A stretch of DNA of 64,000 nt from Minisyncoccota bacterium. GTDB taxonomy: Bacteria > Patescibacteriota > Microgenomatia > UBA1400 > PJMF01. Shown in pieces: positions 1 to 64,000 of this stretch. The stretch is from assembly GCA_003173865.1 (NCBI GenBank), contig PJMF01000012.1, forward strand, positions 8,908 through 72,907, written 5' to 3'. The translations under genes and the position numbers were made by a program. The notes below the pieces were generated by a model. It ran no database searches. It saw nothing but the letters and a program-made list of their open reading frames with translations, and was not told where the DNA came from. Each line of letters begins with the position of its first letter. The first letter of the stretch is position 1.

Positions 1-373
1 CGCAGTTCTCGGTCTTTCTTTCAAGCCACAAACAGACGATATGCGAGAAGCTCCGAGTGTCAAAGTCATTCCTTACTTAACATCACACGGCTCAACTGTG
101 ATGGGCTATGACCCAAAAGCGCTTCCAGTTGTTTCTTCCTTCATTCCTGAGCACCCACAAGCGAGTTACACCGACTCGATTCATCAGGCAGTAAAAAACG
201 CCGACGTAGTTATTGCCCTCATTGAGTGGCCAGAAATTATTGGTTTTGATTTTGCTCCTTTTGGCAACAGCAGTAACTCAACTTCAAAATGGTTTATTGA
301 TGCGCGCAATCAATTTGATAAACAAAAAGTACTGAGTTGGGGATATCAATATCTAGGAGTTGGCCGTTCATGA
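1..373 (+). CDS. UDP-glucose/GDP-mannose dehydrogenase family protein, C-terminal part (5' end lies outside the window)
   Basis: ORF running in from the window edge. C-terminal region resembles the UDP-glucose 6-dehydrogenase C-terminal domain. Stop TGA 371-373 overlaps the next start (ATGA). Confidence 0.55.
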   Translation, partial: AVLGLSFKPQTDDMREAPSVKVIPYLTSHGSTVMGYDPKALPVVSSFIPEHPQASYTDSIHQAVKNADVVIALIEWPEIIGFDFAPFGNSSNSTSKWFIDARNQFDKQKVLSWGYQYLGVGRS

Positions 374-1323
374 ATCTAGAAGCACCTATCTTGATTACAG
401 GCGGCACTGGTTTCGTTGGGTCTCACCTCCTAGAAAAATTAATTTCTTTGGGATACCACAACATTCATGTGACATCTTTTAACGGTGTCCCGCCTGAAAT
501 AGCAGCAATTATTCCCGCTAATCACGTTCATATGATTGATTTGAAGAATCACGAGCAGGTTAATCTGCTTATAAAAGAACTTAAACCTGAACACATTTAT
601 CATCTGGCTGCGTTTGCAGCAGTTGGCTCGAGTTTTGATCAATGCAAGATGGTTTTGGAAAATAACTCGGAAATTCAGTTGGCACTCCTTGAGGCAGTTC
701 GTGATCATGCGCACGAAGCCCGTATATTGGTGATCGGCAGTGCGATGGAGTATGACTTAATTGGGAATACACAACGAGTAATCAGCGAAACTCATCCGCT
801 TGGTCCCGTGAGTCCTTACGCCGTTTCCAAAGTGATTCAGGACCTGCTCGCATTGTCGTTCTTTTATTCCTATCGATTACAAATTGTGCGGGCTCGCCCG
901 TTTAATCATATTGGCGAACGCCAAACTACTGACTTTGCAATTCCCCATTTTGCACAACAAATTGTAGCCATTGAACGCGGTCAACAAACCGAAATTCATG
1001 TAGGAAATCTTGATGCGGTACGTGACTTCACTGACGTGAAGGATGTTGTGGAAGCGTATGTATTACTGATGGAAAAAGGAACTACGGGAGATGTCTACAA
1101 TATTGGCAGTGGCCGCGGATACACCATGCAACAAATGCTCGATACCATGTGTCATTTAGCCAAGACGCCCGTGAAAGTGATTACTGATCCAAATAAGGTT
1201 CGTCCTCTTGACGTCCCTGCAATTATTGCCGATAGTAGTAAGATCAGAAAGCTTGGCTGGCAACCCAAAATCTCGATTGAAGAAACAGTACAAAGAATTT
1301 TAAATGAGTGGCGTGCAAAATAG
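370..1323 (+). CDS. NAD-dependent epimerase/dehydratase (SDR family); likely GDP-4-keto-6-deoxy-D-mannose reductase (Rmd-like) or GDP-fucose synthase
   Basis: N-terminal Rossmann motif [12 protein letters not shown]. Sits directly upstream of gmd. ATG at 370 overlaps the preceding stop; the 337 start in the ORF track is a TTG. Confidence 0.7.
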
Positions 1324-1333
1324 AAAGGCTCCT

Positions 1334-2311
1334 ATGAAGAAAGCATTTATTACCGGTATTACAGGTCAAGACGGTTCGTACTTGGCTGAGTCTCTCTTAA
1401 GTAAAGGCTACAAAGTGTATGGTCTGACACGACGCACCAGTACGCAAAATTTCCAACGTATTGAACATATTATTCACCATGAAAATTTAGAACTTGTTTC
1501 TGGTGATTTACTTGACCAGCACTCCATTACCGTTGCTCTCAAGGAAATTCAACCTGACGAAGTGTATAACTTAGCCGCTCAATCATTTGTGAAAACAAGT
1601 TGGGATCAACCGGTTTTAACTGGTGAGTTTACGGCAATTGGTGTTACACGGATGTTAGAAGCAGTTCGTTTTGCTTGTCCAGAGGCGCGATTTTATCAAG
1701 CGAGTTCTTCGGAAATGTTTGGCAAAGTACAAGAAGTACCTCAAACAGAAAACACACCATTTTATCCTCGTTCCCCGTATGGCGTCGCGAAAGTGTATGG
1801 GCACTGGATCACAATCAATTATCGTGAATCTTTTAATATGTTTGCTGTATCAGGTATTTTATTTAATCATGAATCTCCCCGACGCGGACTTGAGTTTGTC
1901 ACTCGCAAAATTGCGAACGCAGTCGCTCGGATTAAACTTGGTAAACAACAATTTGTTGAGCTTGGCAATTTAGAAGCGAAACGCGACTGGGGCTTTGCCA
2001 AAGATTATGTCGAAGCAATGTGGTTAATGTTACAACAAGACCACGCAGACGACTTTGTCATTGCAACTGGCGAAACACACTCTGTGGGTGAGTTTTTGGA
2101 ATTAAGTTGTCAAGTTGCAGGAATTTCAGATTGGAGAAGTGTTTACCGACATAATCCAAAGTACGATCGCCCGGCTGAAGTCGATTTGCTTATTGGTGAT
2201 CCAAGTAAAGCAAAACAAAAATTAGGCTGGGAACCTTCTGTCACATTTGCAGAGCTAGTAAAAATCATGACTGAAGCAGAGCTCATTGAGGAAGCAAAAG
2301 ATCGAGATTAA
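1334..2311 (+). CDS. gmd: GDP-mannose 4,6-dehydratase
   Basis: [21 protein letters not shown]-terminus and overall Gmd-like sequence. ATG at 1334 has a GAAAGG Shine-Dalgarno and follows the upstream TAG stop. Confidence 0.9.
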
Positions 2312-2314
2312 TTC

Positions 2315-3451
2315 ATGAAGAAAGCAATTGTTATCATTCCGACATATAACGAGCGTGAAAACATCCAAAACGTGGTGCCGATTTTGTCTGATGTCTTTAA
2401 AAAAATTCCCCACTGGGAAATGGGCATCTTAGTCGTTGATGACAGCTCACCAGATGGCACAGCTGATGTTGTTCGTGAACTTCAACACAAATACAAAGAA
2501 CTTTTCTTGTTAGTTAATCCCAATAAAAGCGGACTAGGAGGAGCCTATTTGAAAGGAATGGCCGAAGCGTTCGGACCGCTCGGCGCTGAAGTTGTCTTTG
2601 AGTTTGATGCTGATCTCTCTCACGATCCCACGAAGATTCCGGCTTTTCTCGAAAAAATTGACGCTGGTTACGACATGGTGATTGGTTCGCGCTACATGAA
2701 AGGTGGCGGTATTCCGGATAACTGGGGACTCCATCGGAAGTTTTTGAGTGTGTTAGGAAATAATATTATCCGTTGTGTCTGGACAAACTTTAGTATTCAC
2801 GACTGGACAGGTGGCTATCGCGCATTTTCAAAAAAAGTATACGAGGCAATTTTGCCAGAAATGCAGAGAGAGATCTTTACTGGATATACATTTCAAATTG
2901 GTTTTTTACATAAAGCTGTACAGAAAAAATTTAAAATCGCAGAAGTTCCTTTTAAGTTTGTCGATCGAACAATTGGTCAATCCAAGCTGGGAGCTGATTA
3001 TATTAAAAATGCGCTGTTGTTTGTTTTTCATGCTCGATATAAAGAAATCGTTGATCATCAGATCTTTAAGTTTGCTGTAGTGGGTGGTATTGGCTTTATG
3101 GTCAACTTAATTTTTCTCGAGATTTTTCATCGCTTTTTTCACATTGAAGCTGGAAATGCCGCAGCGCTCGGAGCCGAAGTTGCCATCATCAGTAACTTTA
3201 TCATTAATAATTACTGGACTTTTGCCGCACACAAAGTCACCAGAGCAACGCAAATGATCTCAAAATTTGTGCAGTTTAATGTGGGTTCCCTGGGTGCCGT
3301 CATTATTCAAAAAATCGTCGTTGGATTAGGAACAAAGTATACTTCTGACGCACTTCGTCTCGAGTGGTTTGTGCTTGCTGTTTTGATCGGCATGGTCGTG
3401 AACTACTTCGTTTACTCACGTTTAATCTGGAAAACGACAACAAAAAAATGA
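2315..3451 (+). CDS. GT2 polyprenol-phosphate glycosyltransferase (Dpm1/Ppm1-like) with C-terminal GtrA-like membrane domain
   Basis: IIPTYNEREN and VVDDSSPDGT motifs typical of dolichol-phosphate mannose synthase-like GT2 enzymes. Hydrophobic C-terminal third resembles the GtrA family. Confidence 0.8.
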   Translation: MKKAIVIIPTYNERENIQNVVPILSDVFKKIPHWEMGILVVDDSSPDGTADVVRELQHKYKELFLLVNPNKSGLGGAYLKGMAEAFGPLGAEVVFEFDADLSHDPTKIPAFLEKIDAGYDMVIGSRYMKGGGIPDNWGLHRKFLSVLGNNIIRCVWTNFSIHDWTGGYRAFSKKVYEAILPEMQREIFTGYTFQIGFLHKAVQKKFKIAEVPFKFVDRTIGQSKLGADYIKNALLFVFHARYKEIVDHQIFKFAVVGGIGFMVNLIFLEIFHRFFHIEAGNAAALGAEVAIISNFIINNYWTFAAHKVTRATQMISKFVQFNVGSLGAVIIQKIVVGLGTKYTSDALRLEWFVLAVLIGMVVNYFVYSRLIWKTTTKK

Positions 3452-4944
3452 AACGATTTTCGCTCACTCAATGGATTGTGCTTGCCGCAATAATTGTTGG
3501 GAGTTTTTTTCGTTTATGGAACTTCCCTAATACACTGCAATTTCTCGGGGATCAAGGACGAGATGCTTTAGTTGCTTTACATATCTTTAAAGATCATCAC
3601 TTTGTGTTGATTGGTCCCGTAACGAGTACCGGCAATATGTACCTTGGTCCGTTGTACTATTACTTCATGGTTCCCTTTTTGTACTTGAGTTATCCCAGTC
3701 CTTTAGGTCCGGCCTATGCAATTGCGGCACTTTCAATCGCTACAATTGTGCTTATTTACTACTTAGGCAAAGAATTGATCGGTGAACGTTCAGCGGTGAT
3801 TGCGAGCGTGGCGTTTGCATGTTCAGCAGCTGCCGTGACGTATGCACGCTTTAGTTGGAATCCCAATCCGGCTCCATTTGTTTCTATAATCTTGATCTGG
3901 GCTTCTTATCGCGCGCTTGTTAAAAATCCCTGGTACTTCGTTCTCGTTTCTGTCTGCATCTCGATCTTAATTCAGTTGCACTATGTCACTTTACTTACTA
4001 TTCCAGCTGCAGGAATTATTTGGTTGATGACTCTTTGGAACATTGCGCATACTCCACAAAAAAAATGGAAAGTCTTTTTTTTCAGTACGATTATTTCGGT
4101 GCTTTTATTTTTGAGTTCATTGACACCGCTAGTACTCTTTGACTTGAGACATCAATTTTTAAATCTGCACGCATTGCAGTCATTTCTGTCCCAGAATCAA
4201 GGCAACTTAACACACACTACGAACTCACTGAAAATCATTCAGGTCGCAAAAGAAACCGATGGACGCAGTCGACAAGTTTTATTTGAGCCGTTTATTGGGA
4301 AACATTTTCACTTAAATCAAGTGCTTTTGGCGATTTTTTTGTTGAGTTTTATTATTTTGGCACTGCCGAACAAGCAGAAAACAAATACAGGGATTCAAGT
4401 TATCGCAGTTTATTTTTTTGTCAGCATTGCGGGATTGGCATTTTATGAAAGTACGATTTTTGATCACTATATCGCGTACTTATTTCCCATCACCATGATG
4501 GTGTACGGCATACTCATGGACCGTCTTCTGCAGCACAAATTTGGCGTTGGAGTGGCTGCCTGTATCAGTCTTGGCTACTTGGGGTGGAACATCACTCATA
4601 TGCCACTGCAAACAATTGGCTGGAGTATTTTTGACATGAAGCGCACGGCACAAACATTAATTGATCGTGTGAAACCGGGCGATAAATATAACCTCGTGTT
4701 ATTGACGAGTACGGGCGATATTGAAGGCCAGAACTATCGTTACTTTTTAGAAACAAGTGGAAAACCGCCGCTCCCAAAAGAACGTTGGGGCGAAACAGAA
4801 ACACTTTTTATTATTAACGAAGACGGTAAATTGAAAAAAGTCACTGATTCGCCAATTTATGAGATTGTGGTTTTTCCCAACAAAACGCCAGCTGAAGTGT
4901 ATACTATTTCTCACGGTCCTCAGGTAACTGTCTTAAAAAAGTAG
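3448..4944 (+). CDS. Polytopic membrane glycosyltransferase, GT-C fold (PMT/ArnT-like, GT39/GT83)
   Basis: About 11 predicted TM helices. ATG 3448 (MKRFSL) overlaps the preceding stop; the 3364 start in the ORF track lies inside the previous gene. Confidence 0.55.
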   Translation: MKRFSLTQWIVLAAIIVGSFFRLWNFPNTLQFLGDQGRDALVALHIFKDHHFVLIGPVTSTGNMYLGPLYYYFMVPFLYLSYPSPLGPAYAIAALSIATIVLIYYLGKELIGERSAVIASVAFACSAAAVTYARFSWNPNPAPFVSIILIWASYRALVKNPWYFVLVSVCISILIQLHYVTLLTIPAAGIIWLMTLWNIAHTPQKKWKVFFFSTIISVLLFLSSLTPLVLFDLRHQFLNLHALQSFLSQNQGNLTHTTNSLKIIQVAKETDGRSRQVLFEPFIGKHFHLNQVLLAIFLLSFIILALPNKQKTNTGIQVIAVYFFVSIAGLAFYESTIFDHYIAYLFPITMMVYGILMDRLLQHKFGVGVAACISLGYLGWNITHMPLQTIGWSIFDMKRTAQTLIDRVKPGDKYNLVLLTSTGDIEGQNYRYFLETSGKPPLPKERWGETETLFIINEDGKLKKVTDSPIYEIVVFPNKTPAEVYTISHGPQVTVLKK

Positions 4945-4956
4945 TTTTTAACTTTT

Positions 4957-5730
4957 ATGAATAAAATGCCTTTGACATCAGCACCATTTCTCTCCGTGGT
5001 CGTGCCGTCGTATAACGAGATGCATAACATCTCCCGTGGTGTGCTCGATCAAATGTTAGAGTATTTAAAAAAACAAAGTTTTGATTGGGAACTGATTTTG
5101 AGTGATGATGGATCGAGCGATGGGACCTTTGAAGTGCTCGAGGATTTTGCCAAAAAATCGAAACACATCGTGCTCCTCAAAAATATTCATGCGGGAAAAG
5201 GACCGACCGTTCAAGCTGGAATGTTAAAAGCAAAAGGCCAGTGGCGTCTCTTTACTGACTTTGATCAATCTACACCACTCAAAGAAGTTGAGTTATTACT
5301 TCCGTTCACTGACCAGTATGAAATCGTGATTGGTTCGCGCGAAATCTCAGGCGCACGCCGCCGCCGTGAACCGTTGCATCGTCATGTGATGGGCAAGGCG
5401 TTTAACATTTTAGTACAGTGTCTAGCTATTCCCGGAATCCAAGATACTCAATGTGGATTTAAACTTTTTTCAGGTAAAGCTACTGAAAAAGTTTTTCCAA
5501 AACTGTTTGTGTATGGGCGTCAACCCGAGCGCCAAGATGCGTTTACCGGTGCATTTGATGTTGAGGCGCTGTATATTGCCCGTAAATTTGGCTTTCACAT
5601 CAAAGAAGTTCCTATTTTTTGGCAACATAACGAAACCGATCGTGTAAGTCCAATTAAAGATTCTTTGCGGATGCTCAGAGATATCGTCAGAGTCAGATTA
5701 GTTGATTTGAGCGGAAAGTATAAGAGTTGA
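4957..5730 (+). CDS. GT2 glycosyltransferase (polyprenol-phosphate sugar synthase-like)
   Basis: VVVPSYNEMHNI and LSDDGSSDGT motifs. Soluble GT-A fold protein of about 257 aa. Confidence 0.8.
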   Translation: MNKMPLTSAPFLSVVVPSYNEMHNISRGVLDQMLEYLKKQSFDWELILSDDGSSDGTFEVLEDFAKKSKHIVLLKNIHAGKGPTVQAGMLKAKGQWRLFTDFDQSTPLKEVELLLPFTDQYEIVIGSREISGARRRREPLHRHVMGKAFNILVQCLAIPGIQDTQCGFKLFSGKATEKVFPKLFVYGRQPERQDAFTGAFDVEALYIARKFGFHIKEVPIFWQHNETDRVSPIKDSLRMLRDIVRVRLVDLSGKYKS

Positions 5731-6899
5731 TGAAAATCAATCAATTGAAGTTTGCTTTTCTTTGCTATTTTGTGGTTTTGATTTTTTACACCGTTTTTTC
5801 ATTTTCATTAACTGATCCAAATCTCGTTTTGCTTTCATGGGGACCATACTGGAACTTTCAACAGTTCATGTGGCATACTTTTTTTGAGAATCACGTGTTA
5901 TTAAGCTGGACATATGCAGCTCTTATCACAGCACTGTTCGGGGCGTATGCGTGGATCATCAAAGCGTCTTCAAACAGTACATTGTTGATGAACTGGAAGC
6001 TTGCGGGATGTTATTTTTTGCTTCTTCTCCCCCTCTTTTTTTCATACAATGCGCTTTCTTATGATGTGTTTAATTATATTTTTAATGCCAAAATGGTCTT
6101 GATTTATCATGCTAATCCTTATGTTCAAGTTGCTTTAGATTTTGCTCAAGATCCATGGGTACGCTTCATGCATAACACGCACACGACTGCTCCTTATGGA
6201 TATGGCTGGACTCTCTTTTCGCTGCTCCCGTTTGAACTAGGGTTTGGAAAGTTTGTGCCAACTTGGCTGATGTTTCGTTTCTTTAGTGTACTCAGTATTT
6301 TTTTACTGTATGTATGTATTAGCTTTGCAAAGAAAAAAGAATTTTTGGTTCGAGAGTTTGTCATTTTGTTCCTCAATCCGTTGTTTGTTCTCGAAGTGGT
6401 CAGCAATGCACATAACGATTTGTGGATGATGGTGCCTGCGCTCTATGCGGTTGCAATGGTATTTGACCACAAAAAAGGATCTCTAAAAAAATGTCTCATC
6501 GCAACTGCGTTAATGATTTTTTCGATCTCAATGAAGTTTGCATCTTTGCTTTTACTGCCTTTAATCGGAGCGAGTTTTCATCACAAAGTGAAACAATACT
6601 GGCCAGAAATTGCTGCCCTTCTCATGTTTGTTCTTCTGCTCACCAACCGCTCACAACAATTTCATCCTTGGTATTTGACGTGGGTACTTGTGTGGTTTCC
6701 ATTTATAAAAAACAAATTACTTAAACAAAGTATTTTAGTGCTTTCCGTGAGTTCGCTCTTTCGTTACGTACCATGGATGTGGAATGGTTACTTTTCTGAC
6801 CAAATTATTTTGCAACAAAAAATGATTACGTGGATTCCCCTTGTTCTCTTTTTGATAGTAATGAGTGTAAATAGCTTATGGAAAAAATTATTGAAATGA
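5730..6899 (+). CDS. Polytopic membrane protein, possible GT-C glycosyltransferase
   Basis: Ten or more hydrophobic helices. ATG 5730 overlaps stop TGA 5728-5730. No motif confidently assigned. Confidence 0.4.
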   Translation: MKINQLKFAFLCYFVVLIFYTVFSFSLTDPNLVLLSWGPYWNFQQFMWHTFFENHVLLSWTYAALITALFGAYAWIIKASSNSTLLMNWKLAGCYFLLLLPLFFSYNALSYDVFNYIFNAKMVLIYHANPYVQVALDFAQDPWVRFMHNTHTTAPYGYGWTLFSLLPFELGFGKFVPTWLMFRFFSVLSIFLLYVCISFAKKKEFLVREFVILFLNPLFVLEVVSNAHNDLWMMVPALYAVAMVFDHKKGSLKKCLIATALMIFSISMKFASLLLLPLIGASFHHKVKQYWPEIAALLMFVLLLTNRSQQFHPWYLTWVLVWFPFIKNKLLKQSILVLSVSSLFRYVPWMWNGYFSDQIILQQKMITWIPLVLFLIVMSVNSLWKKLLK

Positions 6900-8440
6900 A
6901 AAAAAGAAATTTTTTACTTCCAGCAACACTTGCTCTTTTTTACCTAGCAACTCATTTGTTAGGCTTGTTGAAGCTACCTGTTTTTGCAGATGAGTCAATT
7001 TATATTCGTTGGGCTCAATTAATTACAGATGACTGGAAACAGTATCTTTTTTTTCCTTTAAATGACGGCAAGACGCCCTTATTTATTTGGACATTGGTCC
7101 CTTTTCAACAGTTTTTTGCGTATCCATTACTCACCGCACGCTTGGTTTCAGTGGTGGTTGGTTTAGTGCAAGTATTTGTCATTGGTCTCATTATCAAAAA
7201 CTTGGGCGGTCGTTCAAAAACCCAGTGGCTAGGCATGCTCTGGACGACGATTTTACCTTTTTGGTACTTCGCCCATCGTATCGCACTCATGGATGGCATG
7301 TTGACACTGTGGATTTCACTTTTTGTTCTTGGTGTCATTAAAATCACACAACAAAGAAAAATCACATTGAATTGGATTTTTTTTAGCGGAGTTTTCTTAG
7401 GACTTGGACTGTGGACAAAACTGCCCACTTTATTTGCGGTGCCGATCGTCTTTGTCTGGCCATTGAGACAAAAAGAAGTTCGTTTAAAGTTTTACTTCCA
7501 TGCAGTTATTCCCCAAATTATTGCAATTTGTATTGGAATGTTTTTGTTTGCGACGCTACGAATAACTCCATCTTTTGGTCAGTTATTTCATCGTGGAAAT
7601 GATTTTACGTATCCCATCGCAGATGTTTTACTTCATGGCAAATGGATGACCACACTGGGAAATATTCCTACATATTTAACTTTTTTTGTAGCCTACTTGA
7701 CACCAGCCATTTTAATCTTAAGTTTTGCGGGTCTTTTTTCTCGACAATTTCGACGTACTACTGTCTGTTTGTTACTCTCTGCGGCTCTTTTTTGTTTCCC
7801 AATCGTGTTGTTTGGGAAGGTCGTTTATCCTCGCTACTTATTTCCGGCGTCGATATTTTTCACTTCAGCGGCAGCCTTGGCTTTTCAGGGGTGGTATGAC
7901 CGATACTTTAGTGCTCGTACCAATCAAAATATTCAGTCCAAGTTCATCGTTGGCTTAATTTTAGCGTTACTGCTCGCACAAACGGTAGTTTCGTCACTCC
8001 AATTTATGACATTCGCGGCCACAGATCCAAATTCTTTACCCCTAGTAGCTGCCGACCGAGAGCAGTACCTCGAAGAGTGGTCGTCAGGTCATGGCATCCT
8101 TGAAACTGTCGCCTTCATTCAGCAACAAGCACAAAACCACAGCATTGCCGTCGCTACAGAAGGTCGGTTTGGCACGTTGCCCGACGGTTTACTTCTCTAT
8201 TTTCATCACCAAGACGTTCATAACATTTATATCGAAGGAACTGGCGAGTATGCCCCAGTCAAAGATATTCCCGATTTTTTTACTCAGCGAGCCAAAAGCT
8301 TTCAGCAAAGCATTTTAGTTGTGAACTCACATCGCATGGGTATTACTTTGCCGAAGCAAAATCTTCTTGCAGAGTACTGCCGTCCTGATCACGCTCCTTG
8401 CTTGCAAATTTGGGACATTACTTCACTCGTCAAAAAATAA
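6878..8440 (+). CDS. GT-C membrane glycosyltransferase (ArnT/PMT-like)
   Basis: N-terminal polytopic membrane domain followed by a soluble C-terminal domain, the usual PMT/ArnT architecture. Alternative ATG at 6896 gives an ATGA overlap with the previous stop. Confidence 0.55.
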   Translation: MEKIIEMKKRNFLLPATLALFYLATHLLGLLKLPVFADESIYIRWAQLITDDWKQYLFFPLNDGKTPLFIWTLVPFQQFFAYPLLTARLVSVVVGLVQVFVIGLIIKNLGGRSKTQWLGMLWTTILPFWYFAHRIALMDGMLTLWISLFVLGVIKITQQRKITLNWIFFSGVFLGLGLWTKLPTLFAVPIVFVWPLRQKEVRLKFYFHAVIPQIIAICIGMFLFATLRITPSFGQLFHRGNDFTYPIADVLLHGKWMTTLGNIPTYLTFFVAYLTPAILILSFAGLFSRQFRRTTVCLLLSAALFCFPIVLFGKVVYPRYLFPASIFFTSAAALAFQGWYDRYFSARTNQNIQSKFIVGLILALLLAQTVVSSLQFMTFAATDPNSLPLVAADREQYLEEWSSGHGILETVAFIQQQAQNHSIAVATEGRFGTLPDGLLLYFHHQDVHNIYIEGTGEYAPVKDIPDFFTQRAKSFQQSILVVNSHRMGITLPKQNLLAEYCRPDHAPCLQIWDITSLVKK

Positions 8441-8441
8441 A

Positions 8442-9107
8442 CTAGCCTCGCATGACATAGCCGTATCCCCTCACTGTCTGCAACATTTTTCGTCGTGAAC
8501 CCATGATGATCCGAATTCTTCTAATATAGACATCAACAGTCGAGTACGTAGGAATCTCGCCATCTTCCCAGATGTGATCGATCAACATCTCCCGAGTAAC
8601 AATCATGTTTTTATGCTTAATCAGAAAAACCAAAATTTCGAACTCTCTTTTACGTAAATGCACAACTCGTCTGCCGAACTTACAAATGCCTAAACGGGGA
8701 AAGATCGCAATATCGCCGCAAGGCAATGTATCCACCTGGATATGTTTAACTTTCATCAATAATTTTTCAACTTTTAGCGAAAACTCGTCCATCGAAAATG
8801 GTTTTGGCAGATAATCATCGGCTCCTCTGCGTAATCCTTCGATCCGATCACTTAAAGAAGTCCTTTCACTAATCATTAAAATCGGCATCTGTGATTGATT
8901 GAGCTGCAAGTAACGAATAATTTCTAAACCGTCTCCATCTGGAAGTCCTCGATCTAAAATCAAGAGATCAAATTTTTGTTTTGTTAAATAGATGAAAGCT
9001 TGCGAAAGGGTCGCCGCGCTTTTAGTGCGATATGCTCGGTCAACTAGCGACGAGTGAATCAATCGCGAAAGATCAAAGTTGTCATCAACGATCAATACTT
9101 TTTGCAT
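8442..9107 (-). CDS. OmpR-family response regulator (receiver plus winged-helix DNA-binding domain), orphan
   Basis: MQKVLIVDD receiver N-terminus with an LILDRGLPDGDG phospho-acceptor region and a C-terminal OmpR-type wHTH (TVRGYGY). The first ATG in frame is at 9107 (reverse CAT 9105-9107). Confidence 0.85.
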   Translation of the reverse strand: MQKVLIVDDNFDLSRLIHSSLVDRAYRTKSAATLSQAFIYLTKQKFDLLILDRGLPDGDGLEIIRYLQLNQSQMPILMISERTSLSDRIEGLRRGADDYLPKPFSMDEFSLKVEKLLMKVKHIQVDTLPCGDIAIFPRLGICKFGRRVVHLRKREFEILVFLIKHKNMIVTREMLIDHIWEDGEIPTYSTVDVYIRRIRIIMGSRRKMLQTVRGYGYVMRG

Positions 9108-9226
9108 GACGACAATATAGAGTATATTTCTTAAATCCAGATTAAATAATAAGAGCAAAATATGCCGAAATGACCTCAGTCCCAAATCAAATCACAACTG
9201 GTATAATTCCCCCACGCCATCAACTA

Positions 9227-9297
9227 TGCCGGATCGTCTAGCGGTAGGACAATGGACTCTGACTCCATTAACCTTGGTTCGAATCCAAGTCCGGCAT
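9227..9297 (+). tRNA. tRNA-Gln (anticodon CTG)
   Basis: Cloverleaf folds by eye. Acceptor TGCCGGA pairs with TCCGGCA, giving a U1:A72 pair as in tRNA-Gln. Anticodon stem ATGGA/TCCAT with loop CTCTGAC (U33, anticodon CUG, A37). T-arm CTTGG-TTCGAAT-CCAAG. A TGGTATAAT extended -10 sits about 20 nt upstream. CCA is not encoded. Confidence 0.75.
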
Positions 9298-9382
9298 CGT
9301 AGACATTTTGTATTCAACTTCTTGCCTGGAGAATTTATAAAATTGAGAACGTCGGGTTTTGCTTTTTGATATACTTCATCAT

Positions 9383-10243
9383 ATGGACTCTTCGTCGCTC
9401 AAAAACTTTATTCAAAATATTACTGAAAAAATGCTTGAAGCAGGCGAAATTGCAGAAAAGTTTCAAGGCAAGGTTGCAAATATAAAAAAAGAAGTCGATC
9501 TCGATAATAATGCTCCTCAAAGAATTAAAGATCGAAATCAAGCAAAAACCGAGATTGATGAAAAAGTTCAAGAAATGCTTTTAGAGTGTGTGAAAGACAC
9601 TCTTGGGATCAACAATATTAGAATTGATGCCGAAGAAGATACAGCATTGAAGCAACTTTTTCCAAATGAAGCAGCTCAAGTAACCATCGTGATTGATCCT
9701 ATTGATGGTACCTTAGAGTATCTGAATGGAAGTGATAGGTATTCGATTAACGTTGGGGTCGTTTCTCATGGAGAAATGCTTGCCGCTTTAATTTATTTTC
9801 CGAAACTGAAAAAACTTTATTTCTTGGATAATCAAAAAACTTCCTACGAAGTAGCCTATACTTCTAGTCTAGAAGTTAAAGATAAAAAAGTTCTAAAAGG
9901 AAATGAACAACCGCAAAGAAATAAAGTATATGTAAATAATCGGGTGGCCACAGATTTAGTAGACAACTTAGAAAAAGCAGATTTTTCAGTAATTCAGGAT
10001 GATGGAGAAGTATCTTGGCCAGATGCGCTTTTAAAATGCATTTCTGGTGAATACTTTGCGAGTATTTTTCATAGTCCTCAAACAAGGGATGTTTTACTTG
10101 GAGCCTTAATTGAAAACTTAGAAAATGGATGGAAAGTGGACTGGGAAGGAAATAAAATTACTTGGCCAAATGGAGGGAGAATTCCTAGAGTGATTTTTGG
10201 TACAGGAGCTCTTCCGCGAGAAATTTTTGAGAGTTTAGAGTAA
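9383..10243 (+). CDS. Inositol monophosphatase / CysQ-like phosphatase family protein
   Basis: DPIDGT motif and overall length fit the IMPase family. ATG at 9383; the 9359 start in the ORF track is a TTG. Confidence 0.65.
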   Translation: MDSSSLKNFIQNITEKMLEAGEIAEKFQGKVANIKKEVDLDNNAPQRIKDRNQAKTEIDEKVQEMLLECVKDTLGINNIRIDAEEDTALKQLFPNEAAQVTIVIDPIDGTLEYLNGSDRYSINVGVVSHGEMLAALIYFPKLKKLYFLDNQKTSYEVAYTSSLEVKDKKVLKGNEQPQRNKVYVNNRVATDLVDNLEKADFSVIQDDGEVSWPDALLKCISGEYFASIFHSPQTRDVLLGALIENLENGWKVDWEGNKITWPNGGRIPRVIFGTGALPREIFESLE

Positions 10244-10297
10244 AACAGGTCCTGACATGGTCCACTAGTGCCACAATAGATATTGTATTATTTTCTT

Positions 10298-11167
10298 ATG
10301 ACACAAACTGATGGACAAGAAACGAGTTTTGATCCTTTTGCAGGAAAATATCAATACGTGCCAAAAACTAATTATTCACAAGTGAGGTTCCATCACGAAT
10401 ATATAGAAGGAATGAAGTACGTGGGGCAAAAATATATTAACGAGATTTTGCCCGCTATTCATCCCAAAAAAAACGGCAATTATCTTGATATCGGTGGTGG
10501 GTCGGGAGAAGTTGCGGAAGCTTTAGAGCAAATGTATGGGGGTCATACGGTAGTGACTGATATCTCTCCAGCAGGATTAACAATGTTTACCGATAAAAAC
10601 AAGGCTGTATCAGATGCAATACACCAACCTTTTGCTGATGGTTCATTCAATTTAGTTCATCTCAAGGATGTGCTCGTGCATATTGAATCTCATAAAGATC
10701 TATTAAAAGAAATTTTTCGTTTACTGAAAGAAGGAGGTATTGCTGTAGTTACAACGGAAGAACTCAATGAAGGCAAGGCGACGCTATATTATGGATCTGA
10801 GCCAAATGAACGCGCTTCTATAAAAATTGATACACTCCAAGAATACAATGAGATTCTAGAAAGATTAAAAAATGGAGAAAAAGACTCAGAGGTCCTTACA
10901 GCCCATTCAAAAAAAATAAATAAATCAATCCCTCCAGATTGGTCAGCAATAAGCATATCGCCTCCGTTCTTTAAGATTAATTTAGAAGAATTGTTGCAAA
11001 TAGTTACGGAGCTTGGTTTTGAAGTAAAAGATATTAAAGACTATAACTCATCAGGAGATACTGATTGGTATAGAGAGTTAAATCGAAAAGTTGTTATTCT
11101 CCGTAAACCACTAGCATCAGTTAAAGAAAAACAGAAACCTTTCCTTCTAAGAAGCTTATTTAAGTAA
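10298..11167 (+). CDS. Class I SAM-dependent methyltransferase
   Basis: Motif I YLDIGGGSGEVAE and post-I acidic residue VVTDIS. ATG at 10298. Confidence 0.7.
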   Translation: MTQTDGQETSFDPFAGKYQYVPKTNYSQVRFHHEYIEGMKYVGQKYINEILPAIHPKKNGNYLDIGGGSGEVAEALEQMYGGHTVVTDISPAGLTMFTDKNKAVSDAIHQPFADGSFNLVHLKDVLVHIESHKDLLKEIFRLLKEGGIAVVTTEELNEGKATLYYGSEPNERASIKIDTLQEYNEILERLKNGEKDSEVLTAHSKKINKSIPPDWSAISISPPFFKINLEELLQIVTELGFEVKDIKDYNSSGDTDWYRELNRKVVILRKPLASVKEKQKPFLLRSLFK

Positions 11168-11578
11168 TTAATTAGTATTGTTTAACACAATACGTTCGAA
11201 CACTGTCTATCACTACCATCGTGATCAATGTTTGTGATAAACTAAATGATAATATGTCAAACCCTTTAGAAAATGAAAGACTAGATCGTCCAGGTATGGG
11301 AGGGAGAAAAACAATCTTGTACGAAACTGATCTCGATCTTATTCCTGGAGATAAAGTCGTTGTGACAGAACATAAAAATGATTTAGATAAAAGAATTGAG
11401 AAACCAAGAAGAAAATTAGGAGTGCCACTAGATGACGGAAAACCAAACAACAATGATCAGAAGTAATTAAGATAAGAGAAGGAATTTTCCTTTACTTCAG
11501 GTAGTTAAAACCATTGCACAACATGACTTCAGTTCTTCATCTTCAAAGTAGTGCTCGAAGAGTAATGAAGAGTTTGAT

Positions 11579-12313
11579 ATGATCACAAACATGAATACTG
11601 ATGCTCGTGAACCCACAATGAGTGTATTTCGAGCTGGCAAAGGAAACACTCACGCTGTAGATGTTCCCATCAACGATCTTCAGTTTATTGGTGAAGGAGC
11701 AGTGGGAACTGTACATCGAGTTACCATTTCCCCTAGAAGAGAAGGTTTAGAACCACTTTATTTTGCTTACAAAAAACTAGACAGCTCAGATCCTAACCGT
11801 ATACAAACAGCCTACACCATTCATCAGAAACTTCTTGAGTTACCCCACGGGAGACAGTTCACCGTGCAAACATTCCGTTTTACTGATGAAGGTCTTTTTA
11901 TGACAGATCTATCAGAAGGAGGAAAAAATTTGGTGGTGTCTTCTAATGATCTTGAGAAGGATGTTCTTTTAGAGGCAAGGCAAATCAATAAAAAAAATCC
12001 CAACTTTATCTCAAACTTCGTACAAAAAGAAGACCTTATCGCAAATGAAGAAGAATGGGAGGCTGAGTTTGAAAAACGCGCAGACGTTATAGCCCGCGAA
12101 ACTGCAGAAGCCGGAATTAAATTACAAGGAGATAGTATCTTTTTTGTTATTTATCCTGATGGTGAGTATAGGCTTTTTGTTGTTGATCTTGATAACGTCA
12201 AGTTATACGAAAACTATCCTTCCGACAACCTATATCAAATAAATTTGCGCGAGATTAAAGATTTAAAGCCTCATCTTTTAGGGTTGTGGTTGAGCCTGGA
12301 AAAATTACTCTAA
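11579..12313 (+). CDS. Atypical protein-kinase-like (PKL) fold protein, Kdo/RIO-like
   Basis: Glycine-rich loop IGEGAVGTVHRV followed by an FAYKKL lysine. Candidate catalytic and metal-binding segments LQGDSIFF and FVVDLDNV. No canonical HRD or DFG motif. Confidence 0.4.
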   Translation: MITNMNTDAREPTMSVFRAGKGNTHAVDVPINDLQFIGEGAVGTVHRVTISPRREGLEPLYFAYKKLDSSDPNRIQTAYTIHQKLLELPHGRQFTVQTFRFTDEGLFMTDLSEGGKNLVVSSNDLEKDVLLEARQINKKNPNFISNFVQKEDLIANEEEWEAEFEKRADVIARETAEAGIKLQGDSIFFVIYPDGEYRLFVVDLDNVKLYENYPSDNLYQINLREIKDLKPHLLGLWLSLEKLL

Positions 12314-12329
12314 ATAAATTCCCCACTTC

Positions 12330-13433
12330 ATGAAAAAAAAGTACTTTCTTATTTTAGTCATTCTGATCTTCTTAGCATGTACTTGGCTGGTCACAAGTGG
12401 CACACTTCTCGCACTCATGGCGAACGGAGCTGATTATGTACTTCGACCCTTGATTGGTGAAAAAAATACAATTAAACTCGAGTCAATCGTGTTTCAGCTT
12501 TCTGACAAAGCTCATCAACTCCACTCACAAAAAATTTCTTCTGCCAAGTCACTCCTCAAAAATACATCAAGCTCTTCTCCCCGTTTGAGAACAGACCTTG
12601 ATTTGAGCCCTGTTGCAAATCCAACAAAATTACCTTCTTTTGAGGGTGAAGGAATCTGGGAGCCCATCCTTTTTGATCAATTTCCCAACGAAGAAGTCAT
12701 GGCTCAAACGGTGATTCACGTTGATAACGATCGTTCGTTTGCGTATGTCGCTTTAGTCAAAATCGATACTCGTAAAATCAAGATTGGTGCAGTTGCGGGA
12801 ACACGTCAACCCGGCGGCCCGATCGGCAATCCGGGAGAAGGAAAAGTTCCAGATGACATTAAACAAAGTGGGAAGTTACTGGCAGCGTTTGATGGAGGAT
12901 TTCAGTATCGTGACGGAGCATATGGCATGATTGTGGACCAAAAAACGTATGTGCCGCTGCGACCAAATTTAGCCACTTTATTTATTGATGAAAATGGTAA
13001 ACCGTCGATGTCTACATATCACGGCGAACCACTTTCCCCACAAACGGCAACAGTTCGTCAAAACGGGGTTCTCTTGGTCGAAAACGGCCAAATTACCCCA
13101 TTTACTGAACCCGGCGCAGACAACTGGGGTCGCACAGTAACCAACTCAATATATACTTGGAGATCTGCTGTAGGTATCACCAGAGATGGCAGTTTACTTT
13201 TTGCAGTCGGTCCCTCATTGCGACCAGATACATTAGCACTAGCCCTGAAAACAGCAGGTGCGGTTACTGCAATGCAGTTAGACGTCAACCCCTATTGGGT
13301 ACGATTTGCTATTTTTCATCCTGCGGAAAATAATACGTATCAATCAACGCCACTCTTGAATGATTTACAGAATGGCGGCTATAGTTATCTTCATGGTTAC
13401 CAAAAAGATTTTTTCTATTTATACGCAAAGTGA
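12330..13433 (+). CDS. Secreted phosphodiester glycosidase family protein (NAGPA/DUF2233-like)
   Basis: N-terminal signal/TM segment. C-terminal region (RSAVGITRDGSLLFAV and TAGAVTAMQLDVNPYW) resembles the phosphodiester glycosidase domain. Confidence 0.55.
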   Translation: MKKKYFLILVILIFLACTWLVTSGTLLALMANGADYVLRPLIGEKNTIKLESIVFQLSDKAHQLHSQKISSAKSLLKNTSSSSPRLRTDLDLSPVANPTKLPSFEGEGIWEPILFDQFPNEEVMAQTVIHVDNDRSFAYVALVKIDTRKIKIGAVAGTRQPGGPIGNPGEGKVPDDIKQSGKLLAAFDGGFQYRDGAYGMIVDQKTYVPLRPNLATLFIDENGKPSMSTYHGEPLSPQTATVRQNGVLLVENGQITPFTEPGADNWGRTVTNSIYTWRSAVGITRDGSLLFAVGPSLRPDTLALALKTAGAVTAMQLDVNPYWVRFAIFHPAENNTYQSTPLLNDLQNGGYSYLHGYQKDFFYLYAK

Positions 13434-13512
13434 GAACGGACGATTGCAATCTTAAACATCTGAGGTAAACTGAGAATTTGCTGAAAAGGCAGGCTGCTAA
13501 CAAGTTTTTAAT

Positions 13513-14346
13513 ATGCGTTACTTAATCATTAATGCTGACGACTTTGGCATGAGCCAAGAGATTAACGAAGGCATCAAGCGGGGCATCGAAGCAGGTGTGA
13601 TCACCAGCGTTTCGGTCATGGTGAACATGCCATTTGCCGATGACGCAATCAAGTTTTTAAAAAAACATCCTGAAGTCTCTGTTGGATTACATTTTAATAT
13701 CACCGAAGGATCCCCAACTCTCAAACCAAAACAAATTACGACTTTGCTGAGGGAAGATAATAGTTATTTTCACTGGAGTTCTTTAGTTATTAAATTGCTG
13801 CTCGGTCAATGTTCTTTAGACGAAATTAATCTGGTGCTCATCAGTCAATATCGGAAGTTGAAGAGTACCGGCCTGAAAATTACACATTTAGATAGTCATC
13901 ATCACATTCATCTATTTCCCACCATTTTTAAAGGATTTGTTGACTTTGCGCATCGGGAAAAAGTAGCTGCACTGCGGTCGCGCCGATTTAATCTCTGGAA
14001 CTTAACGAGCAGTCTACGTAAAGGAATCACTTCCAAACAATGTTTAATTTTATCGATGTGTCTTTTTAATAATTTCTTTACTAAGAACTCGCTTGACCTC
14101 TCCGGCGGAAATAGCATCTACGACTTAAACTGGGATCCTAATCTCACTGAAGCAAAGTTTCTCCGCATTATCCAAAACTTCGGCCCTGGTGTAACGGAAA
14201 TCATTTGTCATCCTGCCATCGCAAGTAAAGATGGCAACGAAAAGTTTTTACGACCCAGAGAACGTGGGCTTAACTTACTGCTTAGTCCAGCCTTTTTAGC
14301 AGAGTTGAAAAAAAATAAAATCAAGTTAATTTCTCGAAACGCCTAG
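13513..14346 (+). CDS. YdjC/ChbG-family carbohydrate deacetylase
   Basis: N-terminus LIINADDFGMSQEINEGI is the hallmark of the YdjC family. Confidence 0.8.
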   Translation: MRYLIINADDFGMSQEINEGIKRGIEAGVITSVSVMVNMPFADDAIKFLKKHPEVSVGLHFNITEGSPTLKPKQITTLLREDNSYFHWSSLVIKLLLGQCSLDEINLVLISQYRKLKSTGLKITHLDSHHHIHLFPTIFKGFVDFAHREKVAALRSRRFNLWNLTSSLRKGITSKQCLILSMCLFNNFFTKNSLDLSGGNSIYDLNWDPNLTEAKFLRIIQNFGPGVTEIICHPAIASKDGNEKFLRPRERGLNLLLSPAFLAELKKNKIKLISRNA

Positions 14347-14349
14347 ACT

Positions 14350-15876
14350 CTATACAAATCCTGGAAAGTAATCTTTTTTAATCCGCTGACGCTGTACCCC
14401 CATACCTAATAAAACACTTTCGTACGCTTCAACCATTGCGTGCGGACCTGAAAGATAAAAAAATCGCTCAGCAAAATCGGGAACTTCTTCTTTAATCATG
14501 GCGTCATTAATTCTCCCCACTTTTCCTTTCCAATCTTTTGGAACAGTTTCCAAATCAGTTAAGGTATAAACAACTTTAATGCCCAGTTGGGTTTCAGCTT
14601 GAGAAAATACGTCACTATACGCAATCTCTTTTGCTTCTTTATTCGCATAAAAAAGAATGATTGGCCGCGGTTCGTTTTTATCAAGTAGGTGCTTCAACAT
14701 GCTTCGAAATGGTGTTACTCCGATACCACCAGCGATAAAGACGCATTTTTGCTGCGGATTTTCGGGCAGTGTAAAGTCTCCCGAAAGTTGAGCCCCAACG
14801 ATCAGAGTGTTTTCGTTCATTTGCGACATTGCCTTTTTATATGAACTGCCTTTAGGATAAAACTTGACTCCTAAGTGAATCATGTCTTCACTGGGTGAAG
14901 ATGCAATCGTGAAGTAACGGCGATTTCCTCGATCGTCAGAACGCCGGTGAGGCAACGTCCACTCCATGTATTGTCCCGGATTAAAAACAAAATTTTTAGG
15001 TCTCTCAAATTGAAAATCCACTACGTCATCCCCATACTTCACCTGATTTTTAAGCTGCAACATTAATTTAAATTTGGGACTCACAAAATAAGAAAAAATA
15101 TTTCCGATTCCCAGCGCAACTTCCGGCGTTGAGTAAAATTGGGCGATATGAATTTGCGGCGCGAACAAAAAACCAACCAATGCTCCGTAGATCATCTGCA
15201 GTTTTTGAGTGGGAGGTGTCGTCAACGGCTCTGTTAACATGACAAAGGCCAAGAAAAAAAGTGGCGAGTCAAGTGCAACTGTTTTTACGGTTGTCATGAC
15301 GTTTCCACCACTCAGCAAAGTTAAACCAAATATAGTAGCTATCGCGAAAACAAAAAAAGCTGCCACCAACCGAGCGCGACGCATTTTTCGTATTAACAGT
15401 GCTCCTCCAATAATCACAAATGGAGCAAGTAACGCTGTTCCTATCCACCAGCTTGCCGCAACATTGAGCCCAAAAGAAATCAACACCACTCCCACCACGA
15501 CGGGATTAAAAAAATGCTTTTTATGGAAAGCAAAAATATACTTAGAGGCCATCGTCAAGATAGAGGCCCAAAAAAGCACCGGCACTTCAGATATATTTTT
15601 GGCGGGATCAAGAATTAAAACGAGTATCAGCGCCGAAATAAACACCGACTCCACGTTAGTGGGCGCCGAAAAAATCATCGCGAAAATCTCATTTACCAGC
15701 CAGCACACCACTACAATAAATTCAGCTGACAGCAGCAACGAAAGAGCTGAAAAAGGCATAAGGCCAAAAAGAGCAAAAATAAAGGCGATGATCACGAGGA
15801 CAATTAAGTAATACAAAACCAAACGATACATCGTAATGAAGTTCAAAAAGTTATCGATTTTTTCCAGTACGTTCAT
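14350..15876 (-). CDS. Membrane-bound FAD/NAD(P)-binding oxidoreductase (N-terminal polytopic domain fused to FNR-like module)
   Basis: About six or more N-terminal TM helices. C-terminal FNR-type motifs RRYFTIASSP (FAD binding) and GGIGVTPF (NAD(P) binding). ATG 15876 overlaps the stop of the upstream gene (ATGA). Confidence 0.65.
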   Translation of the reverse strand: MNVLEKIDNFLNFITMYRLVLYYLIVLVIIAFIFALFGLMPFSALSLLLSAEFIVVVCWLVNEIFAMIFSAPTNVESVFISALILVLILDPAKNISEVPVLFWASILTMASKYIFAFHKKHFFNPVVVGVVLISFGLNVAASWWIGTALLAPFVIIGGALLIRKMRRARLVAAFFVFAIATIFGLTLLSGGNVMTTVKTVALDSPLFFLAFVMLTEPLTTPPTQKLQMIYGALVGFLFAPQIHIAQFYSTPEVALGIGNIFSYFVSPKFKLMLQLKNQVKYGDDVVDFQFERPKNFVFNPGQYMEWTLPHRRSDDRGNRRYFTIASSPSEDMIHLGVKFYPKGSSYKKAMSQMNENTLIVGAQLSGDFTLPENPQQKCVFIAGGIGVTPFRSMLKHLLDKNEPRPIILFYANKEAKEIAYSDVFSQAETQLGIKVVYTLTDLETVPKDWKGKVGRINDAMIKEEVPDFAERFFYLSGPHAMVEAYESVLLGMGVQRQRIKKDYFPGFV

Positions 15877-16673
15877 AGCTTTGCCTTGTTCAATGCGGAC
15901 TGCAGTGAAGTGATAAATGCTTGACTCGTGGCAGTCGCACTTGTCACGATATTGACCTGTGCGCTTTGCGCTTGAATTGCTTCTTGTTGGAGGATTGGCA
16001 TTGCAGTGGCATTCAACATTCTCGAGTGATTGACCTTATCTGGATACTGTAAAAATTGAACGTTCATGATCTTGCCATTTTGAATACTAGCCTGGACTTG
16101 TACGTTTCCGTAGTATGCGTCAACCACATCTCCCACGAATAGACCATCACTATATCCACTTGCTGGCCGAGGGGTAGGTGTTGGCCACGGCGTTGGCTCA
16201 GGCGTGGGAATAACAAAGTATGTCGGGTAAGGCGTTGGTGTGGGAAACGGGGTTGGTTGAGAAGTTGGCCAAGGAGTGGCCTGATACGTAGGATATGGAG
16301 TAGATCGAGGTGTCGCCGTGGGAAATGGTGTTGAAAACGGTGTGGGGTAATACGTAGGCCGCGGAGTGTTTGTGTATGAGACGAGCCTTGGTGTCGGAAT
16401 TGGTTTCGGTGTAGGTGGAAGTGTGACTAAAACCGGAGCTCCAGATAAATCAGGGGACGGTGAAGGAGAAGAAAAAGTATCTGAAGAACTCTCGGCATCG
16501 CTTGCGTCAGAAGAATCACTCAAAGTCGGAGTTGGCGAGGGAAAGTTCGTTAAGGTATTTTGATTGGGAGTTGCAATCAGCGAAGCAGCAAGCCTACTCT
16601 CCTGCCGACGATAAAGCAAAGAATAAAAAGTAAATACTCCAAGTACACTAAAAGAAAAAATGAGTTTTTTCAT
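15873..16673 (-). CDS. Secreted/anchored FMN-binding domain protein with Pro/Thr-rich linker (flavinylation motif present)
   Basis: N-terminal signal/TM segment. Long PTP/YPT low-complexity linker. C-terminal FMN_bind-like domain (GNVQVQASIQNGKIMNVQFLQYPDK) with a VTSATATS segment matching the S/T-x-AT flavinylation site. Confidence 0.7.
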   Translation of the reverse strand: MKKLIFSFSVLGVFTFYSLLYRRQESRLAASLIATPNQNTLTNFPSPTPTLSDSSDASDAESSSDTFSSPSPSPDLSGAPVLVTLPPTPKPIPTPRLVSYTNTPRPTYYPTPFSTPFPTATPRSTPYPTYQATPWPTSQPTPFPTPTPYPTYFVIPTPEPTPWPTPTPRPASGYSDGLFVGDVVDAYYGNVQVQASIQNGKIMNVQFLQYPDKVNHSRMLNATAMPILQQEAIQAQSAQVNIVTSATATSQAFITSLQSALNKAKL

Positions 16674-16756
16674 TCGTGTAAAAAGTATATGTCATTTCGG
16701 ATTCTAGGAAAAGGAAAAGATCTAGTTGAACAAACTCTTTTTGCCGAATAGAATTG

Positions 16757-17899
16757 ATGTATATGTCTAAATCCTCTTTTTCAATCTCTGATTCTTTTAG
16801 TAAAGCGTGGGAGGCCTTTAAGTCTCATTTTGCAGATATCATGCTGGCGGGAATTGTGGTATTTTTTTGTTCGATTCTTATTGGTGTTTTGGGCAGACTT
16901 TTCTTTGGTTCTCTTCCCGCTCAAGTTATTTACCGCATTGTCAGCGCCGTTCTAAGTGCCTTTTTAAGTATCGGATTGATTAAGATTGGGCTTGGAGCTT
17001 TACGTGGAGGATCAACTGATCTTTCTCAATTTCAGCAGCCAGTAAGCAAAGCAGTGAAGTATGTCGTTGCGTCGTTCATGTTTTCAGCGGTCATGCTTCT
17101 GGGTATCATTTGTTTTATCATTCCAGGTGTGTATTTTGCGCTCCGATATCAGTTTGTATTTGTTCTTATTGCCGATAAAGATGTCGGAATCTTAGAAGCG
17201 TTTGCCATGAGTTCGCAGATGACAAAAGGTTCCAAACTTGATTTGTTTGGTTTGGCGATCATGAACTTAGTAGTAAATGTTTTGGGATTTTTCGCGCTCC
17301 TAATTGGTCTTATTGTGACTATTCCGGTAACTCAACTCGCTAAATTGGCTGCGTATCAACAATTAATACCTAAAGTTAACAAATCATTGCTCCCACAGCA
17401 AAAAAAGAATGATCAAAATATTTTCGTGCTTGTACTTCTCTTCTTGATTGTGGTTGCGTTTGCTTCTGTATTTGCGTGGAAAGCCTTTCTGCAAAATCGC
17501 CATGTTTTTCAGTCAGCAGAATCACTCGGCATCCCTACTTACCCTCCCAGCCTAAGTGCCGGTACCTCAAACCCAAGTTCAAGTACTCAACTTTTTTACA
17601 ATTGGTATCTTGCTTGTAATAAGGCTCATCTAAACTGTCTGGATAAACTAAGTTTATTTGCTGTCGATGGTAGTTTGGCTAGTCAATTTCTTCCCAAACG
17701 AGCTCTTGATCCAATTGTCTGTGCTCAAGACATGCCACGTTCAGTTGAAGTAATAGGTCAGAGTCTTTATCCAAGTGGTAATCAGGCTACTATTTACGCA
17801 AATGGAAACTTTGATAGCGGAATCGTTACTCATATGTCGGTCCTCACGACGAAAGTCAACGGGGCGTGGAAAATTCAAAACGTGACGTGTTCGAAGTAG
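16757..17899 (+). CDS. DUF975 / GP-PDE membrane-domain family protein with Cys-containing extracytoplasmic C-terminus
   Basis: Multi-TM N-terminal domain with FIIPGVYFALRYQF and ILEAFAMSSQMTKG, as in DUF975. C-terminal 130 aa are hydrophilic and contain several Cys. Confidence 0.5.
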   Translation: MYMSKSSFSISDSFSKAWEAFKSHFADIMLAGIVVFFCSILIGVLGRLFFGSLPAQVIYRIVSAVLSAFLSIGLIKIGLGALRGGSTDLSQFQQPVSKAVKYVVASFMFSAVMLLGIICFIIPGVYFALRYQFVFVLIADKDVGILEAFAMSSQMTKGSKLDLFGLAIMNLVVNVLGFFALLIGLIVTIPVTQLAKLAAYQQLIPKVNKSLLPQQKKNDQNIFVLVLLFLIVVAFASVFAWKAFLQNRHVFQSAESLGIPTYPPSLSAGTSNPSSSTQLFYNWYLACNKAHLNCLDKLSLFAVDGSLASQFLPKRALDPIVCAQDMPRSVEVIGQSLYPSGNQATIYANGNFDSGIVTHMSVLTTKVNGAWKIQNVTCSK

Positions 17900-17949
17900 G
17901 TGCGGACGAAACCGTGCTGGTTCTGTACTTTTCTTGACCCAGAAGGAAA

Positions 17950-18183
17950 TTGTTGGCAATTTGTGGGAAAGCGGGAGTAAAATACAGGATCATGACGAAT
18001 GCTGAATTTTCTCCTAATTTCACAAGTGCAGTTGCACTTTTAAATAAGGAAAGCCTATCTTTGGAAGAGCAAATAATACTGATGACGCTAAAAAAGTCAC
18101 TTACCCCTAAAGAGAAAATCAAACTTTCAATGGTCGAGTACATTGCAGGAAACAAAAAAAGATTTTTAGATCAAAATAAATAA
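17950..18183 (+). CDS. Hypothetical small protein
   Basis: 77-aa ORF in an otherwise non-coding gap. No recognisable motif. Confidence 0.25.
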   Translation: MLAICGKAGVKYRIMTNAEFSPNFTSAVALLNKESLSLEEQIILMTLKKSLTPKEKIKLSMVEYIAGNKKRFLDQNK

Positions 18184-18237
18184 GTATCTAACACAACCTC
18201 ATTGCACTTCCGCCCAAAACCATTTATCCTTTTAGTA

Positions 18238-19881
18238 ATGCCCTTTACTCCTGACGCAACGCATCCAATTGCTTTTTTTTGTGCTGAGTTTGGTGTTGAT
18301 TCTGCGCTTCCTATCTATGCCGGTGGACTTGGAGTCCTTGCCGGCGACATTCTCAAAGAGGCCGCTGATCAAAACTTACCGTATGTTGGTGTAGGTCTTC
18401 TCTATCGCGGTGAAGGTGCAGTTCAAGAAATTTCCTCAGAGGGTGAACAAATTGAAAAGAACTACTCATTCGATCCCTTAAGCCTTGGACTCGAGCATGT
18501 GTACCTCGATGAAATGCCACTTTTTATTAAAGTGCATTTAACTCAACTCGATATTTGGGTGCGTTGTTGGAAGAAAAAAATTGGTGAGACGGTAACGCTC
18601 TATCTCCTCGACACAGATACGGAACAAAATCATGCGAGCGACAGACGCATTGCCCATGCGCTGTATGCGGGTTCAGAAGAAGAGGTGATTAAGCAGCAAC
18701 TCATTCTAGGAATTGGCGGGGTAAAGTTACTGCATGCGTTAGGCATTCATCCAAGTCTCTATCATGTCAATGAAGGTCGACCTGCATTTTTACATTGGCA
18801 GTTAATTCGGAGTCACATGGATGAAAATGGAATGAGCTTCAAAGATGCCAACGAACTTGCTCGGCAAAAAACCGTGTACACCAACCACACGCTTGTAGAA
18901 GCTGGCAATCAACAATTTACTGCACATTTTTTACGCGCATACGGGACATACTACGCAAAGCGCATGGGTGTTGAAATTGATGATCTTTTAAAGCCGGGCT
19001 TAGATCAAAGTGGTGAACACTTTAGCATTACCGAGTACGCGTTAAATACTTCTCGCAAAGCATCTGCTGTGAGTCAGCTGCACTATCAATTTTGTCAACA
19101 GCAATGGCCCACTGCACATTGGGTCGGGATTACAAATGGTATTCATTTGCCAACTTGGCAAAATTCTGAAGTGGCTACTCATCTGCATGACCCAAATCAA
19201 TTGTGGTTTGCTCATCTTGGACTCAAGCGCCGAACCATGGAGTACATTCAAAAAAGAACCGGCTTTGGGTATGATCCCAATCGCCTCGTTCTCACTTGGT
19301 CACGCAGAATTGCAGGATATAAACAAATTGACGGATTATTTGCTGATTTGCAAAGATTGAAATCAATTCTGTCAGTTTCTAATAAACCCGTCCAACTCTT
19401 AATTGCCGGGAAAGCTCACATCTACGATACAGCCGCTAAAAAAACATTACAAAAAATCATTCACTACCTGCAAACAGATCTGAGTGGCTATGCGCTTTTT
19501 ATTCCCAACTTAGATATTGAGCTCGATCAAATGCTCGTCAGTGGCTCTGACGTTTGGTTGAACACACCGGAATACGGCAAAGAAGCATCGGGAACTTCCG
19601 GCATGAAGGCGTTATCAAACGGTGTTTTACAATGCACCGTCGCTGACGGTTGGGCAAACGAAGTTGAGTGGAACGGAATCGGTTGGAAACTTGATCCGCA
19701 TCATTTATCAGAAAGTTTTTATCACTTTATGGAAAGAGATATTCAACCACTTTTTTATGCACGTTCGAGTGAAAGAGTTCCCCTTGAATGGGTGCGCCGC
19801 ATGCAAGAAAGCATTCAACTTTCTTCAAAGTTCTCAGCAACGCGAATGATCAAGCAATATTGTGATGAGCTCTACTCATAA
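18238..19881 (+). CDS. glgP: Alpha-glucan (glycogen/starch) phosphorylase, GT35 short form
   Basis: FFCAEFGVDSALPIYAGGLGVLAGD N-terminus and PLP-lysine region EASGTSGMKALSNG. The 18202 start in the ORF track is a TTG; ATG at 18238. Confidence 0.85.
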   Translation: MPFTPDATHPIAFFCAEFGVDSALPIYAGGLGVLAGDILKEAADQNLPYVGVGLLYRGEGAVQEISSEGEQIEKNYSFDPLSLGLEHVYLDEMPLFIKVHLTQLDIWVRCWKKKIGETVTLYLLDTDTEQNHASDRRIAHALYAGSEEEVIKQQLILGIGGVKLLHALGIHPSLYHVNEGRPAFLHWQLIRSHMDENGMSFKDANELARQKTVYTNHTLVEAGNQQFTAHFLRAYGTYYAKRMGVEIDDLLKPGLDQSGEHFSITEYALNTSRKASAVSQLHYQFCQQQWPTAHWVGITNGIHLPTWQNSEVATHLHDPNQLWFAHLGLKRRTMEYIQKRTGFGYDPNRLVLTWSRRIAGYKQIDGLFADLQRLKSILSVSNKPVQLLIAGKAHIYDTAAKKTLQKIIHYLQTDLSGYALFIPNLDIELDQMLVSGSDVWLNTPEYGKEASGTSGMKALSNGVLQCTVADGWANEVEWNGIGWKLDPHHLSESFYHFMERDIQPLFYARSSERVPLEWVRRMQESIQLSSKFSATRMIKQYCDELYS

Positions 19882-19934
19882 TCCTCATAAATTGTGCTAT
19901 TCTAATCTTAACTACTTGTAGATTAGGGGCACAT

Positions 19935-21182
19935 ATGTCCAACATTCAACGCCTTCAGGCACGTCAAATTTTAGATTCACGCGGAAATCCAACTGTGGAA
20001 GTGGATCTTTTTCTTGACGATGGTTCTTGGGGCCGTGCTGCAGTGCCAAGTGGAGCGAGCACTGGATCACGCGAAGCACTTGAACTGCGAGATGGCGATT
20101 CCGCCTATTTAGGAAAAGGCGTCCTCAAAGCAATTCAACATATTCGTGAAGTGATTGCTCCAGCAGTTGAGGGGAAAAGTTTTTCTCAAAAAGAACTTGA
20201 TGACCTGATGCTTCAACTTGACGGCACTGAGACGAAAAGTAACTTGGGTGCAAATGCAATTTTAGCTGTATCTATGGCATATGTCGTTGCACAAGCACAT
20301 GCACAACACCTGCCGCTATACAAATATATTGGTCAGTTAGCTGGAAATACCGATTTCCACCTCCCAAAACCGATTTTTAATTTACTCAATGGTGGCGCCC
20401 ACGCAGATTGGACCACTGACATTCAAGAGTACATTCTTTTTCCAATGAAACATGAACCATATGCTGAACAGTTGCGCAAATCAGTTGAGGTCTTTCATCA
20501 TTTAGGCAAAATTTTAATCAGTCGAGGATACTCTACACACGTTGGGAATGAAGGTGGCTACGCACCAAGTTTACAGTCAAACGAAGAAGCATTTAACTTA
20601 ATTCCCGAGGCCGTGCAACAAGCAGGCTATACCATGGGGCACGACGGTGACTTCATGTTGGGTATTGATGCCGCGGCATCTGAGTTTTTTAAAGAAGGAA
20701 TGTATCATCTCAAACGAGACGGCGCGACTAAAAGTTCAACTGAAATGATTGCGTGGTATCAAGACTTGATGACGAAATACCCCATTTTTTCGCTAGAAGA
20801 TTTACTTGCAGAAGAAGATTGGGATGGCTGGAAACACGTCACTGCCCAAATTGGAGCAGACGTCCAAGTGGTTGGCGATGACTTAACTGTGACCAATCCT
20901 CGCTATATTCAAAAAGCAGTTGATGGCAAAAACTGCAACGCCGTGATCATCAAACTGAACCAGATTGGAACGGTGAGCGAAACACTGGAAGCAATTCGCT
21001 TGTGTAAAGCTGCTGGCTGGGTTACCATTGCCTCTCATCGGAGCGGCGAAACAGAAGATACGTTTATCGCACATCTTGCAGTCGGTGCGGGCACCGATCA
21101 AATCAAAACCGGTGCACCTTCACGAACAGATCGTACAGCGAAGTACAACGAGTTACTGCGCATTGCAGAAGAACTTTTATGA
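19935..21182 (+). CDS. eno: Enolase (phosphopyruvate hydratase)
   Basis: IQARQILDSRGNPTVEVDL N-terminus and full-length enolase similarity. AGGGG Shine-Dalgarno upstream. Confidence 0.95.
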   Translation: MSNIQRLQARQILDSRGNPTVEVDLFLDDGSWGRAAVPSGASTGSREALELRDGDSAYLGKGVLKAIQHIREVIAPAVEGKSFSQKELDDLMLQLDGTETKSNLGANAILAVSMAYVVAQAHAQHLPLYKYIGQLAGNTDFHLPKPIFNLLNGGAHADWTTDIQEYILFPMKHEPYAEQLRKSVEVFHHLGKILISRGYSTHVGNEGGYAPSLQSNEEAFNLIPEAVQQAGYTMGHDGDFMLGIDAAASEFFKEGMYHLKRDGATKSSTEMIAWYQDLMTKYPIFSLEDLLAEEDWDGWKHVTAQIGADVQVVGDDLTVTNPRYIQKAVDGKNCNAVIIKLNQIGTVSETLEAIRLCKAAGWVTIASHRSGETEDTFIAHLAVGAGTDQIKTGAPSRTDRTAKYNELLRIAEELL

Positions 21183-22738
21183 TTAAAAATAAAGTTGACG
21201 GGCCAGTGGTACTCATCGTTTTGGATGGATGGGGTGTGCGCGAAGAAAAAAAAGATAACGGAGTTGCCCTCGCTCACACTCCTTTTTTTGATTCATTACT
21301 TGCTAAATATCCCCACACGACGCTTCATGCTTCTGGCGAACACGTCGGATTACCCGCAGGTCAAATGGGTGGCAGCGAGGTGGGACACACTACCATCGGG
21401 GCCGGAAAGGTGCAGTATCAGCAACTTGTCAAAATTAATAACGCAATTAAGTCAGGTGAATTTGCTCTAAATCCCGCTTTTCAAGAAGCATTTGCGTATA
21501 CATACACGCATCATAGCCAACTCCACATCATGGGATTACTCAGTCCAGGTGGTATTCACTCACATCAAAATCATTTTTTTGAGTTAATTAATGCAGCTCT
21601 TGCCGCGAAAGTAGAAAAAATCATTTTACATCCATTTCTGGATGGCTCGGATACCCCAAGAACTGCCGGCTCCGGGTACCTCGAGTCACTGGAAAAATAT
21701 ATTGAGACACGGCCAAGTTGTCACATTGCGACAGTGATGAGTCGTTACTTTGCAATGGATCGCAATACGAACTGGGATCGAATTCAGGTAGCTCTTGATG
21801 CAATCCAGTTTGGCAAAGCACAAAACACATACACTGGAGAAGTCAAACCTTCACGAGTTGTGAGGGATTTTTATAAAGACTCTGTCTTTGACGATCACAT
21901 GCCACCTTTAGTCTTTGGTGAACCAAACCCTTTTACGTTTCAAAAAAACGATGCCGTGATCTTTATCAACTTTCGTTCTGATCGTGCGCAGCAACTCAGT
22001 CAAAAAATTTGCGAAGTTACTGACAAACTTCAGCTTTGTTTTGTCACCATGAGTAATTACGGGAGTTCTGTAAAAGCAAAAGTTGCATTCGAAGTCGATA
22101 AAATTGAGCACACGCTTGCAAGTATTCTTTCCGCACATCATTTTACGCAAGCGCATCTGGCTGAAACTGAGAAAATTGCTCACGCAACTTTTTTTCTGAA
22201 CGGGGGTCGCGCTGAACCCTTCCCAGGCGAAGAACACGTCTTGATACCCAGTCGTAAAGACGTCGCAAGTCATGATCTCGCTCCTGAAATGAAAGCCAAA
22301 GAAATTTGTGATGCAGCACTCGAAAGATTAGATCGAAGTAATTTTCTTTTTATTAACTTTGCCAATCCAGATATGGTTGGGCACACTGCGGTTCCTCACG
22401 CAATTATCAAAGCAGTTGAAACAGTTGATCAGCAGCTGGCGCGACTGGTACCCGCGGTCATTGCAAAAAATGGCGCTTTGCTGATTATTGCCGACCACGG
22501 CAATGCAGAAGAAATGGTTGACCAAAAAACTGGGGAGCCACACACCTCGCATACTACCAACCCAGTCCCATGTATTTTTGTACACTCCAGTTTTCATCCA
22601 AAATTAAAACACCAAGATCAAGGATTAAAAGATGTCGCACCCACTATTTTGGAGTTATTTGGTATTCAAAAACCAGACATCATGACGGGGAAATCACTTT
22701 TTCTCTCCCACTACATGACCCCCAAACTCACTTCTTAA
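21179..22738 (+). CDS. gpmI: 2,3-bisphosphoglycerate-independent phosphoglycerate mutase
   Basis: VVLIVLDGWG N-terminal motif and length of about 519 aa. Start overlaps the eno stop (ATGA). Confidence 0.95.
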   Translation: MIKNKVDGPVVLIVLDGWGVREEKKDNGVALAHTPFFDSLLAKYPHTTLHASGEHVGLPAGQMGGSEVGHTTIGAGKVQYQQLVKINNAIKSGEFALNPAFQEAFAYTYTHHSQLHIMGLLSPGGIHSHQNHFFELINAALAAKVEKIILHPFLDGSDTPRTAGSGYLESLEKYIETRPSCHIATVMSRYFAMDRNTNWDRIQVALDAIQFGKAQNTYTGEVKPSRVVRDFYKDSVFDDHMPPLVFGEPNPFTFQKNDAVIFINFRSDRAQQLSQKICEVTDKLQLCFVTMSNYGSSVKAKVAFEVDKIEHTLASILSAHHFTQAHLAETEKIAHATFFLNGGRAEPFPGEEHVLIPSRKDVASHDLAPEMKAKEICDAALERLDRSNFLFINFANPDMVGHTAVPHAIIKAVETVDQQLARLVPAVIAKNGALLIIADHGNAEEMVDQKTGEPHTSHTTNPVPCIFVHSSFHPKLKHQDQGLKDVAPTILELFGIQKPDIMTGKSLFLSHYMTPKLTS

Positions 22739-23596
22739 AACGTTAACGACTCTATTTGCATAACGCGGATTATTTGCAGATTCCTTTCGAACGTTGAGTG
22801 AAGCTTCAATAATGGGTACTTGTACATTCAGCTCTTGAGCAGTTTCTACTGTCCATTGCCCTTCACCACTATGCGCGATCGTTGTGGCAATATCTTGAAG
22901 TTCAGTGCCTTGATGCAGATAACCAGACTGTAACCAACCAATTAAGCGTGACTCGATCACACTGCGATTGTTATAAACTTCACTCACTTTGAATAAATCT
23001 AAATGAAACGGTGACTCTTTGAGTACCTCAAATCCTTCTCCAATTGCTTGCATCATGCCATACTCGATGCCATTGTGCACCATTTTGACAAAATGTCCGG
23101 CGCCATTTCCCGAAAAAAATTGCAGCGCATTTGGAGCCGTGATGTCGATAAATAACTGCTTATACATTTCGAATGCATGAGCATCACCACCTATCATTAA
23201 ACACGCCCCACTCCGTGCACCTGCTGGCCCACCCGAGACACCCACATCAATAAAACGTATTCCAGCCTTTTGCAACGCAGCTGCTCGCTGCATGGTATCT
23301 TTATAAAAAGAGTTTCCTCCATCAATAATCGTGTCACCTTTGGTCAGTAAGGGCGTAATTTGGTCAATCATCTCACCCGTGACGGCGCCTGCGGGTAACA
23401 TCAGCCATATTACTCGGGGAGTTTTCAGTTGGGCAATGAGTTGTTCAATACTTTCAACTGTCACTGCACCTGCTGCTTCAACTTCTGCGCGTGGCTCGGC
23501 AGAACGATTCCATGCCACTACGTCATGCCCTTTTTCTAATACATGCAACACCATATTCTTGCCCATTTTCCCTAAACCAATATATCCAAGCTGCAT
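22694..23596 (-). CDS. gnd: 6-phosphogluconate dehydrogenase (decarboxylating), short NAD-binding form
   Basis: MQLGYIGLGKMGKNM Rossmann N-terminus and 6PGDH-like core, about 300 aa. Lies downstream of zwf on the same strand. Confidence 0.8.
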   Translation of the reverse strand: MQLGYIGLGKMGKNMVLHVLEKGHDVVAWNRSAEPRAEVEAAGAVTVESIEQLIAQLKTPRVIWLMLPAGAVTGEMIDQITPLLTKGDTIIDGGNSFYKDTMQRAAALQKAGIRFIDVGVSGGPAGARSGACLMIGGDAHAFEMYKQLFIDITAPNALQFFSGNGAGHFVKMVHNGIEYGMMQAIGEGFEVLKESPFHLDLFKVSEVYNNRSVIESRLIGWLQSGYLHQGTELQDIATTIAHSGEGQWTVETAQELNVQVPIIEASLNVRKESANNPRYANRVVNVLRSEFGGHVVGEKK

Positions 23597-23605
23597 ACCT
23601 TCCTT

Positions 23606-25075
23606 TCACATTTCAACACTTGGTTGAATCCATTGACGTTTATCTTGTTTAATTAATTGAGTAAATGAACTGGGACCCCAGCTGCCTGCTTTATATGCCT
23701 CAGGCCGAAACTTCGCTCTCATTTTGTAATCGAGGAGTGGTTGAACAAAATGCCAAGAACTTTCAATTCCATCTGAGCGTGGGAAAAGCGTTGGATCACC
23801 TTGAACTGCATCATAAATTAACTTGACATATGCTTCGACGAGTCCCATCTGAAACTCATTCCGATAACCAAACTGCATCGGGACTTCATTGAGTTGTAAA
23901 TGAAGACCTGGTTTTTTGACCTTTAAGCGAACGACGACTCCTTCGTTTGGTTGAATGCGCAAAGTAAGTACATTCCCTCTTTGCACGCGATCAAGTTCTG
24001 AAAACATTGCATTGGGCGGCTCTTTAAACTGAATTGAAATTTCTGTCACTGTACTTTCAAGACGTTTCCCTGCCCGAATATAAATAGGTACATTGCGCCA
24101 ACGGTCACTATCCACAAAACAACGCAGCGCTGCAGCTGTTTCCGTTTGCGAGTGCGGTTCGATATGATTTTCTTCTAAAAATCCTCGAACGATATTTCCG
24201 TTGACTTTTCCGGCGATATACTGACCAAACTTCACGTCACGATCAATCTGGTCCAACTCAAATGGCCGAAGATTTGCAAGTACTTCATGGCGTTTCTGTC
24301 GAACATCCTGCGCTTGCAAGCTTTTTGGCTCATCCATCAAAGTAACAGCCAGCATCTGTAGTACATGATTCTGAATCACATCCCGAATGGTCCCTGTTTG
24401 GTCATAAAAAATTTCTCGCCCATCTATGCCTAAGTTTTCGGATGCAGTAACTTGGATGTTATCGATAAAGTTGCGATGCCAAAGGTGTTCAAAGATTCCG
24501 TTTGCAAAACGAAAAACGAGTAAATTTTGAACTGTTTCTTTTGCTAAAAAATGATCGATACGAAAAATCTGGTCTTCTTTAAATACAGATGTTAGCGCCT
24601 CATCGAGTTCGTGTGCAGATGCCACGTCCGTACCAAACGGCTTTTCCAGCATGATTTTTGTCCAACCACATGGCGCTTTTCCCATTCTAGCTGCTTGGAT
24701 GTGCCGAACCGTCTGGATATACAAACTCGGCAACGTTGCAACGTACCACAGATGATTGCCGCACGTAGCAAAGCTTTCATGGAGCGAGCGAATTTGTTCA
24801 AACGTTTGGCGATGATCAACGTCCCCTGGCAAATAGTAAAGACTTTTGGCAAATTTTTTCCATTCCGACTCATCTTTTGGTTGAACGACGCTGTACACGA
24901 ATTGTTCAAACTCGTGGTGAGTCATCACTTTGCGAGAGTTTCCGACTAAATTAAAAATTTCTGGTAGTAAACCTTCTTGATGAAGTGTATACAGCGCTTT
25001 CAAAATTTTTTTCTTGGCAAGATCACCAGTCGCTCCAATCAAAAAAAGAGTAAGGGGATGTTTAATTGGCTTCAT
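23606..25075 (-). CDS. zwf: Glucose-6-phosphate 1-dehydrogenase
   Basis: LFLIGATGDLAKKKI NADP-binding motif, RIDHFLAKE and further G6PD signatures. ATG chosen at 25075 (MKPIKH) with an AGGA Shine-Dalgarno 10 nt upstream. Confidence 0.9.
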   Translation of the reverse strand: MKPIKHPLTLFLIGATGDLAKKKILKALYTLHQEGLLPEIFNLVGNSRKVMTHHEFEQFVYSVVQPKDESEWKKFAKSLYYLPGDVDHRQTFEQIRSLHESFATCGNHLWYVATLPSLYIQTVRHIQAARMGKAPCGWTKIMLEKPFGTDVASAHELDEALTSVFKEDQIFRIDHFLAKETVQNLLVFRFANGIFEHLWHRNFIDNIQVTASENLGIDGREIFYDQTGTIRDVIQNHVLQMLAVTLMDEPKSLQAQDVRQKRHEVLANLRPFELDQIDRDVKFGQYIAGKVNGNIVRGFLEENHIEPHSQTETAAALRCFVDSDRWRNVPIYIRAGKRLESTVTEISIQFKEPPNAMFSELDRVQRGNVLTLRIQPNEGVVVRLKVKKPGLHLQLNEVPMQFGYRNEFQMGLVEAYVKLIYDAVQGDPTLFPRSDGIESSWHFVQPLLDYKMRAKFRPEAYKAGSWGPSSFTQLIKQDKRQWIQPSVEM

Positions 25076-25909
25076 ATGATAAGATGTCCTAGTATTGTGA
25101 CACACTCTTCTCAATTTCGCTTTCACATTTTTTCTGCTGAAAAAGTTGCGGTCGAAGCTGCTCACTCCTTGGCGAAAATATTAACAGACTCGTTGTCTCA
25201 AAATAAATCCGTACTGCTATTACTCTCCGGCGGATCGGCAATTAAGATGTATGGATATATCTTTCAATTTTTAGAAACAGGAACTCATTTACAGCACTTG
25301 AACCTTGGCTTAGCTGACGAGCGTTTTGGCCCGTTTGGTCACCCAGATAGTAATGAGCAACAGTTACGTGATGCTGGCGTTATCAAAGCGTTTGAAGATC
25401 GAGGAGCTCACTTTTTTGGTATGTTAACTCAAGATCACCTTAATGAAAAAGAAACTGCTAAACGAGCTGCGACAATTTATCGCCGCCTTTTTGAAGAGGC
25501 AGATACAATCATTCTTTCGGCAGGAATTGGTGAAGACGGTCATACGCTCGGCTGGTTACCAACCCAAACACGTAAAGAATTTATGCACCTTTACGATTCA
25601 CCTGCAGACGTTACTTTTTATACACTCGATCCTCGCAACTCACCGAATCCGTTTCGCTCACGCTTGACACTTACACTTACAGCAGCCAAAAAAGCACATC
25701 GTATGTTTGTTTTTGCTCAGGGAAAAAATAAACGTATGGCTCTGCAGAAGTTAACACAAGAAGTAGGTCCAGTTCACACTATTCCTGCTCGAGCGCTCTT
25801 CCAAAGCCTGCATCCACTCGAAATTTGGACAGATCAGGTGGTAACAGGTAAAAAAATAAAAAACGTCGTCCCAACTCCTTCTTCAGATCTGAATGAAATA
25901 CTTCCGTGA
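25076..25909 (+). CDS. pgl: 6-phosphogluconolactonase (GlcN6P deaminase/6PGL family)
   Basis: LLLSGGS motif and 6PGL-family similarity. Divergent from zwf with start codons abutting (catatg). The start is uncertain: 25058 or a later non-ATG start are possible. Confidence 0.65.
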   Translation: MIRCPSIVTHSSQFRFHIFSAEKVAVEAAHSLAKILTDSLSQNKSVLLLLSGGSAIKMYGYIFQFLETGTHLQHLNLGLADERFGPFGHPDSNEQQLRDAGVIKAFEDRGAHFFGMLTQDHLNEKETAKRAATIYRRLFEEADTIILSAGIGEDGHTLGWLPTQTRKEFMHLYDSPADVTFYTLDPRNSPNPFRSRLTLTLTAAKKAHRMFVFAQGKNKRMALQKLTQEVGPVHTIPARALFQSLHPLEIWTDQVVTGKKIKNVVPTPSSDLNEILP

Positions 25910-26814
25910 AAATCTTCTTGGATAATTTGTTTTGAAATTGATAAACCAATTCCCATTCCTAATTCTGGCTTTTTGGTAGTAAAGAGTGGTTCAAATACTT
26001 GGGCACGAATACTTCTCGGAATGCCACACCCATCATCATGAATCGAGACAACAATTCCCTCTTCCGATTTCTTTGACTGAATGACCACAGATTTATCAGA
26101 AAATTCGCTCTCTCTATTATCTTGATATGCATCAATTGCATTCGAAAGGAGATTGGTTATCACTTGATTAAACTTCAAGCTATTTCCGAACAAAATCAAC
26201 TCTCGATCTACCTCAGACTTCATTTTTACTTGTTTCTTTTTGGCTTTATACGAGAGAACTTGAATTGAGTGTTGAATTTCTCGACTCAGCGAGAAACGAG
26301 AGCTTAACTCCTGCTTTTGAATTTGTTTTCGCGCGGCAAGAATGAATTCTTCCATTTGTCTCAAGCTCTGCAACGCTCTTTTTACTGCGAGTAAATCATC
26401 TTTATGAGGTTTGATTCCTTCTAAATTTAACGACACTGCCGTTAAGGGATTAGTTAGGTCATGAAATAATCCAGAGGAAATTTTGCCTAGTTCTGCAAAA
26501 CGATAGAGTTGAAGAATTTTTTCCAGTTGCAGCTGTTTGAGTTCGCGAGTGCGTTCTTCCACTTTTTTTTCTAACAAATCACGCTCTTCTTTTAAAGCCT
26601 GTTCGGACCGGTGAACGCGTTCATATGAAAGTTCAATTTCTCGACTAGAAAGCCACAGTAATCCAGCAAAAAAGAAACTGGGAAAAAATGCGACGAACAT
26701 GTTAAAGTAATCACTTAAAACAATTGCCACCACAAAAGTGAACAACATCCCACTTATTAAAAGTCTATTTAAAACCAGCTCACGCCGGGCTAGTAATTTG
26801 GGTAGCTTAATCAA
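25834..26814 (-). CDS. Sensor histidine kinase (HisKA plus HATPase_c)
   Basis: H-box FHDLTNPLT, N-box NLLSNAIDAY, G-boxes HDDGCGIP and GMGIGLS. N-terminal TM helices. The 26814 start is a TTG; an ATG alternative lies at 26748. Confidence 0.8.
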   Translation of the reverse strand: MIKLPKLLARRELVLNRLLISGMLFTFVVAIVLSDYFNMFVAFFPSFFFAGLLWLSSREIELSYERVHRSEQALKEERDLLEKKVEERTRELKQLQLEKILQLYRFAELGKISSGLFHDLTNPLTAVSLNLEGIKPHKDDLLAVKRALQSLRQMEEFILAARKQIQKQELSSRFSLSREIQHSIQVLSYKAKKKQVKMKSEVDRELILFGNSLKFNQVITNLLSNAIDAYQDNRESEFSDKSVVIQSKKSEEGIVVSIHDDGCGIPRSIRAQVFEPLFTTKKPELGMGIGLSISKQIIQEDFHGSISFRSEEGVGTTFFIFLPVTT

Positions 26815-27469
26815 TTTTGTATCCTAATCCACGAATAGTTTGAATTCGATGTGATCCATGTGGTTTATCGATCTTATCTCGCAAAAACTTGATATGAACG
26901 TCAATGGTATTGATCGAGGGATTTGCATTGCTCTCCCAAACATGCTCGAAAAGCATGTCACGGGTCACTACTCTTCCGGCGTTGCGCATCAAGTACTCGA
27001 GAATTTGAAACTCTCTTCGTCGTAACTCAATTTTTTTTCCGTGGAGAAACACTTCTCCTGATTCAGGATCAAGAATTAGATGTTTAATCGAGATTCGATT
27101 GTACAGTATTTGTGGGCCTCTTCTACTTAAGGCGCGAAGTCGCGCATGTAGCTCGGCGAAGCTAAAAGGCTTCGAAAGAAAATCGTCAGCACCGGCATCC
27201 AAGCTGCGTACTTTATCTTCAACAGCAATACTAGCCGTTAAAATTAAGATCGGAGCAGTAATTTTATTTGCGCGAATACGCTGACACAGTTTAATCCCGT
27301 CTGAATCAGGCAAATTTAAGTCTAAAATAATTACGTCGTATGATGAGGACTCTAAGTAACTCAGCGCTTCACGGGCGGTTTCAGTCAAGTCAATCGCATA
27401 ACGATGTTTTACTCCATCGCGAATCGTTTGAGCTGTTTCAAGATCGTCTTCAATTAATAATATGCGCAT
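26807..27469 (-). CDS. OmpR-family response regulator
   Basis: MRILLIEDD receiver N-terminus and a winged-helix C-terminus (IQTIRGLGYKID). Lies upstream of the kinase with a small overlap. Confidence 0.85.
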   Translation of the reverse strand: MRILLIEDDLETAQTIRDGVKHRYAIDLTETAREALSYLESSSYDVIILDLNLPDSDGIKLCQRIRANKITAPILILTASIAVEDKVRSLDAGADDFLSKPFSFAELHARLRALSRRGPQILYNRISIKHLILDPESGEVFLHGKKIELRRREFQILEYLMRNAGRVVTRDMLFEHVWESNANPSINTIDVHIKFLRDKIDKPHGSHRIQTIRGLGYKID

Positions 27470-27554
27470 AAGAAAGAATCCCTCGGGCAGACTCATCACT
27501 TATGACACACAAAGATTAAAAATTCATTAAATAATATCCGCAGAATTTGCGTTA

Positions 27555-28622
27555 TTAAACTTTAAACTCACCCTCGACTAAAATTTCCTTGCCATTCGCT
27601 AACACTTTAGAACCAGAGAGCCGCATATCTTTGACCATATCCATATGAATTGCAGATTGGTTGATACCACCACAATCTGGGAACGCAAAACCAATTGCCA
27701 TGTGAATGGTGCCCTTCATTTTTTCGTCAAAAAGCACGTTGTTCATATACTTTGTGACACCTGGATTTCCACCAATTGCAAACTCACCCAAACGCCGGGA
27801 ACCTTTGTCTGTATCAAGGATGTGCTCGAGAAACGCTTGGTTTTCAGTAGCCTCAGCTTTGACGACGAGTCCTTTCTCAAAAAACAAGTGAATGTCCCGC
27901 ATCGTTACGCTTTGGTACGTTAACGGATAATTAAAGTAGACTTCGCCTTCAACTGAGTCATCAACTGGCGCAGTAAATGTTTCGCCTCCAGGAATATTGG
28001 CTTTCCAGTCATCAAAAATCCAAGTGCGGCCTTTTGTTGAGAGTTTGAGATGCGTTTTTTCACCAATGACTTCAATTTCCTTATTCGTCAACGCTTTTGC
28101 CAATTTTTTCATTTGCTGTTCGATCTCAGTCCAATCTTGATTCACAGAACTAAAGTAAAAATCTTCAAGCTCTTGTAAATTCATGTTGGCAGCTTGAGCC
28201 ATCGCTGGCGTTGGATAGTACGTGAGCACCCAAGGCTTTTTAGAAATAATGCGATGATGCGGTTCAATGATTTTCGCGCGAACTTGAATCTTCTTCGGAT
28301 CGACATTAATCATGTCCCGAGCATTGACTTCAGAACGAATAACAATCGATTTATCAAAGTGACGTGCGTTAAATGCATAAAGATCTGGTTCAACTTTGAG
28401 CTGAGCATCTGAAGCATTTTTGTAGTACCAACTTCCCAGCTCTTCTACTGCGATATCTAGATATGGAAGCCCGCCAGCGAGAATCACTTGCTTATAGACT
28501 TCTTTCGCCATGGGTAAACCAATTGGATCAGATAAACGAATCCAAACTTTTTCACCTTTTTTGACCGAAACTGATTTATTCACTAGATTTTGCGCGAGTT
28601 GGATGAGACGTGAATCAGTCAT
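27555..28622 (-). CDS. Aminopeptidase, M29 (AmpS/aminopeptidase T) family
   Basis: MTDSRLIQLAQNLVNKSVSVKKGEKVWI matches the M29 N-terminus. A TTGTCA-16-TATAAT promoter overlaps the earlier in-frame ATG at 28637, so the start was placed at the second ATG, 28622. Confidence 0.75.
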   Translation of the reverse strand: MTDSRLIQLAQNLVNKSVSVKKGEKVWIRLSDPIGLPMAKEVYKQVILAGGLPYLDIAVEELGSWYYKNASDAQLKVEPDLYAFNARHFDKSIVIRSEVNARDMINVDPKKIQVRAKIIEPHHRIISKKPWVLTYYPTPAMAQAANMNLQELEDFYFSSVNQDWTEIEQQMKKLAKALTNKEIEVIGEKTHLKLSTKGRTWIFDDWKANIPGGETFTAPVDDSVEGEVYFNYPLTYQSVTMRDIHLFFEKGLVVKAEATENQAFLEHILDTDKGSRRLGEFAIGGNPGVTKYMNNVLFDEKMKGTIHMAIGFAFPDCGGINQSAIHMDMVKDMRLSGSKVLANGKEILVEGEFKV

Positions 28623-28635
28623 AGACTTAAGCGAC

Positions 28636-28664
28636 ATTATAGTGAATTACTTTACGTTGACAAT
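28636..28664 (-). promoter_or_regulatory. Sigma-70-like promoter (TTGTCA, 16-nt spacer, TATAAT) for the aminopeptidase gene; near-leaderless
   Basis: Minus-strand sequence TTGTCAacgtaaagtaattcacTATAAT lies immediately upstream of the ATG at 28622. Confidence 0.45.
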
Positions 28665-28698
28665 ACGCTTCGTGTGATAATTTAAGGGCAGATACAAA

Positions 28699-30393
28699 TT
28701 ACGCCTCACATGCATACACACACATTTTCGATTGATTAAATTTCTGCGCAGCATTCGTGCTGTGCTGATAATAGAGTGTCTTGATCTTTGACTCCCAAGC
28801 AAAAATGTACAAGTTATTAATATCCTTGGCTGGAACGCTTGGGTTAATCATCAAGTTCAATGACTGACCTTGGTCAATATACTGTTGACGTGTTGAAGCC
28901 TGATCAATAATCGCAATCTGGTCGATTTCACAAAATGTCTTGAACACTTCTTTTTCCTGTTCTGATAAAAACTCGAGATGTTGGACTGATCCGTCATTAT
29001 TACGAATTGAGTTCCAGACTTCTTTGGTATTCTTGCCTTTTTCCTCGAGCAACTTCTCGAGTGCCGGGTTTTTGATCGTCACTTTAATTTTTGCGATGTC
29101 TTTGACGTAACAGTTCGACCAAATTGGCTCAATACTTTGAGAAACTTGCCCAAGAATAAATGCTGATGATGTGGTCGGCGCAATTGCGTTGAGCGTGGTG
29201 TTCCTTCTACCGTATCCTTTCAGCAGTGAAGGCTCTCCAAACTCTTTTGCTAAATCTGCAGAGGCTTGGTACGACTTCTCTCGAATTGATTTGAAGACTT
29301 TGGCGTTGAGTTTTTTGGCTTCAATGCTCTCAAATGAAATCATTTTCGATTGAAGGTATGAGTGCCAACCCAACACTCCCAGTCCTAACGCTCGATTCGC
29401 AACTGCGAAGTTATATGCGCGTTCCATGAAGTAAAATGCTCTGCGGTCACTCTCTTTTTTAGAATCCCGGAAGTGTTCAAGCTTCTGAATAAACTCAGTC
29501 ATGACTGCATCGAGGAAGTACACCATGGTTTCGACTGCATCCGTATCTTTCCACTCGTCGTAATGTAAAAGATTGAGCGAAGATAAGTCGCAAACAAATG
29601 ACCACTCATCGTTCGTGGGTAACATGATTTCTGAACATAAATTACTGTGACGAATTGGCAGTTTTTTATCTTTGTATACGTCGACTGTGTAATTATTGAC
29701 GTTATCTTTGAAAAAGATATACGGATATCCCATCTCCACGCGGCGCTGAATCACTTTTGCCCAAATTTTGCGCTTCTTTGTATCGCCAGCAATCATTTCT
29801 TCCATAAATTTATCTGTTACCGTGACGCCATGCGTAAGCTCTTGAATGGGGTTGCCTTCTGTCCCAATCTCCAAAAATTCTTCGATATCTGGATGCTCAA
29901 CTGGCAAATAGGGCGAGAAAGCACCTCGCCGAGTGGAGCCTTGACTCACCACATTAATAATGGTTTCAAACAACTTCATGAAGTGCACAGATCCGGATGA
30001 AACTCCATTATCCGTAATGTCTGCCCCACGAGGACGTAAATCACCAAAGTAAGCACCCGTCCCGCCACCAAACTTCGTCATCATTCCCACCTCTGCTTGG
30101 GCATATAAAATTTGACTCATACTGTCCGAAATGTGCACGGAAAAACAACTAATGGGTAACCCTTTTTCCAGTCCAAAATTGGCCCAGATTGGAGTTGATA
30201 AAGAGTAGTACCCTTTTGCCATGTAGGTATAAAATTTATCCGCAAACCCTTTTTTCTTGAGGATTTTTTCAGCACGCTTCGCAATAAACTCAATGCGCTC
30301 CTCTGGAGTCACTCCTTCGGCGAGGTAGCCTCGATCGAGGAACTTGCGGCTGTTTTCATTTAACCAGGTGATTGGGGTGGTGTTTTTTTTCAT
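28699..30393 (-). CDS. nrdA: Class I ribonucleotide reductase alpha subunit lacking an ATP cone
   Basis: Catalytic N-x-C-x-E motif HSNLCSEI and a C-terminal Cys pair (CVYAC) for thioredoxin shuttling. No ATP-cone at the N-terminus. AAGGAG Shine-Dalgarno upstream. Confidence 0.8.
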   Translation of the reverse strand: MKKNTTPITWLNENSRKFLDRGYLAEGVTPEERIEFIAKRAEKILKKKGFADKFYTYMAKGYYSLSTPIWANFGLEKGLPISCFSVHISDSMSQILYAQAEVGMMTKFGGGTGAYFGDLRPRGADITDNGVSSGSVHFMKLFETIINVVSQGSTRRGAFSPYLPVEHPDIEEFLEIGTEGNPIQELTHGVTVTDKFMEEMIAGDTKKRKIWAKVIQRRVEMGYPYIFFKDNVNNYTVDVYKDKKLPIRHSNLCSEIMLPTNDEWSFVCDLSSLNLLHYDEWKDTDAVETMVYFLDAVMTEFIQKLEHFRDSKKESDRRAFYFMERAYNFAVANRALGLGVLGWHSYLQSKMISFESIEAKKLNAKVFKSIREKSYQASADLAKEFGEPSLLKGYGRRNTTLNAIAPTTSSAFILGQVSQSIEPIWSNCYVKDIAKIKVTIKNPALEKLLEEKGKNTKEVWNSIRNNDGSVQHLEFLSEQEKEVFKTFCEIDQIAIIDQASTRQQYIDQGQSLNLMINPSVPAKDINNLYIFAWESKIKTLYYQHSTNAAQKFNQSKMCVYACEA

Positions 30394-30413
30394 AGGGTGA
30401 AAACTCCTTGAGC

Positions 30414-31676
30414 CTAAAATAAATCCTCGCTCGTAATACTTTTACTCCTTTTGTTGTAATTAATTGATCGTTTCACAAAAAAGTCTCCGTGCTTGGTCGC
30501 AATAATTTCATCGTCAAACCACTCGGTTTGTTCAAGCAGTTTTTTATCAATCGAAAAAAGACTCTGCAACCCAATACTCTTGAGCGAGTTATTCAGACGA
30601 TTTTTAATAAACTCTTTAATCACTGCTTTTGGCAAAAAGTCTAGTTCACCTTCTTCAAAGATCCAGTCGATGATGTCACTTTCTGCGTCATAAGCAGTCT
30701 GACATGACTGCAGAATCAGCTCTTTAAAGTGACCATCAAACCAGTCCGGATTTTCTTCTTTGATAATATTAATCACGTCAATTCCAAACAGCCCATGAAT
30801 TTGTTCTTCTTTAGAAGTAGCCTCGACCGCGTTCGAAATCCCTTTAAACATATTTTTAAATTTATTAAACGACATGATGATCAAAAATTGTGAGAAAAGT
30901 GAAACGTGCTCAATAAAAAGCGAGAAAAGTAAAATCGAACGGGTATACTCTTTGTTATCTTCACTTTTTGCAGTCGCGAGCGCAGTACTTAAGTAGTGAA
31001 TCCGTTCATTCATCACGGGAATCTTGAGAATGCGTTCGAACTCACTGTTCAATCCGAGCACTTCTAGTAAATGAGAGTACGCATCAAAATGCCTGACTTC
31101 ACTCTCCGCAAATGTATACCCGACTGCACCAATTTCGGGCTTCGGAAGTTTTTTAAATAAATCGCCCCAGAAAGTTTTGACTGAAACTTCAATCTGGGAA
31201 ATTGCCAGCATCGTATTCTTCAACGCATTTCGTTCGGCTTTCGTGGTGTTTACTTTAAAATCTTGGATGTCCGCTGTGTAGTTAAACTCTGTGTGCAACC
31301 AATACGAGTGACGAATAGCGTCTACATACTCAGCCAATTGAGGATATTCATAAGGCTTGAGAGGAACTCTCTTTTTGAAGATATCTTTTTTGCGTTCAAG
31401 TCGTTTTTTTTCGCGATACAGAATGTACGCTTTCGCCACTACGAGAAAATTACTTTCCATTAAGGTTTCTTCCACAATGTCTTGAATTTTTTCGACTGTT
31501 AAAGGATGTTTGTTACTTTTCTTCAGTTTAATTTCTACCTTCAGCGAAACTTTTTTGGCATCTGGTTTGGTGCCCACTTTGACGGCTTTCATTGCCGCCC
31601 AAATCGCTTTGGTGATTTTTTCGTTATTGTAGGTTTCTAAAGTACCATCTCTTTTTTCGATTTGCGTTATCTTCAT
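30414..31676 (-). CDS. nrdB: Class I ribonucleotide reductase beta subunit with N-terminal ATP-cone (NrdBi-like)
   Basis: N-terminus IEKRDGTLETYNNEKITKAIWAAMKAV is an ATP-cone. Ferritin-like ExxH iron-ligand pairs (ESEVRH, EEQIH). ATG at 31676 with an AGAGG Shine-Dalgarno. Confidence 0.75.
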   Translation of the reverse strand: MKITQIEKRDGTLETYNNEKITKAIWAAMKAVKVGTKPDAKKVSLKVEIKLKKSNKHPLTVEKIQDIVEETLMESNFLVVAKAYILYREKKRLERKKDIFKKRVPLKPYEYPQLAEYVDAIRHSYWLHTEFNYTADIQDFKVNTTKAERNALKNTMLAISQIEVSVKTFWGDLFKKLPKPEIGAVGYTFAESEVRHFDAYSHLLEVLGLNSEFERILKIPVMNERIHYLSTALATAKSEDNKEYTRSILLFSLFIEHVSLFSQFLIIMSFNKFKNMFKGISNAVEATSKEEQIHGLFGIDVINIIKEENPDWFDGHFKELILQSCQTAYDAESDIIDWIFEEGELDFLPKAVIKEFIKNRLNNSLKSIGLQSLFSIDKKLLEQTEWFDDEIIATKHGDFFVKRSINYNKRSKSITSEDLF

Positions 31677-31680
31677 AAGT

Positions 31681-31900
31681 GCCTCTATAACAAAAAGCCA
31701 CCTTCGAGAGGTGGACAAATACGACTGCATACTCCAGCCGATGTTCCTTGCTCGAGAAATTAAAAGAAGATTCAGGCAGTCTGACTTATCCGTTTAAGGA
31801 CATTACAGTTACGGCATAGCCGTGGAATCGCACCACACTTCCCCTGACGGGCTGAGGTCTGATTCTCAGTATCTTCTGCTATTTAGTTTCTGTAATCAAT
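31681..31900 (-). promoter_or_regulatory. Putative cobalamin riboswitch with intrinsic terminator, in the 5' leader of nrdB-nrdA
   Basis: Minus-strand leader contains AGGGGAAGUGUGGUGCGAUUCCACGGCUAUGCCGUAACUGUAA and AAGUCAGACUGCCUG. These resemble the cobalamin core (AGGGAA..GGUG.AA.UCC..GCC.ACUG) and the B12 box (AGYCAGG..CC.GCC). A CCACCU-loop-AGGUGG hairpin plus a U-run follows at 31689-31714, just before the Shine-Dalgarno. Confidence 0.45.
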
Positions 31901-31927
31901 ATAACATACTAGGGATTGTGTTTGTCA

Positions 31928-32608
31928 ATGATTCGAATTCTTCCTCAGCAATCCTCTTTTTTCTTGTTGTCGAGTTTGATAATATCGGAACACATGGATA
32001 ATTCTTCAGAAAAACGGAACTATAGAGAACAAATTATTTCCTCTCATCAAGAAGATGGTTTGACAACTGCTGAAATAAGAAAGGCTTTGTGTGAACGATT
32101 AGAAAATGGAATTACCGTGGAATTAGAGGGTAACAAGAAAGTAGTTTTTAGACTTAAAAAAGAGATTCCGGAAGGTGTCCCTGCAATTATTTGGAGAATC
32201 GCTGTTGACACAACAACTGGAAATGAATTGGCATTTTGTCAAGCAGAAACAGGAGAAGATAACGTGCAGGCTTACGATTTACAGAAATACTACACTGCAT
32301 TTGCACCACCTGAACTGAGAGGAAAAGGACTTATTACTAATTGTAATGCCCTCCTCTTTCAAGTTTTGCGAGAAAAAAATGTAACGTCAGTGATTTCCGT
32401 TATTAATAGCACAAATATTGCTTCTATTCGCACTAAACTCTCTACACCTGACATCGTGGGCGGTGGCTATTTTTATTCAGAAATTACTAATATCACTCAC
32501 AACGATGAGCTTCACACGAGTCATTATGAAATCACGACATATTTAGATGATGCAAAAAAAATTGAACAGCCTCAAGTTTTTGATCCAAAAAAAAACTTAT
32601 TGACCTAA
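31928..32608 (+). CDS. Hypothetical protein, possibly GNAT-like acyltransferase
   Basis: Central ELRGKGLITN resembles a GNAT acyl-CoA-binding loop. Start uncertain: ATG at 31928 or 31994; the 31916 start in the ORF track is a TTG. Confidence 0.35.
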   Translation: MIRILPQQSSFFLLSSLIISEHMDNSSEKRNYREQIISSHQEDGLTTAEIRKALCERLENGITVELEGNKKVVFRLKKEIPEGVPAIIWRIAVDTTTGNELAFCQAETGEDNVQAYDLQKYYTAFAPPELRGKGLITNCNALLFQVLREKNVTSVISVINSTNIASIRTKLSTPDIVGGGYFYSEITNITHNDELHTSHYEITTYLDDAKKIEQPQVFDPKKNLLT

Positions 32609-33178
32609 AAACTCTTTCAACTTTGCTACTGCGCGCGCACGATGACTTATCATATTCTTCATTTTGGGGCCAAGTTGTGCAAATGTTTGGTCGTATCCTT
32701 CAGGAATAAAAATGTAGTCGTATTCAAAACCTGAGTCGCCTGCTTCTGCAAAAGCAATTGTCCCTTTTACCTCGCCACGAAAAAAATGATGAGTCTTTAA
32801 AACTGGGTCATATACACAAAGCACAGCCACAAACTTCGCAGATCGGTCACTGGAGTTTTTTAATAACTCAAGTACATAATGATTGCGATCACTTGCAGAC
32901 CCTTTAATAAAACGTTTCGAGTGAACTCCCGGTCGCCCACCTAAGGCGCTCACTTCTAATCCTGAATCATCGGCAATTGTCACCATCCCACTTTTTTCTG
33001 CAAACGCACGCGCCTTAAGAAAAGCATTTTCTTCAAATGTCTGACCAGTTTCTTCGACATCAAAATCAGATCCGATCCCAACTGCACTGGGTCCAATTAA
33101 CTCAACATCTGGAAGATGAACGAGCTGTTCTAACTCACGCCGCTTGTGTTCGTTTTGACTTGCAAGAAGAAGACGCAT
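32597..33178 (-). CDS. rdgB: Non-canonical purine NTP pyrophosphatase (RdgB/HAM1)
   Basis: MRLLLASQNEHKRRE N-terminus and HAM1-family length of about 194 aa. ATG at 33178. Confidence 0.8.
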   Translation of the reverse strand: MRLLLASQNEHKRRELEQLVHLPDVELIGPSAVGIGSDFDVEETGQTFEENAFLKARAFAEKSGMVTIADDSGLEVSALGGRPGVHSKRFIKGSASDRNHYVLELLKNSSDRSAKFVAVLCVYDPVLKTHHFFRGEVKGTIAFAEAGDSGFEYDYIFIPEGYDQTFAQLGPKMKNMISHRARAVAKLKEFLGQ

Positions 33179-33194
33179 GCAGTCCTCGAGAACT

Positions 33195-33482
33195 TTAGTT
33201 TTGACTACCACCAAGCATGCCACCAAGACCACCAGTCATTTGTTGTAACTTCTTGGCGGCCAGTTCTTGAGATTTCTTAACTGCCTTATTTAACACATCA
33301 ATGACATCTTGACTTTGAATTCCTTGAACTGACAACTCGATAAATTGCTGATCACCACGAATCTTGACGACAATGTCACCTTCTTCAATGGTAATAATCT
33401 CTTCAGCAAGTTCTTGTTGCATTTGTTTGGCCTGCTTACGGAGTTGATTAAGGTCACCTAATGCTTTCAATGGATTTGCCAT
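33195..33482 (-). CDS. ybaB: YbaB/EbfC nucleoid-associated protein
   Basis: 95 aa with a GDLNQLRKQAKQMQQEL N-terminus. Lies downstream of dnaX as in the conserved dnaX-ybaB arrangement. AAGGAG Shine-Dalgarno. Confidence 0.8.
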   Translation of the reverse strand: MANPLKALGDLNQLRKQAKQMQQELAEEIITIEEGDIVVKIRGDQQFIELSVQGIQSQDVIDVLNKAVKKSQELAAKKLQQMTGGLGGMLGGSQN

Positions 33483-33529
33483 ACGGCTCCTTTAATAAAG
33501 TTACTTCCTTAATAATTGTGGTGATTGTA

Positions 33530-35119
33530 CTACACTAGTATTTCTTTAGCGAGCTGAATCAAGTGATCTTCTTCGTTTACTTGACCAGAAACGCTGGAGA
33601 GCTGGGCACCTACCTTCGCATGATCAGCCAAAATAAACTCGAGAAGTACACGTGCTCCCAAAGTCGACTCGAGACATTCTTCCAAAATTGCCAAAAATTT
33701 GGGTTGTTGCAGCTGCTCTCGATGAAATTGATAATAGACTTCAATCTTGGCTTTCTGACCTTCCGTTGAGACTATTTTGGAGGAACGCAGCAGTGCGGCA
33801 ATTGAAGAGTTGCGCTGATGAACTCGTAGTAAAAACTCATCCCATTTTTCCAGTAACAGTTCGGCTTGTACAAATCCAACAGTAGTAGAGGGACTCACTG
33901 TTTCGTATTGTTTTTCCGGGACCGTTGGCAGAGGTGCTAAAGTGATCGAGGTCGGTTCAACATTCACCACTTCTTTAGCGACTTGACTTCCCGGAGTTTG
34001 AGGTGATGGAGGTGAGTTTTTTGGTTCAGAGCCTTCGCGCTCTTTCGCTTTAAATACGAGTTCTAAGGCCTTTAACTCCAACGGTAAAAAAGGAACGGTA
34101 TTTGTCTGTTCTATCTTCACGCTACTCAAATGGGTTAATAAATAATGAGAAATTTTTGCGGTAAACTCAGCTGCTCCTGGACCTTCGGTAACTGCAGTCA
34201 GTAACTGTTGATGCAGATACTCCAGTAAACGTTTGTGAAAAGTGACTGGATCTTTGCCTGCAGCTCGTTGGTCTTGAAAGATACTCACGACTTTCTCAGG
34301 CTGTTTTTGGATAATTGCGTTGAGTAGTTGTTTGAGAGTACTTTGCTCGGGACTTTTGAGAACTTCTCTGACACTCGCTTCTGTAATGTTTGCTTGACCA
34401 TTGGCAACACTTTCGAGTAACTTCACTCCATCCCGGAAACTCCCATCAGCAGCTTCAATAACTAACTGCAGTGCGGCAGGCTCAAAAGCAATTTTTTCTT
34501 GTTCTAAAATTGCCTGCAGTGCGGTTAAGAGCTCTTTGTGAGTCGCACGATAAAACTGGATGACTGTACATCTCGACACAATTGTGGGTGGTACTTTTTG
34601 TAACTCGGTAGTAGCTAAAATAAAAACAACGTGCGCAGGCGGCTCTTCGAGAATTTTAAGGAGAGCATTGAACGCCTCAGTCGTTAACATATGCACTTCA
34701 TCAAGAATATAGACTGCGACGAGACCATCCTGTGGCGGCAACATTATTCGCTCTTTTAAGAGTCGAATGTCATCAATTCCACGGTGACTTGCGGCATCCA
34801 TTTCAGTTACGACAAATGAAGTGCCACGTTGGATGCGTTGTACCACTTCATTTGTTTGGTCTGGTTCTTGAAAGACAAGTTTTTTTGTTGTCGGTTTTTT
34901 TCCAAAAAAAATAGTTTCGACCGTGGCGGCATTGTGAGGATCGTTCAATAAAGCTCCAACAATTCGCGCGGTTGACGTCTTGCCTGTTCCCTTTGGTCCA
35001 GTAAAAAGCAGTGCATGAGGGAAATTTCCTGCAGTTATCATTTTCTGCATCGCTTCACGCACTGCAGTCAGATGCAAACCAGCAATTGTAGTAGGGCGAT
35101 ACGTTCTGTACCAAGACAT
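33530..35119 (-). CDS. dnaX: DNA polymerase III subunit gamma/tau
   Basis: N-terminus MSWYRTYRPTTIAGLHL and Walker A GPKGTGKTS, with AAA+ and clamp-loader domains. Confidence 0.9.
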   Translation of the reverse strand: MSWYRTYRPTTIAGLHLTAVREAMQKMITAGNFPHALLFTGPKGTGKTSTARIVGALLNDPHNAATVETIFFGKKPTTKKLVFQEPDQTNEVVQRIQRGTSFVVTEMDAASHRGIDDIRLLKERIMLPPQDGLVAVYILDEVHMLTTEAFNALLKILEEPPAHVVFILATTELQKVPPTIVSRCTVIQFYRATHKELLTALQAILEQEKIAFEPAALQLVIEAADGSFRDGVKLLESVANGQANITEASVREVLKSPEQSTLKQLLNAIIQKQPEKVVSIFQDQRAAGKDPVTFHKRLLEYLHQQLLTAVTEGPGAAEFTAKISHYLLTHLSSVKIEQTNTVPFLPLELKALELVFKAKEREGSEPKNSPPSPQTPGSQVAKEVVNVEPTSITLAPLPTVPEKQYETVSPSTTVGFVQAELLLEKWDEFLLRVHQRNSSIAALLRSSKIVSTEGQKAKIEVYYQFHREQLQQPKFLAILEECLESTLGARVLLEFILADHAKVGAQLSSVSGQVNEEDHLIQLAKEILV

Positions 35120-35203
35120 ACTGTTTTTCTTCTTTTTAATTAAGCAGCATCTGCGACCGCGGTTGGAGCAATCTCGTTTTTCTTATACGTGTGTATCCTC
35201 CTG

Positions 35204-35596
35204 CTATTCTTCGTGATGATACCCTAAAAGATGCATGAGACCATGTTCGATGAAAAAACAAATCTGGTCATCAACCATTTTTCCATAACGGCGTGCGTGT
35301 TGAATTGCTTCGGGATAACTCACAACGATATCACCCAAATGGGGTGGCACTCCGTCAGGCAACGGAAAATCATCATGTTGATGCCGTTCATGTTGTGGAA
35401 AAGAAAGAACATCTGTCGTTCCCTCATGCTTTAACTCTGATTCATTGAGCTCTTTGATTTTGCGCGCACCAACAATTGAGATATCAACTTGAGCAGATTC
35501 TACTTTATTTTCTTTTAGGACACGTTCTACGGTGGCGCGAATTTTTTTGCGCCCAACCGGATAACGCGACTGAACAAAAAGATTAATTAGGATCAT
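35204..35596 (-). CDS. ybeY: Endoribonuclease YbeY (rRNA maturation factor)
   Basis: C-terminal zinc motif HGLMHLLGYHH in a protein of about 130 aa. Confidence 0.85.
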   Translation of the reverse strand: MILINLFVQSRYPVGRKKIRATVERVLKENKVESAQVDISIVGARKIKELNESELKHEGTTDVLSFPQHERHQHDDFPLPDGVPPHLGDIVVSYPEAIQHARRYGKMVDDQICFFIEHGLMHLLGYHHEE

Positions 35597-35600
35597 AAAA

Positions 35601-36260
35601 TTACTTATATCGTAGGTCTATTACTCCCAACGGAACCTTGTTTTCCTCATCATCAACAAAGAGAACAAATACTTTCCCTCTACTTTTTATACTCCATAAA
35701 AGACCTTCACGCACCACTTCTGGCGAAGCCCCAAACTGATACTGCATCCACTCAGCTGGGCCTATGGTGCCTATCTTCCCAACAACAGCTCTTTCTTCAG
35801 CAGGATTAATGACAATCATCTTCCGCCATTTGTACCAATTTTTGGACTCCGGATCAAGTGAAGGCCACCCTTCCACGAAATCGGCCTGCACGGCCAGAAA
35901 GTATTTTTCGGCAAGTCGCGTTTCCGAAGTTAATTGACCCATTTGGGTAAACCATCCAAACATTCCTCGAGTTTTTTCTAAGCCAGCTTCACGGTACTCA
36001 TCGTGAAGAGCAAGCTGATCTGTAGGGTAACGACGAAGATGTGCAAGCGCTTTGATCTTGCCAATTGAATGATTCAGGCGATGCCCTTCAAGCTCAGCTA
36101 CAACTTGAAATCCGAGCATGTCGCTGAGCTGCTGTTCTAAATATAATTCGTCTTGTTTAGGAAGGTGCCCCGCTGGCTTTTGCACTGCATCAATGATTTT
36201 TTGAAGTACAGCCGCATGTTCCTCTTCTGAGATTTGCAGATAGATAGGAGTATTACTCAT
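35601..36260 (-). CDS. Hypothetical protein
   Basis: 219-aa ORF with good codon continuity between ybeY and gltX. No recognised motif. Confidence 0.5.
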   Translation of the reverse strand: MSNTPIYLQISEEEHAAVLQKIIDAVQKPAGHLPKQDELYLEQQLSDMLGFQVVAELEGHRLNHSIGKIKALAHLRRYPTDQLALHDEYREAGLEKTRGMFGWFTQMGQLTSETRLAEKYFLAVQADFVEGWPSLDPESKNWYKWRKMIVINPAEERAVVGKIGTIGPAEWMQYQFGASPEVVREGLLWSIKSRGKVFVLFVDDEENKVPLGVIDLRYK

Positions 36261-36292
36261 AGTGTGGGATCTATTGTGACATAGGCAACGAA

Positions 36293-37738
36293 TCAGTGAA
36301 AGTGGATTGTGAGTCTTTTCAAAACTTCTTCCCGGCCAATAACACGCATTGTTTCAAAAAGTGGTGGAGTTGCTTGCTGACCAGTGACCGCAATACGTAA
36401 CATCATAAAGTATTGACTCTTCTTCCAGTTATTTTTTTCTTGCAGTTGGCGAATAGACTCTTCTAGAGCTTCGTGACTCTGCCAACTTGCCTCCGGCGTG
36501 AGTACTTCTCTCGTGACTTTGAGTTGCGATTCTACTTCTTCAAGTGATGATTTTTTCAGTAGCTCATCACGATCAACAGTAATTGGACGAAAGAAAAAAC
36601 TGGTTAACCCTTCAACGTCCTTCAATGTTACTAATCGCTCCAGAATGAGTGGTAAAATGTGGTCAAGTCGCTCTCGAGGAAAATCACTGGGTAAAAAGGG
36701 TTCTAAGCGATGCTTTAAGTCTTCTACGGACAAATTACGAATATAGATTCCATTCATCCAATCAAGTTTTTTTGTGTCAAACACGGGGCCAGTTTTTTGA
36801 ATACGATCGAGTGACATCACATCCAAAAATTCAGACAGCGAGAAAATTTCTTTTCCTTCTGGATGTGACCAACCTAATAACGCAATGAAGTTGAGGAGCG
36901 CTTCTGGCAGGTACCCTCGATCACGATAACTTAAGATGGAAACATCATTTTTACGTTTCGACAACTTGCTTTTGTCAGCATTTCGAATCAGCGGCATGTG
37001 AGCAAGGAAAGGCATCTCCCAACCCAATGCTCGGTAAAGCAAAATATGCTTGGGCGTACTGCTAATCCACTCTTCACCCCGTAAAAGATGTGTGATCTTC
37101 ATTAAATGATCATCAACTACCACGGCAAGATGATACGTTGGGAAACCATCAGACTTCATTAACACTTGATCATCAACAGCACTCGATTCAAACTCCACGT
37201 GACCCCGAATTAAATCTTCCCAACTAATTACACCCACATCTGGCACTTTCAAACGAATTACATGTGGCTCGTTGGCCTTCAGTTTTTGTTGAACATCATC
37301 AGAACTTAATCCGCAGCAGAGACGATCATATTTGGGAAGTAGACCAGCTTTTTGTTGGTCGTTGCGCATTTGAGTAAGTCGTTCAGCTGAACAAAAACAG
37401 TAATACGCATCTCCTTGGGCAATCAGTTCTTGAGCATATTTTTGATAGACATCCAAACGCTCTGACTGCTTGTACGGCGCATACGGTCCACCCTTTTGGC
37501 CTCCTTCATCATACTCAATACCCAACCACTCAAAAGCTTCGTAAATTTTTGCTTCTGCATCTTCTACAAAGCGGGTGCGATCTGTGTCTTCGATGCGTAT
37601 GAGAAACTGTCCACCCGATTGGCGAGCAAGTGCCAAATCAAACATCGACATCCACGCCGTCCCGACATGTGCAATTCCCGTGGGACTTGGAGCAATACGT
37701 GTTCGTTTCGGCCCGGTAAATGAAGAAGTATGCGACAT
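36293..37738 (-). CDS. gltX: Glutamate--tRNA ligase
   Basis: PSPTGIAHVG (HIGH-type motif) and KLSKR (KMSKS-type motif), class I GluRS. ATG at 37738; the 37753 start in the ORF track is a TTG. Confidence 0.9.
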   Translation of the reverse strand: MSHTSSFTGPKRTRIAPSPTGIAHVGTAWMSMFDLALARQSGGQFLIRIEDTDRTRFVEDAEAKIYEAFEWLGIEYDEGGQKGGPYAPYKQSERLDVYQKYAQELIAQGDAYYCFCSAERLTQMRNDQQKAGLLPKYDRLCCGLSSDDVQQKLKANEPHVIRLKVPDVGVISWEDLIRGHVEFESSAVDDQVLMKSDGFPTYHLAVVVDDHLMKITHLLRGEEWISSTPKHILLYRALGWEMPFLAHMPLIRNADKSKLSKRKNDVSILSYRDRGYLPEALLNFIALLGWSHPEGKEIFSLSEFLDVMSLDRIQKTGPVFDTKKLDWMNGIYIRNLSVEDLKHRLEPFLPSDFPRERLDHILPLILERLVTLKDVEGLTSFFFRPITVDRDELLKKSSLEEVESQLKVTREVLTPEASWQSHEALEESIRQLQEKNNWKKSQYFMMLRIAVTGQQATPPLFETMRVIGREEVLKRLTIHFH

Positions 37739-37770
37739 CAAGCGATTATACAATTAAACCGCCCATTGCA

Positions 37771-38868
37771 CTACGGAGAGGTACTCGGTTGAGCTGTACT
37801 ACTTTGAATGTATCGAGGATCAACAGCTGGAACATACCCAATAAAACCGCCATCTCCTACAAAAATATAAATCGGTTGCAAGTAATCTTGTTCTTGAAAA
37901 TCATCATAGTAACCAATCCCCACATTACGAATTGTGGCGGTAGATGTATTGCCTTTATTCACGATAAATCCTTGGCCAGCCTGTAAAGTTTGCCACGCAG
38001 ATTGGACCGATCGAATGGGATACGTCTCGGGTTGGGTATAGTCAACTGGATGGTATCGATACTCAAGTTCGACAATTTGATCGTTTCCTGTCAAACCCCC
38101 ACTCAGCACAGCGTGAATAATGCCTTCTCTCCCTTTTGTCGTAAATAACGGATAAATACTGTCAATCGGGGGTCGCTGAATGTTTACTTCAACTAAGTTT
38201 GCATCAGAAACGGACACAGCAGGAGTAATGTCACTTCCAAATGACTTTAAGAAGCTCGTTTGACCTGACATCGTCGCAATATCCGCGCCCAAGGTAACTC
38301 CATTGGCGATAAATGATCGGACGGTGGACACTGCTGTATCTGCATCGGGAAGATTTTTATTTGAAAATAATTCTGGTACCGACATGTAGTTCGTCGTAAT
38401 CGAAAAGTCACTATTTTGTAAATCCATTTCCAGAGTAGATTGCAAAGGCTGTGCCTTCGTCCAGCGATACGTACGTTGATTTAGAATAATTGGAGCAGAA
38501 AGATACCCTAAATTTGCTGCAGCTTCTTTTGCTTTTTGATCTGCTAACAAATCTAACGAAGCTTTTGGCATGTAAAAAACTTTCGCTCGATCTTTAAATC
38601 GCGGAAACTGACCACTGGCTGTTTGCAGCTGATAAGAACTCGGTTTGTCACTTGCCGTTTGCGCCGGAAATCGCAGTGGAGGCAGTGCTCCAAAACCGAC
38701 TGTAGGGGGAGGTGGTGGCGCCGGATGAGTTGCTGCCCAGTATGATGTGGCAGCGCTCAAAAATGTTTTTCCTACTGTTAACGTAATCAATGCAACAATA
38801 CCAAACTTAATAAAAAGTCGACCATAGTAAGCAAGCTGGGTTAACGTTAAACCCGATTGTGATTCCAT
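37771..38868 (-). CDS. Hypothetical membrane-anchored extracytoplasmic protein
   Basis: N-terminal TM (LFIKFGIVALITLTV) followed by a Pro-rich stretch and a large hydrophilic domain. Immediately downstream of the dacC-like gene. Confidence 0.45.
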   Translation of the reverse strand: MESQSGLTLTQLAYYGRLFIKFGIVALITLTVGKTFLSAATSYWAATHPAPPPPPTVGFGALPPLRFPAQTASDKPSSYQLQTASGQFPRFKDRAKVFYMPKASLDLLADQKAKEAAANLGYLSAPIILNQRTYRWTKAQPLQSTLEMDLQNSDFSITTNYMSVPELFSNKNLPDADTAVSTVRSFIANGVTLGADIATMSGQTSFLKSFGSDITPAVSVSDANLVEVNIQRPPIDSIYPLFTTKGREGIIHAVLSGGLTGNDQIVELEYRYHPVDYTQPETYPIRSVQSAWQTLQAGQGFIVNKGNTSTATIRNVGIGYYDDFQEQDYLQPIYIFVGDGGFIGYVPAVDPRYIQSSTAQPSTSP

Positions 38869-38885
38869 TACTTCAGTGTAGCAAA

Positions 38886-39815
38886 TTACTGAATTGTTTC
38901 CCACTGATAATGCGCGAAGAGCCAATTAATCAGCCAAGTCGTTTCTGTAAAACGACTTTTACTCCCCAGCACGACCACAATCACTTGATGACCATTTCGA
39001 TCAATTTCAGTAATTAAATTTTCACCAGCAAACTCAGTGGTTCCGGTCTTCACCCCGACTACGCCGTCTACTACACCTAGCAGTTCTTGCGTCGTATTTA
39101 GTTGATGGGCATACTGACCAGTCACATCATGGATTGTGGTTTGTCTAGTTCCCACGACTTCACGCAGGATGGGGTCTTTCATCAGTTCATTTGCCAAGAT
39201 GGCGAGATCTCGCGCTGTAGTCAGTTGCGTTTGATCATCTAAACCAGATGGATTTTTAAAGATTGTTTTTGTTAAGTGAAGTTCGGCCGCTTTTTGGTTC
39301 ATGTCGTGTACAAAACCTTCGTACCCCTGGGGGTGATTATTTGCAAACACAAAAGCGGCGTCGTTACCCGAAGGAATTAAAAGTGCCTTGAGCAGCTCAT
39401 GCACTGTAATTTGCTCACCAACATGAAAATGAACTGTTGAGCCAGTGGCAAATGCTTCTTCGCCCACGGTAAGAACTTTATCGAGTGGATATAACTGACG
39501 CACAACCAACGCTGTCATCATCTTGGCAGTGGAGGCCGGATAGTGAGCTTGGTCAGCATTTTTTTGAAAAAGGACCGACCCCGATTGACGATCCATGACA
39601 TACGCCGAATCTGCTGTTAACGCGGCGGGTGAAAAATCAGCAGGTACTGCCGAGGGAGTCGCGACATCTTCAACAAAGAGGGGAAGCGTGACGTGCTGAA
39701 TTAATGGCAACGTTGGTGGAAGAGGCTGCACCGAGGAATGTTCACTTGGTTCTTCAGCTGACGTGAGGTATACAGGAACAACTAAAAACACCGCCAAAAG
39801 TAACACAATACTCAT
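38886..39815 (-). CDS. dacC: D-alanyl-D-alanine carboxypeptidase (peptidase S11, PBP5/6-like)
   Basis: Signal peptide followed by the active-site STAK (SxxK) motif in YPASTAKMMTALVV, and an SGN motif (IPSGND). Confidence 0.8.
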   Translation of the reverse strand: MSIVLLLAVFLVVPVYLTSAEEPSEHSSVQPLPPTLPLIQHVTLPLFVEDVATPSAVPADFSPAALTADSAYVMDRQSGSVLFQKNADQAHYPASTAKMMTALVVRQLYPLDKVLTVGEEAFATGSTVHFHVGEQITVHELLKALLIPSGNDAAFVFANNHPQGYEGFVHDMNQKAAELHLTKTIFKNPSGLDDQTQLTTARDLAILANELMKDPILREVVGTRQTTIHDVTGQYAHQLNTTQELLGVVDGVVGVKTGTTEFAGENLITEIDRNGHQVIVVVLGSKSRFTETTWLINWLFAHYQWETIQ

Positions 39816-39866
39816 CCACTGATCTACGCGCAGCTTTGGTACATTTTGCACAGAGATTATTGTAGC

Positions 39867-41267
39867 CTATCCCACAATCTTTAAAGACAACTCTTTTAAG
39901 AGTTCCGCGCTGACTTCACTGGGCGCGTCCATGACCGCCGTCTTCCCAGAAGAGTTCATTGGAAATGCTATCACTTCACGCAGTGAGTTTTCATTCGCTA
40001 AGATCATCACATAACGGTCGAGTCCCAGCGCAATGCCGCCGTGTGGCGGAGTGCCCACTTCGAATGCTTCAAGCATATGTCCAACACTTGCTTGAATTTC
40101 TGCATCTGAGTACCCCATTACTTTGAACGTCGCTTTCAGTAACTCAGGTCGATGTGCACGAATACTACCACCACCTGCTTCATAGCCGTTACAGACTAAG
40201 TCATATTGAGTAGTTAAAATTTGGGCGACGTTCTCACCTTTCAACAGCCACTCTTCATGTTCTGGAATTGGTGCACTGAATGGATTGTGTGTAAATGTCC
40301 AACCGCTTTTGCCATCTTGAACTTCAGCCTTATCCGCTTTATCAACTTTTTTAAAAAAAGGAAAGTTGACGACCCATGCAAACGCAAGTAGACCCTCTTT
40401 TTTTTCTTGTTCTGTGCGTAAATCAAACTTGTCAGCCCCAAATTTTTCCATTGCTTCTTGATAACTAAAAACTGGAAACTGCTCTTGTTGTAACTGTCCA
40501 CCGACTGCTTTCACTGACGACTTGACGATTTCTTCAACGGTTGACATTACATCTTCACGCTGCACAAAACTCATCTCCAAATCAAGTTGCGTAAACTCAA
40601 AACCTCTGTCGGCGCGCAAGTCTTCATCACGGATACAGCGCGCAAACTGGAAATAATTTTCTACACCAGCAGTCATTAATAATTGTTTGTATTGCTGTGG
40701 ACTTTGTGGCAGCGCGTAAAATTTTCCTGGTTGCAAACGCGAAGGTACTATAAAATCACGGGCGCCTTCTTTCGTTGATTTGGTCAACATGGGCGTTTCA
40801 ACCTCAACAAAAGATTTTTGGGCAAGATTGTTACGCAATGCAGCATAAAAATCAGATCTCAACTGCACAATTTTATGCATTCGCTCACGACGCAAATCTA
40901 GGTAACGATACTTGAGACGAACTTCTTCGTTTACTTCACGGCCGTTACCTTCAACTTGAATTGGCAGTTCTTTCGCCTTATTCAGCACGGCATACTCTTG
41001 AACGTCAATCTCAATTGTGCCAGTCGGACTATTTGAGTTAATCATTTTTTCCGGACGCGCTTTGACGAGACCATTAATTTCGATCACTGATTCTGTTGTG
41101 AGTTCGCCCATTTTCTGATAACCAACACACTGTACCGTTCCCGAGCGATCGCGCAGATCGATAAACGTTAATTTGCCATGATCACGCTTAGTACTCACCC
41201 ATCCCTTGATGGTTACAACTTGGCCAATCATCTCAACAGTTTGTTCAACTAAAGTGCGCTCTGTCAT
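39867..41267 (-). CDS. aspS: Aspartate--tRNA ligase, short form without a GAD insertion
   Basis: Class II motif region CIRDEDLRADRGFEFTQLDLEMSF and an N-terminal OB-fold anticodon-binding domain. ATG at 41267 with a GGAGGAG Shine-Dalgarno. Confidence 0.85.
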   Translation of the reverse strand: MTERTLVEQTVEMIGQVVTIKGWVSTKRDHGKLTFIDLRDRSGTVQCVGYQKMGELTTESVIEINGLVKARPEKMINSNSPTGTIEIDVQEYAVLNKAKELPIQVEGNGREVNEEVRLKYRYLDLRRERMHKIVQLRSDFYAALRNNLAQKSFVEVETPMLTKSTKEGARDFIVPSRLQPGKFYALPQSPQQYKQLLMTAGVENYFQFARCIRDEDLRADRGFEFTQLDLEMSFVQREDVMSTVEEIVKSSVKAVGGQLQQEQFPVFSYQEAMEKFGADKFDLRTEQEKKEGLLAFAWVVNFPFFKKVDKADKAEVQDGKSGWTFTHNPFSAPIPEHEEWLLKGENVAQILTTQYDLVCNGYEAGGGSIRAHRPELLKATFKVMGYSDAEIQASVGHMLEAFEVGTPPHGGIALGLDRYVMILANENSLREVIAFPMNSSGKTAVMDAPSEVSAELLKELSLKIVG

Positions 41268-41480
41268 AACTCCTCCAGATAATAATAAAAAAAACCTTTC
41301 CAACACACCGCAACAGCGATGCATTGAAAAGGTTTCTCGTTTTGAGAAAGGTGCCAACCTTTTCGGTACTTATTATGGCATTTCGGCTGCCTGCCGGGAA
41401 GTGAAACTACTGTGTCAGGAGTAGCTCGTCTCGAATGAAACTATTCCTTCGTGATTTTACTATAAAAAAAAGCTCAATTC
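41268..41480 (-). promoter_or_regulatory. Possible T-box-like leader upstream of aspS (weak)
   Basis: Minus-strand leader has AAAAGGUUGGCACC, a partial T-box with UGGC complementary to GCCA-3'. A CUACU/AGUAG stem flanks a loop containing GAC-A (Asp codon). A terminator-like CCUUUUC..GGAAAGG hairpin plus a U-run lies just before the Shine-Dalgarno. The CGCG part of the T-box consensus is missing. Confidence 0.3.
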
Positions 41481-41491
41481 TATAGGAATTG

Positions 41492-42826
41492 TCAGAGATG
41501 GTGCCAAATCTTTAGTTTCTCATCGATCCAGCCATCGTAAAATTGTTCTATGTATTGACGTTTTGTTTGTTGACCACTCAAGTATCGAAGTTGACGTTGC
41601 GCAACAAAAAATCTAGGAAGCAACGCGAAAAGCAAACTCAGCGTGATCGTTATGTACATATATGACCGTGATCTCGGTCTTTGATCAATATAATTTTTCA
41701 TAGTGAAGACATACAAAATCGCGAGAACTGCAAATCCTGAGAGGGCATATCTTGTCGATAAAGGCGGTATATACCACCAGATGATCCATTGCGCAGCTGC
41801 AAAGAAAAGTAAAAAAAGCAATGGACGACTGGAGATCATTTTGCGCCAATTCATCACAAATATTGGAGCAAATACCAAAAATAAAAGTGACGTGTAGTCA
41901 CGGGAAAAGAGGGTCAGTTCAGTCAATGAAGTCGGAAGGAAAAGTGTTCTTTGCCAAAGATATTGTCCAAGCGAAGTAGCCCCTCCAATTTCTCCTAATT
42001 TTGCTGTATGGAGATCGAAAGAATAAAAAGGATTTCCTGTGTGTTGAAAAGCGAAAACATAAAATGGCAGAGCAACGAAGAGACTCAAAGGAAAAAATAT
42101 ATTTATGGCGAATACTGGTAATAAAAACAAAGAAAATAATTTAGTTGCTAAAGAAGCACCAAAAAAAAGTGCGCTCCATATTTTCTCTGAAATTCCACCA
42201 CAGTGATCCAACACCCGCACAAGAAGCCACACGGCCGCAATTTCCCAAAACGCTTTTGCGATGTCAACGTAAAAACTACTTGACTGCCAAGCCACAACTT
42301 GAAATGTTGAAATGATCAGCACAGAGATCAGTGTCCATTGCCGATTCATGACTTCGCGGGCGAGTTGATACGATACAAACAAAAAGCTCACACCAAACAT
42401 ATACGCCACGAATTTCGCACCAATTTCACCTGCCAATTGATACCCATGAAGAAAAATTAAATCGCTCCAGAGAGGATTAAGCGATTGGTAAAAATCTGGA
42501 AGATACACAACCCTATGCAACTTTGCGAACTCTGCAACTATTGGCAAATGATACCAGACAGCATCAAAACCAGTTTCTGGCACAAAGACACCGAGCAAAT
42601 GCAGAAGCCAAATTGTTACCAGGGCAGCAATCAAAAATTTTTCTCCCCTCTGCAACGCTGGGATCAACACAACCATTTGCCACATCCATGATATCAAAAA
42701 TAAAAGTGGGATGAGTATAATTAATGAAAAAGGCGGATACAGCCAACCTAAAAAACCTGCCACGCTAGTCAAAACTCCACACCAAAAAAATGTAAACAGA
42801 TATGCAAAAAAAAGTTGTGAACGCAT
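41492..42826 (-). CDS. Polytopic membrane protein of unknown function
   Basis: 444 aa with 12 or more hydrophobic segments. No catalytic motif assigned. Confidence 0.5.
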   Translation of the reverse strand: MRSQLFFAYLFTFFWCGVLTSVAGFLGWLYPPFSLIILIPLLFLISWMWQMVVLIPALQRGEKFLIAALVTIWLLHLLGVFVPETGFDAVWYHLPIVAEFAKLHRVVYLPDFYQSLNPLWSDLIFLHGYQLAGEIGAKFVAYMFGVSFLFVSYQLAREVMNRQWTLISVLIISTFQVVAWQSSSFYVDIAKAFWEIAAVWLLVRVLDHCGGISEKIWSALFFGASLATKLFSLFLLPVFAINIFFPLSLFVALPFYVFAFQHTGNPFYSFDLHTAKLGEIGGATSLGQYLWQRTLFLPTSLTELTLFSRDYTSLLFLVFAPIFVMNWRKMISSRPLLFLLFFAAAQWIIWWYIPPLSTRYALSGFAVLAILYVFTMKNYIDQRPRSRSYMYITITLSLLFALLPRFFVAQRQLRYLSGQQTKRQYIEQFYDGWIDEKLKIWHHL

Positions 42827-42834
42827 ATAACCGC

Positions 42835-43695
42835 TTATTTAGAAATCCACAGCATGCTTAAATCAAACACTTTTGCGGAATGTGTAAGGGCGCCGGAAGA
42901 AATATAATCCACACCGGTTTCAGCAATTTGACGGACATTTTCCAAAGTGACATTGCCAGATGCTTCGAGTTTTGCTTTTTTTGCGTTGTCGGCGTTGAGT
43001 TTCACTGCTTCGTGCATCATTTCCACACTCATGTTGTCGAGTAAAATATACTCAACTCCCAATTCCAAACCAATCTTCACATCTTCGAGCGTACGCGCCT
43101 CAATTTCGATTTTTAAGTTCTGATTCGCAGCACGCGCTTTTTGGACTGCCTTAGACAGCGATCCAGCAAAATCAATGTGATTATCTTTTATCAAAATCAT
43201 GTCGTACAAACCCATCCGGTGGTTTTGCCCCCCACCACGTTGTACCGCGAGTTTATCTAATCGACGCAAACCTGGAGCGGTTTTGCGCGTGTCAAGCATC
43301 ACCGTTTTTGTTCCTTTTATCGCGTCAACAAATTGATTCGTCATCGTGGCAATGCCCGACATTCGACCCAAAAAATTGAGCGCTGTTCGTTCGGCAGTCA
43401 AAAGAGCTCGTGCGTTTCCAGAAATCTCAACCAACGCTTTTCTATTCTCCACTTGTGAGCCCTCGGTTACTTTCATAATAAATTTTACCTTTGGATCAAA
43501 CAACCGAAATGTCGCTGCAGCCACATCCAGACCAGCAACCACACCTTTCTGTTTCGCAATAATCTGCGCGCTCATTCGTGCCTCAACAGGTACAATGCTA
43601 TTCGTCGTGACATCACCTTCACCAACATCTTCAGCCAAAGCGTGAGTAATTGTTTCGAGAATGGAGGGAGAAAGTGCAGTTGTATTCATTTTCAT
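42835..43695 (-). CDS. nadC: Nicotinate-nucleotide pyrophosphorylase [carboxylating] (quinolinate phosphoribosyltransferase)
   Basis: DMILIKDNHIDFAGS and ILLDNMSVEMMHEAV motifs typical of NadC. Confidence 0.85.
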   Translation of the reverse strand: MKMNTTALSPSILETITHALAEDVGEGDVTTNSIVPVEARMSAQIIAKQKGVVAGLDVAAATFRLFDPKVKFIMKVTEGSQVENRKALVEISGNARALLTAERTALNFLGRMSGIATMTNQFVDAIKGTKTVMLDTRKTAPGLRRLDKLAVQRGGGQNHRMGLYDMILIKDNHIDFAGSLSKAVQKARAANQNLKIEIEARTLEDVKIGLELGVEYILLDNMSVEMMHEAVKLNADNAKKAKLEASGNVTLENVRQIAETGVDYISSGALTHSAKVFDLSMLWISK

Positions 43696-43701
43696 AAAAG
43701 C

Positions 43702-44451
43702 TCATTCCGGAAGCTCCATATTTAAATCAAAAAGAGCGTGCTCACCTAATTCCAATAGGCTGCGATTCAACGCAACAAATTCTTGCATTCCTCTTTGACC
43801 TTTAGAGTCATATATGTATCCATCTCCAGAATATAGTTCTCTGAGTTGAACTGTAAAGTACAAAAAAGCTCGGATATCAGCAAGTGACATCGGAGAAGCT
43901 AAAAATCGATCATAGGTCATAAATAGTGGATGGTTCTTTCCGGCTTTCTCTATATCTAAAAATGATGTTCCCGTGATCGTTTCAATTTCAGAAAATGTTT
44001 TTAATTTCAATTGCTCTCTATGAATATTAAGTGTTATGGCAATATCCGGATAAACCACTGAGATTAAATCCAACGTGTTGTCCCATGTCGCTGATTTTGC
44101 TACCTCATCATTCTCGGGAAAAACAATTAACTTAAATTGAGTACCTGCCCTAACCTTATGCACAATATAGTCTGGGTGATAACCAATTGCTAAAAGCATT
44201 TCATAACCACTTTTTCCGGGCAGTAAGGAGAGTCCGTCCGCAGCCATGAGCATAACTAACTTGCGCATGGGATCATCACTTAACATTTGAAAATCTTGTG
44301 CTGCAGTTCCGCGCAAAATTCGTCCGCATAAATGTTCTGCTCTTATTATTTCCGAAGAACGTAATGCTTCAAGATATAAACCCAAATCTGAAACTGCCTG
44401 TAATTTGTCTATATCAATATTGCTTTGAGCTTTTTTTACTTCTTTTGGCAT
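43702..44451 (-). CDS. Hypothetical protein, between the nadA remnant and nadC
   Basis: 249-aa ORF with no recognised motif. Not NadB-like: no FAD-binding GxGxxG. Confidence 0.5.
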   Translation of the reverse strand: MPKEVKKAQSNIDIDKLQAVSDLGLYLEALRSSEIIRAEHLCGRILRGTAAQDFQMLSDDPMRKLVMLMAADGLSLLPGKSGYEMLLAIGYHPDYIVHKVRAGTQFKLIVFPENDEVAKSATWDNTLDLISVVYPDIAITLNIHREQLKLKTFSEIETITGTSFLDIEKAGKNHPLFMTYDRFLASPMSLADIRAFLYFTVQLRELYSGDGYIYDSKGQRGMQEFVALNRSLLELGEHALFDLNMELPE

Positions 44452-44470
44452 AAATTTCTTAATGAATTCG

Positions 44471-45022
44471 TTAACCTACCGCCAACATCCGTTCAATTGG
44501 CAACCTTGCCCTTTCTGCAATTTCAGCTGGAACCCTAACCTCAAACTTTAAATTCATTAAACTATCCAATAACTTCTCCAACGTAATCATTTTCATAAAT
44601 TTGCATACCATGTCATCGCGCAAAGGATAAAACTTTTTCTCTGGATTTTGCTTCCGCAGTTGGTGGATAATACCATTTTCTGTGGCCACCACATATTCTT
44701 TCACTGGAGATTGTCGAACATGAGTCAACATGCCACCTGTAGATAAGATATGTGTTTTTTGTTCAGGGATTTCTTTTGTTGCCGCATAGTGAATACATTC
44801 TGTTGTGCAACCGCATTCAGGATGAATTAAAAATTCTGCTGATGAATGTTCGCTGAGTTTCTTTAAAACATCTTTTAAATTCGCGCGTGCATGAACGTGA
44901 CACTCACCCGGATAAACATAGATTTTCCGACCAGTCATTCTTGCCACATAACTTCCTAAAAATAAATCCGGCACAAAAATGATTTCCTTATCTTTTGGAT
45001 TATATCGTTCAAAATAATTCAA
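44471..45022 (-). pseudogene. nadA: Quinolinate synthase NadA, 5'-truncated (only the C-terminal ~2/3 present)
   Basis: Contains YPGECHVH, HPEC and MVCKFMKMITLEKL motifs, corresponding to the second and third NadA repeat domains (two of three Cys ligands). The frame opens with TTG and no N-terminal domain is encoded before the divergent gene at 45077. Confidence 0.55.
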
Positions 45023-45076
45023 AAATCAACTTGAAAATGAATAAGCTTATATAAACTTATTTTAATCCTAGAAAAT

Positions 45077-46198
45077 ATGCTTTATATTCCAGAAAATCCT
45101 ACAAGAAAAAACGAATTTCAAGCTTCACTAAGCGAAGTAATAAATATCTTGTTTTCAATTCATCTTCACACTTTCCAAATTGATTCTCAAAGAAAAGAAC
45201 CAAAAGAAGAGTGGAAAAAATTTATCTTAATGGTGGAAGAATGTAAGAGAGAGAATCCTAAGAAAATGACTGAATGTATTGAGGCGCTCAATCATGCAAA
45301 AACAATAATTCTCAAAGCGAGTCAGCACTGGAATGCTCCCTTGGATTTTGGAAGTGCAGAGACCTTATATCCACATTATTCCGGCCTTGACGTAACGCCG
45401 TTCGAAAAATTAAAAAAAGTATTATATGAATCACTTCGGATCGATCTTGATGATCAAAAATCACCAAGACAAGAAAAAATAAACACTCTTATAGGTTGGA
45501 TTCATGACTTAGAAAGCGAACGGTTAACTTTTTTCAATTCTAAGACTCAAACTTTCGAGACAGTAGATTTTTCCGGTGATCAGTTTAATGAAGATTTGAA
45601 AAGAGATCTATTGCAAAGAATGAAACAATTTCTTTTGAGTCAATTAGCTACAATCATTGATGAAGGTCATACGACAGCAACTAAAAAAGTAGATGCTCAA
45701 TACAGTCAGCGAATTGAGATAAAGCATGAGATTGCAAAACAAATCCTACAATCTGTGGATGCTCTTCCGTTAACTCGAGATACTATTCATCAATTAAAGG
45801 AAATTGTACACGCAAGAGCTCGGACAACGGAAGCTTTCTTATATGGAATAAGGGAGGTGGGTATAGATTCTCTTCACTTCCTTGTCCCGAAGGAAGTTTT
45901 TAATAAAGTAGTGAAAATTAAGCAAACTAAACCTCAAGATTTTGAAACACTTCTTGCCCCTTTATATATCAATGCTTACATGCACACATTGTTAGCATTT
46001 GCCGATGTCTTTTTTACTGACAAACAAATTTACACTGATCTTCACCCATCTGCATCCTTAAAACTTCAGCTAAGAAGAACTATCGAGATTATTTCCGCTT
46101 TCCAGTCCAAGTGCGGTTCTTCTTTTTCTGATGAGAAACTGAAACCATTTCAGCAGTTTGTTGCAGACCTAAAGGCACTTGTTAATCAAGAAGATTAA
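45077..46198 (+). CDS. Hypothetical protein, predicted helical and cytoplasmic
   Basis: 373-aa ORF with no recognised domain. Confidence 0.5.
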   Translation: MLYIPENPTRKNEFQASLSEVINILFSIHLHTFQIDSQRKEPKEEWKKFILMVEECKRENPKKMTECIEALNHAKTIILKASQHWNAPLDFGSAETLYPHYSGLDVTPFEKLKKVLYESLRIDLDDQKSPRQEKINTLIGWIHDLESERLTFFNSKTQTFETVDFSGDQFNEDLKRDLLQRMKQFLLSQLATIIDEGHTTATKKVDAQYSQRIEIKHEIAKQILQSVDALPLTRDTIHQLKEIVHARARTTEAFLYGIREVGIDSLHFLVPKEVFNKVVKIKQTKPQDFETLLAPLYINAYMHTLLAFADVFFTDKQIYTDLHPSASLKLQLRRTIEIISAFQSKCGSSFSDEKLKPFQQFVADLKALVNQED

Positions 46199-46229
46199 AA
46201 TACATTGAAGTGCCGGAAATGAACATCCA

Positions 46230-46405
46230 GAATTTTTCTCTTGCCCAGCGGTACTAAAAAATGGTACACTAGCCACGTGGCATTGATTGGCTTGGCAACC
46301 GGGAGTCACAAAACAAAGTGGGCAAGCAAAATGTGCAAGCCAACTAGGGTGGAACCGCGATTCTTCATTCATTGGAGAACCGTCCCTATAAAGTATAAAG
46401 TACTT
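46230..46405 (+). promoter_or_regulatory. T-box riboswitch leader (glycine-type) upstream of glyS
   Basis: Canonical T-box sequence AGGGTGGAACCGCG at 46346-46359; UGGA is complementary to the UCCA-3' end of tRNA-Gly. Preceded by stem-loops containing GGC. Confidence 0.6.
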
Positions 46406-46418
46406 TATGGAGACGTCT

Positions 46419-47813
46419 ATGTTTACATCAACCCATCCTTCCCTCGAAGATATCGTCGCCCTGGCTAAACGCCGTGGATTTGTTTTTCCTACTTCTGAAA
46501 TTTATGGCGGACTTGCCAATTCCTACGATTACGGTCCACTCGGAGCCGAACTCCTCCGCAATATTCGCAATGAGTGGTGGAAACAATTTATCCACAAACG
46601 TCGTGACATGGTTGGACTTGATTCCCAAATCATGCTTCACCCCGAAACCTGGGTAGCATCTGGGCACGTTGGTTCTTTTTCTGATCCACTCGTCGAAGAT
46701 AAAGTCACCGCAAAACGTTACCGCGCCGACCATCTTATTGAGGCTTGGCTTAAAGAACAAAAACTTGAAAGTAATGAAGTTCAAGTTGAAAATATGCGCA
46801 TTGAGGAAATGGGTGAGTTTATCGCGACCAAAAACATCACCAGTCCAGATGGCAATCCAGTCACAGAGCCACGCAGCTTCAATTTATTATTTGAAACCGC
46901 AATTGGATCAGTAGCTGGAGAAAAATCAAAAGTGTACCTCCGCGGAGAAACAGCTCAGGGAATTTTTTCAAATTTCAAGCAAATTTTAGATTCAACGCGC
47001 GTGCAACTTCCGTTTGGGGTTGGACAGATCGGAAAAAGTTTCCGTAACGAAATTACAACCGGGCAGTTTGTTTTCCGTACTCTTGAGTTTGAACAGGCCG
47101 AAATCGAGTACTTTTTTAACCCTGCTCAAAGTGACTGGAAAGAACTTTTTGAAGACTGGAAGAAAAGTATGTGGAGTTTTGTGACCGAAATACTCGGGAT
47201 TCAAGCTGAAAATCTGCGCTGGCGCCAACATACTGATAAAGAACGCAGTCATTATAGTAAAGATACATATGACCTCGACTACAACTTTTCATTTGGATGG
47301 AAAGAACTTTGGGGAATTGCTTACCGCACTGACTACGACTTGAAGCAACACATCAATCATTCTGGAAAAAGTTTAGAGTACACTGATCCCTACACTGGCG
47401 AAAAATTCGTGCCTCACGTCATTGAGCCGGCAGTCGGTGTAAATCGAATGTTCTTGATGGTGCTCAGTGATGCCTATTTTTACGATGCCGAGCGTCAAAG
47501 AACTGTTTTACGCCTAAAGCCAAACTTAGCACCGTATAAAGTTGCTATCTTTCCATTAGTCAAAAACAAACCAGAAATTGTAGCTAAGGCTGAAGAGGTT
47601 TATCAACTCTGTGCGGTTGTTGCTCCCACCGTCTGGGACGATCGCGGTAACATTGGGAAACGCTATCTTAGTCAAGACGAGATCGGTACGCCTGCCTGCA
47701 TCACGATTGACTACCAAACTCTCGAAGATAATACAGTGACTTGGCGAGACCGAGACACTACTGAGCAAGTTCGAGTCGCTATCTCCGACCTTGCCCAGCG
47801 CATCCGGATGTAA
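46419..47813 (+). CDS. glyS: Glycine--tRNA ligase, alpha2 dimeric type
   Basis: N-terminus LEDIVALAKRRGFVFPTSEIYGGLANSYDYGPLG is characteristic of class II GlyRS. ATG at 46419 has a GGAG Shine-Dalgarno 7 nt upstream; ATG at 46407 is an alternative. Confidence 0.9.
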   Translation: MFTSTHPSLEDIVALAKRRGFVFPTSEIYGGLANSYDYGPLGAELLRNIRNEWWKQFIHKRRDMVGLDSQIMLHPETWVASGHVGSFSDPLVEDKVTAKRYRADHLIEAWLKEQKLESNEVQVENMRIEEMGEFIATKNITSPDGNPVTEPRSFNLLFETAIGSVAGEKSKVYLRGETAQGIFSNFKQILDSTRVQLPFGVGQIGKSFRNEITTGQFVFRTLEFEQAEIEYFFNPAQSDWKELFEDWKKSMWSFVTEILGIQAENLRWRQHTDKERSHYSKDTYDLDYNFSFGWKELWGIAYRTDYDLKQHINHSGKSLEYTDPYTGEKFVPHVIEPAVGVNRMFLMVLSDAYFYDAERQRTVLRLKPNLAPYKVAIFPLVKNKPEIVAKAEEVYQLCAVVAPTVWDDRGNIGKRYLSQDEIGTPACITIDYQTLEDNTVTWRDRDTTEQVRVAISDLAQRIRM

Positions 47814-47826
47814 GTTGTGATGGATG

Positions 47827-48303
47827 TTATGCGCTTGCCATCCCAACTGATAAGTGGTTGTTATGTCCATGAGTGAAGTGAGTTTTTCTTCGTATTATCA
47901 CGATTAAAGCAATAATCAGAAGCACACTGAAAAGTATCGGCGAATACCAGACAAAAAGCTGTGTCCAATTTTGCGTGAAAGTAGTAATATGCGAAACTTG
48001 GCCATTTTGATCTGTGACCATAGTGACGTGATCATTTAATGCTAGAGGTGAGCTTGTTTTATCCCAAATTGGACGCTCAACTTTCACATGTTGTGGCATC
48101 ACGACTTGGGTGACTTGATTGCCTTGTTGCACTTTGACTACTGTGTTATTTATTGCCACCAGTGTGCCGTTAATCGTTGTTTGATGTTGCTGTGAAGGAA
48201 ATGCAATTGCTTGGGAACTCGGAGCAAGACTTACTGCAGTCAGTTGACCGAGTAAAAAGAAAAGAGTGAGAGAAAAATTTCGATCGTATCTTGGATATTT
48301 CAT
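47827..48303 (-). CDS. Hypothetical exported protein with C-terminal membrane anchor
   Basis: N-terminal signal-like segment and a C-terminal TM (LFSVLLIIALIVIIRRK). Gln/Thr-rich ectodomain. Confidence 0.45.
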   Translation of the reverse strand: MKYPRYDRNFSLTLFFLLGQLTAVSLAPSSQAIAFPSQQHQTTINGTLVAINNTVVKVQQGNQVTQVVMPQHVKVERPIWDKTSSPLALNDHVTMVTDQNGQVSHITTFTQNWTQLFVWYSPILFSVLLIIALIVIIRRKTHFTHGHNNHLSVGMASA

Positions 48304-48402
48304 TGTCTCTATGTTAGTGACTAAACATTAGAGCCGGTAAATAATCCTGTAAAACTTTCGTGAGAGTTTGCAGATCCTAGTGGGTTGAAGTGGATCGAAG
48401 CG

Positions 48403-48430
48403 TTGACAATCCCAGACAGTCCATTATAAT
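48403..48430 (+). promoter_or_regulatory. Sigma-70 consensus promoter (TTGACA, 16-nt spacer, TATAAT)
   Basis: TTGACA at 48403-48408 and TATAAT at 48425-48430. The sequence CAGTCC...ATAATTT is shared with the promoter at 57184. Confidence 0.5.
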
Positions 48431-48437
48431 TTCCTAC

Positions 48438-48518
48438 ATGTTCGCAGGTCTTTTATACTCTATCTCTAGTCTTCTTCTCCTTATTATTATCAAGGCGCAT
48501 CTCGCTTGGGAGAAGTAG
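48438..48518 (+). CDS. Candidate leaderless small ORF (26 aa, hydrophobic: MFAGLLYSISSLLLLIIIKAHLAWEK)
   Basis: ATG lies 7 nt after the -10. The ORF ends before the intrinsic terminator at 48543-48567. Could instead be a leader peptide or an sRNA. Confidence 0.3.
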   Translation: MFAGLLYSISSLLLLIIIKAHLAWEK

Positions 48519-48542
48519 TATTAAAGTAAAAAGAAATACACA

Positions 48543-48567
48543 CCCCTCTCAAGCAGAGGGGTTTTTT
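48543..48567 (+). terminator. Intrinsic terminator hairpin (CCCCTCT-caagc-AGAGGGG plus T6), 17 nt upstream of the 48584 start codon
   Basis: Perfect 7-bp GC-rich stem followed by TTTTTT. Nearly identical to the hairpin at 57327-57353. Confidence 0.55.
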
Positions 48568-48583
48568 GTTTTAGAAAGGTTTT

Positions 48584-51277
48584 ATGAGTAGTAACAAAGG
48601 AACTGCGGAATCTAGGATTCTTGCTTCCAGTGAAATTTTTCATCAAGAAGAGCAGTTAAAGCAGGCGGCAGATAACTTATCTAAACGTTGTTTTAATGCA
48701 ATGTTTAACAGAGCCGTTCAAACATCTGGAAATCTTCAAGAAACAAAGCTACCTAAAAAAGGCCAAAAAGGCGAATCTATTCAAGCAAAGCCTATGCTGG
48801 GATACCGTCGACCAGGCGAGTTTTTTTCTGTCCAAGGTATAGATTCTCAGCAAGAACTTGAAGCTATTTTTAATAGTCTTATTCTCAATGCCCTGCGTAA
48901 ACTCGCAGCGGAAGCAACAACTCCCGAAGAGCGAAAATTGAAAACCGAAATGCTAGGGATGGTGTTACCCGATTTTATTAGAGCATTAGTTTTAGATGGC
49001 GAGTTCATTGATCATATTCATGCAGATGATATTTCAAACATAGTAGATATTGCTTTAGATTGGTTCCTCCATCCGGAATTAGTCTCTCTGACACAAATTA
49101 AAATCGGTTTTGGAGGTAATGAGGAAGCGAACAGTCGTATGCCTGCTTATCCAATCAGTGCAATTCGTACTGCCGAAAGAGTCCAAGAAACTTTTGGTAG
49201 ACATCGAAACTGGGCGCTCTTAAAAGAGTTATATAAACTGACCGAAAAATCTGAAGACATTCGCCAGGCTTTAGAACTACACACAGAAGAATTTCTTTTT
49301 GTGAAAAGACAGGATGATGCTTCAATACCAACTCACGATTCAAGTACATACAGTGAGTTTGTACGAGACGAGCTTGCGAACTGTCAATATGTACGTGTTC
49401 AAGATGTTACTATGATCTTGCTAAAAACTTTTGCAGCTCTTGGTCACCCTTTAACCGAAAAAGAACAGGTTTCTCTGGCCCAAAAATATCACTTCACGGA
49501 CCAAACTCCTACTTTAGTATTTTTTAATGCTGCTCACGCAGCAATTACTATTAACTCGATGAATCGAGAGGCGGTCTTACAAACCCGCGAATACAACAAA
49601 GCTTTGATCACTGCCTACATGTCGGAATTTCATCCAGATCTTCCTATGCCTATATTTCAAAATGATCGAGATTGGAGTGAACATGACTCTTTCACCAAAC
49701 TCATGATTCTCTATGCCCAATTTGTCATTGAAAGTCATAGAGACGAAATGGGTGGAGTCGATGATCAGTTAGAGTCATTTGAAGCAAATCACCGTCAGAA
49801 TGCAAAAAGTACTCATTATGGAATGAATCCTGCCAAAATTTACGGATCTCTTCATCCATATTTCTTTGGTGATTCTCCCAATACCGAGAGCGGTGACCAA
49901 CTTCCTTTCAACAACGTGATGACTCCTCTTTTCCAACCTCGTCATATCGTTGGCCATCAAGGTGTCCCTGAGGTTACTTTTGGTGTCTATAGAGACGTTT
50001 TCAAAAGACATGCCAATCTACGAGATCTAGTGGAATGGTTAAAAAGAACAGAAAATTTGTCAAAAACATCCCTCTCTCAACTAGCAATAGAAGTTGATAC
50101 AAAGGTCATGGAAGCAGAAACACCTTCTTATGGCAAGAGGTTAATCGACTATATCACTAAAAAGGTGATGCCAGAAGCCAATATTGTTTCAACATCCAAA
50201 AACAAATTGCTGGAGAAGGCAAAGCATTTAAGGAATGAAGAGAACTCAGAAGTAGCCAGACAAGAATGGCTCTCCTTTTGTGCAGAACTTCAGTCTGAAG
50301 ATATTTTTGCTAAAACTGGAGTGACTGCTGACGAAGTAAGTAATGCGTTAATTCAAGTTCAAACTTGGCAGAGTGAAGCAAGAAATTTAAACGAACGTCT
50401 CTTTGCAACTACTGACCCAGATCAGCGTTTTGAAATCACAGAGCAATTGGCCGATTCATCTATTCCTATTCCAGTGCGAAGCACTGTGCGTATTGGAACA
50501 TCTGTGGGAAAACATGCCACTTATTATCTCAAAGAAGGTGATACACCTTTAGAAGGTTTCCACTCGGCTGATCAAATTTCATTAGTAAACTATACTCAAC
50601 GCTTTACTGCTGCAAGTTTGAATAAGCGCACTTTAGAAGGAACTGTTCCTTACACACAAAAAAATGTCTTGCCTGCTCTCATTGATAGTGACACCTCAAG
50701 AGGATGGGATATTTTTGCAGCCGCTTTAGCCGATCAATTGGGAACTATCTTTGGTGAAGAAGTATTTGCTCAATGGATGTCGGAAGACGTTGATAAAATG
50801 GCGAATCTTTATCGAGGCTCTGTTCAGGAAGAGCTAACATTTCAAGGAGATAAAGTAGAAAAAGCATCTCACGTTCATAATTTTCTTAGTCAAGGTATTC
50901 AAAACATCGCAGAAGAAAGAATTCAGGTCATCTTGGATGAAGCAGCACATCAAGGTATTACTTTAGAAACTCAGGGAGTCCGCCACTATGTATGGTCCGC
51001 CTTAGTTGGCTCATGGACCACTGAAGGTGGTAAGCAAGCGATTACTGATTCAGAAGTCATTGTCGACGAGATTCGAAGCACTATGTCCGACTTTATGGTC
51101 ATACTTCACGATGTCGCTCAGGCAAAAGGATATCATGGTTCTTCTGAAGAATTGGCCAAGGATGCTGGATGGATTGCTCTAGCAGAAAGAGAGTATCAAA
51201 AGGTAATGAGAAAAATATTCGCTGAGGATCAAGTAAACAGCGACGCTGTGCTGTTTGCTGCTGTGGCTGAGATTTAA
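48584..51277 (+). CDS. Large hypothetical protein (897 aa), soluble, no recognisable domain
   Basis: Long uninterrupted ORF with a GAAAGG Shine-Dalgarno. No TM segments and no known catalytic motifs recognised by eye. Confidence 0.6.
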   Translation: MSSNKGTAESRILASSEIFHQEEQLKQAADNLSKRCFNAMFNRAVQTSGNLQETKLPKKGQKGESIQAKPMLGYRRPGEFFSVQGIDSQQELEAIFNSLILNALRKLAAEATTPEERKLKTEMLGMVLPDFIRALVLDGEFIDHIHADDISNIVDIALDWFLHPELVSLTQIKIGFGGNEEANSRMPAYPISAIRTAERVQETFGRHRNWALLKELYKLTEKSEDIRQALELHTEEFLFVKRQDDASIPTHDSSTYSEFVRDELANCQYVRVQDVTMILLKTFAALGHPLTEKEQVSLAQKYHFTDQTPTLVFFNAAHAAITINSMNREAVLQTREYNKALITAYMSEFHPDLPMPIFQNDRDWSEHDSFTKLMILYAQFVIESHRDEMGGVDDQLESFEANHRQNAKSTHYGMNPAKIYGSLHPYFFGDSPNTESGDQLPFNNVMTPLFQPRHIVGHQGVPEVTFGVYRDVFKRHANLRDLVEWLKRTENLSKTSLSQLAIEVDTKVMEAETPSYGKRLIDYITKKVMPEANIVSTSKNKLLEKAKHLRNEENSEVARQEWLSFCAELQSEDIFAKTGVTADEVSNALIQVQTWQSEARNLNERLFATTDPDQRFEITEQLADSSIPIPVRSTVRIGTSVGKHATYYLKEGDTPLEGFHSADQISLVNYTQRFTAASLNKRTLEGTVPYTQKNVLPALIDSDTSRGWDIFAAALADQLGTIFGEEVFAQWMSEDVDKMANLYRGSVQEELTFQGDKVEKASHVHNFLSQGIQNIAEERIQVILDEAAHQGITLETQGVRHYVWSALVGSWTTEGGKQAITDSEVIVDEIRSTMSDFMVILHDVAQAKGYHGSSEELAKDAGWIALAEREYQKVMRKIFAEDQVNSDAVLFAAVAEI

Positions 51278-51307
51278 TATTTGATCGTGCTAAAATGAGA
51301 CATTTGT

Positions 51308-52429
51308 ATGAAAACAGACATCATTGAAGTATTGACTAAGCTTGTTTCATTCCAAACAGTGTCAGCTACAAGTGATCAAGAAAAAAACGCATTCCACGCT
51401 CAGCAATTTGTTGAAGCACACGAATACATCAAGCATTTATTTCAAGACACTCCCTTAATTGTTGAGACTATTGAAACTGCTGGTAAAAAAACTCTTACTG
51501 TTTCAAATAAAAAAACGATCGCTCCTGATATTGCAATGATTGTGCATTTAGACGTAGTCCCAGCCGGGGAGAGCTTATGGACAATGCGACAAGAGGGCGA
51601 TAGGCTCTTTGGTCGAGGCGTTTCCGACATGAAGGGCAGTATTACCGCCTGTTTAATAGTGATGAGAGAATTAGTAAAAATGAAATCAAATGATTTGCCT
51701 TCAGTCATGTTAATTATCACCCCCGACGAAGAAATCGGTGGTGCCTCAATGAAATTTCTACGTGACAAATTAAAATACTCTCCTCAATTTGTGCTTTGTC
51801 CTGACGGCGGTTATGGGTGGAAAATGGTTACGAATGCAAAAGGATGCCTACAGTTTCACTTTCAAACAACTGGAAAATCTGCTCACGCCTCACGACTCGC
51901 TGAAGGAGTGAATGCAGCAGAACCCCTGATTGAATTGTACCAGCAGCTACGTCGTGTTTTTCCCCATCAAAACGAAGCAGCTTGGGAAACAACAACTTTT
52001 AATTTAGGAGCCTTTCATACAGGTCAAGCCGCTAATCAAGTTCCAGATTTGGCAGAAATGAAGCTAGACTTTCGTTTCACTAATCAAAGTGAACGAGCGC
52101 TAATTGAGAAAGAACTCCAATCTGCAATCAACGCAAGTCCGTTAGAAATTAAAACTCTATCAGTCGTTGATGGTCATTTTTTTGAATCCAATCCTAATCA
52201 TCAAATCACGAAAAAATTCCTTTATTGTGTAGAAAAAGTGATCGGCAAACAGATTGAATTTGTAAAAGAGTACGGTGCTTCTGACGCAAGGTTCTTTACA
52301 GACGTGCCAACAGTTGTTTTGATCGGAGACGGGAAATATCATCATTCTTCAAAAGAAGAAATGTCTTTAACGAGTTTGGAACAATATGCCGAAGCAGTAC
52401 TAACATTTATTAAGAGTTATCGCCAATAA
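51308..52429 (+). CDS. M20-family metallopeptidase/deacylase (ArgE/DapE-like)
   Basis: HLDVVP metal-ligand motif and GRGVSDMKG catalytic region. Confidence 0.8.
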   Translation: MKTDIIEVLTKLVSFQTVSATSDQEKNAFHAQQFVEAHEYIKHLFQDTPLIVETIETAGKKTLTVSNKKTIAPDIAMIVHLDVVPAGESLWTMRQEGDRLFGRGVSDMKGSITACLIVMRELVKMKSNDLPSVMLIITPDEEIGGASMKFLRDKLKYSPQFVLCPDGGYGWKMVTNAKGCLQFHFQTTGKSAHASRLAEGVNAAEPLIELYQQLRRVFPHQNEAAWETTTFNLGAFHTGQAANQVPDLAEMKLDFRFTNQSERALIEKELQSAINASPLEIKTLSVVDGHFFESNPNHQITKKFLYCVEKVIGKQIEFVKEYGASDARFFTDVPTVVLIGDGKYHHSSKEEMSLTSLEQYAEAVLTFIKSYRQ

Positions 52430-53381
52430 GGGTGAGAAAATTTGGCATCAAAACCTCGCGAGGTCTATTCGTTTTTCTTTCCCAGATCTGTCTTTGAAGG
52501 TCAGCCAATCCCTGCGTACCACGTTCTTGAGTAATGGCTTGAGCTCTTAATAAAACTATTGCTGCGAGCATCGCATTCGTTATTTCAGGATGATTTTGAA
52601 CAGAGACAATGGGCCTATCTTTATAACTCAGCATTTGATTCTTGCCGGCACAATTAGATGCAAGTACATCGGCATTTTTGGGTTTTTGAGAAACATGTTG
52701 CGAATGAGTCGCTGAAATAGTGAGAGAATCTCCTTCATAACAATGAAGTAAAGGTTCCGATTTCGCCCTTTCAGTCAGTTGAATATCAACAGGGCCAATC
52801 TCCCGTTCTCTATTACCTCCAGTAGAAGTCATCCAAGAAACCTCTCCGCCCTGACAAAACGCAAACAACTGATGACTAAAACAAATGAGTAAACTCGGAG
52901 TTTGACTTAACGACAACACTTTATCAAAAGCAAGTACCCGTCTAATCCAAGGAGCATCCTGATGATGCATATCATGGATTGTTGTGACCATTGCCTCGGA
53001 TCCAGACATAATCACCCCATCGTACTCTTCCAACTGACGAGGAGGAGATGTTTCACCCTGACTTGCATGCCATACTTCAAAACGCTCATCATGTGGACTA
53101 AAACCAAGTTGGTAACGAAAAATATCGGAAACCGTATGATTACCCGAATGACCTACAGCGCCTATTTCGAGTAATTTTCTGCGCTCAGAGTTGAGTGGAG
53201 CAAAAAGACCATTTCCCCACCGTAATGCTAACTCTACAAACAAGATTTTAGATTGAGTCCTCAATTTATCGGCAACAACTCTTATCATTTCACGATGATG
53301 TGTTTCAGTATCTGCAATCTCTTCCTCACAACATTGTTTCTCTTGCTGAGTTAATGGAGAACTTATTTCTGCGAATGCCAT
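52410..53381 (-). CDS. Class I glutamine amidotransferase-like / peptidase C26 (gamma-glutamyl hydrolase-like) protein
   Basis: Nucleophile elbow LLICFSHQLF (Cys-x3-Gln) and a downstream NHPE His-Glu pair. About 100-aa N-terminal extension. Confidence 0.6.
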   Translation of the reverse strand: MAFAEISSPLTQQEKQCCEEEIADTETHHREMIRVVADKLRTQSKILFVELALRWGNGLFAPLNSERRKLLEIGAVGHSGNHTVSDIFRYQLGFSPHDERFEVWHASQGETSPPRQLEEYDGVIMSGSEAMVTTIHDMHHQDAPWIRRVLAFDKVLSLSQTPSLLICFSHQLFAFCQGGEVSWMTSTGGNREREIGPVDIQLTERAKSEPLLHCYEGDSLTISATHSQHVSQKPKNADVLASNCAGKNQMLSYKDRPIVSVQNHPEITNAMLAAIVLLRAQAITQERGTQGLADLQRQIWERKTNRPREVLMPNFLTLIGDNS

Positions 53382-53384
53382 ACA

Positions 53385-54494
53385 TTAATCCAATATTAGT
53401 TTCTCTACCGTATATTTCTTCAGTTTCATTTCATCGACTTCAAAACCCAACCCAGGCGCTGTCGGCACTTGAATATTTCCCTCGAGGTCAACAGTAAAAC
53501 TGTCTTTTACCAAATCATCTTTGTAGTAAAAACTATTTGGAGACATGTCTGCGGGATCAATAAAGTTCGGCAACGAAGCAACTGCAATGTTAAACGCTCG
53601 TCCAATACCTGTCTCAAGCATGCCACCACACCATACCCCCACATGTTGGGCTTGGCAAAGATCGTGAATTTTTTTACTTTCTAAAATACCGCCTACACGA
53701 CCGGGTTTGATGTTAATAATTTTGCAAGCACCAAGAAAAAGTGCTTTACGTGCATCTTCCACTGACAAAATGCTTTCATCTAAACAAATTGGTGTTTTAA
53801 TTTGCTTTTGCAGCACAGAGTGATCGACAATGTCGTCATCTCCAAGTGGTTGCTCGATCATTGTCAGATTATATTGATCAAGTTCTTTAAAAATCTCGAT
53901 CTGGTCGAGTGTAAACACAGAGTTTGCATCAACCATCAAGGGAACGTCACCAAACCTCGCACGCACTGCTTTGACCAGCTTGACGTCCCAACCAGGCTTA
54001 ATTTTCAGCTTCATACGCTGATACCCTTGAGAAATTCTTAACTCAATTTCTTCCAAAGTCGCCTCAATAGAATCCTTAATCCCAATACTTTCTCCTGCTC
54101 CAATCTTTGCGCGCGTGCCACCAAGCAAAGCCGACAGAGAACGTTCTTCTTGCAAAGACTGGACCATCAATAATGCTGTCTCTAAACCTGTTTTCGCAAA
54201 ATTATGTTTTTTAATAATTTTTAATTCATCCATGACCGCTTGGACTGTGGTGAACTCCTTATTCAAGACGAGCGGCGCAATATAATCGCGCAACACTAAC
54301 ATACAAATATCAGTCGTATCTGGCTTATAAAATGGATACGGCATTGCAGCGGCTTCCCCATATCCAATGAGTCCATCTGCCATTTCAACTTGAACGATCA
54401 CGGTGGCTTTACTTTCCAATTTCCACGAGCTCACTGCAAAAGAAGTGACCATCGGCACATCGACTTTGTAGAGAGTAATTTTTTTTATTTTCAT
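53385..54494 (-). CDS. Enolase-superfamily enzyme (MR/MLE family; dipeptide epimerase / OSBS / N-succinyl-amino-acid racemase-like)
   Basis: KIKPG catalytic lysine pair. Metal ligands in DANSVF, MIEQPL and CLDES. N-terminal capping domain. Start overlaps the upstream stop (ATGA). Confidence 0.8.
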   Translation of the reverse strand: MKIKKITLYKVDVPMVTSFAVSSWKLESKATVIVQVEMADGLIGYGEAAAMPYPFYKPDTTDICMLVLRDYIAPLVLNKEFTTVQAVMDELKIIKKHNFAKTGLETALLMVQSLQEERSLSALLGGTRAKIGAGESIGIKDSIEATLEEIELRISQGYQRMKLKIKPGWDVKLVKAVRARFGDVPLMVDANSVFTLDQIEIFKELDQYNLTMIEQPLGDDDIVDHSVLQKQIKTPICLDESILSVEDARKALFLGACKIINIKPGRVGGILESKKIHDLCQAQHVGVWCGGMLETGIGRAFNIAVASLPNFIDPADMSPNSFYYKDDLVKDSFTVDLEGNIQVPTAPGLGFEVDEMKLKKYTVEKLILD

Positions 54495-56125
54495 GAAATG
54501 ACAACCTCTCGTAATTGAATTAATTCTCTGAGTGCACGTTCTAGAGACATTGTTTTTTGTTTTTCATTTACAAAAGCGAGGGCTCGATCAGCACCATTTT
54601 GTTTTTGTTGTAACACCCACTGTGGATAAGCCAAGAAAGTTTGCTCTTCTGTAGATAATCCTTCGGCAGCTAAATCCAGGATTCTTTGTGTAAATGTATA
54701 AACCGAAAGATCCTCTACTACTCCGTCTAATCCTTGTTCAATAGCTACATCGCGTAACTTACTGAGTTGTCCCCAAGGAAAATGTTCAATGTATTTTTTT
54801 GTTTTATCTAAATTGCGAATTAAGCCAGCTTGCAATGCCGATGGACTTGTTGCCACCGAAAGTGCAATTTCTTTTCCCGCAGCATAAAGCTCTCGATCAG
54901 GAAGATTTGATCCAGGCGCTCTGCCCTCGATATACATAAAATGCGCATGTGCTTCAAAGATTTCTTCTACTTTCATTTGCGAAGTTTCTTTGCACGCTGC
55001 AACAAACTCCGCAACTGGAAAACCATCTTTTTTCAATGAATAACGAATACGACCTCCTGCTTCAAACTGCGCAAACTGCAGTACTTCCATATGCGCAATT
55101 TCTGGCGAAACTTCATACGCTTTAATAGCAGTTCCCGTAATAATCTCCGATAAATTCCGAGCTTTCCAAGTCTTCCCATCTAAATAATCGAGGACTGGTG
55201 GATTCCCATCCACGATCATGATGTCATCTTTTGCGTTTTTGTAACCAACTGCGCTCTGACTTGGCATCACAAAATAAATACCACTATCGCCACCAAACAT
55301 CCATTGAAAATATTGTGCGAGATTTTGAAATGGTTTATCGGGAAAACGAATCAAACGTCGATCACCAGCAACAGTTGACCCACTCATCATGCGCTCCCAC
55401 ATCATCAAACGATTTTCTTTGTATTGAGAAATCTTTCCTTCCTCAAAAGGACTGTTTGCAAAAAGTGCAATATTGGCCGCACTCGCACCGATGATCACAG
55501 TAAGTGCATCAGCTGCTTGAGAAACAGCAACTTGAGTACTGGGACTATTTTGCGCTCGCGCATCAATTCCAGCCGAATGATCCCAACCACGCTGCCACAA
55601 AAAGTCATACACTCCTTTCGGCACGACAAATTTTTTGTATGTCTTCATGTCTCTTGGAGCAAGTGGGTGAATTGATAGATTTATGGCAAAAGCATCTTCA
55701 GCTTGTAACGCCTTTTGAGTAGTTGAAATATCAAGTTGAATCGCTTTATGTAATTCCTGGAGCGTTTCGAATGGTGGCAAAGCTGTCTCTAATAAATTGA
55801 ATCCATTGTCCAAACCTTGCTCACCAAGATCTTGGCTGACAACTCCTACCGCAACTGTTTTCCCTTTTTTATCCTTTAAATTGTGAAGATGATCAAATGT
55901 GTGACGATGACTTGCCTGTTTGCTTAATTCATTAAAAAACACATCAGTAACATGATGAGAACTCCCGTCCTTTTTAGAAACGATAGTTTTCTCAAGTTCA
56001 GCACCAAATTTTTCGTTTTTCTTGACTAATTTTGACACAGGTGATTTTAACATATCTTTGCTTGAATATTTTGCTTTTTTAAAAAAATGCTGTACAATTC
56101 TGGGACATGTCGAGGCATGAAACAT
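54491..56125 (-). CDS. Glutamate--cysteine ligase family protein, plant/proteobacterial GshA type
   Basis: ALFANSPFEEGK closely matches the plant-type GCL segment ALFANSPFTEGK. Also NEKFGAELE and NGFNLLETALPPFETLQELH resemble the GTEHEKFGFE and SGAPLETLHQ regions. Alternative ATG at 56053. Confidence 0.6.
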   Translation of the reverse strand: MFHASTCPRIVQHFFKKAKYSSKDMLKSPVSKLVKKNEKFGAELEKTIVSKKDGSSHHVTDVFFNELSKQASHRHTFDHLHNLKDKKGKTVAVGVVSQDLGEQGLDNGFNLLETALPPFETLQELHKAIQLDISTTQKALQAEDAFAINLSIHPLAPRDMKTYKKFVVPKGVYDFLWQRGWDHSAGIDARAQNSPSTQVAVSQAADALTVIIGASAANIALFANSPFEEGKISQYKENRLMMWERMMSGSTVAGDRRLIRFPDKPFQNLAQYFQWMFGGDSGIYFVMPSQSAVGYKNAKDDIMIVDGNPPVLDYLDGKTWKARNLSEIITGTAIKAYEVSPEIAHMEVLQFAQFEAGGRIRYSLKKDGFPVAEFVAACKETSQMKVEEIFEAHAHFMYIEGRAPGSNLPDRELYAAGKEIALSVATSPSALQAGLIRNLDKTKKYIEHFPWGQLSKLRDVAIEQGLDGVVEDLSVYTFTQRILDLAAEGLSTEEQTFLAYPQWVLQQKQNGADRALAFVNEKQKTMSLERALRELIQLREVVIS

Positions 56126-56202
56126 TTACTTTTAGTTTTTTCTTTTTTACCAAACTTCCTCAAAGGGAGCTTTGCTAATTGAACTGAAAAAGCAACGCAA
56201 TA

Positions 56203-56225
56203 ACTCCCTAAAAGGGAGTTTTTTT
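56203..56225 (+). terminator. Terminator-like hairpin (ACTCCCT-aaa-AGGGAGT plus T7) between divergent genes, 20 nt upstream of the 56245 start; possible attenuator
   Basis: Stem plus U-run. An upstream AGGGAG at 56164-56169 could pair alternatively with the CTCCCT arm. Confidence 0.4.
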
Positions 56226-56244
56226 ATTTTAAAAAGGAGCAAAA

Positions 56245-57174
56245 ATGATTTCAACTCAAGAAGCAACTAGTCAACGAATCTCTGAAATGGCGCAAGTTAT
56301 TAACAACGCGCTATCCGCAACTCAAGAAATGATGCCCAAATTGATTAATAAAACAGTTCCAGTTGAAAATGCCTCAGGAACCGACATTATTATGGGTATC
56401 GGTCTCGTTTCGAACGGCAAAGTGAGCAGGGGCTTAAATCCGAGTGCCATTCCAATGGCCATAGCAGCCACCAATTTGCAGCGTGAAATCCAACAAAATG
56501 ATTATCGAAGCAAAATTAAGGTGTTAATTGCGGACACGTACGCAAAACAATTCCACAGAGAATATATTAATGCTGCTTACGCCGATGACGATGAACTTGA
56601 TCGAGATCCCGTAGCAGAAGCTGCTGTTTCGATCGAGCAAGCTCTAGGATTGCTGTTCATTGCTCTCGGAGCAACCGCAGATGTTGAAATTATTCGCACA
56701 TCGGATCTTGAAACTCCTAATTTTGAAACTTATGAAGAACAAGAAACCTATCACCTCAGTCGCGCTGTTGAAGAAGGTGCCGGTCTCATCGTCGGTTGGT
56801 CAAGCGAACGAGCACCATTGCCAGGAATGCCACCAGTTCGCGATGAAACCGTGTTTCATCGACATATGGATAAAGAACATCCAGATCTTCGCGGTATGTC
56901 AGGGAGGTTATACACCGTCGAAGGCCTTAGTTTAACTGACCAAATAAAAGGTCAGGCTCAATATGTCCCTCCTTACTTCACGACTCGAGTTGAAGCAGCT
57001 CTGGGCACAATTGTCGATTTAGAAGGACTAATAGACAAAAAAAACCAATTAAAAAATTTCTTTAAAGAGGTGGGGAGAGCACTTCGTAAAATTTTGCCAG
57101 GCGAAAAGACGGATGGGAAAGGTGATTTGCAGATCGTTCATGAACTGGTGAGAGAAATCGCTACTCAGGTGTAA
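56245..57174 (+). CDS. Hypothetical protein (309 aa)
   Basis: ORF with an AAGGAG Shine-Dalgarno. No recognised motif. Confidence 0.5.
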   Translation: MISTQEATSQRISEMAQVINNALSATQEMMPKLINKTVPVENASGTDIIMGIGLVSNGKVSRGLNPSAIPMAIAATNLQREIQQNDYRSKIKVLIADTYAKQFHREYINAAYADDDELDRDPVAEAAVSIEQALGLLFIALGATADVEIIRTSDLETPNFETYEEQETYHLSRAVEEGAGLIVGWSSERAPLPGMPPVRDETVFHRHMDKEHPDLRGMSGRLYTVEGLSLTDQIKGQAQYVPPYFTTRVEAALGTIVDLEGLIDKKNQLKNFFKEVGRALRKILPGEKTDGKGDLQIVHELVREIATQV

Positions 57175-57183
57175 AATCTGCAT

Positions 57184-57211
57184 TTGACTCAGTCCGAAAA
57201 TCACATATAAT
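57184..57211 (+). promoter_or_regulatory. Sigma-70 consensus promoter (TTGACT, 16-nt spacer, TATAAT)
   Basis: TTGACT at 57184-57189 and TATAAT at 57206-57211. Same architecture and shared sequence as the promoter at 48403. Confidence 0.5.
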
Positions 57212-57221
57212 TTAATGTCAT

Positions 57222-57296
57222 ATGTTTTCAAAGAATTACGTCATTGCTGTTATGCGCCAAGCCCTGCACGCAGGGGGAGGGTTTTGGATTTCGTAA
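57222..57296 (+). CDS. Candidate leaderless small ORF (24 aa: MFSKNYVIAVMRQALHAGGGFWIS)
   Basis: ATG lies 10 nt after the -10. It overlaps a GCCCTGC-acg-CAGGG hairpin and ends before the terminator at 57327. Could be a leader peptide or part of an sRNA. Confidence 0.25.
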   Translation: MFSKNYVIAVMRQALHAGGGFWIS

Positions 57297-57326
57297 AAAT
57301 GTAAAACATTTATTTAAAAATCAAAA

Positions 57327-57353
57327 CCCCTCTCCAAACCAGAGGGGTTTTTT
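57327..57353 (+). terminator. Intrinsic terminator (CCCCTCT-ccaaacc-AGAGGGG plus T6), 20 nt before the 57374 start
   Basis: 7-bp GC stem plus a U-run. Near-identical to the hairpin at 48543. Confidence 0.55.
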
Positions 57354-57373
57354 GTAAAAGGAAGGAGTTAGAA

Positions 57374-57661
57374 ATGGAACCTACAATGGATTACAGATTA
57401 AAATTTACGGAAAATGCTTTTAGGCAAGACGACGATTCTGAGTTTTTTGTGATGAGTGCAGCCGTTGAACTCCTACTAGAAGCTCGAAGTGCTCAAGAAG
57501 AAGCATTGTATTGGGAAGCTTTATGTGATTTATTTCCAGCAGCTTATGAAATTATCCGTAAAGAAATCCTTTTTCACGAGTTTACTTCACGAGATTTCAC
57601 TCAGACAGAGCGAAAAATTAGTGATCGTTATCGGCTCGTATTTGAACATCCTGAAAAATGA
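57374..57661 (+). CDS. Hypothetical small acidic protein (95 aa)
   Basis: ORF with a GGAAGGAG Shine-Dalgarno. Its 3' end overlaps recJ convergently by 44 bp. Confidence 0.4.
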   Translation: MEPTMDYRLKFTENAFRQDDDSEFFVMSAAVELLLEARSAQEEALYWEALCDLFPAAYEIIRKEILFHEFTSRDFTQTERKISDRYRLVFEHPEK

Positions 57662-59294
57662 CATCCCTCACCACAATCTGCACATTTGTCTTGCCTTTCC
57701 ACTCATTGAGATCAATCTGGCCAGCAATTGAAACTTGTTGGCCAGGTTTAAGATTTTGAGCAAGCGCGCCTAAACCCCATCCAATACAGGAAACTTCGCG
57801 ACGCGAGTCATCCGCTTCACCTTGCAACTCCACTCTTAAGCGAAGATGTTTTGCTTTGCGCCCCATCGGCACAGCTTGGCGGATGATTGCCTGCGCGATG
57901 CCAAACACAGGTTCGCTGTTTTTTTGACCAAACGGCGCAAATTCTTGAATCGAATAAAAAGCATCGAGAGTAATCAATTCAGGAGCAATCATGCACTCGA
58001 CACTCACTCTCGGCTTGAGAAGTTCTACATCAATTTGTTCGCGCGCGATCGTGCGCAGCCTTGTTTTCACGAGCTCTACCTTGGCAGACAGTACACCAAA
58101 ACCTGCTGCCATTGGATGCCCACCAACTTCCAACAAATCATCTTTAACTAAACGCAGTAACTCCGTAATATTAATGCCGCCTACTGAACGAGCCGAAGCT
58201 TTGGATGTTTCGACCCCAAGCGAAATCGCAATTGCCGGTTTGTGAAACTGCTCCGCCAACTTTCCAGCAAGCAAACCAATCACTCCTTCGTGATATTCAG
58301 TCGAAACAACAATAATAATATGTTCGTTTTCCCACTCAGCGGCGTTGACCAATGCATGATCAATCATTTCATTCGTGAGGTCCTGGCGAGAAGCGTTCGT
58401 GTCATTTAGTTCATTAACGAGCGCATCTGCTTTTTCCAGATTTTTGGTGCAAAGCAAGCGCAGGGCATCCATGCCATGTTTAATTCGGCCCATCGCATTA
58501 ATTCGCGGCGCAATTGCATAATTGACTGAGTTAACACTTACTTGAGGAGTCTCAATATTGGCCTTTGCCAAGAGCAATTGAAGACCAACGCGCTGCGTTT
58601 CACGCAGCGCTGCCAAACCAAAACGCACAAACGAACGACTCACTCCCAGCATCTGCATCTGGTCGGCAATCGTAGCAATCGCAGTGAGATCGAGAGATGC
58701 CGCCGCCGCCTCTTCACTTAACTCTCGAGCTAGAAACCAAGCAACCGTCGAACCACACAACTGTGTCGAGTGCACAACCGCTAAAGCTTCCGGAAATGAG
58801 TTCTCACTTTCAGGCTGATGATGATCAGTCAAAATTGCGTCAATGCCTAATTTTTTTAGCTCAGCAAAAGCAGTGTGAGCTACGACACCGTTGTCCACCG
58901 TAATTAATAAATCTGGCTTTTTTTCTTCAAGCACCGCTTTGAGCGAGCGCAGTGACAAACCATATCCATGTTTTTCCCGACTAGGAATAAACGGGCGCGC
59001 AATAACTCCAAATTGCTTCAATCCTTCCCACAAAATAGCAGTCGCACAAATTCCATCTGCGTCGTAATCACCAAAAATGAGCACGTCTTCTTTGTTTTTT
59101 TTTGCCTGCTGCAGCCGCTGAATAGCTTTTTTCATTTGATCTGGATCTAAGCCAACCTGCTCCAAACTCAACTTCAGAGGATCAATCGGATCAAAAAAAA
59201 TTTCTTGATTCTCTATCTGGCGATTTTCTAGCAAAATGGCTTTAAGTTCATCAAGAGTTTGGGCAATTTGAGATGATTTAATTTTCCATTCCAT
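57618..59294 (-). CDS. recJ: Single-stranded-DNA-specific exonuclease RecJ
   Basis: DHH motifs (LIFGDYDADGICATAIL; DHH-associated DHHQ) and a C-terminal OB domain. ATG at 59294 has a GGAG Shine-Dalgarno; ATG at 59333 is an alternative. Confidence 0.85.
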   Translation of the reverse strand: MEWKIKSSQIAQTLDELKAILLENRQIENQEIFFDPIDPLKLSLEQVGLDPDQMKKAIQRLQQAKKNKEDVLIFGDYDADGICATAILWEGLKQFGVIARPFIPSREKHGYGLSLRSLKAVLEEKKPDLLITVDNGVVAHTAFAELKKLGIDAILTDHHQPESENSFPEALAVVHSTQLCGSTVAWFLARELSEEAAAASLDLTAIATIADQMQMLGVSRSFVRFGLAALRETQRVGLQLLLAKANIETPQVSVNSVNYAIAPRINAMGRIKHGMDALRLLCTKNLEKADALVNELNDTNASRQDLTNEMIDHALVNAAEWENEHIIIVVSTEYHEGVIGLLAGKLAEQFHKPAIAISLGVETSKASARSVGGINITELLRLVKDDLLEVGGHPMAAGFGVLSAKVELVKTRLRTIAREQIDVELLKPRVSVECMIAPELITLDAFYSIQEFAPFGQKNSEPVFGIAQAIIRQAVPMGRKAKHLRLRVELQGEADDSRREVSCIGWGLGALAQNLKPGQQVSIAGQIDLNEWKGKTNVQIVVRDVIFQDVQIRADNDH

Positions 59295-59413
59295 AATAAC
59301 TCCGTGTAGGGACAAGAGTATCTTATTTCCCATCTAAAAAAGCAATTAGGTTTTTGTTACGGATTCTTCTTTTCTCCGCTTTCTTCCCTTCAACTTTTCC
59401 TTATAATGACGTC

Positions 59414-60919
59414 ATGGACAAAGATCTGCGCATCAGCCAAGAAGCACTCTTTATTTTAGACACTTTAAAAAAAGCTGGATTTGACGCCTACATCGTTGGT
59501 GGAGCTGTCCGTGATTTGGTACGAGGTTTATCAACTGCCGACTATGACTTCACGACAAACGCTACTCCAGAGCAATTGCTGGCGCTTTTCCCAGAAAGTT
59601 TTTACGAAAATACTTTTGGCACCGTGAGCATTGCTCCAAAACATTTGCGCGAGATGATGGGCTTACCACCTCTTGAGGAAAAAAGCCCTTCAGAAACTCC
59701 GCCAAAAACAATCGATCTTTCTTCCGCCAGCAAAGTGCATGAATCTTTGCAGCTCCCCACGTTTTCAACTCCTGAAATGTACAACGACTCTAACTTTGAG
59801 ATTACTACCTATCGTTCAGAGGGAAAGTATGAAGATCATCGTCGCCCAACCGAGATTACTTGGGGAAAAAGTATCGAAGAAGATTTGAGTCGTCGTGATT
59901 TTACGATGAATGCCATGGCTCTTACTCTCGACGATCAAGATAATCCTCATATTTTGGATCCATATCACGGCCAAAAAGATCTTGAGCATCACTTCATTAG
60001 AACAGTTGGCGATCCAGCCGAACGCTTTGCTGAAGATGCATTGCGTATGTTACGTGCTGTTCGTTTTTCTGTACAACTCAACATGCAGATGACAGATGAA
60101 ATTTTTGCGGCCATTTCTGAACTCGCAGCTGACATCACGCACGTGAGTTGGGAGAGAATTCGCGATGAGTTTTTTAAGATGCTCAAAAGCGAATATCCTG
60201 CTGAAGCTATCGAACTTCTCGAAGAGACCGGTTTGCTTCATTATATTTTGCCAGAGCTGCGTGAAGGACAAGGAGTTGATCAGGCAGGACATCACACTAC
60301 TGACGTCTGGACGCACAGTCTCGATGCACTGCGGAACTGCCCTTCACCCGATCCGATTGTCCGTTTTGCCACGCTTCTGCATGATATTGCCAAACCGCGT
60401 ACTTTTCGGATTGATGATGCAGGCAAAATTACGTTTTATAACCATGAAATTATTGGCGCCCGGATTGCCAAGCAAATCGCGCAACGTTTTCGCTTGTCTA
60501 AACGTGATGTCGATCGCATCTTTGCACTTGTGAGGTATCACATGTTTTATTACCAACCTCACAACACCGATGCCGCCATTCGCCGCTTCATGCGCAAAGT
60601 GGGTCTGGAAAATGTGAACGACATTCTCGATCTGCGTGAAGGAGATCGTTTAGGCAGTGGCGCACGCAAAACGAGCTGGCGTCTCGAAGAAATGAAACAG
60701 CGGATGATCGAGCAACTTCATCAACCTTTTGCAGTGACTGATCTCGCGATTGATGGTAATGACTTAATGGAAACATATGGATTAAAACCGGGCCCGCAGA
60801 TTGGTCAAATTCTACAAACCCTTTTTGAAAAAGTACTCGATCAACCAGAGCTCAATGAGCGCGAAACGTTACTTGATGAAGCAAAAAAAGTATTAAACGA
60901 ACATCCTGATGCAGATTAA
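59414..60919 (+). CDS. cca: CCA-adding tRNA nucleotidyltransferase / poly(A) polymerase family with HD domain
   Basis: GGAVRDLL-type head motif (IVGGAVRDLVRG), RRDFTMNA, and an HD domain (LLHDIAKP). A TATAAT lies 6 nt upstream of ATG 59414; the 59354 start in the ORF track is a TTG. Confidence 0.85.
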   Translation: MDKDLRISQEALFILDTLKKAGFDAYIVGGAVRDLVRGLSTADYDFTTNATPEQLLALFPESFYENTFGTVSIAPKHLREMMGLPPLEEKSPSETPPKTIDLSSASKVHESLQLPTFSTPEMYNDSNFEITTYRSEGKYEDHRRPTEITWGKSIEEDLSRRDFTMNAMALTLDDQDNPHILDPYHGQKDLEHHFIRTVGDPAERFAEDALRMLRAVRFSVQLNMQMTDEIFAAISELAADITHVSWERIRDEFFKMLKSEYPAEAIELLEETGLLHYILPELREGQGVDQAGHHTTDVWTHSLDALRNCPSPDPIVRFATLLHDIAKPRTFRIDDAGKITFYNHEIIGARIAKQIAQRFRLSKRDVDRIFALVRYHMFYYQPHNTDAAIRRFMRKVGLENVNDILDLREGDRLGSGARKTSWRLEEMKQRMIEQLHQPFAVTDLAIDGNDLMETYGLKPGPQIGQILQTLFEKVLDQPELNERETLLDEAKKVLNEHPDAD

Positions 60920-61463
60920 ACCTTGGCAAGTTCTTAGCTCACGTGTTATTCACGAGACACCGTGGATTCAAGTTACCGAAGACGAGTGCCGATCAAGTGA
61001 TGGGAAAATTTTTACCTATACATATGTCAAACGCAAAGACGCTGGGCCAGTGATTATTGCGGAAGAAAACGATGGCAAAATTTGGTTAGTGCAGCAGTAT
61101 CGCCATCCTGTGCGACAAATTCTTTGGCAACTGCCTGCCGAAGGTAAAATGGAGGGAGAAAGTTGGGCAGATGCCGCGCAGCGCGGCATCGAAGAAGAAA
61201 TAGGCAAAACTGCTCATTCACTCGAAGATCTGGGTACTCTAGCAGTAGACCCTGGTGGATTAAATCAAGTTACGCACGTATTTCTGGCACGCGAGTTCCA
61301 CTCGATCCAAATTGAAAAATACCATCACGATGAAAACGAAGTTGAACATCTCAATATCGCTGCGTTTTCTCCTCAGGAAATTCGCGAAATGATGTTAGAT
61401 GGCAGAATTGCTGATAACTGGACGCTGGCCGCGTTGCATCTTTACGACTTGAAAAGAAGCTAA
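60909..61463 (+). CDS. Nudix hydrolase (ADP-ribose pyrophosphatase-like)
   Basis: Nudix box GKMEGESWADAAQRGIEEEIG. Confidence 0.8.
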   Translation: MQIKPWQVLSSRVIHETPWIQVTEDECRSSDGKIFTYTYVKRKDAGPVIIAEENDGKIWLVQQYRHPVRQILWQLPAEGKMEGESWADAAQRGIEEEIGKTAHSLEDLGTLAVDPGGLNQVTHVFLAREFHSIQIEKYHHDENEVEHLNIAAFSPQEIREMMLDGRIADNWTLAALHLYDLKRS

Positions 61464-61468
61464 TCAAG

Positions 61469-62365
61469 TCACTTTCTGTTTCTTTTTTTTAGCCAAGCAC
61501 GTACATCATCCCACAGCAAAAGCAGCGGTGCAGCAGTGAATGTCGACGAGTACGTTCCAGTGATTGCACCAACTAATAAAGCCACTGCAAACCAGCGAAT
61601 CGTTTCACCACCCAAAAGCACCAAAGTGGAGAGCATGATAATAATCGTCATTGAGTTATTAATCGATCGGCCTAACGTCTGCAGCACAGCACTATTCACG
61701 ATATCAACGAATGGTACATTGGAATGTTTTTTTACTGTTTCACGCACTCGATCGAAAACAATAATGGTGTCGTGGACAGAAAAAGATAAGATCGTCAAAA
61801 GAGCCGTCACGAACAACACATCGACTTCTACATTCCAAATTTTTCCCAACACCGCAAACACACTAATGACGATCCCTGCATCGTGACACATTGCTAATAC
61901 AGCCGCGACACCGTACTTCAAGTCATGAAATTGATTCCAGATATAAAGAATAATAATCATCACCACAACCGCACCCGCAACGAGCGTTTTTTGTAGTAAT
62001 TCCCGGCCAAGTAAAGGTCCAACTGTTTGGAACTGTAACTCTTTCACTTGCCCAATGCCTTTTTGCAAATTAGCCATGATGGTGTTTTTTTGTTCATTGG
62101 TAATCGGTTTTCCGCGTAAAGTTACTTGATCACTGGCGTTGTGTTGAACTGACACCAGTTCGTAGCTTGGACCAACTACTTTTTGCAAGTCTGACTGAGA
62201 CAAGCTGTTTTGTTGGGTGTTTTTTTCGATTTTAATTTCCAACATTGAGCCACCAGTAAAATCAATGGACGGCTTCAAACCGAAAAGCGCCAAACACATA
62301 AATCCCGGCAACAAAAAACACAGCGAAAAAACAAAGTAGAGATAGCGAAAACGCATAAAGTTCAT
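61469..62365 (-). CDS. secF: Protein translocase subunit SecF
   Basis: Six-TM SecF architecture with an N-terminal periplasmic loop. Lies downstream of secD. ATG at 62365; the 62380 start in the ORF track is a GTG. Confidence 0.85.
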   Translation of the reverse strand: MNFMRFRYLYFVFSLCFLLPGFMCLALFGLKPSIDFTGGSMLEIKIEKNTQQNSLSQSDLQKVVGPSYELVSVQHNASDQVTLRGKPITNEQKNTIMANLQKGIGQVKELQFQTVGPLLGRELLQKTLVAGAVVVMIIILYIWNQFHDLKYGVAAVLAMCHDAGIVISVFAVLGKIWNVEVDVLFVTALLTILSFSVHDTIIVFDRVRETVKKHSNVPFVDIVNSAVLQTLGRSINNSMTIIIMLSTLVLLGGETIRWFAVALLVGAITGTYSSTFTAAPLLLLWDDVRAWLKKRNRK

Positions 62366-62372
62366 AACTGCC

Positions 62373-63707
62373 TCACTCACCTTTCAAAAACAACTTCATC
62401 AGTGTTCGTGTCACGACCATACTGGTAAATAAACTAATGAGCACACCAATCAAGAGTGTTAAACCAAAACCACGGACCAAACCACTCGTATTAAGAAAAC
62501 TAAAATCAAGAGGATTAATTAACACCAATGAAATCAAAATAGTTGTCATGTTTGCGTCTTTGATGCTATTCCAGGCTCGTTGAAAACCAAGCTGCATCGC
62601 TTGCGTAAAACCTTTCCCCGCTCTTAATTCTTCCTTCATTCGCTCAAAAATTAAAATATTCGCGTCAACAGCCATACCAATCGTCAAAAGAAGACCAGCG
62701 ACGCCTGGTAAAGTTAACGTGACTCCCATCAATTTATAAATCGCCACGGTATAAATTGCGTAAAATACCAAGCTAATACTTGCCAGTAAACCTTTCCATC
62801 CATAGTTCGCAATCATAAAGAAAATAATAAATCCAAGACCAATCAGACCTGCGCGCAAACTTTGTTGTACTGATTCTTGACCCAAGCTTGCACCAATCGT
62901 CTGCTGCTCTAAAACCTCAATTGGTACTGGCAGCGCCCCTGCATTCAACTGAATACTCAGCTGCTTTGCTTGATCAAGTGTAAAACCACCCGTAATCACT
63001 GCCTGTCCATCAACAATTGCCGTATTAATTTTCGGCAGCATGACTGGGAAGTTATCTAAAAAGATTCCCAGAACTCGACCAATATTTCGCTGGGTAATGT
63101 CAGCAAACATTTGCCGCCCTTGATCATTGAACTCCATTGAAACTTCTGGCTGACCTGTCTTCGGATCAAAAGTCACTGCCGAACGCTTTAATTGTTTTCC
63201 TGTCAAGCCCGTCTCTTTGAATTGATTGAAAAAAGCAGTCGCAGAAACCGTTGCTTCTGCAGATGGTGAGGCATCTTGTAAACGGAAGTCGAGTAATGCG
63301 GTGGTCCCCAGCAACTGGAGCGCTTGTGAAGTGTCCTTAATTCCAGCCAGCTCAACTAAGATGCGATACTCGTCACCCGTTTGGGCTGTTTGCACCACTG
63401 GTTCACTGACTCCAAATAAGTCCACACGTCGCTGCACCACATCTTTGGCTGACTCAAGTGCTTGTTGACGATCACTTTGCGGAATATCTTTCATGTCCGC
63501 TTTGAGCACAACCTCCATGCCACCTTGAATATCGAGACCTTCTTTCAGATCGATGTCATTCGTGAGCTGCTTCCCTAATAAATTAAATTGAAAATTGGGG
63601 CGACGGAACGTGAGCTTTCCAACTGAAAACTCTTTCGGTAAGGCTAATAAGACGGCAAAAACCGTACTAATCAAAATTAAAAAAAACACTCTCAACGTCT
63701 GTCTCAT
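62373..63707 (-). CDS. secD: Protein translocase subunit SecD
   Basis: N-terminal TM, a large periplasmic domain and a C-terminal five-TM bundle. Adjacent to secF. Confidence 0.85.
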   Translation of the reverse strand: MRQTLRVFFLILISTVFAVLLALPKEFSVGKLTFRRPNFQFNLLGKQLTNDIDLKEGLDIQGGMEVVLKADMKDIPQSDRQQALESAKDVVQRRVDLFGVSEPVVQTAQTGDEYRILVELAGIKDTSQALQLLGTTALLDFRLQDASPSAEATVSATAFFNQFKETGLTGKQLKRSAVTFDPKTGQPEVSMEFNDQGRQMFADITQRNIGRVLGIFLDNFPVMLPKINTAIVDGQAVITGGFTLDQAKQLSIQLNAGALPVPIEVLEQQTIGASLGQESVQQSLRAGLIGLGFIIFFMIANYGWKGLLASISLVFYAIYTVAIYKLMGVTLTLPGVAGLLLTIGMAVDANILIFERMKEELRAGKGFTQAMQLGFQRAWNSIKDANMTTILISLVLINPLDFSFLNTSGLVRGFGLTLLIGVLISLFTSMVVTRTLMKLFLKGE

Positions 63708-63715
63708 GAGATTTC

Positions 63716-64000
63716 CTATACTCCAATGTTCGGGGCTTTCCGCTCGACTAAGTCTTCTTCATTACCGACGATCATAATGCGCGTCCCATAAAGCACTTCC
63801 ATTAAAAACGGGTCGCGACGTTGTTTACGAAACTCAAACTCTTCGTCACCTAAAACGGTGTAGTTAATTTCTCGGCCTCGCTTTTGCTCTTCTTCCTTCA
63901 TGATTGCTTCGAGCTCAGCTAAAACAATGTCTCCCACAATCAATACGTCTACCTCACTGCGATGAGATTGATCAGTCCGAACGAATTTACCAGTAAACAT
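63716..64000 (-). CDS. Nucleotidyltransferase-domain (MNT-like) protein, partial (N-terminus beyond window end)
   Basis: SEVDVLIVGD (DxD-like) and a C-terminal EEFEFRKQRRDPFLMEVLYGTRI resemble minimal nucleotidyltransferases. The ORF runs to the window edge. Confidence 0.35.
   Translation of the reverse strand: MFTGKFVRTDQSHRSEVDVLIVGDIVLAELEAIMKEEEQKRGREINYTVLGDEEFEFRKQRRDPFLMEVLYGTRIMIVGNEEDLVERKAPNIGV

Follow-up and report, generated by a model that had tools for sequence, protein, structure and literature searches.

Amino-acid operon attenuators of the trpL, leuL, ilvL, and pheL/pheM type consist of a short open reading frame (ORF) with a run of sensed codons, a set of exclusive 1:2, 2:3, and 3:4 RNA pairings, and an intrinsic terminator ahead of the first structural gene. 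In Geobacillus kaustophilus, D-amino acids are converted to L-amino acids by an N-succinyltransferase, an N-succinylamino-acid racemase (NSAR), and an M20 N-succinyl-L-amino-acid hydrolase (Sakai et al. 2006, as cited in PMC12006748). Here we describe a locus that resembles the former in its regulation and the latter in its gene content. At its centre is gene X, the largest ORF (897 aa; the runner-up has 571 aa) of the window—the whole 64,000-nucleotide stretch of DNA that was analysed.

A first-pass annotation had described the product of gene X as a soluble protein without recognisable domains, encoded by an ORF with good coding continuity and a proper Shine-Dalgarno sequence, and had put it forward as a candidate for a novel function; this description holds in all its parts. 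The Shine-Dalgarno sequence is AGAAAGG at 48573-48579. The protein is hydrophilic (GRAVY -0.40), its 19-residue windows peak at 1.29, which is too low for a membrane helix, and searches for a signal peptide or membrane segment found neither. Pfam, NCBIfam, and PADLOC families gave no domain for X, and over X and its 59 relatives the same scans returned nothing recurrent, even at E<=10; sequence and profile searches of the PDB with X gave no match, and no synthetase appeared in the profile search. A role in anti-phage defence was rejected, as PADLOC gave only an insignificant match to PtuA (E 0.007, 13 bits). The relatives are intact ORFs of 800-1190 aa, which makes X more than a chance ORF; frame-shifted remnants are absent among them, and with every relative intact the possibility that X is a pseudogene was also rejected. 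For the X pair of loci L001 and L002 dN/dS is about 0.17, with dS saturated. Curated families and solved structures give no match, and literature searches found the X family and its gene cluster nowhere described—X is a member of a conserved protein family that databases do not describe.

The region upstream of X had been credited with a strong promoter and an attenuator, and both are borne out by the features of the plus strand:

48403..48430, plus strand: sigma-70-type promoter, TTGACA (48403-48408), 16 nt spacer, TATAAT (48425-48430), 12 of 12 consensus positions
48438..48518, plus strand: leader ORF of 26 codons, MFAGLLYSISSLLLLIIIKAHLAWEK, then stop, with a Leu x4 / Ile x3 run at 48471-48491
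48471..48480, plus strand: attenuator region 1, CUUCUUCUCC, Leu codons, pairing with region 2 in free RNA
48505..48520, plus strand: attenuator region 2, overlapping the leader stop codon (48516-48518)
48543..48572, plus strand: intrinsic terminator, CCCCUCU / CAAGC / AGAGGGG, then UUUUUUGUUUU
48584-51277, plus strand: gene X, ATG start, 897 aa

The promoter is a perfect consensus, and because the leader ORF begins 7 nt past the -10 box, the X mRNA would be leaderless or nearly so. In free RNA the 1:2 hairpin is found in both the MFE and centroid folds, with a 1:2 duplex of -15.7 kcal/mol, and the terminator—a hairpin at 48543-48561 with a U-run at 48562-48572, directly before the start codon—has a probability of 0.99. 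The segment CUUGGGAG (48505-48512) can pair with region 1 or, as an antiterminator, with CUCUCAAG (48546-48553); this 2:3 duplex has an energy of -14.6 kcal/mol, which was reached by 0 of 300 shuffles. Ribosome masking with the A site on S10-L15 lowers the terminator probability from 0.99 to 0.09-0.40 and does so nowhere else, and at the leader stop codon the probability stays at 0.99. The 2:3 and 3:4 pairings are mutually exclusive, and their placement is such that a ribosome stalled on the Leu/Ile codons would favour the antiterminator, as expected of a leader-peptide attenuator.

By its architecture the element is a genuine leader-peptide attenuator. The same leader is kept in 11 of 12 related loci—a consensus promoter, a Leu/Ile-rich ORF of 14-35 codons, an antiterminator, and, next to the start codon, a terminator. 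Near-consensus promoters (TTGACA/TTGCAA with TAnnnT) lie at the equivalent position in 10 related loci, and 10 further loci have Leu/Ile-rich leader ORFs equivalent to that of X; X leader composition is 17% Leu and 12% Ile, versus 9% and 6% in background proteins. Homologous terminators are found in 10 other loci, at a distance of 0-16 nt from the start codon; their stem sequences differ and co-vary, with changes in region 2 that match the changes in the terminator stem. Over the X loci, the 2:3 duplexes have energies of -11 to -19 kcal/mol, which in 10 of 11 loci are reached by <=4.3% of shuffles. In the masking simulation the terminator flips only at Leu/Ile codons in 6-7 of 10 X leaders, and the equilibrium simulation did not open the terminator of the leaders of L006, L008, and L009.

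Like the described amino-acid operon attenuators, these leaders combine a short ORF that carries a codon run, mutually exclusive 1:2, 2:3, and 3:4 pairings, and an intrinsic terminator before the structural gene, with Leu/Ile runs before X and Phe runs before a paralog, X'. They differ from them in several respects: in most loci the leader ORF starts 7-15 nt past the -10 box, the U-tract touches the start codon in 6 loci, the 3' arm of the terminator doubles as a Shine-Dalgarno sequence, the gene under control is none of the known biosynthetic ones, and the element reaches the threshold of no Rfam family. Rfam gave the X leader sub-threshold matches only (Phe_leader 29.3 bits versus 55, Trp_leader 26.2 versus 41), and no match reached gathering level, either in the window or across 9 related loci. 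For the same lack of an Rfam match a T-box or riboswitch was rejected, and the translated Leu/Ile ORF accounts for the element.

The small ORF directly precedes the gene of a large putative enzyme, a hairpin separates the two, and genes for a ligase, an epimerase, and a peptidase are close by. This arrangement could also be read as a RiPP or pearlin-like system, in which the small ORF would encode a ribosomal precursor or scaffold peptide that is modified by X together with these partners, and the hairpin would only set the ratio of precursor to enzyme. We hold this to be highly improbable: the leaders vary in length (14-35 aa) and are not conserved in sequence beyond their Leu/Ile runs, the leader stop falls consistently at region 2 with a 2:3 pairing that co-varies with the terminator, and the leaders of X' carry Phe runs such as FFFFFF that are typical of attenuator peptides. 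LanB/PEARL, YcaO, radical-SAM, and other RiPP-enzyme domains are also absent. X resembles LanB-type glutamylation enzymes and PEARLs solely in being large (800-1000 aa), mostly helical, soluble, and placed beside a small ORF; in Pfam, Lant_dehydr_N and Lant_dehydr_C occur in 0 of 59 X members, and no LanB structure is among the top 50 Foldseek matches of X.

From sequence, folding, and conservation we infer the following steps for the attenuation of X, whose expression would be set by the charging level of tRNA-Leu and tRNA-Ile. Transcription would start from the consensus promoter, and the 26-codon leader would be translated nearly from the 5' end. With ample Leu/Ile-tRNA, translation would proceed to the leader stop, where the ribosome covers region 2, so that the terminator forms and transcription ends before X. 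A ribosome stalled on the LLLLIII codons would instead cover region 1 and leave region 2 free to pair with the terminator's loop and 5' arm, allowing RNA polymerase to read into X and the M20 gene downstream. In several relatives the freed 3' arm of the terminator (GGGAGG) may also serve as the ribosome-binding site.

The genes that follow X were described beforehand as a co-directional M20 peptidase gene and a convergent gamma-glutamyl-type operon, and this arrangement is found, with the operon (GATase-like, enolase-superfamily, and GCS2-like) on the minus strand at 52410-56125:

51308..52429, plus strand: M20 (ArgE/DapE-type) deacylase or peptidase, Pfam Peptidase_M20 (7e-25) and M20_dimer
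52410..53381, minus strand: class I glutamine-amidotransferase-like protein, Pfam GATase 4.7e-11; PRK09065 103 bits, below cutoff
53385..54494, minus strand: enolase-superfamily enzyme of the NSAR/OSBS subgroup (N-succinylamino-acid racemase / o-succinylbenzoate synthase), TIGR01928 342.7 bits versus a cutoff of 200.65
54491..56125, minus strand: GCS2-like (glutamate-cysteine-ligase family 2 / YbdK-type) carboxylate-amine ligase, 544 aa, Pfam GCS2 3.7e-9
56107..56225, plus strand: second attenuator, with a Phe-rich leader ORF MSRHETFTFSFFFFTKLPQRELC (56107-56178) and a hairpin ACUCCCU/AGGGAGU at 56203-56219 with a U-run
56245..57174, plus strand: 309-aa ORF behind the Phe-type attenuator, for which a family search found none

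The M20 gene starts 30 nt downstream of X, and the two are probably co-transcribed. Its product falls below every equivalog cutoff (TIGR01910 159 bits, below cutoff), and its best PDB match is 2rb7 (1e-31). The assignment of the enolase-superfamily enzyme to NSAR is firm: in the PDB it comes closest to N-acylamino acid racemases (1sja at 3e-87, followed by 4a6g, 1r0m, and 2zc8), and it shares 66-69% identity with the corresponding genes in the clusters of L002, L003, and L011. The GCS2-like ligase is 45-52% identical to the gene right after X in L002, L003, L005, L009, and L011. The GATase-like protein is a possible gamma-glutamyl hydrolase, and its gene is not conserved in other X clusters. 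In the second attenuator, masking the Phe leader with the A site on T6-F11 drops the terminator probability to 0.03-0.25; the 309-aa ORF behind it occupies the position of X' in locus L006, with no detectable similarity to X or X'.

The gene neighbourhood is conserved beyond the window. Eight contigs of the long family have enough sequence to judge it, and in 7 of these a GCS2-like ligase, an NSAR-type enzyme, and an M20 deacylase adjoin X. A GCS2-like gene comes right after X in L001, L002, L003, L005, L009, and L011, and the window, like L002, L003, L006, and L011, has both NSAR-type and M20 genes. As in the G. kaustophilus pathway, a racemase of the NSAR/OSBS subgroup adjoins a putative M20 deacylase, and the link of X to hydrophobic amino acids agrees with the known substrate preference of that pathway. 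In contrast to that pathway, the X clusters lack a GNAT succinyltransferase (no acetyltransferase-family gene was found in the window cluster, L003, L006, or L011) and have the conserved GCS2-like, ATP-dependent ligase in its place; X, X', and the GATase-like protein of the window are additional components.

X would act with this partner set—the GCS2-like ATP-dependent carboxylate-amine ligase, the NSAR-type N-acyl-amino-acid racemase, and the M20 deacylase—and because the set resembles the known acylate-racemise-deacylate route from D- to L-amino acids, we propose X as the Leu/Ile-specific component of a salvage or stereo-inversion pathway, with X' as its putative Phe-specific counterpart. 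The combination of a leader attenuator and an N-acyl-amino-acid racemase gene set points to an unrecognised amino-acid salvage route. That X itself is a Leu/Ile-specific enzyme, attenuated by tRNA charging and acting in a pathway that starvation induces and that salvages or stereo-inverts hydrophobic amino acids, is a tentative assignment that we place somewhat short of an even chance. Two features of the window count against it: the M20 protein is only 27-29% identical to those of the other clusters and is not their ortholog, and the ligase/racemase operon is transcribed apart from X and has no Leu/Ile leader. On paper the ligase, racemase, and deacylase complete a three-step pathway, so X is left without an obvious vacant step.

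Of the 59 relatives that make up the X family at E<1e-3, 20 also pass E<1e-30; by length, about 20 are full-length and 36 shorter. The one relative that carries a label is a MAG deposited under the name of an uncultured gammaproteobacterium. A word-indexed homolog search with X, also run with a profile, found 2 proteins only, the search of genome contigs gave 1 locus, and that of metagenome contigs gave none. The first-pass annotation had made no mention of some 55 relatives, the conserved gene neighbourhood, the Leu/Ile-rich leader peptide, or a paralog with Phe-rich leaders. This paralog, X', has 334-344 residues, aligns to X with an hhalign probability of 89.9% (E 1.7e-6), and is preceded by Phe-rich leaders in all three of its loci, with Phe making up 24% of the leader residues overall.

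Although relatives share only 18-30% identity, about 20 invariant polar and aromatic residues cluster in one alpha/beta core of X, among them R185, Y189, D361, Y420, H424, D430, E463, R470, and Y647/Y648 (59 sequences). The core has to be set against the rest of the protein when asking whether X is an enzyme at all. More than half of X consists of long helices, these helical parts diverge fast (38-48% identity, where neighbouring genes keep 90%), and X has no catalytic motif of a known type; X might be a helical protein with a structural or regulatory role, or a secreted, effector-like one, whose co-regulation with genes of amino-acid metabolism is a coincidence. We give this only a slight chance, as part of the invariant residue set is kept in the 334-aa form of X', the short form of the X family keeps the core and loses most of the helical part, and X has no signal peptide or membrane segment.

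The divergence is also seen between L001 and L002, where X is 58% identical and the flanking genes 90-91%. Such a rate relative to the neighbours is unusual for a core metabolic enzyme and counts against the salvage reading. It is what a conflict would predict, and X could confer resistance to, or serve as a back-up under, inhibitors or analogues that prevent charging with Leu or Ile, for instance by acting as a decoy for aminoacyl-adenylate mimics or by hydrolysing them; its induction would follow from the stalling that such inhibitors cause at Leu/Ile codons. An attenuator that responds to charging rather than to the amino-acid pool, as proposed above, and a possible synthetase-like pocket without ATP motifs would fit this role; however, it leaves the racemase, ligase, and deacylase partners and the Phe-regulated paralog unexplained, X has no similarity to known resistance enzymes, and it sits at a conserved chromosomal position where mobile-element signatures are absent. 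We regard a resistance function as a slim prospect at best.

AlphaFold gave a confident model of X with the family alignment (pLDDT 89.4, pTM 0.88), compared with a pLDDT of 37 on the single sequence. The predicted layout is an N-terminal helix (8-41), a conserved alpha/beta core at about 89-480 to which a strand and YY loop (633-655) also belong, and helical regions at 480-630 and 667-897. The best non-transporter matches of this model in a Foldseek search of the PDB were about seven independent TyrRS/TrpRS structures (probability 0.54-0.80), none significant (E 0.04-0.4, TM 0.24-0.35); the other matches were helical noise from ABC transporters, and a search of BFVD viral structures gave only noise, with all probabilities <=0.15. 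No confident remote homology to a known family emerged, with hhalign below 1% for TyrRS and cyclodipeptide synthase alike and a best Foldseek PDB E of 0.04.

Class Ic synthetases (TyrRS/TrpRS, PF00579) are nevertheless the only fold matches of X with a probability above 0.5. By eye, we judged the strands and motifs of the X core to be colinear with those of these synthetases and of cyclodipeptide synthases—IGFGG after a strand, a hydrophobic strand with NAAxAA, Y...HPxxFxD, and GGxPExxFxxxR. The differences are considerable: HIGH, KMSKS, and a conserved Walker A occur in 0 of 59 family members (regular expressions H[IVLMFA]GH and K[MLIF]S[KAST]S for the synthetase motifs), X has three times their length and large helical additions, PF00579 has no Pfam match in any member even at E<=10, and hhalign of the family against MjTyrRS and a 20-sequence TyrRS alignment gave probabilities of 0.2-0.3%. 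The core alpha/beta domain of X probably binds an amino acid or an aminoacyl group. It may go back to the fold shared by class I aminoacyl-tRNA synthetases and cyclodipeptide synthases, but with no ATP motifs; this origin is only a lead.

Cyclodipeptide synthases share the TyrRS/TrpRS fold and have no HIGH or KMSKS motif. The weak fold matches of X, which lacks the same motifs, are in keeping with an aminoacyl-tRNA-dependent transferase—a cyclodipeptide-synthase-like enzyme or another peptide-bond former—that would turn Leu-/Ile-tRNA into a small peptide or aminoacylated metabolite, to be tailored by the ligase, racemase/epimerase, and M20 protein of what would be a biosynthetic cluster instead of a salvage one. 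By eye, the X motifs Y-x3-H...F-x-D and YY recall residues of AlbC, which we take to be Y178-x3-E182 and Y202-H203 (the AlbC sequence used was checked against PF16715). Profile comparison does not bear this out: hhalign of the X family against AlbC gave 0.1%, and PF16715 matched 0 of 59 members. The catalytic Ser that cyclodipeptide synthases carry behind their first strand (G-x-S-x-x-N) is missing in X and 53 of 59 members, where the equivalent loop reads G-[FY]-G-G with a variable next residue. Genomic context offers the transferase FemAB and Mur-ligase-like genes in L002, asparagine-synthase-like and beta-lactamase-like genes in L003, and aminoacyl-tRNA synthetase genes beside or near X in the window, L001, L002, L004, and L008; we give the synthetase adjacency no weight because these regions are dense in housekeeping genes and such neighbours are expected anyway. 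Inducing a consumer of Leu/Ile-tRNA while that tRNA is scarce would also make little physiological sense, and we consider a transferase of this kind unlikely.

Returning to the salvage reading, a broader version would place X and X' in a new superfamily of amino-acid-specific enzymes, possibly an offshoot of class I synthetases or cyclodipeptide synthases without ATP motifs. Each would have its own attenuator, and through an undescribed reaction the two would let auxotrophic bacteria with small genomes regain L-amino acids at times of low charged tRNA, from sources that are D-configured, N-acylated, cyclic, or bound to tRNA. We put this forward as a doubtful proposal.

Conserved enzyme-like proteins of 800-1000 residues that current sequence and structure libraries cannot place are rare. 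Here the regulatory leader provides a functional label (Leu/Ile for X, Phe for X'), and the racemase, ligase, and deacylase partner genes add another; only a few candidate substrates are therefore needed to test the biochemistry of X directly. Should the salvage reading hold, it would show how uncultured, probably auxotrophic bacteria meet a shortage of hydrophobic amino acids, and it would add a new enzyme family to D- and N-acyl-amino-acid metabolism. The attenuator is useful on its own as a compact predicted switch that acts on transcription as well as translation and whose leader ORF is near-leaderless. It lacks a covering Rfam family, and leader codon content can be used to annotate further unknown genes in these lineages.

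The class III aminotransferase fold includes isoleucine 2-epimerase. The short form of X is found at the chromosomal position of the long form in a syntenic relative, and the gene that follows the short form there has this fold, a context that favours the proposed pathway.

The longest ORF of the 64-kb window, here called X, is a genuine gene under constraint and belongs to a new protein family; its surroundings are as follows.

48403-48430, +, promoter TTGACA-16-TATAAT, perfect consensus, 5' of X
48438-48518, +, leader ORF MFAGLLYSISSLLLLIIIKAHLAWEK, 26 codons, beginning 7 nt after the -10 box
48543-48561, +, G+C-rich hairpin, then a U-run, ending 11 nt 5' of the X start codon
48573-48579, +, ribosome-binding site AGAAAGG ahead of X
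48584-51277, +, X ORF, ATG start, 897 aa
30 nt 3' of X, +, M20 gene
convergent with X, -, operon for a GATase-like protein, an enolase-superfamily enzyme and a GCS2-like ligase

The first-pass annotation had described X as the largest ORF, preceded by a Shine-Dalgarno sequence and a strong promoter/attenuator, with a co-directional M20 peptidase and a convergent operon as neighbours; all of this is borne out. Its view of the product as a soluble protein without recognisable domains also stands: the protein is hydrophilic, with no membrane-like segments, and has no match in Pfam, NCBIfam, PADLOC or the PDB sequences. Divergent from the X promoter region lies a 158-aa ORF (47827-48303, -) with no family match, a hydrophobic N-terminal segment and a membrane-like helix at its C-terminus.

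A word-indexed homolog search returned only one relative of X; an exhaustive HMMER search returned 59 proteins at E<1e-3. Some 20 of these span the full length (800-1190 aa, 27-38% identical), whereas around 36 are reduced to the core, at 415-670 aa. The residues G175, G177, G178, R185, Y189, A319, A320, D361, Y420, H424, F428, D430, P441, G460, E463, F466, R470, Y647, Y648 and D653 are shared by at least 90% of the 59 sequences; that so conserved a protein is non-enzymatic strikes us as quite improbable. Pfam scans of the members give no recurrent family, even at E<=10. The frame-shifted remnants that the earlier annotation had named as a sign of a non-functional ORF are absent—every relative has an intact ORF—and dN/dS is 0.17 for the X pair of loci L001 and L002, with dS saturated.

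Expression of X appears to be governed by a Leu/Ile leader. In the predicted fold of the free RNA, the Leu codons CUUCUUCUCC (region 1) pair with GGGAGAAG and the terminator (arms 3:4) forms; alternatively, CUUGGGAG (48505-48512) can pair with CUCUCAAG (48546-48553), which comprises the terminator 5' arm and loop, in a duplex of -14.6 kcal/mol reached by 0 of 300 shuffles. When a ribosome was simulated as a 30-nt mask placed around each A-site codon in turn, the probability of the terminator fell from 0.99 to 0.09-0.40 only with the A site at S10-L15; with the ribosome at the leader stop codon, which sits inside region 2, it stayed at 0.99.

This attenuator architecture is conserved, being common to 11 of the 12 loci examined, two short-family loci among them. 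The shared elements are a promoter close to consensus; an ORF of 14-35 codons containing a Leu/Ile(/Val/Phe) run such as NLVLLITR, FIVLLITP, VMIFLIYP, FIIFLLSHA or NLFLITF; a region 2 at or adjoining the stop codon; and a terminator U-tract that abuts the X start codon, the distance being 0 nt in six loci. The stems of the terminators vary (CCCCUCU, CCGCC, CCCGCC, CCUCCC, GACCCCCGCC) and region 2 changes alongside; in 10 of the 11 loci, no more than 4.3% of shuffles match the antiterminator (2:3) duplex. In several loci the terminator 3' arm GGGAGG lies 7 nt 5' of the ATG, so that the switch would uncover the ribosome-binding site as well. For the leader in the window and nine related loci, no Rfam family reached threshold, and the equilibrium simulation did not open a very stable terminator for three leaders, for which a co-transcriptional model would be needed. 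We infer that X expression rises when Leu/Ile-tRNA is scarce. Elsewhere in locus L003 (9329-9459), an Ile-rich leader MNLKIFSIINITIASPKGGLFA with a CCUCCC/GGGAGG terminator and U7 directly precedes an 87-aa ORF (9460-9723); leader attenuators of this type seem to be used repeatedly in these genomes.

Three loci (L002, L006, L011) also have a gene, X', whose 334-344-aa product belongs to no known family. Judged by profile alignment, X' is a remote homolog of the X core (hhalign probability 89.9%, E 1.7e-6, over X residues 297-481) and keeps the motifs FHP, Y...H, E..F and HYY. Every copy has its own attenuator, with Phe-rich leaders MNVTRRKEFFFFFFLANRGASV, MNRTTKRFGLFVFFTPFISGANM and MNNLRKYFAFYFAFRKEGGLV. 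The window has a comparable arrangement:

56107-56244, +, second attenuator, with Phe-rich leader ORF MSRHETFTFSFFFFTKLPQRELC, hairpin 56203-56219 and U-run, preceding a 309-aa ORF of no known family

This ORF (56245-57174) occupies the position of X' in L006, and no similarity of its protein to X or X' was detectable; its leader ORF begins within the first codons of the divergent GCS2-like gene. Leader composition tells the two sets apart: X leaders hold 17% L, 12% I and 5% F and X' leaders 24% F, against 9% L, 6% I and 5% F in background proteins. The strongest functional clue is this: superfamily members seem to be paired with particular amino acids.

The neighbourhood of X is conserved as well. 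A GCS2-like gene (460-540 aa, 45-52% identical to the window's) lies directly 3' of X in L001, L002, L003, L005, L009 and L011, followed in L002, L003 and L011 by an enolase-superfamily gene (66-69% identity to the window's) and an M20 gene; L006 has a divergent version of the ligase/racemase/M20 set in the convergent layout of the window. L008 shares with the window the order GluRS, S11 peptidase, AspRS-like ... X ... RecJ, CCA-adding enzyme, SecF/SecD, with a short-form X in the same position. A class III aminotransferase-fold gene directly follows short-form X in L008 and L012 and is two genes away in L004. The locus has little of our credence as a RiPP cluster, the least favoured reading of these gene sets. 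Other genes occur nearby: an asparagine-synthase-like and a beta-lactamase-like gene are inserted into the L003 cluster; 5' of the L002 cluster, in a gammaproteobacterial MAG, Mur-ligase-like (MurT-like), alpha/beta-hydrolase, DegT-type aminotransferase and FemAB-family genes (1541-5727) form a cell-wall-type context; and in L005 (7879-9417) and L011 (58-1582) a short trigger factor (281-288 aa, Trigger_N and Trigger_C domains only) and a DUF5660 protein precede the cluster, which suggests a shared, unusual lineage.

By homology, the window's enolase-superfamily enzyme is firmly assigned to the N-succinylamino-acid racemase/o-succinylbenzoate synthase (NSAR/OSBS) subgroup (TIGR01928, 342.7 bits versus a cutoff of 200.65), and the PDB entries that it matches best are N-acylamino acid racemases (1sja, 3e-87). 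Operons of NSAR and an M20 hydrolase form a known pathway for D- to L-amino-acid conversion, and racemases of this kind favour substrates with hydrophobic side chains (PMC12006748). A GNAT succinyltransferase, also part of that pathway, is absent from the clusters of the window, L003, L006 and L011; the ATP-dependent ligase would be its most evident replacement. The substrate of X would be Leu/Ile or one of their derivatives, handled jointly with the ligase, racemase and deacylase, and X' would play the same role for Phe. Three points weigh against such a salvage model: on paper, the three partner enzymes alone complete the pathway; no Leu/Ile leader precedes the window's ligase/racemase operon; and sequence change in X far outpaces that in its neighbours. 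Between L001 (2661-5108) and L002 (7617-10136) X is 58% identical, whereas the CysRS and GCS2-like genes on its flanks share 90-91% identity and the X leader 91% at the nucleotide level; the core blocks keep 80-90% identity, with the fast change mostly outside them. A role for this fast-changing protein as an inhibitor-resistance factor we hold to be very unlikely.

AlphaFold gave pLDDT 37 for X alone and, with the 59-sequence alignment, pLDDT 89.4 and pTM 0.88. The predicted model has a long N-terminal helix, an alpha/beta core (strands 142-146, 170-177, 310-316, 357-361 and 454-459), then helices over 480-630, a strand with a loop returning Y647/Y648 toward the core, and a C-terminal four-helix bundle with helices of 33-52 residues. 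No confident remote homolog, which the first-pass annotation had named as counting against a novel function, emerged: Foldseek found nothing in the PDB at E<1e-3, and all its matches to viral structures were at probability <=0.15. ABC-transporter matches in the PDB list are helical noise (probability <=0.13), and class Ic aminoacyl-tRNA synthetases dominate the remainder, with some seven independent TyrRS/TrpRS entries at E 0.04-0.4, probability 0.54-0.80 and TM 0.24-0.35. By eye, some motifs look colinear with those of class Ic synthetases and cyclodipeptide synthases: IGFGG after a strand, a hydrophobic strand with NAAxAA, Y...HPxxFxD and GGxPExxFxxxR. The synthetases' HIGH and KMSKS signatures, like a conserved Walker A, are absent from every one of the 59 members scanned. 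Kinship to either group is a lead only, because the sequence tests are all negative: hhalign of the family against AlbC, MjTyrRS (the identity of both sequences verified by Pfam and PDB searches) and a TyrRS alignment gave probabilities of at most 0.3% each. Speculatively, the X core might descend from a class I synthetase or cyclodipeptide-synthase fold and bind an aminoacyl moiety; that X is a tRNA-dependent biosynthetic enzyme we consider unlikely, if worth keeping in mind.

Elsewhere in the window, the ribonucleotide reductase small subunit (30414-31730, -) carries an N-terminal ATP-cone domain and the large subunit (28699-30393, -) is short at 564 aa, an unusual placement of the allosteric domain. 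Adjoining an intact NadC (42835-43695), a 183-aa ORF (44471-45022, -) matches only the C-terminal half of NadA (quinolinate synthase; profile positions 133-295 of 295) and could be a nadA that is truncated or split, or its start could be mis-called.

Follow-up and report, generated by a model that had tools for sequence, protein, structure and literature searches.

The conversion of D- into L-amino acids has been described for a Geobacillus pathway that consists of a GNAT succinyltransferase, a racemase of the NSAR/OSBS type and an L-desuccinylase of the M20 family, as outlined in a preprint (bioRxiv 10.1101/2022.03.03.481873, citing Sakai 2006). Characterised NSARs favour hydrophobic N-succinyl-amino acids (PMC12006748). 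In the DgcN-DgcA pathway, D-glutamate is likewise acylated prior to its racemisation, by an N-acetyltransferase that works with an enolase-superfamily N-acetyl-D-Glu racemase (NCBIfam NF042940).

The locus investigated here lies in a 64,000-nt stretch of a contig from a Minisyncoccota bacterium (from here: the window). In the original prediction, its gene set was not recognised as a described pathway; compared with the outline in the preprint, it appears instead as a variant of the GNAT-NSAR-M20 pathway. Both have the same racemase subfamily (TIGR01928, R266), the same class of M20 partner, the logic of acylation, racemisation and deacylation, and hydrophobic amino acids as the expected substrates (Sakai 2006, cited in PMC12006748 and 10.1101/2022.03.03.481873). 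Unlike the outlined pathway, the locus has no GNAT, and an ATP-dependent ligase of the GCL fold would take the place of the succinyl-CoA transferase, so that a free carboxylate (probably Glu) instead of succinyl-CoA would serve as acyl donor. Additional proteins (U897 of family c3, and U309, with family c4 in related loci), control by leader-peptide attenuation and the occurrence in CPR bacteria are further differences. With a probability of roughly one half, we interpret the locus as a starvation-induced salvage module for hydrophobic amino acids, which acylates, racemises and deacylates them from the D- to the L-form.

All four predicted ORFs exist at their predicted positions, and their assignment to the Pfam families GCS2, MR_MLE_N/MR_MLE_C, GATase and Peptidase_M20 was confirmed. 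The minus strand carries the genes for the ligase (54491-56125), the racemase (53385-54494) and a GATase1-like protein (52410-53381). Translational coupling by ATGA overlaps had been proposed for this operon; such an overlap exists at the ligase/NSAR junction, but NSAR and GATase are separated by a 3-nt gap (TAAtgtATG). The M20 gene (51308-52429, plus strand) converges on these genes as predicted, its 3′ end overlapping that of the GATase gene by 20 nt. Two co-regulated genes and the attenuators had been overlooked: U897 (48584-51277, plus strand) precedes M20 by 30 nt in one operon, and U309 (56245-57174, plus strand) follows a Phe-rich leader. The module is surrounded by housekeeping genes.

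The racemase matched MR_MLE_N as well as MR_MLE_C (E 9e-51) and scored 342.7 bits against TIGR01928 (cut-off 200.65). It is 44% identical to the N-acylamino-acid racemase NAAAR of Amycolatopsis (1sja) and, in comparison with it, keeps K161, K163, D189, E214, D239, K263 and R266, i.e. the catalytic lysines, the metal ligands and the arginine. By these criteria, it is assigned to the true NSAR/OSBS subfamily of the enolase superfamily. Of the two functions proposed before, dipeptide epimerase or N-acyl-amino-acid racemase, only the second is retained, as the L-Ala-D/L-Glu epimerase models yielded 64-92 bits, far under their cut-offs of 343-500. With only 89 bits, the racemase also remained under the DgcA cut-off of 400; the DgcN-DgcA pathway differs from the locus also in its acyl donor and acylating enzyme, and the regulatory signal in the window points to hydrophobic amino acids, not Glu. 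Since the 20s-loop deviates from the Amycolatopsis enzyme (F23S, G24W), the substrate may be unusual. The pairing of NSAR with an M20 enzyme is the hallmark of the D-to-L pathway described before.

The ligase exceeded the Pfam GCS2 cut-off (36.8 bits, cut-off 21) but failed every curated model of GshA, EgtA or YbdK, with 14.8 bits against TIGR01436 for plant GCL (cut-off 463), 20.4 bits against TIGR02050 (cut-off 176) and 15.6 bits against the EgtA model (cut-off 371). Therefore, its sequence places it in a separate, uncharacterised family. In Foldseek searches with its AF2 model (pLDDT 90.8), the best PDB match was plant GCL (2gwc, E 3e-16, TM 0.60/0.73, 15% identity), followed by YbdK, GshA, PafA/Dop and GS. 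Hence, the earlier designation as plant-type GCL holds at the level of the fold, where the motif ALFANSPFEEGK aligns with plant GCL, but not at the family level. Plant/proteobacterial GshA and YbdK share with the window ligase the fold, the ANSPF-x-EGK...R...W block and conserved acidic, His and Arg residues; among 29 family members the invariant residues include E43, E45, E113, N224, P226, R239, W243, E400 and R402, and H153 is nearly invariant. The ligase differs from them in its length of ~500 aa, additional C-terminal helices, the lack of gshB and its partners, which are racemases, NSAR in CPR and an alanine racemase (Alr), unrelated to NSAR, in Proteobacteria. Because residues 1-34 were modelled as disordered and homologues begin near residue 38, translation probably starts at M25 (56053). 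From the modelled fold, an ATP-dependent carboxylate-amine ligase that forms an amide is expected. To our knowledge, every characterised member of the GCL/YbdK/PafA/GS fold group activates the gamma-carboxylate of a glutamate. In Proteobacteria, the ligase family adjoins the PLP-dependent Alr in at least 22 loci that also contain a large MFS transporter, an independent link of this family to D-amino acids.

The M20 protein matched Pfam M20 and M20_dimer and is a putative metallo-deacylase or peptidase of the ArgE/DapE type; it reached 159 bits against TIGR01910, under the cut-off of 217.6, and its PDB relatives are ArgE, DapE and CPG2. The GATase1-like protein matched PF00117 (E 4.7e-11) and remained just under the cut-off of Peptidase_C26 (18.5 versus 20.5 bits). 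Among solved structures, gamma-glutamyl peptidase 1 (GGP1; 9k7i, E 9.6e-11) is closest to it, which fits the gamma-glutamyl chemistry proposed originally. The Cys motif (ICFSHQ) and the His-Pro-Glu motif align with 9k7i, and the Cys-His-Glu triad is intact. GGP1 and the PuuD-type gamma-glutamyl hydrolases are the nearest known enzymes. In contrast to these enzymes, the similarity is confined to E ~1e-10 over ~200 residues, there is a 90-aa N-terminal extension, and the gene was found in only two of the 22 loci, the window and L016. It had been counted as part of the module, but by this distribution it is an accessory rather than a core component.

Of 22 independent CPR loci, 21 have the NSAR gene directly downstream of the ligase gene, and the ORFs often overlap or abut. 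An M20 gene of the ArgE/DapE type is nearby in 17-19 of the 22. With this recurrence of the ligase-NSAR adjacency, the gene association is far beyond chance. Co-conservation extends to ligase, racemase and M20 but not to the GATase, and the window M20 belongs to a divergent lineage that shares only ~25% identity with the M20 clade of the syntenic loci. Some loci add PLP aminotransferases, a PLP decarboxylase or a radical SAM enzyme. Neither these enzymes nor two further families of no assigned function are required for an inversion in three steps, and their presence may point to a pathway of greater complexity.

Two attenuators flank the module. A perfect sigma-70 consensus promoter (TTGACA, 16 nt, TATAAT; 12/12 matches; 48403-48430, plus strand) precedes leader peptide 1 (48438-48518, plus strand; MFAGLLYSISSLLLLIIIKAHLAWEK) and the U897-M20 operon. 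Its -10 element ends 7 nt ahead of the leader ATG, so this mRNA is probably leaderless. Leader 1 contains 7 Leu and 4 Ile, with the run LLLLIII. The Leu-codon stretch pairs with a G-rich stretch at the end of the ORF (region 1:2, -12.8 kcal/mol), and a terminator hairpin (48542-48562, plus strand; ACCCCTCTC-AAGCA-GAGGGGT plus T-run) is located 22 nt upstream of the U897 ATG. The upstream gene is divergent, so the hairpin is not its terminator. A weak antiterminator can form alternatively by 2:3 pairing of CUUGGGAG with CUCUCAAG (-8.8 versus -15.0 kcal/mol), and the terminator is retained in equilibrium folds. Leader peptide 2 (56107-56178, plus strand; MSRHETFTFSFFFFTKLPQRELC) starts ~9 nt past a TACAAT -10 box (56093-56098) and contains 6 Phe, with the run FFFF. 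Its terminator hairpin (56202-56220, plus strand; AACTCCCT-AAA-AGGGAGTT plus T-run) lies 25 nt upstream of the U309 ATG, and here antiterminator (2:3, -14.4 kcal/mol) and terminator (3:4, -12.7 kcal/mol) are in competition. Rfam Phe_leader (RF01859) matched leader 2 at 56116-56228 with 41 bits (gathering 55, E 7.5e-6); leader 1 gave sub-threshold matches to Phe_leader and Trp_leader. Such Phe_leader matches fall exactly on predicted leader sites, none reaching the gathering score.

Short ORFs with tandem regulatory codons (FFFF; LLLLIII), the 1:2 hairpin, the 3:4 terminator with its U-run, a region 2 complementary to region 3 and the position directly upstream of the regulated gene are all features of the enterobacterial pheA/pheST, leu and ilv attenuators. 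Unlike these, the present leaders score 41 and 29 bits against the Phe_leader gathering value of 55, begin near-leaderless a few nt past the predicted transcription start, and precede genes of uncharacterised function in CPR bacteria; a literature text search found no paper on such attenuators in CPR.

Equivalent leaders recur in ~12 related loci, and none was found in 94 control intergenic regions. Phe-run leaders precede c4 genes in five loci (L008, L013, L014, L015, L011) and a HisC-like aminotransferase in L010, a Tyr-run leader precedes a c3-like paralogue, and Leu/Ile/Val-rich leaders, orthologous to leader 1 where U897-like genes follow, precede c3 or AT3-like genes, then ligase, NSAR and M20. 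Ile-rich leaders ahead of citramalate synthase constitute an internal positive control. Terminator-like hairpins directly before gene starts were detected for 12 of 20 module genes versus 20 of 240 others, most of these 20 being module-internal genes (p = 1e-7), and intergenic DNA of the window contains only two, both flanking the module. From this anatomy and conservation, the module is assigned to control by leader-peptide attenuation. In the window, leaders precede U897-M20 and U309 but not the ligase-NSAR-GATase operon; in most other loci ligase and NSAR stand behind a leader. As substrates, the attenuators suggest hydrophobic amino acids (Leu/Ile/Val/Phe) rather than cysteine.

Starting from the observed NSAR family membership, ligase fold, synteny, and attenuator anatomy and conservation, we infer which acyl donor and which amino acids are used, in which stereochemical direction the module works and what U897 and U309 contribute, as follows. 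At scarcity of charged tRNA-Leu/Ile or tRNA-Phe, the ribosome would stall in the leader, the antiterminator would form and the downstream genes would be transcribed. Using ATP, the ligase would form an amide between a carboxylate, that of the glutamate gamma position being the likeliest, and the alpha-amino group of a free amino acid unusable by the cell. The likeliest candidates for the latter are the D-enantiomers of Leu, Ile, Val, Phe or similar amino acids. Alternatively, the acyl group could come from succinate, a different acid or the C-terminus of a peptide. The N-gamma-glutamyl and N-succinyl forms are one amino group apart. The NSAR-type enzyme would then invert the alpha-carbon of the N-acylated amino acid, and an L-selective M20 deacylase would free the L-amino acid and regenerate the acyl donor; in this genome the GGP-like gamma-glutamyl peptidase may also deacylate. 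The ATP cost would render the inversion irreversible. U897 (c3) and U309 (or c4) would be additional parts, each under its own amino-acid-specific leader. Classical leader-peptide attenuators induce supply genes upon shortage of the cognate L-amino acid, which argues for the direction towards L. CPR bacteria are not known to possess a TCA cycle, and hence succinyl-CoA, so an ATP-dependent ligase instead of an acyl-CoA transferase would suit them. The original logic of building, epimerising and hydrolysing thus still provides the best reading, with ligase, racemase and M20 co-conserved.

A biosynthetic module is unlikely. A gamma-glutamyl-D- or other N-acyl-D-amino acid would then be the end product, for instance as a dipeptide metabolite, signal or envelope component, with the M20 and GGP-like enzymes serving turnover or a separate step. 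Ligase and racemase do form the tightest pair, the locus-to-locus variation in PLP enzymes, radical SAM and further families resembles small biosynthetic clusters, and the Proteobacterial ligase sits with Alr and an MFS exporter-like protein. But the CPR loci examined contain no exporter, the deacylase is co-conserved, and induction at L-amino-acid scarcity, as implied by the Leu/Ile/Val/Phe-rich leaders, would be an odd time to spend these amino acids.

Salvage of pre-formed N-acyl or gamma-glutamyl amino acids or peptides from the host or environment is rather more doubtful still. NSAR and the two hydrolases would free L-amino acids from both stereoisomers, the ligase serving another purpose such as re-capture or an uptake step resembling the gamma-glutamyl cycle. 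CPR bacteria are generally auxotrophic scavengers, and starvation-type leaders and the presence of both hydrolases in the window agree with such a scheme; however, the hydrolases are the less conserved parts, and an ATP-dependent ligase translationally coupled to NSAR in 21 loci would have no role.

The chemistry of the module is symmetric, and with an L-specific ligase ahead of NSAR and a D-specific deacylase after it, the module could also supply D-amino acids for peptidoglycan or other purposes, in an organism that has peptidoglycan enzymes such as an S11 D-Ala-D-Ala carboxypeptidase (38886-39851). We regard this reversal as improbable: known M20 enzymes of the ArgE/DapE type are L-selective, peptidoglycan contains Ala and Glu rather than Leu or Phe as D-amino acids, and the leader codons report a shortage of charged L-aminoacyl-tRNA. 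It is very improbable that ligase and GATase form a glutamine-dependent amidotransferase, in which ammonia from the GATase attacks the acyl-phosphate of the ligase to give a carboxamide; the triad is intact and the gene shares the ligase operon in the window and L016, but it is missing from 20 of the 22 loci, NSAR separates it from the ligase in the window, and its nearest solved relative is a gamma-glutamyl peptidase rather than a subunit of a synthase. Classical gamma-glutamylcysteine or glutathione synthesis, or a racemase acting as menaquinone o-succinylbenzoate synthase, is hardly credible despite the GCS2 match, the GCL fold and the family name of TIGR01928 (o-succinylbenzoate synthase), given the 15-20 bits for GshA/EgtA/YbdK versus cut-offs of 176-463, no gshB-like gene among the scanned window ORFs of >=150 aa, no men genes in the window amid housekeeping neighbours, which makes an OSBS role unlikely, the synteny with NSAR and M20, and no more than one Cys codon per Leu/Ile/Phe-rich leader. 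The exclusion of classical glutathione synthesis in the original prediction is thereby upheld.

Two additional proteins accompany the putative salvage module. U897 has no match in Pfam or NCBIfam and 59 cluster representatives only among 1.84 billion proteins, but is kept with the module in other loci, where c3 homologues lie directly upstream of the ligase in ~10 CPR loci. Its AF2 model (pLDDT 87.6) weakly matches the fold of TrpRS/TyrRS (Foldseek best E 0.019, probability 0.84), a weak hint at a class-Ic aminoacyl-tRNA-synthetase-like core. U309, likewise matched by no Pfam or NCBIfam model, was not demonstrably homologous to c4 (hmmsearch E 0.19; hhalign E 0.076, probability <1%), but under its Phe leader it fills the regulatory niche of the c4 family in related loci. 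The gene possesses its own terminator at 57323-57351.

The four open reading frames that had been flagged are present in the window, which has a G+C content of about 41%. Three of them lie on the minus strand, encoding a ligase of the glutamate-cysteine ligase (GCL) fold (54491-56125; Pfam GCS2, 36.8 bits at a threshold of 21), an MR/MLE enzyme (53385-54494; MR_MLE_N and MR_MLE_C, E 9e-51) and a GATase (52410-53381; PF00117, E 4.7e-11). An M20 peptidase gene on the plus strand (51308-52429; Peptidase_M20 and M20_dimer) faces them as described, its 3′ end overlapping that of the GATase gene by 20 nt. The proposed coupling of the minus-strand genes by ATGA overlaps exists at the ligase stop and racemase start, but a 3-nt gap separates the racemase and GATase genes. 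Because residues 1-34 of the ligase are disordered in the structural model and its homologues start near residue 38, this reading frame is probably over-extended at the N-terminus, with M25 (56053) as the likely start.

The original prediction had placed the MR/MLE enzyme among either dipeptide epimerases or N-acyl-amino-acid racemases, of which only the second class was retained. The protein exceeded the cut-off of the NSAR/OSBS model TIGR01928 (342.7 against 200.65 bits); on the models for DgcA and Ala-Glu epimerase it stayed far below the cut-offs. Identity to the N-acylamino-acid racemase of Amycolatopsis (1sja) is 44%, and the catalytic residues K161, K163 and K263 and the metal ligands D189, E214 and D239 are identical in both. 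The second-shell residue R266, which marks the NSAR-capable subfamily (PMC12006748), is kept, and the 20s specificity loop differs from that of 1sja (F23 to S, G24 to W). On these features the enzyme belongs to the NSAR/OSBS subfamily and is not a dipeptide epimerase; a predicted racemase of N-acyl amino acids, it is called NSAR (N-succinyl/N-acyl-amino-acid racemase) from here. An OSBS role in menaquinone synthesis is unlikely, because men genes were not found nearby. Characterised NSARs prefer hydrophobic side chains (PMC12006748).

A confident AF2 model of the ligase (pLDDT 90.8) was compared with solved structures using Foldseek. The top match was the plant GCL 2gwc (E 3e-16, TM 0.60/0.73, 15% identity), followed by YbdK, GshA, PafA/Dop and glutamine synthetases; a sequence search of the PDB returned a sole match at E 0.53. 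The protein passes the superfamily model GCS2 (PF04107) while lying outside the YbdK family (TIGR02050, 20.4 bits, cut-off 176.4), and the cut-offs for plant-type GshA (TIGR01436, 14.8 bits, cut-off 463.15) and EgtA (TIGR03444, 15.6 bits, cut-off 370.8) were not reached either. Since it matches the GCL fold but scores only 15-20 bits on models with cut-offs of 176-463, the ligase is a separate family within the carboxylate-amine ligase fold. Residues E43, E45, E113, E400 and R402 are invariant in this family and H153 nearly so; by analogy, all six would be placed at metal and ATP sites. A GshA or glutathione reading was rejected, as the curated models were missed by a wide margin and gshB was not found in the 64-kb window, which agrees with the earlier statement that this is not classical glutathione synthesis.

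For the GATase, assignment to the C26 type found partial support. PF00117 is matched at 43.1 bits and the nearest solved relative is gamma-glutamyl peptidase 1 (GGP1; 9k7i, E 9.6e-11), with ICFSHQ aligned to ICFGHQ at the catalytic Cys motif and HPE in both proteins, but the score for Peptidase_C26 itself (18.5 bits) was just short of the cut-off of 20.5. The M20 protein appears from its sequence to be of the ArgE/DapE type, though under the subfamily cut-off (TIGR01910, 159.1 bits, cut-off 217.6). Syntenic M20 proteins from related loci form a clade scoring 189-192 bits on the same model. Identity is about 44% within this clade and only about 25% between it and the window copy, which is a divergent lineage.

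Synteny was analysed in 86 loci carrying ligase homologues, 22 of which were of the CPR type. The top homologues came from metagenome-assembled genomes of Levy-, Gottesman-, Davies-, Woese- and Amesbacteria and Saccharibacteria, from which it is almost certain that the window derives from a CPR/Patescibacteria genome of the Microgenomates type. NSAR directly follows the ligase in 21 of the 22 CPR-type loci and M20 is part of the module in 17-19 of them, as it is in the window; close relatives share 64-70% identity in NSAR and about 50% in the ligase. Co-conservation of the flagged genes therefore holds for ligase, NSAR and M20, but not for the GATase, which among these loci was seen in the window and in locus L016 only. 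The usual CPR order is a member of protein family c3 or an Aminotran_3-like gene, then ligase, NSAR, a member of family c4 or an aminotransferase, and M20. Just upstream of M20 in the window, the gene for an 897-aa protein, U897 (48584-51277), belongs to c3, and the genes of the usual module are therefore divided in the window between two operons that converge. The flanks hold housekeeping genes (aaRS, RecJ, CCA-adding enzyme, SecDF), some of which are neighbours in L009 and L012 too. Seven records with a typical CPR module (L007, L008, L011, L013, L016, L021 and L023) are titled 'Micrarchaeia archaeon' or 'uncultured Gammaproteobacteria', probably through binning or labelling errors.

Ligases from Bordetella, Achromobacter, Azospirillum, Desulfonatronum and others, here called proteobacterial, are about 36% identical to the CPR form. 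Their loci lack NSAR, and instead a PLP-dependent alanine racemase stands beside the ligase in at least 22 loci, so that the family is tied to two unrelated kinds of racemase. Further neighbours are an 815-aa MFS protein (46 loci), an ABC substrate-binding protein and a dCache-SpoIIE phosphatase; this cluster was noted in L004, L086 (Bordetella bronchiseptica) and 40+ proteobacterial loci. In Bordetella the ligase cluster adjoins type III secretion and STAS/anti-sigma-type partner-switching genes.

Outside or at the edge of the originally flagged region, two elements with the anatomy of leader-peptide attenuators were found (48403-48583 and 56093-56244). The first begins with a perfect consensus promoter (48403-48430), the -10 box of which lies 7 nt before a 26-codon leader ORF, MFAGLLYSISSLLLLIIIKAHLAWEK (48438-48518), containing the run LLLLIII; a GC-rich hairpin with a U-run (48542-48562) follows, and then U897. 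This hairpin is not the terminator of the upstream gene, because that gene is divergent. The second element occupies the space between the ligase and the divergent gene of a 309-aa protein, U309 (56245-57174), and comprises a TACAAT box, the leader ORF MSRHETFTFSFFFFTKLPQRELC with the run FFFF (56107-56178) and a terminator hairpin (56202-56220). In both elements the predicted transcription start and the beginning of the leader ORF are only a few nt apart, which makes the ORFs near-leaderless. No leader precedes the ligase-NSAR-GATase operon itself. In the 64-kb window, the hairpins of the two elements are the only intergenic terminator-like ones right before a gene start.

In both elements region 1, the codon run rich in pyrimidines, pairs with region 2, a G-rich segment where the ORF ends, and region 2 has complementarity to region 3, the terminator's 5′ arm, as well. 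Predicted energies for leaders 1 and 2 were -12.8 and -10.0 kcal/mol for the 1:2 hairpin, -8.8 and -14.4 kcal/mol for the 2:3 antiterminator, and -15.0 and -12.7 kcal/mol for the 3:4 terminator. Both elements thus have an intrinsic terminator and a predicted antiterminator that excludes it and uses the segment which a stalled ribosome would free. The case is weak for leader 1, with its weak antiterminator: in equilibrium folding with the ribosome footprint masked its terminator persisted, and its antiterminator appeared only when the 3′ arm was withheld from folding. The Rfam family Phe_leader matched leader 1 at 29.3 bits and leader 2 at 41 bits (E 7.5e-6), both under the gathering score of 55.

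The same architecture recurs in related loci, where leader composition follows the downstream gene. Leu/Ile/Val-rich leaders (MKTKVLSIIFVLFILITA; MKNLVLFFIILLIFVLV; MKNVMSQILVVLITCS) precede the c3 or AT3-like gene heading the operon, whereas Phe runs from FFFF to FFFFFF precede the c4 genes of L008, L013, L014 and L015, which encode 313-380 aa and are located between NSAR and M20. A HisC-like aminotransferase gene in L010 follows a Phe-run leader (FFFFF), and a c3-like paralogue in L011 a Tyr-run leader (YYYY). The sites in the group of Phe-run c4 leaders and the YYYY leader are L008 4323-4430, L013 10661-10772, L014 10663-10776, L015 11682-11798 and, in L011, 9897-10037 and 11213-11346. Next to the module in L011 and L012 a citramalate synthase gene (TIGR00977, 509 bits, above cut-off) stands behind Ile-rich leaders with the runs …IAIII… and …QIIREIII… (L011 8169-8288, L012 9705-9811). 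As this is a gene of the Ile pathway behind an Ile leader, it serves as an internal positive control.

An attempt at covariance analysis failed, the MAFFT alignment being out of register and RNAalifold recovering only 4 pairs; the evidence on leaders comes from per-locus folding, duplex energies and ORF statistics. Complementarity between regions 2 and 3 extends over a perfect 12 bp in L007 and 8 bp in L010. Short ORFs with at least 4 consecutive Phe, at least 5 consecutive Ile/Leu/Val or at least 4 consecutive Tyr codons were present before 4 of 5 c4 genes and 4 of 8 c3 genes, compared with none of 94 control intergenic regions from the same loci. Terminator hairpins preceded 12/20 module-first genes versus 20/240 other genes (p = 1e-7), and most of these 20 others are module-internal. 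When four whole loci were scanned with Rfam, Phe_leader ranked first among the families other than tRNA, and its position agreed exactly with the predicted sites (41.1, 33.9, 30.8 and 30.7 bits, all under the gathering score of 55). A further Phe_leader-like element (33.9 bits) at L014 13463-13581 on the minus strand precedes an opposite-strand gene of 194 aa just downstream of M20. These leaders point to ribosome-mediated attenuation of the classical kind in CPR bacteria, for which our literature search found no published report of leader-peptide attenuation.

The two genes behind the attenuators of the window, U897 and U309, are co-regulated with the module, and neither protein has a match in Pfam or NCBIfam. 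Among 1.84 billion proteins there are only 59 representatives of the rare family c3, and word-indexed homologue searches with U897 found only 2 proteins. No match came from Pfam scans of 45 family members or from searching PDB sequences with a profile. The U897 model is confident (pLDDT 87.6), and TrpRS and TyrRS recur among its Foldseek matches, weakly (best E 0.019) and amid spurious matches to helical ABC transporters. The link between c3 and c4 is likewise weak (hhalign probability 54%, hmmsearch E 7e-5). Behind its Phe leader, U309 holds the regulatory position that c4 has in related loci, and its homology to c4 or c3 was not demonstrable (hmmsearch E 0.19; hhalign E 0.076, probability <1%).

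Linkage of NSAR and M20 deacylase genes is also the hallmark of a Geobacillus-type operon for converting D- to L-amino acids (bioRxiv 10.1101/2022.03.03.481873). There, the third partner is a GNAT succinyl-CoA:D-amino-acid N-succinyltransferase, whereas here no such enzyme was found and the GCL-fold ligase is the conserved third partner; no acetyltransferase family was detected among the window genes between 44.5 and 63.7 kb. The combination had not been recognised as a described pathway, but its logic of acylation, racemisation and deacylation with NSAR and M20 is that of a known route of amino-acid inversion, with the ligase in place of GNAT, and the DgcN-DgcA route for D-Glu follows the same logic. 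The idea that a gamma-glutamyl compound is built, epimerised and hydrolysed was broadly right and is recast here as a variant of this inversion pathway on account of the NSAR family and the M20 linkage. What is new is the ligase family, the two co-regulated families added to the module and the leader-peptide attenuators for hydrophobic amino acids. A literature search found no published description of this gene combination.

With regard to the acyl donor, a LysW- or Pup-like carrier protein was considered. A 72-aa ORF after M20 in L002 (11674-11892), identical in L003 (5316-5534), ends in a C-terminal Glu (…RRTESE), a tail that recalls those carriers. This ORF is confined to L002 and L003 and no small-ORF family is conserved across the module loci, and the carrier was rejected. 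Glutamate itself is the favoured donor. To our knowledge, all characterised members of the ligase's fold group (GCL, GS, PuuA-type, PafA) activate the gamma-carboxylate of glutamate. Since, in addition, GNAT is missing, an ATP-dependent ligase is conserved, the accessory hydrolase is GGP-like, and N-gamma-glutamyl and N-succinyl groups differ by a single amino group, we propose three steps. The ligase would join a D-amino acid to Glu at the expense of ATP, NSAR would convert the resulting gamma-Glu-D-amino acid to gamma-Glu-L-amino acid, and M20, with the GGP-like enzyme where present, would release the L-amino acid and Glu. The leaders imply induction under scarcity of Leu/Ile/Val or Phe (or Tyr), which suggests that the pathway runs towards the L-amino acid and tells which substrates are likely. 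The analysis thus shows the synteny, the families and folds and the anatomy of the attenuators, and from these we infer the acyl donor, the range of substrates, the direction and the part played by U897, c4 and U309. Some loci add PLP enzymes, a decarboxylase and a radical SAM enzyme, and the pathway may therefore be more elaborate than three steps.

Taken jointly, these observations could describe a widespread leader-gated CPR regulon for the rescue of hydrophobic amino acids. A GCL-fold ligase family that had so far gone unrecognised would attach gamma-glutamyl groups to D-amino acids, which NSAR would then invert. The two new families U897/c3 and c4/U309, which may have a nucleotide-binding core like that of class-I aaRS, would be amino-acid-specific enzymes, each under its own Leu/Ile/Val, Phe or Tyr attenuator. 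In Bordetella, Achromobacter, Azospirillum and sulfate reducers, the product of the same ligase family would be an amide that contains D-Ala and is exported. To this combined reading we assign a probability of roughly one in four.

CPR bacteria (Patescibacteria) are regarded as lacking most of the pathways that make amino acids, and their amino-acid supply is poorly understood; the module is a conserved chromosomal candidate for a salvage route for hydrophobic amino acids. It suggests a way in which organisms that lack the TCA cycle could run a pathway otherwise dependent on succinyl-CoA, by means of an ATP-dependent ligase. It also offers a handle on the 'glutamate-cysteine ligase family proteins' of about 500 aa, annotated by superfamily only, which are common in Bordetella, Achromobacter, Azospirillum and Desulfonatronum beside alanine racemase. 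The leaders label two uncharacterised families as Phe-, Tyr- or Leu/Ile/Val-responsive, a rare aid to the assignment of function. NSAR-deacylase pairs are employed in the dynamic kinetic resolution of amino acids, and biocatalysis could benefit from a ligase that makes their substrate out of free amino acids.

Elsewhere in the window, the minus strand carries a match to the AdoCbl-II cobalamin riboswitch (31768-31860; 27.1 bits, E 2e-4, under the gathering score of 36.5) and, after it, a terminator-like hairpin (31698-31714). The match lies upstream of the genes for the ATP-cone-fused small (30414-31730) and the large subunit (28699-30393) of a class-I ribonucleotide reductase, the start of which may really be at 31676. 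Enzymes of the GDP-mannose dehydratase type, GT2 glycosyltransferases and glycosyltransferases of the PMT family (dolichyl-phosphate-mannose-type) are encoded in a cluster at 337-8440, which suggests protein or envelope glycosylation.
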